Positions 1 to 64,000 of a DNA stretch of 64,000 nucleotides are shown here, piece after piece. The stretch's first letter is position 1, and the number at the start of each line of letters is the position of its first letter. Below the pieces are notes generated by a model, which saw only the letters and a list, made by a program, of their open reading frames with translations, was not told the DNA's origin and did no database searches. The stretch covers positions 62,001 through 126,000 of the forward strand of contig NW_003314261.1 of assembly GCF_000143415.4 (NCBI RefSeq), written 5' to 3'. The translations under genes and the position numbers were made by a program. This DNA comes from Selaginella moellendorffii (taxonomy: Eukaryota; Plantae; Lycopodiophyta).

Positions 1-117
1 AAGATGGCATGTGGCCTCATGCCATTTCTAAATGTGGTCCTAAACCATTCCATGGTGAACATACCAGGAAGCACAAGTGCCGAATATCAAGAGGAAGCGG
101 TAGCCACACCAAAGACA

Positions 118-250
118 GTGCCGCTCGCAACACCGCAACTACTCGTAGCGCCGCTCGCAACACCACAACTGCTCGTAGCGCCGCTCGCACAAACTGCCAC
201 TCGCATAAACTGCCGCTCGCAATGGCGCTCGCAATGCCGCAACCGCTTGT
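118..250 (+). repeat. Short GC-rich tandem repeat (30-bp unit CCGCTCGCAACACCRCAACTRCTCGTAGCG, decaying)
   Basis: Units start at 121, 151 and 181, with degenerate CGCTCGCAA copies to about 250. Confidence 0.85.
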
Positions 251-561
251 AGACGCATAAACCACAGCTCACAACGCCGCTTACACAAGCAGCGCTCACT
301 GCGCTCAGCGGAACCAAGAACACGGCGCACAAAAATGATAGACCTAGGAATGAGTTCGAGAATTCAAAAATAACACACGCTTGAACGTCACATCAAATCC
401 TTTGACAAACCAGATCTTATGATTCCTCTGACAAATTTCAAACTGAGTAGCTTCTAGACTTTGCTGTCAGAGGTTGAACTTTGTCACATCATGTCCTTGC
501 CTCGATCCAGCTATGCCATGTCAGTGATTCGAACTTTGCCATGCCATGTCAGCGATCCGCG

Positions 562-2419
562 CCAAGATTATTCGCCATGTAAAGGAATAATTATGCTGTG
601 TGTGTACGTCCATTTATGGCAATATAAGGCCACACGCCATTCAAAGAATAATGCTAGTCGAGCATTTTTTGGTGCATTTTTGGGTTCAAAATTGCATGAG
701 CCCACACGCTATAAAGTTTACCTGTACCAAAAATAGAAACAGCTTTATTTACTTGGGAATTTAAGTGGTTGAGGCATTTTTAAACTTACAAACACATGCC
801 CTACTTACATTCATTTGGTTGCTTAAAATTCAAAAATATTATAAACCTTTCTTTTTGCATTTTCAATGTTTTCAATTATGGTTTTTGATTTTCGCAGGAC
901 CAGCCTAGTAATCTATTTGCATCCCGTCATGTTTATAGCTAGCTTTCGTTTGTCCCCTTCGCTGGCCTGAGATACATCTGCTCGGAATCTGCCTCTTACA
1001 GCATTTGCCCAGAAAGGGCATCTTTCTTCACGCAGCATTTGCCACATGTTTAGGGTTAGGGTTTAGGGTTTAGGGTTTAGCAATTCAGTAGCTTGATAAA
1101 CATGCAAATACAGAACTTGATGCAAAATCCTTTGATATGTCACAATGCCCCTAGGACCATAAACACATTTCAATAGAGAGGGTCCTTTCATTTCATAACT
1201 CCTTACGTAGATCTTGGTGAAACCAGAGTTAGTGAAGTTGGTTTTTTGTGATCCCGCATCTGATTGTGATGTCCCTTTGCAGTGTCAATGGAAAGGTCAA
1301 TGCACACCAAACTGTAGAATCTTGGAGCAAAATAACGGTCGGATCTATGGCAAATGCCCCTGAAACATTGTAAGGCTCGTATGGTCTCATGTGGTGTCCG
1401 ATCGAGATGCTTCTTTGCAGGGTCATCAAGAAGGACATTGTATACCATTCTGTAAAATCTGGTTGCGATCTAACGGTTGGATCTCCAGGAAACTCAAAAC
1501 AATCTCGCACGTGTTAGAATATTCTAGGAATATACTCCTATGTGCTCCAAGATTATTCGCCGTGTAAAGGAATAATTATGCTGTGTCATTTATGGCAATA
1601 TAAGGCCACACGCCATTCAAAGAATAATGCTAGTCGAGCATTTTTTGGTGCATTTTTGGGTTCAAAATTGCATGAGCCCACACGCTATAAAGTTTACCTA
1701 TACCAAAAATAGAAACAGCTTTATTTACTTGGGAATTTAAGTGGTTGAGGCATTTTTAAACTTACAAACACATGCCCTACTTACATTCCTTTGGTTGCTT
1801 ACATTCCTTTGGTTGCTAGCTTTCGTTTGTCCCCTTCACTAGCCTGAGATACATCTGCTCGGCATCTGCGTCTTACAGCATTTGCCCAGAAAGGGCATCT
1901 TTCTTCACGCAGCATTTGCCACATGTTTAGGGTTTAGGGTTTAGGGTTTAGCAATTCAGTAGCTTGATAAACATGCAAATACAGAACTTGATGCAAAATC
2001 CTTGGATATGTCACAATGCCCCTAGGACCATAAACACATTTCAATAGAGAGGGTCCTTTCATTTCATAACTCCTTACGTAGATCTTGGTGAAACCAGAGT
2101 TAGTGAAGTTGGTTTCTTGTGATCCCGCATCTGATTGTGATGTCCCTTTGCAGTGTCGATGGAAAGGTCAATGCACACCAAACTGTAGAATCTTGGAGCA
2201 AAATAACGGTCGGATCTATGGCAAATGCCCCTGAAACATTGTAAGGCTCGTGTGGTCTCATGTGGTGTCCGATCGAGATGCTTCTTTGCAGGGTCATCAA
2301 GAAGAACATTGTATACCATTCTGTAAAATCTAGTTGCGATCTAACGGTTGGATCTCCAGGAAACTCAAAACAATCTCGCGCGTGTCAGAATATTCTAGGA
2401 ATATACTCCTATGTGCTCC
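562..2419. repeat. Tandem duplication (562-1546 and 1547-2419)
   Basis: Both copies begin CCAAGATTATTCGCC and end ATGTGCTCC. The second copy has an internal deletion of about 110 bp. Each contains a TTTAGGG tract (1048-1080, 1926-1950). Confidence 0.9.
1990..2418 (-). pseudogene. Decayed exon of an unknown protein, divergent from the ParB-like gene (second copy at about 1120-1546)
   Basis: A minus-strand acceptor (TTTTCAG) follows the palindrome at 2425-2445. The frame reads RDCFEFPGDPTVRSQ.DFTEWYTM...RCGITRNQLH, with stops consistent with C>T decay. Confidence 0.4.
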
Positions 2420-3196
2420 TGAAAATGGCATGCGGCCCACGCCATTCAAGAGATAACGCCAGATGACGCCGAGCATTTTTTGGTGCATTTTTTGGGATCA
2501 AAATTGCATGAGCCCACATGCTTGAACGTCATCCTCTGACAATTTATTTAGCTGAACATCTGGCATTTTTGGAAATACAAGATGCTTTGGAATATCCAAT
2601 CATGCATGGTATAAATATAGCGAGGGTATTAAATGATATCCCAATCATGATCTTTCTTTTGGATTTCGCGTGCATGCAGTCCGAGGAATGATGACGTTGC
2701 GGATTTCTTTTGGATTTCACGCATGCGCGCGCCGATCCAGAAATTAATGGTGGCGCCCAAGTCCGAGAAATGATGACGTGGCGGGATTACCAACCGTCGT
2801 GACATTTCGCGCGTGTGAGGTTAGGTTTTGCATTTTGCTTCGTACTCGCGCTCGCACACTCGCGCTCGCATCGCGCTCCCACTCGCGCTCCCACTTCTCT
2901 ACAGGTTTCTCGTGTGCATCGGCGTCCACTCGCGCTTGCATCACACTCGCGCTCGCATCGCGCTCGCATCGCGCTCGTGTGCATCGGCGTCCACTTCAAG
3001 ACACACCCAGTTTGTAACTTCGCCGCCAACTCCGCCGCCCACTCCGCCACCCACACGCAGCCCACTTGGCGTCCCGGGAGATTTCAGCACCACTCTCCAA
3101 CTGTAAGTGGCAGAGTAGCCTTGCTGCTACGATCCGCTGCACACACAGTGCACATTCGCCAGCGAGTCCGGTTGTCACGCCTCCATTCGGCTTCAA

Positions 3197-6100
3197 ATGG
3201 TAAGTCTTTTAGGCCAAGTAGAAAATGGCATGAGGCCACATGCCATTCAGTAGCAACATTGGCATGCACCGATTGGGCTCTCGAGTGCAGTCCGGTTACA
3301 GATGGTGTGTAGCCTCACGCCATCTTAGGATGCAGCCTCAAGACATCTGATGCAGTGGTGAATGGCGTGTGGCCTCACGTTATTTCCAGCTACTAGCTTT
3401 TCATCAGTCAGCTCTAATTGTTGTGCATTTCTGAACAGGCGAGGAATTGCGTTCTTCTTCCAGCCACTGTCAATGTGGATGCAGAGAAGGGGGAGGAGCT
3501 CACCAGTTGGACTTTCGGGATGGAAGGCGAGGATCTAAGGCTGTACAACACAGATGGTGGGAGAAAAGAATGCATGGGGATCCTCATCCAAGTGACAGAC
3601 ACTCCATGCAGTTCCATGCAAGAATATGGACTGGCACTTGTGGTAGAGATAGCGTCTGCCTTCAAGATCCACCTTGCACATCCTAGCGGCTTCTCGGAGG
3701 GGGGCAGCGGCTATGAGGAATTCCTAGAGGGAGCTAGGGAGAGGTTGTCCAGGAGGCCCACAATTTCAAAGACGCTGCGGGTCTATGAAGATCACATGGA
3801 ATCCACGGACCTCACCTACGGCGATGTTCAAAAACTATATTCCAACATTGAGCCGTTGAGAGTGACTCTAGTTTGCGAAGCAAAGGGGAAGGGGGTCGAT
3901 CTGGAAACTACCTCAAAGCAGAAAAGGGTGGTCAAGCTCAAGCCGACGTCCGACTCTCCTGCTCCAAAAAAGAAGCTACTCAGTGATGCCATTGCCTCGG
4001 GTTCGAACACTACACCCACCAAAAAGAAGAGCCGCAAAGAGCAGAAAGAGCAAGAAGAGGCAGCAAAAATCGTCGCAGATAATAGTACTTGTTACTATTC
4101 CAACAAAGTATATACAATCGACGTGAGCCGTATCGACATCCAAAGCAAATGCAACCACAGGCTAGTATCTGATGAGTGGGTGGAGAAATTGAAGCAGAAG
4201 ATGCTGGCAAGTCCAGTAACACCCGACATCGCAGACGTGATCCCCTACTACCAAAAAATGAAGGGCGAGATGAGGTTTCCAGACTTGATCAATAGGAAGG
4301 TGTTGGACGATCAGAACATCCGGTTCTATGCCGTCTCCGGGCAGCATTCTAGCTTGGCGATGCAAGAGATAGTTGTGGATATTATGGTGGGCGAGGAGGT
4401 GAAGAAAGTCTTCAAGACAAGAGTTGTCCGCCTGATAAAAGGCAACTCGCCCCTCCGATCTATCATATACATCTCCCTCAGAGTCGTGCACAAGTCCTCG
4501 TATGTCACAATATGGCCGGGAGTCATTTTGGTCTTGTTGAAGACAACCTCACCACGTAGAAGAGCATTAGCCACTGTCAGAAGGTCGTCATCGTCTAGAG
4601 ACCGCGAGAAACGCAAGGCGTTGAGCTTCAAATCATTGGGCTTCCGGCCGTCCTCCACACCCATTGAGTTTGGCAACTCCCCGTCATGGTACCTCCTCAG
4701 CACATCTACCCATTTGTCAAAAACAACTTTTGTCGCGAGTAGAATGTTATGGATGCTGAGTGTGTCATTGACCCCCAGTGTTTTTGAGAGAAGACTCGAG
4801 AATTCCTGCAATGGAAATGGCGTGAGGCCACATGCTATGCCACATACAACGAGGCTTACCTGCCAGGCGCTAGTTGCTAGTGCACGTCCTTGTCCTGGTT
4901 TTTGTGGCTTCTTCAGTTGAACCCAAAGCTTCCGTGTTCGTGCCAATGTCTCGTGCAGACCCGATTTGTAGCACGTTTCTTGCTTGACATTCTGCGCGTG
5001 CACGACTCTAAGAGCTCGTGCGCTATTGAAGGATTGGATCTTCGAGCAAGTGGCCGTGGAGAGGGTGAGCATCGACACCACGCAAGAGATGATGGAAGCG
5101 CTGGAGTTGTCAAATGAAGACATCGACGAGTACGTGAAGGGGGCCCCCAAGTTTATCGATCTGCTGCGGGATGCCACGAAAAGTAAAGCTGAGAAGTTGG
5201 ATCAGTATCCAAATTTCATTAAGATTGATGTCGACCGCCGGCTTCAGAAACAGCTCGACCCCGCAGCAGAGGCCTATCGAGAACCTTACCGGGTATACTT
5301 GAATTCGGATGAGGATCAAAGGTGGAGGAGCATCGTTTCCCGCGGAGATGAGCAGGTCAAGAACATCTTTTGTGTGATGGACTTCACAAACGAGGAGATC
5401 ACTCATGCAGACGAAGTCAGCTCCATCATTGACTTAATGGTGGGACTTGCGGAGGTGGAATTTTCAGTCCACTATATGATCTACGACTCCGAATCCTATC
5501 ACAAGTTCTGGAAGGCCTTGAACGAGGTGAAGGCTCGGTTGAAAGGCAAGGAGATGCGGGAGATCCATGGGATAATGGCTAAGAAGAAGATACCGACGAA
5601 TGTCTGCATCTTCACACTCGCCCTTGTTATTGGTCCTGCAGCAGAGTGGGACTGGAGTGACTTCCCAGCTTCGTTCGACAAGGCCAATCGAATTGATCTG
5701 AGGGAGGTCAATTTACCCGTGCCTGAGGAACTAAAGACGGCTATGGAGCTTTCGAATCCAAAGAAAGCTCCAGGTGCAGCATGGGAAATGCTCAGCTGGG
5801 TCTTCAACGCAATAGCGGGTGGGTCACCTGCTTCCGACTCCAAGGGCAAATGCGTTGTCGAGTACAACTGCGGCGGACTATTCTTTCGAGCCGCACTACT
5901 CAAGGGTGTCCCGTGTGTTGCGGTGACAAACTCCATTGAAGAGGTGACTTCAATGGAGCATATAATTACAGTTGCCAAAGAAAAACAGTATCTTCTCTGC
6001 GAACCTGGTGAGTACGCACTTTAAGTTTAAATGTTATCTCACAAGCTCTGTATGCAGGAGCGTGGCCACCCCCAGATGCTGAAACGGCGTTAACAGCTAC

Positions 6101-7041
6101 TGTTGAAGATACCCATGTTGGGCCGAGCTCACAACCTGCACAAGGTAAGGTCACGTGAGGCCTCACGCCATTTTGATTATAGATCGTTGTGAATATTCAG
6201 ACACGAGGACTGAAAAGCGCACTGGTGGCGCATCGAAGAAGGACAAACAGAAAAGCAATAGGAAAAAAGGAGGTACAAATTATATTTGCAATGGCGTGTG
6301 GTCTCATGCCATTCCTTGCAGGAAAAACTTCTTCAAAGGCAAAACAGGCAAGCACCAGCCAAGCTCAAACTGACAGTGGTCATAAAAAGCGAAAGCACGT
6401 TGGATAGTCATCGAGATTAGAGGCGTTTGATTCGAAAAGGAAGAAGGGCAACGAAAAGATGATAGGTAATGCCTCGCGGTTATGGCGTGTGTGCTCATGC
6501 CATTCATTGCAGATCAAGCGCTGAGTGAAAGCAGGCAGTCACCACCTCATGACTCAGATTCCTATGGCGGACTCCCCTTCCCCAATCTCAATGGAGAGGT
6601 ACAATGGATGAGGGAAGCTTTTCAAGGTAGGGCCACGTTTTTCTCATCTCGTCGTCTTCGAAGGGTGCAAGAACGTGCAGAAACCATGTTAAGACAGTCG
6701 GGTGAGGATACGGTCCTAGGTCACGCACTAAAACAGGCTATGGATGTCTTGTATTTTGAGATGGAGACTCGGCCAGATGATTTTCCCAAGATACGTTATA
6801 TCAGAAGCCATTTGATCGGACAGACACCAGTCATCATTTATGGCATGTATATTGTCTAGCCAAGCACTATCCGCATCTCCATAATCTGCTCAACCGGATA
6901 AGTTCTTCAACCACTGAACATGAGCGTGGACGTATTAGAGAAGAGATGGCATTACTATTGGGTTTAAATCCTGATAGTGTGGAGAGTGATGAAATTCCAA
7001 GATTATTGTATAGGCGTTGGAGGCAAAAAATAACAGTCTGA
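3197..7041 (+). pseudogene. Multi-exon gene with a ParB/Srx-like domain (about 4105-4440) and a degenerate DNA-methyltransferase-like fold (about 5350-5990), disrupted by an inversion and a premature stop
   Basis: ATG at 3197 is followed directly by GTAAGT. Phase-consistent GT-AG introns lie at 3200-3438, 4859-4806 (inside the inverted segment), 6008-6057, 6145-6182, 6273-6321, 6466-6512 and probably about 6795-6859. Motifs: HRLVSDEWVEKLKQKM...FYAVSGQHSSLA and GKCVVEYNCGGLFFRAALLKGVPCVAV. In-frame TAG at 6405-6407. Confidence 0.7.
4477..5012 (-). other. Intragenic inversion bounded by 15-bp inverted repeats
   Basis: CTCAGAGTCGTGCAC (4477-4491) and GTGCACGACTCTAAG (4998-5012) are 14/15 complementary. 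The interior codes on the minus strand. Confidence 0.85.
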
Positions 7042-8654
7042 GATGGCATGTATTTATTTAAAAATGTAACTTATTATGGCATGGGGTTCCATGCCATTGT
7101 ATTAATATTAAAAGACAATTCTTTGAGAGGATTTGCATTATACTAGAAGTGTTACAGCATGTTATTGGAAGTCTACGAAGTTGTTTTATTAATAATGGGA
7201 AAGTAAAGATTGAATGGGGGACTTGGGCTCCACCTAGACTCGGAGCAACTGAGCCAATATTAAAAGGATGGAAAGAAATTGGACGACGATGACAAGGAGA
7301 AGAAAGAGGTGAAGCAGTGGCAGGGGGAAGAGAAGTGATTGAGTAGACATTTCCTTGTTTAAAATAAAATGGCATGTGCCTCAATGCAGTTGAATTTTGT
7401 TATATTTATATACTATATAAAGGTTTGGAAACCTTATTTTACAAGTGGGATAATGACAATTCCCACTTTAACGAAATAGAGCTTGGTTCCTCTCTACTAT
7501 AATACTAGTTTATCAGATGATAGCTTACTTGGAATACTTCATTGATAATTAACTCTTTAAGATATCATTGTCTATGACTTTGATATTGTCCCTCTATTGA
7601 TCTTTGCGTTTGGGCCAGTAATGGGCAGACTGGCTTCGGCACTTCGTGTGCATGTTGAAATCTCTAGTCATGGGGTAGCTACTGTCGACTGGTCACATAA
7701 CCCGCCTCTCTGTCGATGTTCCTTATTCCGTGAAAGGGCGTGACCGTGTAAACAACTCTAAACTGCCTGTTGACAGTAGTCTATCTAAACCTTACTGACG
7801 GGTTTGGTTTCTTTGCTCAGGAGGGTTGGGGCCTCTGGCTTCTCTCTCTATGTCTCTGCAGGTAAGGCGTATCACACTTTTGTAGCTGGGTGACTCCCAG
7901 AGCAGCAAGGGTGGCTGACTCCGTTGGTCATTTCCTTATCGGCGACGGCCGGAAGGTGTCTGAGCTGGTAGTGCATCCGCGTTAGACAACAAGGTTCCCC
8001 CTAACTCATTTAAGTTGGTGCATTTCTCACATAGTGTGAGTACCGTGAACTTTTTCTGGAGTTGTTTCCTTGGCGGTATTCTAGACTCGAGTGTGCATCG
8101 ACGAGGATGTCGATCTTCCCAAGGGGGGGAGAGTGTCGCGAATGTGACTTCAGGTATCAAAAGTTACCTGTCGGCTAGTCCTTTCTGATACTCTTACCTT
8201 ACTGCCACGATGGCAGGAGGTCGGTATTACTGGACCCTTTATCAGTCCCTCTTGTGCTAGTGGAGTTAACTGGGCATTTCGAGTGTACTTAGATTGGACG
8301 AGCATAAGGACGGAATTCCTACGTGTTATTAGCTAAGCATACTTAGCCCGGTAAGGAGTTCCCATCTCGTTTTGTCTTGCACTTGCTAGTGACAAGAACC
8401 CTCGCGTATTGAGACTAGTCCCTCAATATCGCTACATGATAGCTTACCGTGTCTGCCAAACACCCTCGCTATCATGCCCTTTGTGTTAGTCTCATTTTGG
8501 TCCCAAATGCTATTTATGGAAAGTGTCCAGATTTGCTCATTTGGCATATCTACAGAATGTAGAGATCGGCCTGAACACAATGGTGTTCGTCCCGTGTCCA
8601 AATTCACAATCTAGGGACATTCCATAGTCTCTGGGACAAGCTCGAAACTTACTA

Positions 8655-9270
8655 AATAGGCTTGGGGTGAAAGCCCAAAGCGTGTGTTCCTCAAGGGGGG
8701 GGGGGGGCTATGGGGGGTTCCAAATGTATAGTAGGGATAGTGGGTAGGTCGGGCATGGCCGACCAACGTGAGGCATAGTCTAGCTCCCGCTTGCGTGCCT
8801 GTCCTTGTTCTGCGTCCGGCTTGGGTCTAAGCCCAAGTTCCATTCCATGCTAGCTGGTGGAGTACCCATATCCTCACGTTAGGCCACCGGTATGCCGAAA
8901 TAGCGCCAGACTCCATTTGGCTCCGTTTTGCATGCTAGTTCTGGCATTGGGATGCTGGTTACTCTAGGACTGTTCCAAGTCTCTCCAGGCTCTTGTCCCT
9001 TTGCTCCTTGGGCTTTATGCTCGGGAGTTGCTCCGTGGTTCAATTCCACCACTCTTTAGCTTCACGCTTGGGAGTTTGGCACCGTTCCTTCGTTCAGTGG
9101 CCCAAGGCCCTGAACCTCGGGTTCCTATGGACACGTGGCATGGACACGTGGCATCTGTCACGTGGCACAAAGAGGGTTTAGGTTCTGCTTCGTGGTGTTA
9201 TCCTATGGTAAATCACCATAGGATAAAAGGTAAAAACCACGTGCGCTACAGGCTGGGTGGTGTGTCGTCT
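8655..9270 (+). mobile_element. LTR-like fragment related to the gypsy LTRs at 11774 and 17668
   Basis: Shares GGGGTGAAAGCCCAAAGC..poly-G..GGGTTCCAAA.GTATAGTAGGGATAGTG with 12192-12286. Boundaries are uncertain. Confidence 0.5.
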
Positions 9271-9749
9271 TCCTTCAAGGCCCATAGGGAAAGTGAGAGA
9301 AAGCAAAGCAGGGCCAGGAAAGGAGGGGAACTACACCCATTTTCCATGCATTGTTCTAGCGTAGTAGCCAAGGATAATGCAAGTGACGGTCAAGGAGGTG
9401 CCAGCCAAGGGAGGGGGGAGGGGCGGAGGAGAAAGCAGACGTGGTGGTGGTGGTGGCGGAGGCTTTGTCGGACCCCCTCTTAGCACCTGGGGCCGTTATA
9501 GTACCGGGGTCGCAGCCGGCCCCCAAGGGGGGCCGCTGGTGGGTGCTTGGTCGTGCCACCAGCGCTGCCATCACTGGCAAGGCCAAAGGAAGGACTTGTG
9601 ACATGGATGGCGATGGAGATGCTTGCAACAGCAGTCACCGGAACCATAAGTCTGCAGCACTAGTCGCTCCCTCCACTTCGTCTGGTGACAAAGAGAAAGA
9701 AATGAGAAACTATTCCAGAGACTTAGATATCCCCCATACCTGATTGCTG

Positions 9750-10250
9750 GCGCTTGGGAGTTGACGAGGAAGCAGAAGAGGAGAATAATCCAGACGTGGA
9801 TGAGTCTCAGACCGAGTACTCATGTCCTTATTGCTACAAAGATTACGACATTGCTGTCCTTTGTTCGCATTTAGGAGACAAGCACTGCTATGAGTGCCTT
9901 TAGTTTCTGTGTGTTTGGTCTGTGCTGCTGCCCCGTGTTTCCTTCGGTTTTTCTTTTCTTTCTCTTGTTTATTGCAAGCGATGTGCTAAGTTCATCTAGC
10001 TGCAGGTCTGTCCGATCTGTGGAACCAAAGTTTGGAAAGACATGGCCAGCCACATAATGCTAGACCACAGTCAGCTTTTCAAGATATTCTTTCAAGTGTT
10101 TTGAAACATTTCAAAATCAGATAATTCTCCTTGACTACACATCCACACCCAGACACAGCAGCGTTTTCAAAGATCAGGAGCACTAGCATCAAACGCAACT
10201 TTGGCTTTGCTCATCAAGGAGCTTAGAGAGATCCATGTGCAAGCGTTCCA
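9750..10250 (+). pseudogene. Di19: Drought-induced 19 (Di19) zinc-finger gene fragment
   Basis: Exons translate to EYSCPYCYKDYDIAVLCSHLGDKHCYE, VCPICGTKVWKDMASHIMLDHSQLFK and QRFQRSGALASNATLALLIKELRE. No clear start was found and the first donor site appears lost. Confidence 0.8.
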
Positions 10251-11773
10251 CCGCCCAGTAACACAGTGGATCCGTTCCTCGCCACGCTCTGTGATAGCTC
10301 GCACGCAAGCCAATCTTCACACAGAGGGCATGGCATTGCTTCGTGCTTGTCTTGATTCTAATCTTCCTCTCCACACACAGGCTGGAGGTTGCAGCTTTGT
10401 CACTGAAGGAGCAGTGCGACAAACTAAAGGAAGCAAACTTGCAAGTCAAATTCATGCAAGAGCTTGTTATTTCCACTCTTTTCAACTGAAAGTTTTCTTC
10501 AGAAACCATTGACTTGGCTGCCTTGTGATTCTGCGTCCGCGTGAAGTGGTTGAGTGCAAACTTGCTTGAGAACATCATTCAACCCGCACTGCAACCTGCA
10601 AGGCACAGAAACTCAACAACAAAGAACGAAAGACAAGAACCAAGGTTGGCGACGTTACCTCCATGGCATATGATCCAGGAACATCGAGGGAGACACCACG
10701 AGGTCCCGGAAATCAACTAGAGAGAAATTCGTCACCTTGGACATTGCTCTTGAGTTTTTATCTCGAGATCCTACACTCAGGGAAGCAGCCATCCCGTCAG
10801 AACCATTCTCCCAGACGCCACCTTGGTCACCTCTAGCTTACCACTGTTACCATTAACAGCACCATTGGCTGTGGAATCAACTAGCCTTCCCATTACCACG
10901 GTCGAGCTGCCATGAGCGTCCTTGTCACAAGCATGGTAACAAAGAAAGGCTCCACCTTTGAGCTTGTGGCCGCAATTGCCATGCTTGTCCTGCATTGCTT
11001 CCCCACAACTTTGATTGTAGTCTTCATTAGTGGCTCCTTTGTTGGAAGATTTGCCTGTTCTCCACGAGCTGAAGAGCCTTCTGGCCACTCTTGCTATCAC
11101 TGCCAGCTTCGAGGTGTCTGAGTCTGCTGCTAGAGCCCGAAGCAAGGCCACGCGGAGCCTCATTAGCGAAGCCATGGACATCCTCAATGCAAACTTGTCG
11201 TTATACACAACACTGAAAGGTGGTGGACTTTCAGGATAGGATGAAAGGAATCGTGAGCCTGCTTCTGCGATAACAGTGTCAACACAGGGAAGAACACCGT
11301 ATCTGTAAGTGTGTAAGTTTGGAAAGCGGTGCCATAGCTGCTCAGAAAAAGAAAGAGATTGAAAAACAAGAGAGGAATAACTCCTGCATACGTACCATCA
11401 CTCCCACCATAGAAGCAATCGATCCACCAAGCAAGTGTCCGGTAAGTCTCAGAGAAAAACCTTCACACTTCCCGCTGGGACCAAGTATGGAAATCAAAAA
11501 ACCATATCTTTTTTTATGATCCAGAGCTACCTGCTAAAGAAATGAAATACATGAGCAAAGAGCAAGCCTTTTTTCTTTCAAAACCTGACAGCTTGGGATT
11601 ATCTTCGGGGCTGTCTAGCTCAAAGGCAAGCTCTCTAGCTGCTGCCACCACACCAGCATGGTCATAGTGAGGATTTGATGACGAGATTTCATGTTTTGCT
11701 ATGTCAGACAAATTACCTGATGTGCATAGAGTATCAAACTTGTAGGGAATGAGAGCAAAGTATAACCACTACT

Positions 11774-12985
11774 TGTAAGGAACCAACTCTCTAAGGTGTT
11801 GTAGGCTAAAGGATCCCTGAAAGCATGACCAAAATGATAAAGAGTTCATCGGATGGGACCGAGTCGAAGATAGAGTCCAAGGCCGACTCTGAGACCAAGT
11901 TTGAGATAGAGTTCGGGATCGAGTCCGAGGCTGAATCGGAGACCGAGTTCGAGATAGAGTTCGGGATCGAGTCCAAGGTTGAATCGGAGACCGAGTTCGA
12001 GACCGAGTTTGAGACAAAGTTCGAAATCCAAATCGGGTCCGAGAACGAGTCTGAGGTCGAGTCCGAAGTCGAGTCCGAGATCAGGTCCAAGATCGAGTCT
12101 GAGACCGAGTCCAAAGTCAGGTCCAAGATCGAATCCGAGATCGAGTCCGAGACCGAGTCCGAGACCGAGTCCGAGTACTAATATAGGTCAAGGGGTGAAA
12201 GCCCAAAGCATGCGTCTCCCCGTCTCCTAGGGGGGGGGGGGGGGGGGGGGGTTGCAGAGGGTTCCAAAAGTATAGTAGGGATAGTGAGGTCTAGGAACCA
12301 ATCTTGAAGGAACTCTCCAGTGGTGCTTCCAAACTGACTTAAGGTTGAGACTGGGGTCGAGGGGCCTTGGGTGGGAGTGAGTAGAGACTTGGGTGGTGCC
12401 GGAGGGGCCACCCCAGGAAGTGCTCAAGAGTAGCTCCCACTCCCGAAAGGGAAACCGATTGCGGTGCTCTCGACTCATGTGGAGTGGTGCCCCACTTGAG
12501 TACCGTGTGGCTCATTGGTCTTTGCCCTTCCTAGGGGCTTGGGCCTTCCTTCGGGATGGAAGTGGGGGGGTGAAGGTACCCATATCGGGCCATTAAGCCA
12601 CGGTGTTTTGCCCCAACGTCCCGAAGCAAATGTTGCACCCAAGACTTAGGATTTAGGGGGTCCCATAATCAAGTCTTGTGGTACCAAGGGGTGTTAGGAA
12701 CCTGGAGGCTTGGTGTGCTTGGCTGCTTGTGCCTGCGGGGAGTGTAGTCGAACCTTAAGTCCAATCTAACCTGAGGAGGGGGATTGGGAGAGATTTGGGA
12801 ATCCGTGGATGGATGGCTAACGCTCCGTTACTCGTGCAGTGAGTAGTTGAAACCAAGTAGGACCAAGTAGGAGCTGGTATCATAGGCGGGAACCTTGGCG
12901 AGAAAACTTAGCAAAAGTCAAGGTAGTGTTGGACGGATAGACGAGGTAAGCTGGCAAATTGGAAAAAAAAAATTTATGGCTTACA
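11774..12985 (+). mobile_element. Solo LTR (Ty3/gypsy, same family as the 17668 LTR)
   Basis: TGTAAG...CTTACA termini and a 5-bp TSD CTACT on both sides. Confidence 0.9.
11855..12176 (+). repeat. Hexamer-based tandem array (GAGTCC/GAGACC/GAGATC) inside the LTR
   Basis: Visible 6-bp periodicity, which produces spurious E/S-rich ORFs. Confidence 0.9.
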
Positions 12986-13209
12986 CTACTACACAAGAGC
13001 ATTATATTTCAACTACTTGGTATCAACTTAAATGTTAGTAGCAATTACAAATTTTATATTGTAATTTGACATATTCTTTAAAACTAAATAAGTTTATATA
13101 TGTTGATAGGTAGAGCTGCAATTTACACACACTCTTATATCTTCTATAGATAAATCTTGACAAATTATACTTATATTCATAAGTATCAAATAAATCCAAC
13201 AATTAAAAC

Positions 13210-16200
13210 TTACTCCCCATATTTCAAATATTCCACAGCATTAACAAACCATGCATTTTCTTCCACCATCACCTGCATATGTTTGTCAATTATCCCAACA
13301 AGGCCTGTGATCTTTAACTTCTCATATATGCGCTTTCTTTTGTGGATCTTTGGAACACTCCCACACATTAAATCATCGTTCTGAAACACATTAATATCTG
13401 TAGTAAAACAGATAATCCATTTCAAAAGCCCTCCTTGATGCAAAAACTGTTTAAACTTTGTGACAGCTATCTCCTCAATTTGTGATCTTTCCTTAAAACC
13501 TTTGTTGTGCAAAAACAGATCATCAATATCTAACCTGTCCAAAGCAATTATCAAGTTAAGTCAAAGAACAAATCATCAATGTCTAACCTGTCCAAGGCAC
13601 TTGTCAAGTCTGTCTTCGACCTAACTTTGTGTTGATATAGCGAGAAGACAGGAACTTGCTTCTCTCCTACCTTGCTGATGCAAGCAGCAATCATGTCAGG
13701 TCCAAATCTAATAACATTTCCACTATAAAAAAAAGGCCGAAAGGATTCCTACAACAAAACAAATTATTCCACAATTGAAAAATCAACAATGCAAGGAGAA
13801 TACCTGTTGCTTTCCTTGTAAAACCACCTCAAACTGCTCAAGCCATGCCAGAAAGGTCATCCCATTGTCCTCTTCAGGCATTTGCTGTATCATCTCACAG
13901 TTGTTTGACCTTGGCACTTGTAGAGGATGCTTGTAGACCGGATCCACTTTTTCCTTGTACACCTTTGGGATAAAATCCACTGGTGCCTTATTCTCCAAAA
14001 ACTGCAGAAGCAAGGGAGCGGAATACGGTTCAAACTTCACCCCTAGCTCTGACTTGCTGCAAACACCCATATCATTGATCAGCTTCTTCTGCACATCTAC
14101 ACTGGCTGTGAGATAGTTCCACAAAGCCCTCACTACAAGCGGTTCTCCAATCTCAACAGTTCGAAGGGAAACCTGTGCTGCATTCTGAGGAGCAGCTGAG
14201 CAGAAATCTGTATCCGGTTTGAAATGCAAAGGCTGGTAGCTGCTCTCCCCAGTCCGTCTCAGCCTGCCGATCCCTGCTTGTACAAATCTCAAATCACTGT
14301 CCGTGACTGCCAGGCTTACAGGAACTCCCGTGTACACCCGCAGCAGCAATAAAGTTATGACCACCTCCCAACACCCAGGATGGAATGATGGTAGTGCAAA
14401 GAACTTCACAACATCGTCCCACACAGATCTGTTGATGGAGAGGGCAGGGCCTGGTCGCCTACACAAATCATCTGCCTTCTTCAAGAAATAGTCTGTAGCG
14501 ACCAATCGTTGCTCCTCTGAATCCCGTAAGAACATCTGTAACACTGTCACGTAAAACCTGTATCTGCCTCTGTAAACACCAAAGATCGTGCTGAAGTCGA
14601 AATCACACACGTCTTTCACAAACTTCACTGTGTACTCCTTGATAGATTCGGCACTAGAAAAATGCCCAAAGTCAGAGTACACATAATAGCTGAGTTTGTC
14701 TTTCACGGTCTCTGAAAGGGAGTCTAGCATCCGTATCAAATGCCGGCCTGTCCCAGATATTATGGTATTTTCGAACTTCATGTCACGCAGAGCCAAGGCG
14801 AGCTTGTCTAGCATCGACAGGTTAACGTCACTCACAGTCAGGCCCCTAAACCTGTTCTCCAGCAAATGTGATAGTTCTTGGCATTCGTCTATTACCACAA
14901 CGCCCTTATCATCCCAGCGTACCTGTCTTTTAAGCTCATCGAGAATGTCAGGAAAGATGTCGCTTGCAGCTTCAATGTCGGATGAATTCCGGATCAGACT
15001 GAGTATTCTCCTCGTCAGCTCCCTCCATGGATCACGCCATGGATAATTCAAGTGTGAAAAGTATAGCTGCACAACACAAACAATTTAGCTCCCTCACAAA
15101 CCAAACACGAATCTTACTTGCTTAAAAAGCCAGACGAGCCGGGTAACGTCGATGCCTGCAGAGCGAGCTTCTCTCAAAATGTAAAACCTCGATATGAAAA
15201 CTGCTGTAAGGCACACCATTAAGGCGTCTTCTGGGATGACTCCCTCGGGATACAAGCGTCCCAATTCTGTTGCAACGTGATAAAGATCTCGAGAACCTTC
15301 ATCCCCTGATCCGCTCTCCGTAACACCCGTCAAGTAAATGGAGTCCCTCTGACAAGATATTTCGTAGAGCGTCCTTGTTTTGCCACTGCCAGAAGCATCA
15401 ATCAAGAAGCAGAGGTCTGTATCCCGCAGCTTCCCAAGCACCTCTGACGCAGACCCGATATAATCTCCATCCTCCAGCCCCTCTAGTAACAGAACCGCCC
15501 TGCCTTTTAAGGTACATAACTCCTTGCTGCTACGAGAATAAGAGTGCTTAAAATATTGCTCTGGAGGCATGGAAGGAAGACGTTCCTTCACCCGTTCCCA
15601 AACTTCAGCACAGACGTCTTCAACGTTCTTCCGGGTTAGTGCCCCTGGAACAGCGATGGCCACAGAATTAAACACAGCCAAAGGGCAAACAGGATCGAAC
15701 AGGACCACAAGGATGCGGAGATTACCACACAGAGAGTAACACAAGACAGATGTCAGGAAGCAAAAATCCCTACATGGAAGCCAGAGCAGGATCCTGACCA
15801 GAAGTAGTCCAGTGGAGCAGGAAAACTTGAAACGCAAAACCCAGCTCTAAGCCGAAGAAGACACAGACAGCATTAATACAACGCAAGGGAAGCAGATGGC
15901 CGTGAATTTAATTACAACCACAAGCCAGACACAAGCACCCAAGAACAACCTTGAAACCCTATAGACATCCGCCGATAGGAATGGGACTTCCGACATGGAT
16001 GCATGTGCAAGGAAACAAAGGGCTTTCACAAATTGCTTACCAGATCTGCGGATTCCATGGGGCACTGCAACATTCACAACATAACAAAGTTAGTATAAAA
16101 AACTATCAATAAACATGGCCAGAAGCCATAGCCATACAAGGATGACTAAGGATCCACAAGGGAGTATGCGTCAGCATAGCCAACCTATGACTTACCATTA

Positions 16201-16436
16201 CTTCTGAGGAGGAGGAGTTTTTCCTCCCGCAGCTGTTCTTCCTTCTTCCGCAGCTGCTCTTTCTCATTCCGCAGCTGCTCTTCCTTCTTCTGCAGCCGCT
16301 CTTTCTCCTTCAGCCAGTATTCCGCCAGAGATTGATTGCCACTCTGAAGGGCAGAGAGAAAAGATTCCCCAACCGCTTGGATCTGCGGCTCAAGAAGCGC
16401 GATTTGAGCCTGCACCTTAGCCAATTCCTCGTCCAT
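13210..16436 (-). CDS. Crinkler/RHS (CR)-like protein: N-terminal coiled coil, P-loop NTPase and PD-(D/E)xK-type nuclease; C-terminus frameshifted
   Basis: Exon 1 carries KEEQLR repeats and a donor at 16195. Walker A is FLIDASGSGKTRT and Walker B is VVVIDECQ. After the intron at 13803-13749 the frame reads PFFYSGNVIRFGPDMIAA...YQHK. A ~52-bp duplication at 13520-13608 shifts the frame. Confidence 0.7.
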
Positions 16437-18283
16437 TTTGGTAGCTGAAACCCTTTCTTGAAACCATCTTGTATGGAATCGTCAGGAACCGCACGATCTT
16501 CATCCGACGGCCTGGTGTTTTAGACCATTAACTCAATTATAAACACAGCCACACTTTTGTTTGTTTAAGCGATTTTACAGTTTTGTAGGGTCTTCCCATG
16601 CGCTGGCCACCAAAGTGGAGAATGTTGCCAAGGCCATCCTATCCACAATCACCTCTTGTACCACACTGTTTTGTTTTCCCTCTGTAGATTCTAGAGCTCC
16701 AGGCGAGTGGGGCGAGATCCAGAGCCCAAGCGTGCAGACAAGATGGATTTGGCTGTTCTGGCAGAAGAAGCTATGGAGGTTGATATTTCCTCGGCTCCTC
16801 TAGGCTCCTCCACCCTTGGACGAAGATGGTGCCGTTTGTGCACTCTCCAAAGCTCTTGTCCTCACTCCACAGCCTGGCGAGGTCGTCTCCCCAACGAACT
16901 CCTTGATCACACAGTACCAGTCAGAGATTGATCGCGTACTCAAGAGCCAGGGAGAAGCTGACAGACTGCATCCTGTAGCAGTACCAGCAACTGGAATCCG
17001 ACAAGTCGCTGCTGCCACCACTGCCATCTTCCAACTCGTCCAAACAATCGCTGGAGTGTTGTGATGTGAAAAGGGATGGACATAACACTCATGAGCTCGT
17101 TCATTGTGTTCCGACTCTTTTTACATGACTCAAGGGACATGACTCATACCACGTGGACATGCCATGTCAGCTGATCGAGACTGACATCTTGACACTCCCA
17201 CTCTGGCTGGATCAGCTGAGAGGATGGACTACCCCTCCCACTCAGCCGAAACAGATGGAGAGCAGACTCCCAGTGCAGCGCGATGCCATTCAAACTGTTG
17301 TGGTTTTATTGAGATTGAATTCTCTAGATCGAAACAACCACCAAAAGAAAAGAATTAACCGGATGTGTCTCCCTACGTGATGTGCCAGCCATGTGGCTGT
17401 CCACCTACTCTAACAGTCCCACTCGGACAGACACCTAAGGCTGCACAGAACTGGGAGAACTTCGGCGTGGACAATGGCTTTGTAAGCACATCTGTGGGCA
17501 TGTCCTGTGTGGGGCAGTAGCTAAGCTAGATTACCCCATCTTCGAACTGGTCCCATAAGAAGTGATGCATTGTGTCCATGTGTTTTTTCTGGGAATTAAT
17601 TTTGCGATGTTTACTCAAGGCTATGCAGCATTGATCATCGCAATAGATTAGTGTTGATTACCAAAGTTGTAAGGAACCAACTCCCCAAGTTGATGTAGGC
17701 TAAAGGATCCCCGAAAGCATGACCAAGACCAAGTCCGAGTACTAATACAAGTCGAGGGGGGGGAGGGGGCTGCGGGAGGGGGGGTTCCAAAAGTATAATA
17801 GGGATAGTGAGGTACAGGAATCAGTCTTGAAGGAACTCTCTAGTGGTGCTTCCAAACTGACTTGAGGTTGAGATTAGGGGTTGAGGGGCCTTACTAAACA
17901 TGGACTTGGGTGGTGCCGGAGGGGCCACCCCAGGAAGTGCTCAAGAGCAACTTCTACTCCCGAAAGGGAAACTGACTGCGGTGCTCTCAGCTCATGTGGA
18001 GTGGTGCCCCATTTGAGTACCTTGCAGCTCATTGGTCCTTGCCCTGCCTAGGGGCTTGGGCCTTCCCTTCGGTTTAGGGTTTAGGGTAAGTGGGGAGTAA
18101 GAGTACCCACACCAGGCCGTTAGGCCATGGTGTTAACCCCCGGTCTCCCGAAGCAAGTGGTGCACCTAAGGCTTGGGATTTACAAGTCTTGTTGTACTAA
18201 GGGATGTTAGGAACTTGGAGGCTTGGTGTGCTTAGCTGTTTGTGCCTGCGGGGAGTGTAGCCGAACCTTAAGTCCAGTCTAAC

Positions 18284-19724
18284 TATGAGACATCAAATCC
18301 CTAGGCCCCAAAGTGGAGCCAAAATGGTGCCACGTGGTAGTGGCCAAAGCGAAAGCCAAATGAGTGTAACACGTTTGGACTAAAAGCTCCGACTTGAATG
18401 GTCGAGAGCGGGAGTAGAACTCCCAACAAAGTGCTCGAGGAACAAACATGAAGCAAGCAATAAGTGAGTCTCTAAAAAAGGGACACGAGATGGACCTGAG
18501 ATGGAGTCCGAGATGGACCCGAGATGGAGTCTGAGATGGAGTCCGAGATGGACCCAAGATGGAGTCCGAGATGGAACCGAGATGGAGTCCAAGATGGATT
18601 CGAGATGGAGTCTGAGATGGACCTGAGATGGAGTCCGAGATGGACTCGAGATGGAGTCCGAGATGGAGTCCAAGATGGACCCGAAATGGACCCAAGATGG
18701 AGTCCAAGATGAACCCGAGATGGAGTCTAAGATGGAGTTCGAGATGGAACCGGGATCGAGACCGAGACCGGGACCGAGACCAGGACCGAGACCGAGTCCG
18801 AGTCCGAGGTGTGGGGGTTGGAGCCCAGTGGAGCTAGTTTTTTTCCCAGGAAGGCCATACCCAGCTGTTGGGTGATGGGATGACCACTGGGAAGTCCAAG
18901 ACTAGAATGAATACGGACAGACAAGCGGGGTAGCTTGGTGAAGTGTTCAAGAGCCAGCTTTAGTTCCCTTGGGAGATTGAATGGTTGATGCTCCCAGTCC
19001 AAGTGTGGGTGGCACTACCTACTTGGATACCTAGTGTGGCTCAATGGAACCTCGCTCTAAGCCTATGGCTAAAGCACCCAAGTACGGAAGGCGGGGAGAG
19101 TACCCAGGTGGCTCATGTAAGGCCACGATGTTCCGAAATGTTGCTCCAAAGTCCCAGATTGTGGAAAAGAAGAGGAGTAGACCTTTAGCGTAGTGGCTAA
19201 GGATATAATGACATGGTGAGGAAGTCCTAGAGGACATTGGGACTTAGTGGTTGGGCCTGTGGGCCTTGACCCAGTGGCAGTGTTGGTGAACATAGCCATG
19301 GGTAGGACGGGACTTAGTGGGGATTGAAAGAGGGATATTGGGGAAGGTTGTTCCCCTTGTCAGTGGGCATCCTAAGGATGCTAAGGAGTGGATCTGGGAT
19401 GACCACTTATGGATGGTTGGCTCAGTCTTGGAAAGATAGGATTGTGATGTAAGTAGTATTGGACCACCAGTGCGGCGAAGGTGATTGAGCATAGCCTTAG
19501 CATAATAGGCTGCTCTGTCAGTGGTACCTTTGAGTGTCGGTCATATGATCGGACACATGGAGCACTTGGACCAAGTGCAAAGGTTGAGTGGCAAGGATGC
19601 CATTCTCAGGGCTAGCCAGCCCCAGTCCAAAATGGGACTTATGGAGGTTGTGAGTGAGACTCCTCCAATTAGTCGGAGGTGTGGTTAAGTGACTAAAGTA
19701 GAATGGAAAATTTAATCGCTTACA
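18284..19724 (+). mobile_element. Solo LTR of a second family nested in the chromovirus 5' LTR
   Basis: TSD CTAAC at 18279-18283 and 19725-19729, ending in CTTACA. Removing it restores colinearity with the 11774 solo LTR. It contains a GAGATGG-based array at 18487-18808. Confidence 0.85.
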
Positions 19725-22390
19725 CTAACCTGAGGAGGAGGATTGGGAGAGTTTGGGAATCCATGGATGGATGGCTAATGCTCCATTGCTTGTGCAGTGA
19801 GTAGTTGAAACCAAGTAGGACCAAATAGGAGCTGGTACAATAAGCGGGAACCTTGGTGAGGGAAATTAGCTAAAGCTAAGGCAGTTTTCATTGGATAGAT
19901 GAGGTAAGCTAGCAAATGGAAAAGGAAAACTTTGTGGCTTATAATTTGGTATCGAAGCCTTTTCCTCAGTTCTAGCAAAGGATAGAGGCAGATTGCTGGG
20001 AGATGGCAAGGACAGGACATAAACAAACAAAGGCGGAGACGGGACTACCTCCGGAGCTGGAGCCTTTGGTCGAACAAGAACCTATATATGAGAAATCCTT
20101 GCACGAGGAGGACTCCAGTGAGGATACTTCCAAACAGGAGTCTAGTGGGGAGGTTCGGTCGTCCAAGGCTCGATTGGACGTTCTAGAAGGACAATTGGCT
20201 TAAACTAATGCCCTACTAGAGACTCTTGTACGCAAGCTAAAGTGTGACAAGAAGCCGAAGAAAAAGCAAAAGATTGCGGATGCTGGCAACACAGAAGGTG
20301 CGGACCCTTCAGCAGGGACTGAGGCAGAACCAAACAAGGTTGAACAGACCGAAGTGAAATCAGTCCCTCAAGCAGTTCCCAAGTACAAACCAAAGCGCCC
20401 ACCAGTCTTCAAGGGAGTGAACGACTATAAGGTGGTGGAGGATTGGTTTTATGATATGGAGGGCTACTTCCGAACGTTACAGTTACCGAGCTTGGAGAAG
20501 GTCCCATGTGCAAAACCATACTTAGCAGATAATGCCAAGTCTTGGTGAAGAACGGCAGAGGCCAACGAAGGACTGGTGGCCACTTGGGACATAATTAAGG
20601 CGAGGATCCGCGCGATTTACGTTCCTCCGAATGCTACTCTGCATCTAAGAGATGAGCTGAGTAAGCTGAAGCAAACTGGAATCATTCAGGAGTATGTGAA
20701 TGGGTTTATGGCAAAGAGGATACTTGTTACAGATATGGGTGATATGGATGCGTTCCATGCCTTCATATCAGGCTTGCAAACTTGGGCTTGCAGTGAGGTG
20801 ATGCGTTGAAACCCGACCAACTACAAGGAAGCATTGGATGCAGCTATCAAGGTGCATTTCAATAATAACCTGCAAAAGGGGAACACGACGGGGTTGGGGT
20901 CCACGTTTAGCGAAGGGGCCAAACCAAGGGGAACGATGGCAAAGGGAAATTCTCAAAATTCTTAGAGAGTTTCTCTAAGAATGAGTCCTCGGAGTTCCGG
21001 AAAGGCAGATCTGGTGGCCAGCGAGTGAGTATGTGGGGGAGTCAAGCAAAAAGAGACAAACCCACAGATAAGAAGGGCAAGTTAGCTAATAGCGTGAGAA
21101 ACAACATATGCTACAACTGTGGTGAAGCGGGACACTTCTCGAGGAAATGTCCCTACTCAAAAAAGGCCAGAGCCAATATGGCCATTAAGTCGGGTGAAAT
21201 CCAAACTAAGGTATGTGATCTAGTCCCTAGCTCAAAGTTACTCATTACATGAGCAACTTTGGTAAAGAGTTGTTTGTGAGATGTACTAGCCCTCCGAGGG
21301 AAGTTCGGAGGTAGCTTTGTTAAGATCCTTATTGACACGGGTGCTTCGGATAATTTTGTGGCTATAGACATAGTCTGGCAAGCCAGACTAACAGTGCATA
21401 CTTCAACAAGCAAGAGTCAAAGTAGGGACATTGAAAGTAGACATGGATTTCACCATGTTAGACATGGCAGGATTTGACGTAATCTTCGGGATGGATTGGT
21501 TCAATCGGTTCGTAGTAGCCCTGCATGGATAAGGTAGGAACCTTGTGGTATTGGCGAATGCCCGAGGAGAACGATCTAGGGTGGAGGCCCAGGATCTAAA
21601 GGTAGGGCAATGTAAGGCCAAAGATTCCTGCTTGAACCTAGTGTCCACAAGAGGACAACTCACTAAAGGAACTAAGGCAATTTTTTTTACTCCTTACTCT
21701 CGATGAGGAGTGACAAAAATACAGGAACAAAAGAAGTGCCTTTAGTGATCCAGTAGGTGTTGGACCAATTCTAAGATATCATGCCGGAAGAGCTACCGGT
21801 GGGGTTGCCCCTTACACAACCAATAGAATATAAGATTAAGCTAGTGGAGGGTGCTAAGGCGGTGGTTTGTCCCCCTTATCGTTTGAACAAAAAAGAACTC
21901 AAGGAGCTCAAGCGCCAACTAGAGGAGTTAGTGGAAAAAGGGTATGTTAGGTTGAGCAAGTCACCATGTGGTGCACCAATTTTATTTGTGAAAAAGAAGA
22001 CTACCGGTTGCTCAACAAGTATACAAAGAAGAACAAGTTCCCGTTACCAAGGATTGAGGACATGTTCGATAGGTTGGGAAAGGTGAAATACTTTTCAAGG
22101 ATCGACCTAAAGTCAGAATACTACCAGATCAGGGTAGCAGAGGAAGATGTTGAAAAGACAACCTATCGAATAAGGTATGGAAGCTTCGAGGTTCTGGTGA
22201 TGCCTTTCGGGCTGTGCAATGCACTAGCAATGTTCTTAGCGTTGATGAACCATATCTTTGTAACCTATTTTGATCACTTTGTGGTTGTCTATACTCACAA
22301 CATCCTGATCTATAATGAGACGCTAGAGGAGCATGCTGAACACTTAACAAAGGTGTTTGAGAAACTAAGGGAGAACAAGTTATATGCTAA

Positions 22391-25300
22391 AGGGGGGGGG
22401 TGGCATTTTGTAGAGAGCATTGAAGCATTTTTTGTGTTTGAGCGAGCGTTGGGGGAGGTGCCCCTCCTTCCCCCAACAAATGGTGAACCCGGCGTCACAT
22501 GCAGCACTTTTTGAGGAGTCATTTTTCTCTTTTTCTTTGGGCTGCAGAATTTGGGAAGGACTTCCTTGTTCGTCTTGCAGTAGTTTTATTTGATCTTAGG
22601 CTTGCTGGATAGATCTAGAGCTCCTCTTTCCAGAAAGGTATGGCGTTCATCAAGCTGTGCAGTATTTGAAGAGATATAATGTTTCTTGGCTTAGTCGGAG
22701 GAACATTTTGGGGTTTTCACTTTCTCGCCTCGATCCTCGGCCCAATTTCTCAAAGTAGTGCATTTGGGCTTGTAGATCTGGTCTAGATCTATGAGTAGTG
22801 GTGATTCTTGGCACTAGATTTGAGCAAATTGACGGCATGTAAAAGGATTTTCTTCTCTGGCTAGATTGGTTCATCTTTGTAGTAGGGATTCGTGCTCCTC
22901 TGGGCTTCATTTTGGATGCCGTTTGTTTCTAAAGGTGCTCTTGGTCCTAGGATCTCCAGAAATACCAACGGTGCCTTAGTATCAATCTACATCAGTGACA
23001 TGCACATGTTTTTCCACAATATTGGCATTCAGGGCTAACTCTTTGTGGATTTCAGGGGATATTGAGGCGGCTTCTTCACAAATTCTTGCAATAAGAGGGT
23101 AGAAGAGGCTGAGCACTTTCCAATGAGCCCACTAACAGTAAAAATGGGGAAGGATTGAGACTAGAGGACTCATTTTCCTCTTTTGGGCTAAACTTTATTG
23201 GAGGTTTCTTGGGAATGAAGCAATCTTCAAGGAACAGGTAGGCATAGAAACAGGAACAGGGGGAGCAAGAACAAGGGTTGGCATAAGAACAGGGACAGTA
23301 GGAACAGGCACAGGGATAGGAGTTGGTGTTGGAGTAGGAGTGAGAGCAGGTGGTTACCGGTTATAGGTCCCCGGCTACTAGTTACCGATTACCAGTTATT
23401 GGTTACTGGCTACTCCAGCGGCTACTCTAGCAGCTACTTCAGTGGCTACTCTAGCGGCTACTCCAGCGGCTACTTCAGCGGCTACTCCAATGGCTACTCC
23501 AATGGCTACTTCAACGGTTACCCTAGCGGCTACTCCAGCGGCTATGGGTCAATGGTTACGTGTGCTTGAGGCCTACATCTACCTCCATTTTGACCCTTAT
23601 TTCTCTTCGTCATAGGCATGTTGGGCAACTTTGAGCAACTTGAGCACTATCCTACAGTCTTCTTGGTCCTTTCAACCTAGTTGCCTTGACCGGGCATTTG
23701 CAATGTTTGGGGTATTTGATGCCGGTACAAACTAGACGTGTAAAAAATTGGCACCCTTTTACGATACCTCAAGGCCCTAAGGTATGGATTGAACTTTCTA
23801 ACATCCAAAGGTAGCTTAGGTATGACATTGCACCTTCTTGGGCCGAGTCCTCTTCATCTTCGGTAGATTCCAGTGACTTAGATCTACAAGCTATGGCACA
23901 GCAACCTTTAGCTCGACCTCAGCTTCATGTTCTGCAGAAGGGGACTGATCTACCTACCTTTTCAGGTGTTAGAATAGTCTCTCCAACATTGCATATCAGT
24001 CGCTTTGATGACTACTGCACCACTAACATGATCGTCGACGATGATCGTATATGCCTTGACTTCTTGCAGTCTCTCGAAGGCAAAGCAGCAACTTGGGCAG
24101 ATTCTCTCTGTCCAGAGGACCAAACAGACTTCTAGACACTGCTTGCTTCTTTCAGAGAATGTTTGGTGGAAGAAAAACCCACAAATCGGCTACTTGTTGA
24201 CCTCTTTTCATTCCGGTAGGGTGCTCACAAGTCTATTTCTGATTACATCACCCGGTTTTGAGCATACTAGAAGCAATGTTGGGATTGCAGAGTGGTCCAA
24301 GATGAGCAACAGGGGATCACAGCATTCACAGCAGGTCTGCATGGGAACTTGCAGCGGAAACTTCTTAACAAGACATTTAGCTCTTGTCGCAAGGCATTTT
24401 TGTTTGCCTGGAAGTTGGAAAGAGAGCTTCTTGTTGACCTAGGGATTGCTATAGTTGATTTTGACCAAGCCATCACCCTGTCAGAGTCACCTTGTGCAGC
24501 TGTTCGCCCATCCACAACAAAGCCCGTCGCTGTTGAGCATACACCTTCGGCTATTGAGAACTTTGCCAATGAGATGCGGCAGTTGAACGAGATCATTCTT
24601 CAGCAACAATCACACCATGACAAATGGCTCCAAGAGCTGGTGGAGTCCAGGAAAGAGGCCATTACAGCTCGGGAATGCAGATTTAAGTCTCGTTGGTGCA
24701 CTCATTGCAAGATGAACACACACAACACACAGCGCTGCTTCAAGCTTCACCTAGAGCTTTGGCCTCCACCTTCCCAATGTATCCAACAACATCCCTTTGC
24801 TGATAATCCACATCGTCTCGGAGTCCCAAGACATATTAGGAGCAGTTGGAGCGACAAGCAATTGAGGCAGCCCCTTCGTCAAGCAAAGGCAAGGCACCAG
24901 CCTCATTAGTCATCACGATTTTGGTAGCCAAGGAACTCTATAGGCAACAGCAGCAAACTGTAGCCACTCGAGCCCAAGCAAAGAAGGAAGCTGCTCAGCC
25001 TGCCACAGATCCCCCGGTGCCAGTTGAGAGCGAATCTCCATTGGCATCAGTCCCAGTATCACAGAGGGTGGCTTGTAAGCTCCCCTTCAAGTCATTACTC
25101 TCTTCTCCTCCTGAGATCTCACCAACAGCTACTCCTGTTCTGGAGCCGGTTCTTCAACAGCTGGTTGACACTCCCGTCACCTTTTCGCTCTGAGATATGT
25201 TGTGTCTTGTCCCAGGATTTGGCCAGCGTTTAAAGGAGTTTGCACGGTCAGGAACACCAGAGAGCACTCTCAAGAGGACCCCTCAAGAGGTGCACATTGT

Positions 25301-28300
25301 TGACATGACAAGATATGGTGGAGATCCTGGTCCATTCTTTGTCCCGGTGCAGATTGGTACTTCCTCTTGTAGGATGGATGCTTTGGTTGACTCCGGTTCT
25401 GGAAGCAACATTATCTCTCTCGAAGCCACCCTTTCAGCACAGCTACAGATCACCAAGAGCTCCTCCATTGTGCTCAAGACCTTCACCAACCACACTGTTC
25501 CTCCAGCGGGCATTTGCTGTGGTGTCAAGGTTTCAGTGCAGGGTGTTATTTCTGAGGTAGATTTCCTCGTGGTTGACTACCAACGTCTTGGAACATCCTC
25601 ATTTAAGGACTCTGTCATCCTTGGCCGCTCATGGCAAGTCACAGCCCATTGCACCATTGACAACGCCCAAGGCAAGATGGAAATTAGCGATGAAACCCAT
25701 CGTGCCACTTTTCTCAACAACCATGGTAAAGCTCTTTCTCAGCATGCCCAGCAGGCTCAGACTAAAGTGTTCTCCACACCACACTTTCCTCTTGAGCTCA
25801 CAGAGGCTTTTCCTGAGTTGGCAGTGGAGTCAACCATCTATACGACGGATGCTTTCTCATGCAATGTGATTGACATTGTTGGAAGTGAGTTAGATAGATT
25901 GAGACATCTCTCAGCTTCACTCTCTTTATTTGAGAGTAAGGCCGAGCCTCTAGCCATGCCCTCTTTATTTGATAGCGGGGCTTATAGAGTATGGGTTCCT
26001 ACATCCAGCTTTCCGGAGTGTTTCTCAATAGAGGAAGGGCTCCTTGATTCGTTCCTTGCATGGGACCAACTCTTTCTTATGGAGCTTGACAACACGGTCA
26101 CTCCAGAACAGGTCTATCTTTCGCAGCACACAGCCGAACTCAATCCTCCTCAGCAACTATCTGAGATGTTACTCAGCCAGCATCTTCCTACAAAAATCAT
26201 GGTAGTTGACAACTCCGAGTGTATTTTGTCATGCCGTTTGTTAGAGATGGAAGAAGACATCCAGACACACAACTGGCAGAAAGAATCAAGCCAATCGAAC
26301 GTGCTGCATGCAACTTATAGCTCTTTGAGTTCAAAATTTCCTACCATAGAGCCCCCGGTACAGTTCCAAGTGTATTACACTGAAACTTCAGCACCAGACT
26401 TGGAATGGACTGCGGTGGAGGATCTTCCTTCACTTACAGAGTACTTGGTTACAGTCCTTGCATTGGACATTGAGTGCTCAGAGCATCAGAAGCAAAGAGA
26501 ACAAAAGACAAAGACTCTGGATCCAACAACAACGTTCTTACCAGACTAACCAGAGACGGTCTTGCTAGATGTGGTGTCCCCCGCATCTTTATTTGAAGAA
26601 GAGGACACTCCTAGGATTACAGCTTATTTTGACGGTGCTTTCTGCCCCAAAAACCAGGTAGCCAGCATCAGAGTTTGGATGATTGATTTTGTGGAGAACA
26701 AAGTAGCCGACCTCTCTATTACTTTGCCAGAAACATCAGCTAACGAAGCAGAGTACTTGGCAGCTATCAGTGCCATGAAGTTGGCCACAGATCTCAAGTT
26801 TAGGTGAGTCACTTTCGTTGGAGATGCACAACTCATCATATGCCAACTTACTGGAGAATACCAAGTCCGCAAAGAGAACCTGAAAGAGCTATGGCAGCGG
26901 GCGGTCAACCTGAAGGATGAGTTCTCTCAGGTGACTTTTCAAAGTGTCCCTCGTGAAGAAAACTTTTGGGCAGACATGTTATCACATCAAGCAATCACCA
27001 TGATGCGAGAGGCAAAAGGCACTTCCTGCTCTTTAGTTTCCAAAGTCAAGGAGGAATCTGAGATAGATGAGCCCCCTGAGCCCAAGGTTTCTCCAGACTC
27101 CAGGGTTCATGCTGTTTTCCTACGCGTCTGCATTGACTTTCAAGACTTGAACAAGGCAACTGCGAAAGATCACTTTCCAACTCCATTTATCGATGTGATT
27201 GTGGATGAGATGGCTGGACACCGTTACTACTCTTTCATGGATGGCTTTTCAGGGTACAACCAGATCTTCATTCATCCCGATCATCGAGATCTTATGGCCT
27301 TCCAGACACCTTGGGGCGTCTTCGCTTTCAACGTCCTCCCATTTGGCTTGTGTAACGCCGGAGCTACGTTTCAGTGCTTTATGACCCATGCCTTTCATGA
27401 CTTGATGGGAGGCACCTTGAGGGTGTATATGGATATGGATATGGATATATGGATATGCACGACCTCTGACTCCTTTGAGGACCACCTTGTGCACTTGGAG
27501 CAGACCTTCACTCGTTGCCGACAACACAAGTTTTCATTGAACCCGGCAAAGTGTAAATTCGGGGTGACTGAAGGCTGGCTGCTGGGCTTTGATGTCTCAC
27601 AGGAAGGGATCAAGCCCTAGGTAGCCAAGGCTCAGGAGATTCTAGATCGGAACCCACCAACCAACGTGAAGCAACTTTGTAGCTTCCTTGAGCAAACGGG
27701 TTTCTTTCGCTGTTTCCTCCACAACTATGCTACATGTTCACAGCCTCTGATAGCTTTGCTACAACAAAATGTTCCATTTGTCTGGGGTGAGCCCCAGCAA
27801 CAAGCCTTTGAATCACTAAAGCAGTCACTCCACATGGCCCTGGTACTCCAACCACCAGAACGACAACTTTCTTTTGACTTTTACATCACAACGGGTATAG
27901 AGGCTCTTGGAGTTGCCTTTGCCAATGTTCACAGCCTGGCAAGCCACCACATGGAACATACTATGCATCACATTTGTTCAAGGAGACTGAGAAGAAGTAT
28001 GTGGATGCAAAAAAAGAACCAGTGGCTGTTTTTTACACCTTGGAGCGATTTCGTCACTTTCTCACTGGAGCCCGTATCCATTTCCACATCTATTTTAATG
28101 TTTTGACCTTTCTTTTACAGTAACCGATCCACAGTCCTCGTACTTTATCCTGGATTGTGAACATCCAAGAGTTCCAGCCAACTTTTCACATGCGGCAGAA
28201 GTGTGTGATGGATCTGAGCGAGTTCCTGGTTGCCGAAGCTACTTCCTTTGTGGTCCCAGCAGCATTACAGGACATTGCAGTGTACCTGGATTCATGTCAA

Positions 28301-31221
28301 TTCCCAGCGGATTCCTCACCACTACAACAAAAGGCATTGGAGATCCGAGCACGAGGGTTTTGCCTTCTCAACGGACACCTTTATAGGAGGACTTCTCAAG
28401 AAGTTTTGTTGTGGTGCATGGGTGAATACGAGGTCCCTGAGCTCCTTCGCGCTTTCCACTCTTGTGCAGGGCATTTCTCAGGACGAGTCACAACACAGCT
28501 CCTCTTGCGCCATGGCTATTTTTGGCCTCGGATTCACTAGGATAACTTGGCCTATGCAAAGGCATGTGAGCAGTGCCAACGATTCAACCCCCAGAGCCAT
28601 GTTCCACGTCTTCCTTTCCAGATCATTACTTCTCCGGGTCCCTTTTTCCAGTGGGGACTTGACTTCGTCGGCCCAATCAACCCACCGAGCTCAAAAGGAC
28701 AGCGATACATTATCGTGGCAACAGACTATTTCACAAAATGGGTTGAGGCCACCCCTCTGCGATAGGCAGATCAACAGTCTATAGCAAAGTTTGTCTACGA
28801 GTACATCATTTGCCGATTTGGAGTTCCTCCTGTTTTCATTTCCAATCGTGGTAGCGGCTTCCTTGGACAGGTGATGCAGCATCTTCTCCAGCGGCTGCAA
28901 GTCAAGCACGTGAAGAGCAGCAGCTATTATCCTGAGTGCAATGGCCAGGTGGAGTCCGGCAACAAGATATTGAAGATAGTCATCTCAAACCTTGTGGAGG
29001 ATCACCCAAGGCGTTGGCATGAGCACTTGGTTACGGCGTTGTGGGCCTTTCGGACGTCCATCTCTGTGACCCCATTCTCCCTTGTCTATGGGATAGAGGC
29101 CATGCTTCCAGTGGAGATCCAGGTGCCATCGCTCTCACTTTCACTTCGATACGCAGCAGCGATGCAGCTTAGCGATGAGGACAAACTTCATGCACGTGAC
29201 TTGGAGGTTCTTGCCTTGGAAGAACAGTGACAATCCACGATTGAACATCTCCTTCGAGGCAAGCAGAAGATCAAGTCCGTCATTGATCACAAGCGGTCTG
29301 CCGAACCATTCGAGGATGGCAATCTTGTTCTACTCAAGGAGTTCACGCCACCTTCGAAGTTTTGCCCTCGTTAGACCGGCCCCTACTTTGTCCAGCGACA
29401 CATCGGAGGTGGAGCATATGTGCTAGTTGATGCTGATGGATGTGAGCTCCCACACTCTCACAACCACTCTCATCTCAAACGCTTCATCCGGTGAGGCATT
29501 CTTCTTCTCTTCTTTTTCTTTTTCTTTTTCTTCCTTTCTTTCACTTTACTTTCATGGCTTTTTTTCCTTACTTTCAGGGGGTGTTTCTCCATTGGACCAT
29601 GGCCCATGCCTTGGATTTCGCCCTCAGGCTGCATTGCCATTTGTATGGAGGTTCCTCACTTGACCCGGTCTATGTTCTAGGTTCTTTGGCCCTTCCCTTA
29701 CCATTACTACACCCCACACATTCCTCTCACTCATTCCATATCATCTACACTCATATTTCCATCACCAATCACTTCCAGCAGCATTGCCCGCACTTATCTC
29801 TAGATGCCCGTCTTGCATCTTTCATTCTTTCACCATCATTCACATCTCCGCTTGAGGTCACATTTACACCATACCATGGAAACATATACATGCACCAGCA
29901 GCAAAAGACACCACCTCAATTGGATGTGCCGTTTCTGAGATATCCTTACGACCATTTGCCGACGACACACTAGCTTTTCTGGAGTGACTTTCTTCCAACC
30001 AGGTGAACCTGTTCACTCAAGGAACCTAGGTGGATCTTGAGGTGAGGCCACAGAAGCCAAAGCCACTTTCTTCTACTCCAGCACTCAGTGGACACATGCC
30101 ACCTCTCTTTACCGGCAACACAGCGACTACGCCGTCCTTTTCAGCTACTGACTTCTTTAGTCTGACGTTTCAGAGATGGCCACCTCCTCAAAGTGCCACC
30201 ACCATCTCATCTATCGGTGCTGGAGCAGGAGTAGGAGCGAGAGCAAGTGGTTACCGGTTACAGGTCCCCAGTTGCTAGTTACTAGTTACCAGTTACCGGC
30301 TACTCCGAGTGGTCAGCACTTACTCTACGAGCCAACGGTTATCAATGGCTACCTTTTCAGAGTGCCACCACCATCTCGATGCTCCACCATATCACGGTGG
30401 TGGACCAGGTGCACGAGTAGGAGCGAGAGCAGGTGGTTACCGGTTACTGGTTACCACTTACCGGTTACTAGTTACCGGCTACTCTGAGTGGTCCGCGCTT
30501 ACTCTACGGGCTAACAGTTATCAATGGCTACCTTTTTTAGAGTGCCACCACCATCTTGGTGCTCCACCATATCACTCCATCTTTCATCATTTCCATACTT
30601 ACCACCTTTGGGCAACCCATCCCCTCTTCTATCTTTCTTTTTTTCTCAAAGTCGAGCAATCCTTGGAGCATACCGGAAGTCATCAAGAGGCTGCATTTGC
30701 ATATTACACTTTCCTGAGCCAAAATCTAAGTACGGGTTAAGTTCTTTGGGTGCTCATTTTTTTTCCTCTATTTTCCTCCTCTTTTCACACTTTTTCTGCA
30801 CTTTTTCTTCAACTTCAGGGTCCAGTTTGACTACAGGGTTTCCCACCGGGTTTTCCTCCCTGTCTCCAAACTTCACACCTACCTCTTTTCTTTCTTTTCC
30901 ACTTTGTTTTCCAGAGGTTCTACTGTTTCACGCAGTTACCAGCACTTGGCATCAGTAACAAAGGTATACTCTACACTCTTCAAAAGGTTCTCGCGCATCT
31001 GGAGCCAACACAATCCATCATGGTCGCATGTTAGGGCGTGGCCATTGAGAGAGTGAGAGAGCGAGAGAGGGAATATTTTGATCTCAGAATATTTCCTATC
31101 TTCCTGGTATAAAACCCTTGCCCCACATGGGCAAGGGGGGGGGGGGCATTTTGCAGAGAGCATTAAAGCATTTCTCGTGTTTGAGCGAGTGTTGGGGGAG
31201 GCACCCCTCCTTCCCCCAACA
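22391..31221 (+). mobile_element. Tat-type Ty3/gypsy element with an extra RNase H, inserted in the chromovirus pol
   Basis: LTR 3' ends are duplicated at 22391-22478 and 31134-31221. PBS TGGTGAACCCGGCG at 22481 (tRNA-Trp-like). gag about 23893-24900, protease LVDSGS, extra RNase H YFDGA..NEAEY..GDAQL..NFWAD at 26615-27000, RT 27120-27620, integrase WGLDFVGP at 28270-29230. Confidence 0.85.
23407..23545 (+). repeat. 12-bp tandem repeat GGCTACTCCAGC in the 5' UTR of the Tat element
   Basis: About 11 visible units. Confidence 0.9.
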
Positions 31222-34200
31222 GGACTTTGAGGTAGAAACGGATGCTTCAAACTTTGCATTGGGTGTAATGTTGAAGCAAGACAACCATCCAGTAGCATTC
31301 TTCTCGAAGAAGTTAGACAAAGCTCAGCAGAAATGACCTACCCACGAGAAAGAATTGTTTACAGTGGTCAAGGCGCTCAAGGAGTGGAGACACTACCTTG
31401 GGAGACACTTCAAGGTTTACACGGACAATGTGGCAACAAAACACTTGTCACAACCCGACCTGAGAGGGAAACAGGGTCGGTGGGCCAATGCTTTGGCCAA
31501 GTTTGATTGCAAGATTCTATACAAGCCTGGGAAGAGCAACATCCTGGCAAATGCTCTGAGTCGAAAAGCGAGCTTGAAGTTGGCAATATCTAGCGCGATA
31601 GCAATCTTTTGGGATGATGTGCGGACAGTATATGAAAACGATAGTCTAGCACAAGAAGTGTTGCTGAGGAACCTAGAGGCGCAAGAAGCTCACTAGAGAG
31701 ATGAGCTGCCAACAGAAGAGAAAACAAGCTATGTGGAATGCAATAGACTCAACAAACGAGGGTGTATGTTCCAAAAGGGGAACTAAGGAAGGTAGCCTTA
31801 GAAGAGTGTCATGACGGACCTCTTGTGGGATACAGCAGAGTGCCCAAGACAATGGGCTTACTCAAGAGGAAGTATCACTGGCCAAATTTGGCTAAGGATG
31901 TTCAAGACTATGTAAAGACATGTCCAACATGTCAGCAGGTCAAAGCCATGACTAAGGCTAGTAAGGGCTTGTTATAAAGCATCCCAATTCCAGATCGTCT
32001 GTGGAAATGCCTAATGATGGACTTCATCATGGGACTTCCCCCAAGCGAATGGTTTGATGTGATATTTATGCTGGTGGACCGATTTTCGAAGATGGCACAT
32101 TTCATACCCACCATAATGGAAGTGGATGTGGAAGGTGTGGCAAAGCTATTCTTCGAACAAATGGTTCGAGTGTAGGGAAGGCCAAAAGAGATCATCTCAA
32201 ATTGAGATAAGATCTTCACTAGTACGTTCTAGAGAACGCTCCTGGAACAGTATTGCACCAAGTTGAAATTCAACACAACCTATCACCCCCAGACAGGTAT
32301 TGGGTATTATGTCAAGTTGGATGGCACTAACACCTCTTGACAGATGGACAAACGAAAAAGGTGAATAGGCAATTGGAGGATTATTTGCGATGCTATATCT
32401 CGGGAGACCAGACCGATGGGGTAAGTCATTTGGGATTTGCAGAAATGTGCTATAACAACTCACTACATTCGAGTATTGAGGTGAGTCCATTGGAAGTTAT
32501 CAATGGGCGAGCTATTGAAGGTCCTGTGGAACTCGGTGTGGCCAAGTATCATGGAGAGTTACCTGTGGTAGAGGCATTCACAGCGAAGAGACTCAACATT
32601 TGGAATCTAGTGAGGCCTTGAAACGGGCTCAAGAAATGCAAACCAAGTACGCGAACCAAAAGCATCAGGATGTAGAGTTCCAACCTAGGGAGAAGGTGTG
32701 GCTAAACACCAAGAACCTGAGGCTACCAAGTGGGATCAGTCGGAAGCTGACCTAAAGGTAAAAATGCATGTATTCCTAGAAATGAACTGATCTTGAGTTC
32801 CTTAAACAAGTTCGCGGGGCCTTACGAAATTGAGGCACGAATCGGTAAAATGGCTTACTGCCTCTGACTTCCTCAAGAGATGGGGAAGATACACTTAGTG
32901 TTCCATGTAAACTTACTCTAGCCGTACTTTGAGAATCCACTTTGCAAGGATCAAGTAAAACCTACCTAAGGTTATTGAAAGGGAAGAGGAATACAAAGTC
33001 GAGGCCATCCTCAATGCGTGCAAGAGCAAGCGACAAGGACACGAGGTAAGGGAGTTCTATGTAAAGTGGAAAGGATTTTCACACTGCGAAGTAATATGGG
33101 AACCAGAGGAGAACCTAGCAACGCGCAAGATCTAGTGGAGGAATTTCTGCAAGGCAAAACTCTATGTACTTATGCAAAGTTCAATTAAAATATCAATTTG
33201 CAAAGTTGAGCGTGGGAGTGAGCATGGACTTGGGTGGTGCCGAAGGGGCTACCCTAGGAAGTGCTCAAGAGCAGTTCCCGCTCCCGAAAGGGAAACCGAT
33301 TGCAGTGCTCCCAACTCATGTGGAGTGGTGCCCCACTTGAGTACCTTGTGACTCACTAATCCTCACCCTTCCTAGGGGCTTGGGCCTTCTCTTTGGGATG
33401 GAAGTGGGGGAGTAGGAGTACCCACACCAGCCCATTAGGTTCGCACTTAGCTTGGGTACAAGGTACACACCACTGAAACCACTTGTAAGCTTCAGCAAGA
33501 TGGTACCTCGACCAATGATCTGGAATTGTCTTCCGTCCCCTACGGCAACTGTGGCTGGTGGATCGACATCTTGGAGCGTCTTGAACCACTGAGCATCATG
33601 TGTCAAGTGATCTGTCGCTCCTGAATCAAAGAAAAAAGTCTCTTGATTTTTAGATGCAATATAGAGAGAACGTACGGAAACAAAAGCTGTTGCATTGGGT
33701 TGATGAACCATCAATGCCTTAGCCTTCGTCTTCGGTCGTTTCTCTGGGTACTTGAACCAATAGTTGTTTTCTGCATGACTGGTTTTCTTGCAATGTGGGC
33801 AGGGGGCAAATGTCTTTGTGCTGGAAGAACTCCCATTGGAACATGACGATTTCTTCTTGCTTGTTCTGGCGGTGGTGTTGTATGAGGAAGTCTCAGTCTT
33901 CTCCATCGTCTTGCGGCACAAAGCGGTGTTTTGTAATGCCGTAGTGACCTCTTGCCAAGAAAGTTGACTGCCTGGGACTGGTTGCAGCGACTGAATAGAG
34001 CAGGATGGGAGCGTGCTGAGGAGATGCTCGCATTCCTCAGCTTCATCCATTTGCGCTCCCACGGCAATCAAGTCGTCTAGGATTTGCTTGACAGCGATGT
34101 GTGTGGCAAGATCATCAGCCTCGGATATTGTCATGGAGTAGAGCTTCCGTCTAAGATGCACACGTTGGCTGGTGTCTGCTCTGTGAGAGTCACCTGCCTT

Positions 34201-35089
34201 TGTGCACCGTGACACGGCCCGGAAATTCTTGTGTCCAACGCCTGAAGAACTTACCAAGGGCTTTGCGATTAAGCGCAACCCATTTGTCCTTTTCGTCTTG
34301 AGGAGCTGCTGCACCAGGTGCAAGGTCTCACGCTGTCACTCCCCACAATCCACGTTCATCTAGGTAGTATTCGATCCGTCGTTTCCAGATTGAAAAATCA
34401 GTGGCCGTGAATTTTGGAGGCGCTGCATCGGCTGTGACGGTGATGGAAGGGATTGGAGGAGGAAGGGGAGAAAGAGGAGGAGGTGGAGGAGGAGGAAGGG
34501 GAGAAAGAGGAGGAGGTGGAGGGGGAGGAGGGGAAGGAGGAGGAAAAGGCGTAGCCATCTCCTTAGGAGACGCTCCTATCCACTCAGTCCAGTTTTGAAG
34601 AACCCTAACCAACCGATCCTTGCTCTAATGCATCTGGTGATGCATCGCGTTGCTGCTCATGCATGCCTACGCATCCTACGTTGCTGTCTTCGTCTCCTCG
34701 TCATCCAGGATCGATGAACCTACCATGTTGTGGTTTTATTGAGATTGAATTCTCTAACCAAAATAAAAGAATCAACCGGAAGTGTCTCCCTACGTGACAT
34801 GTCAGCCACGTACTCTAACACAAAGGAGTCTCGAGCTAAAGCCTTCGTGAGTATATCAGCCACCATTGCTCGGTGGGGCAATATTCCAGCAACAACTTTC
34901 CATTTTGGACTTGTTCCCGCACGTAGTGGAAACGAATCTCGATGTGTTTTGTCCGAGAATGGAAGCGAGGATTGGCGGCCAGTGCAAGGATCACTCGGAC
35001 AGAGGTCAACTTCACAACTGGTGAGTACGTCTCCATGTATTCCAAACCTGGAATCTGGCTGAATCCCCATGCGACAACCTGGCCTTGAA

Positions 35090-35790
35090 TTTTGCGGAGA
35101 AAGCAGTGATGGCGAGAGTTCCATATTGACAAGCAGTTGGATGCCTTATTTATCTAGCCAGTTGGAGCAATCTCAAGATTTCTTGAGACTCCAGGAGAAG
35201 TTCATTGGAGTGCTGTTAAACGAATTTTCAGGTATTTGCGAGGAACAGCAGGATATCAACTGAGCTACAGAAGCAGTAGCAGCGTGTCTAGCAGCAGTGG
35301 GAGCTCCAGGAGTATGCAACTTGTCGGCTTTACAGACTCAGATTGGGCTGGCGACAAGGATACAAGAAGATCAACTTCAGGATATCTTTTCTTCCTGGAT
35401 GGTGGACTTGTCAGCTGGAGCAGCAAGCGACAAGCAATCATAGGACTTTCATCCACCGAGGCTGAATATATTGGTGCAACAACAGCAGCTCAAGAAGCGA
35501 GGTGGCTTACAGATTTTCTGGAGCAGATTGGTGTTCCAGTGCAGCAGCCAGTGACTTTGTTTTGTGACAATCGAAGCGCGATTGAGTTGTCGAAAAATCC
35601 GAAGTTCCATGGCCACACCAAGCACTTCGAGATAAAGGTACATTTTATTCGAGAGCAGGTTCTAGCGAACAGAGTGCAGCTGAGCTATTTTTCGATGAAG
35701 CAGATGACAGCAGACATTATGACAAAAGCTTTGAGCAAAGACAAGTTTCAACAACATCGTGAAGGTATGAGCGTTATGGAGTATCGATGT
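35090..35790 (+). mobile_element. Copia RT-end/RNase H fragment
   Basis: GFTDSDWAGDKDTRRSTSGY, LSSTEAEY, CDNRSAI, ADIMTKAL. Confidence 0.9.
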
Positions 35791-35855
35791 AGACTGTGCA
35801 AGAGAGAAATGGTTGTATGATTGAAACTTTCAATATAGAGTAGTGGATCAAGGCT

Positions 35856-62438: not shown

Positions 62439-63439
62439 TCCGCGGACAAAGTGAAGTCAACTCTAGTCAACTCATGTCCCAGGGGAAGTGGACTGGCAAA
62501 GCGGGTGACGGGATACTCTTTGTGTTCGAAGGAAGGCTGGCTATGGATGTTAGGCATGGGCATGGAACGGTCGTGAACGGGTTTAGTCAACCATGGTAAA
62601 CCTCTGGTTGACCGACCCCAGCTATTGAGAAGTGTGACGAATCCATGCGCGTCTGTGACATAGTGATGCCTTCGCAAACCAAGCGCAAGGCCCCCGCAGT
62701 AAAAGAAAATCTTTCAGCATTGATTCAAGCAGATCAGAGACTTAATTGAACATGAAGAAGTTAAGGTGGTGGAGGCAACGACGTTGAGAGCGGCATGAGT
62801 TCTTCCAGAGCGCCATGATCCCGCTCCAGATGATCTTTGAGCTTGTCATCGGCATTCGCCTCCACAAAAACGACGCCTTCGTTTTTGAAGCTCATGCGAT
62901 ACTCCGGCTGCTTACATGAGGATCGTTTTTGGAGCTGATTCGTCCCGTCCATTCTCGGTAGTAGCCTAGCAGCCCAGAAAGGCTGTGTTTGAGCTTCTCA
63001 GTTGATCCTTGTGGCGCTTGAGTGTAGGTCAGCACTACCGGCTCAACGATTCTGGGAACAATGGTGTCTATGGGGTGAGAAACACATGATTCAGAGTGGG
63101 ATCTGTAGTTGGAGTTGTGATTCTTGAAAATATCAAGTTGGGGGTCAGCTTCTCAATTCGAAATGACATGCCAATAGTCATTGTTTCATTCAACAGACAG
63201 TGAAGACTGTTTGATATGACTGGAAAAGCCTTAATAGGGAGCTAATCAATACTCAGGAAATGAGCTGTATGAGCTCTGCTGCGATTTTTAAATGCTGACA
63301 GTTTTCGGCACGAAAAAAATTGTTTAGTCCCAACCTGTTTACAACGTGCCAGTGGAAGCAGTGTTAGTTGAAGTGAGAAACACGTTATTCATGATTCGGA
63401 GGATCTGCAGTGATTCTTGGAAAGATCAAGCTGGGGGTC

Positions 63440-64000
63440 AGCTTCTCAATTGCACATTGCACACTATTTATGGGGGAGCTGAAGAATCTCCAAACCGTCT
63501 GGCTTGATTACAGTAATTTCACCCATCTACGTTGATAAACGTGCAGGAAACTTGTTGAGCTGGATTTATCTGGTAATTACTTCACTGGCAAAATGTTAAC
63601 AACTGCACTTCCCGTGAATATGACCTCAATTGACTTGATTTTTAACAGGTTCAAGGGTTCACTGCCACATTCCTTTTGCAACGAGAGACCTGTAACCTGG
63701 ACTCACATAAGTTTGGTAAGAGTCTATACATTTTTGATCTTTCATTCAACAACTTTCATGGTCAACTCGCCATCAACTGCAGTGATCAAAACTTAAAGAT
63801 TGCAAAGAACAGACTGGTGGGGGAAATTTGAGAGCCTTTTTAGTGCAGCTGATACTGTAGAACTGTCTGAGAACATTTCACAGGCAGCATACCACAGCAT
63901 GCTGGAATCAATAGTCGTGTTGTCAACTTCAGCTACAACAACATGACTGGAGCTATCCCAGACACAGTCTGCAAATGGAGTAGTACAGTGATCATATCCT
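63440..64000 (+). pseudogene. Plant extracellular LRR (RLK/RLP-type) gene remnant
   Basis: TSIDLIFNRFKGSLP, DLSFNNFHGQL, IAKNRLVGEI and NFSYNNMTGAIP in shifting frames. Confidence 0.75.

Follow-up and report, generated by a model that had tools for sequence, protein, structure and literature searches.

A dispersed palindrome shared by two MITEs and the right-hand part of a probable TIR transposon with a broken orphan gene in Selaginella moellendorffii

Positions 1-7482 of the stretch of Selaginella moellendorffii DNA analysed for the current report (64,000 nucleotides in all, referred to here as the window) most likely represent part of an element from a family of TIR transposons to which no superfamily could be assigned. 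A dyad-symmetric motif, AATGGCRTGNGGCCNCAYGCCATT, 22-24 bp in length, is present in 13-15 copies within 1-7390, and four more copies are found in two 288-bp MITEs of the same window. The chances seem to us a little better than even that the segment is the portion of a TIR transposon that bears an orphan gene and that the palindromes are cis sites for a protein of this element. To judge from its sequence, this copy of the element is dead, since the gene is interrupted by an inversion of 506 bp and its 3' exons contain frameshifts as well as a stop codon.

The segment is the right-hand part (1-7482, plus strand) of a large TIR DNA transposon, over which the family palindrome spans positions 4 to 7390. 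The left edge of the window cuts the element off from its left TIR and from any transposase, and the single TIR copy within 1-7482 is the one at the right end (7443-7482, plus strand), which ends in ...CCCACTTTAACGAAATAGAGC and holds an inverted pair of AAGTGGGA units. This terminus aligns with positions 40200-40239 over 40 nt at 93% (37/40), reproducing the match to a MITE TIR that was described in the earlier note, and with positions 62150-62192 over 43 nt at 88%. MITE 1 (40198-40485, plus strand) reads AT, GCTTTATTTCGTTAAAGTGGGAC ... GTCCCACTTTAACGAAATAAAGC, AT around an AT-rich core and has GTTTAGGGTTT on each flank; MITE 2 (62151-62438, plus strand) is 98% identical to it and has TCCGC on each flank. 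Both copies are 288 bp long, AT-rich inside and non-coding, and they share their TIR with the end of the large element. Each has one palindrome near either end, 13-27 nt inward of the TIR (40240-40261 and 40415-40436 in MITE 1, 62193-62214 and 62368-62389 in MITE 2), so that the two palindromes per MITE claimed previously were all recovered at five or fewer mismatches. MITEs keep anything within ~70 nt of their ends, and retention of a palindrome in them is by itself no proof of function.

The hallmarks of the well-known superfamilies are a CACTA... start for CACTA elements, an 8-bp target-site duplication and YAGRG ends for hAT elements, a TA target-site duplication for Tc1/Mariner and a 9-11 bp target-site duplication for Mutator-like elements (MULEs). 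By these rules the termini, (AT)GCTTTATTTCGTTAAAGTGGGA, neither start with CACTA nor have TA beside them, and direct repeats of 8 bp or 3 bp are absent; they thus do not fit CACTA, hAT or Tc1/Mariner, in keeping with what had been said of the ends earlier. As to the MULE signature, the flanks of MITE 1 form an 11-bp direct repeat, GTTTAGGGTTT, that lies in a telomere-like repeat and for which 4 bp is an equally possible reading, and those of MITE 2 form a repeat of 5 bp (TCCGC) only; no paralogous empty sites for the MITE target-site duplication were found within the window. The ISL2EU superfamily has a 2-bp target-site duplication that is typically AT (PMC4122938). An AT does stand beside GC...GC at all four MITE ends, and the right end of the large element is followed by TT; AT is self-complementary, and these two bases could equally be the outermost bases of the TIR. 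ISL2EU elements also encode a THAP-DDE transposase and a YqaJ exonuclease, and a Pfam search of the ORFs in 1-7482, which covers the right-hand part of the element, found no THAP, DDE_Tnp_4 or YqaJ domain.

The palindrome is specific to the element and the MITEs within the window. A scan of the 64 kb with the pattern ATGGCRTGNGGCCNCAYGCCAT gave 14 matches at up to three mismatches, against 0.00 expected, of which eleven fall within 4-7097 and the other three within the MITEs; at up to five mismatches the matches numbered 17 (13 across 4-7390 plus 4 from the MITEs), with none in the remaining ~56 kb of the window. Together with two gapped variants, near 615-640 and 2425-2446, these counts bear out the earlier estimate of about 13 palindromes across the segment, and the confinement of the motif, along with the terminus common to the MITEs, upholds the proposal that the segment belongs to a large TIR transposon. 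The copies, to which no strand is assigned, range from a perfect pattern match (4-25) and a subterminal copy (7076-7097) to degenerate ones such as that at 691-712, which has 3 mismatches, a duplicate at 1667-1688 and a related copy at 2503-2524, and that at 7369-7390, ~55 nt inward of the right TIR; many differ from the pattern by 3-5 mismatches. Upon alignment, the copies share a core of ~24-26 bp and their flanks are unrelated. The coding exons (~2.8 kb, or ~37% of the segment) contain zero copies, for which the probability by chance is 0.63^15 or ~0.001, and five of the six introns bear at least one. In 14 independent copies read on the plus strand, the palindrome stems comprise 100 Watson-Crick pairs, 14 G:T pairs and 2 A:C pairs, an excess of G:T over A:C that a pure double-stranded-DNA site would not predict. 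The TIR and palindrome patterns each had 0 matches in scans of metagenomes, and a full-text search of the literature for the two strings returned nothing.

The region upstream of the gene is itself repetitive. Positions 611-2400 (plus strand) are occupied by a tandem duplication with a unit of ~870-976 bp, the copies of which are 93-99% identical and each include a TTTAGGG array and palindrome variants. Octamers of the sequence CGCTCGCA form two further arrays, one of five (122-233, plus strand) and one of four directly upstream of the gene (2849-2968); together these account for 9 of the 11 octamer matches in the window, where 0.63 would be expected. Copia elements, the TTTAGGG arrays and a fragment of a plant-type UGT with a PSPG box are present in the window, on which grounds a plant origin is plausible and a human one was rejected. 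The ORF for the copia RT has best protein matches of no more than 50% identity, and an Rfam search had no match.

The gene itself is predicted from the sequence as a frame with GT-AG introns that begins at an ATG at 3197 and runs for at least 920 codons. The earlier note had described a spliced gene, and the GT-AG frame agrees with that description, but only once a 506-bp block (4492-4997) is read on the minus strand; the inversion that splits the gene was overlooked in that note, as were the intronic locations of the palindromes. The putative start codon (3197-3199, plus strand) makes up the coding part of exon 1 and is followed by an intron of 239 nt (3200-3438, plus strand) with three palindromes (at 3225, 3302 and 3362) and by a large N-terminal coding exon of 351 codons (3439-4491, plus strand), the last part of which, ~4084-4491, is the stretch that was taken to be ParB-like. 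Read on the minus strand, the inverted block keeps the frame, and its intron of 54 nt (4806-4859, minus strand) has a palindrome at 4817-4838. Both inversion junctions are in frame and lie at 12-bp inverted repeats, AGAGTCGTGCAC at 4480-4491 (plus strand) and its reverse complement at 4998-5009. A globular C-terminal coding exon (4998-6007, plus strand) spans the stretch that was called methyltransferase-like, and a series of short exons and introns (6008-6512, plus strand) comes after it with an in-frame stop at ~6406-6408. The introns of this series, all on the plus strand, are one of 50 nt without a palindrome (6008-6057) and three with a single palindrome each (6145-6200, 56 nt; 6273-6321, 49 nt; 6466-6512). 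A coding-looking tail in two shifted frames (6513-7040, plus strand), for which family searches were blank, probably represents 3' exons of this gene that have decayed, or else a second small gene. The ~920-codon gene probably encodes an accessory protein, with a very divergent transposase as the alternative.

A more specific identity had been read into this gene, namely that its product joins a ParB/Srx-like domain to a methyltransferase-like one. The strings that probably lay behind this reading, AVSGQHSSLA and VVEYNCGGLFFRAALLKG, are both present, and the first can be likened to the DGxHR region of the ParB superfamily and the second (VVEYNCGGLFF...) to methyltransferase motif I. The closer comparison is less favourable, in that SGQHS at residue 301 resembles DGQHR minus its Asp and Arg, GQGRALA at residue 387 falls outside that position, the proposed SAM-binding motif I reads NCGGLF and lacks the GxG of the FxGxG sought, and the catalytic motif IV, [DNS]PP[YFWH], is absent throughout the 920-aa model. 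The exon pieces had no ParBc, N6_N4_Mtase or other methyltransferase match in Pfam at E<=1, and no ParB-type or methyltransferase family in NCBIfam, PHROGs or PADLOC at E<=10; for 3439-4491 and 4084-4491 in particular, no ParB family was found in any of these four libraries, which did not yield a meaningful family of another kind for any exon piece either. Phmmer searches of PDB sequences with both large exons gave nothing meaningful (the best for the N-terminal piece were a P450 and PerR, at E of about 1), and neither large ORF had a match in a large word-indexed protein library, in which algal proteins would be expected. An exhaustive phmmer search with the C-terminal exon, the N-terminal exon being left out, had zero matches among 1.84 billion representatives, although the algal ParB-methylase proteins should be included there. 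The tblastn matches to phages and plasmids, at E of ~0.5-7, were dismissed as noise, and the recurrent "DNA primase" among them, which was also the best match, maps to an N-terminal region of DnaG and not to ParB. Single-sequence AlphaFold2 models of the two pieces were unusable (pLDDT 35 and 32; 31.8 for the N-terminal piece), because there were no homologues from which to build an alignment. As it stands, the ParB/Srx and methyltransferase assignment is unsupported, and any parS-like loading model therefore derives from the arrangement of the motifs alone. That a ParB/Srx-like domain fused to a possibly inactive beta-class DNA methyltransferase fold loads on the palindromes and thereby marks or shields the element is in our estimation unlikely, even with several parallels in its favour: the predicted protein is similar in size and layout to a 1104-aa accessory protein with ParB and methylase domains in Ectocarpus (Sola1-1), inverted-repeat arrays adjoin the gene for the ParB-like PAG3 of red algae, and PAG3 is detectable by HHpred alone, with E=0.29, which means that blank HMMER searches are not decisive.

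The palindromes might instead act as single-stranded hairpins, either in the pre-mRNA or in a transposition intermediate, or be introner-like remnants behind the short introns, and we regard this too as improbable. The composition of the stems given above and their greater stability relative to shuffled sequences (z about -3) are what such hairpins would lead one to expect. Introns I2, I5 and I6 (47-54 nt) can moreover be aligned over their full length with a score of ~20 versus -4 +/- 3 for shuffles, and CTCAY in the 3' arm, with CCATTYMTTGCAG after it, has the look of a branch point that precedes a pyrimidine tract and an acceptor. The same core, however, occurs in copies that are not in introns at all (upstream of the gene, at the 3' end and in the MITEs), and G:T pairs on the plus strand of the window are also seen in the copy of the inverted block and in those of the MITEs, whatever their orientation relative to the element, so that a local C-to-T bias or CpG decay fits this orientation-blind excess as well as selection does. 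The stems are also short (8-9 bp), and the sample is a small one in which base pairs from the same copy do not count as independent. A further explanation, which we consider the least likely of those set out here, grants the palindrome no function and views it as a short repeat propagated within the element through duplication and drift, and carried along in the MITEs solely on account of its nearness to their ends. The recent tandem duplication upstream, which copies palindrome variants, and the degeneracy of many copies, with their 3-5 mismatches, are compatible with that history; the unrelated flanks of the copies, which speak clearly against an origin by segmental duplication, the preservation of dyad symmetry in most copies and the contrast between exons without palindromes and introns that nearly all have them are difficult to reconcile with it.

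In the reading that we favour, the palindrome of 24 bp is a family-specific cis element of a TIR transposon; it is kept from the coding exons and packed upstream of the gene, in five of its six introns, in the 3' subterminal region and just inward of both ends of each MITE. The palindrome would then be the binding site of a dimeric protein encoded by the element, whether a transposase or an accessory protein, and the MITEs would be moved in trans by virtue of the TIR and subterminal palindrome that they have in common with the large element. Binding could serve transposition, as do the subterminal repeats of En/Spm and Ac, or protection against silencing, as in the case of VANDAL and VANC. In En/Spm (the TnpA sites) and Ac/Ds, copies of a subterminal motif are bound by an element protein and kept in short derivatives. 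Those motifs are limited to the subterminal few hundred bp, whereas the sites described here are spread over a span of 7.4 kb or more, in part within introns of the internal gene. The motifs of VANDAL elements are short non-palindromic repeats, and VANC motifs gather in the non-coding parts of the element. The Selaginella element is like VANDAL21 and VANC of Arabidopsis in that a plant DNA transposon encodes a lineage-specific orphan accessory protein that acts, or in Selaginella would act, on its own element; compared by description, VANDALs are without long TIRs, and the Selaginella element has clear TIRs and dependent MITEs. A study of red-algal transposons describes VANDAL as alone among known transposons in binding and modifying its own sequence (10.1101/2025.02.11.637652).

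Partial counterparts also exist in algae, and to call the architecture undescribed, as was done at first, is too strong, since ParB-like accessory proteins with inverted-repeat arrays, and a combination of ParB with a methylase, were published in 2025 for red and brown algae. The giant Plavaka elements of red algae (EnSpm/CACTA) have the accessory genes PAG1-3 (Petroll et al. 2025, bioRxiv 10.1101/2025.02.11.637652), and their inverted-repeat arrays were proposed to be self-binding sites of the ParB-like PAG3 (10.1101/2025.02.11.637652). Plavaka and the Selaginella element are both large TIR transposons with a non-transposase accessory gene and inverted-repeat units, but the Plavaka arrays are tandem and adjoin PAG3, whereas the Selaginella palindromes are single, dispersed and mostly intronic. 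The Plavaka partner domain is a 2OG oxygenase, with the methylase (PF01555) in another protein, which Pfam detects; the Selaginella element gives no PF01555 or ParB signal, and its termini are not CACTA-like. The accessory protein of Sola1-1_Ec32 in Ectocarpus has 1104 aa with a ParB-like and an N4C/N6A DNA methylase domain (PMC12477816); it is part of a TIR transposon of >20 kb, and its proposed role is to bind the element that encodes it and to modify that element (PMC12477816). Its likeness to the gene product in the window, compared by description, consists of the ~1000-aa size and of a domain order that is the one read into the gene by the earlier note, but standard tools identify the Sola1-1 domains and identify none in the window protein, and the host is a brown alga rather than a plant. 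With ParB-parS of bacteria and phages, the element has in common a palindrome of 16-24 bp in several copies on the replicon that encodes the binder; it differs in having no detectable ParB homology and an intron-containing eukaryotic gene, and partition is inconceivable for a chromosomal transposon. Our literature search found no ParB-type transposon accessory proteins in land plants. The most ambitious view of the family, which we think quite unlikely, is that it consists of giant TIR elements in which the orphan accessory protein of ~1000 aa is a highly diverged relative of the self-binding ParB-type proteins of giant algal transposons and its cognate palindromes of 24 bp, placed in almost all introns of its gene, are a parS-like loading platform across the element; an introner-like unit might in that case have seeded the palindromes, supplying branch point and acceptor, and the MITEs would exploit the platform.

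At present, a single dead and truncated copy with an orphan gene is a lead for the curation of transposons in this genome and not yet a discovery. If the palindrome is bound by the element's own protein, the family would be the second plant transposon, after VANDAL/VANC, to recognise itself by way of sites scattered through its interior, and the first of these to have clear TIRs as well as dependent MITEs. Elements of land plants would also be tied to the ParB-like accessory proteins of red and brown algae, and the location of the sites in introns would bear on the manner in which regulatory sites are packed around transposon genes and on the origin of short introns.

The right terminus (7443-7482) of the element that occupies positions 1-7482 of the window is identical at 37 of 40 positions to the left end (40200-40239) of a MITE at 40198-40485, just as the earlier note had claimed, and is 88% identical over 43 nt to a second MITE at 62151-62438. 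The two MITEs, both AT-rich in the interior, are 98% identical to each other and carry a single copy of the element's palindrome 13-27 nt inward of each TIR, which agrees with the two copies per MITE claimed for them. Our search of 1-7482 for another TIR copy found none besides the right terminus, and the element therefore extends leftward beyond the window.

The ends of the element and its MITEs read (AT)GCTTTATTTCGTTAAAGTGGGA, and comparison with CACTA, hAT and Mariner elements confirmed the view that they resemble the termini of none of the three. AT flanks all four MITE ends, which fits the 2-bp AT target-site duplication of ISL2EU elements (PMC4122938), but AT is self-complementary; the right end of the large element is followed by TT. 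An 11-bp direct repeat around MITE 1 would be MULE-like, but it lies within telomere-like repeat, and the flanking repeat of MITE 2 is only 5 bp. Empty sites were sought within the window and none was found. The sequences represent a real family of plant TIR transposons, probably an unclassified one, on which the MITEs depend.

The palindrome, a dyad-symmetric motif of 22-24 bp (ATGGCRTGNGGCCNCAYGCCAT), is specific to this family within the window. At up to 3 mismatches it has 14 matches in the window where shuffled sequences predict 0.00, with 11 of them within 4-7097 and 3 inside the two MITEs; at up to 5 mismatches there are 17, namely 13 in 4-7390, the number that had been reported for the cluster, and 4 in the MITEs. 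Two gapped variants occur near 615-640 and 2425-2446, and a search of the other ~56 kb of the window yielded zero copies. When the copies are aligned with their flanks, the common core is only ~24-26 bp (AATGGCRTGNGGCCNCAYGCCATT); because the flanks are unrelated, the palindromes were not spread by segmental duplication. On the + strand, the stems of 14 independent copies form 100 Watson-Crick, 14 G:T and 2 A:C pairs, and the G:T excess extends to the palindromes of an inverted block (described below) and of the MITEs (copies span 4 to 62389). This asymmetry is compatible with a hairpin formed by nucleic acid in single-stranded form; strand-biased decay, whether C-to-T or at CpG, fits equally well, since the bias toward the + strand of the window is also seen in the MITE palindromes and in that of the inverted block. 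Arrays of the octamer CGCTCGCA at 122-233 and 2849-2968 (9 of 11 window matches, against 0.63 expected), the second of them directly upstream of the gene's first exon, may be another element-specific motif or a promoter repeat.

The GT-AG model of the gene begins with an ATG at 3197, directly followed by a 239-nt intron with three palindromes, and its large exon resumes from 3439. Beyond 4491 the sense frame looks like nonsense and the minus strand is protein-like; a perfect 12-bp inverted repeat, 4480-4491 (AGAGTCGTGCAC) and 4998-5009, bounds this region, and reading 4492-4997 on the minus strand regains the open frame over both junctions (ISLRVVH joined to AQNVKQ, and EDLCTTL joined to RARALL). 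With the block turned and introns of 239, 54, 50, 56 and 49 nt removed, 920 codons are open, ending at ~6408. The spliced gene that had been proposed thus stands as a gene model, though only after this inversion is undone; the block was turned for the frame check only, and the sequence searches used unaltered pieces of the window. Past ~6408 the sequence still looks coding, now in two shifted frames, up to ~7040, so that either the 3' end of the gene has decayed or a second small gene lies there. The 506-bp inversion in the coding sequence (4480-5009 region) could be genuine damage to this copy or could have arisen in the assembly; the gene in the present copy is non-functional.

The palindromes are kept out of the exons of this broken gene. 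None of the ~15 copies falls in coding exons (~2.8 kb, ~37% of the segment), for which simple arithmetic gives a chance of ~0.001; five of the six introns contain palindromes, and the remaining copies are upstream of the gene or 3' subterminal. Three short introns of 47-54 nt, I2 (4806-4859, minus strand), I5 (6273-6321) and I6 (6466-6512), can be aligned from end to end (score ~20, shuffles -4 +/- 3), with the palindrome and CCATTYMTTGCAG following the shared 5' GTAA(T)GCCTCG, and have the 3' sequence CTCAYGCCATTYMTTGCAG in common. The 3' arm of their palindrome, CTCAY, is ~16 nt from the acceptor, at a branch-point-like position. Such sequence similarity suggests an introner-like origin, or homogenisation, of these introns.

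The proposal that the gene encodes a ParB/Srx-like protein with a methyltransferase did not gain support. Its pieces matched no ParB or methyltransferase family in Pfam (E<=1) and no relevant family in NCBIfam, PHROGs or PADLOC (E<=10), and its large exons had no match in a PDB sequence search. Neither large ORF matched a word-indexed library of 5.8 billion clusters, nor did exhaustive phmmer with the C-terminal 346-aa ORF find a match at E<=0.001 among 1.84 billion representatives. Searches of phages and plasmids with tblastn returned noise only, as which we also took a recurring match to a DnaG-type primase region. In the model protein the catalytic motif [DNS]PP[YFWH] is absent, the proposed methyltransferase motif I is without GxG, and the DGxHR-like string is SGQHS; AlphaFold2 single-sequence models (pLDDT 35 and 32) were too poor to justify a fold search. 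The label is therefore an unsupported guess. The blank searches do not refute it, because PAG3, a ParB-like accessory protein of the giant Plavaka (EnSpm/CACTA) elements of red algae, was itself recognisable by HHpred only, at E=0.29 (10.1101/2025.02.11.637652). The gene is an orphan, and looks so because the libraries searched do not include the lineage it comes from.

Most of the window outside the element consists of nested LTR retrotransposons, of copia and other types (13783-15837 on the minus strand, 24292-36400 and 46800-62170; RVT_2, RVT_1, rve and gag). The copia-type genes have their closest reverse transcriptase relatives at <=50% identity, and several ORFs of 250-430 aa in these regions gave no Pfam match. 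Long coding-like tandem arrays with 12-nt (and 11/12/23-nt) units of the GAGTCCGAGACC and GGCTACTCCAGC types are situated between the retrotransposon fragments (11851-12200, 18453-18800, 23384-23556). The sole host-like gene piece noticed, at 44587-45018 on the minus strand, is probably a pseudogene fragment of a UDP-glycosyltransferase with a plant-type PSPG box (HPAVGGFITHCGWNLMLES). Interstitial TTTAGGG arrays (16 matches of the 14-mer, 0 expected) occur at 1048-1080, 1925-1951, 18073-18086, 39431-39587, 40487-40500, 41696-41709 and 41972-41992. Together with the copia-type genes and the PSPG box, these arrays make it likely that the window comes from a plant; it is not human DNA. Units of this type form a 41-nt inverted repeat (39515-39555 and 41694-41734, 93%) that encloses 2.2 kb including MITE 1, and 39515-41734 may be a further TIR element with telomere-like ends.

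The concept that the earlier note put forward as a candidate undescribed element has precedents in algae. The red-algal giant elements, which have arrays of inverted repeats next to PAG3 and for which self-binding was proposed, also encode PAG2, in which a PF01555 methylase is combined with a SET domain (10.1101/2025.02.11.637652), and Ectocarpus Sola1-1 encodes a 1104-aa accessory protein with ParB-like and DNA methylase parts (PMC12477816); ParB-HTH fusions with Dam-like methylases occur in chlorophytes and chytrids. We found no report of a ParB-type accessory protein for land plants, no paper containing the TIR or palindrome sequences, and no match to either in metagenome scans. VANDAL with its VANC protein is the established case of a plant transposon acting on its own sequence (10.1101/2025.02.11.637652). 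That this plant element has a self-loading system of a diverged ParB type, with its sites seeded in introns, seems to us improbable. Most likely, a protein encoded by the element would bind the palindrome, and its binding would serve transposition or anti-silencing.
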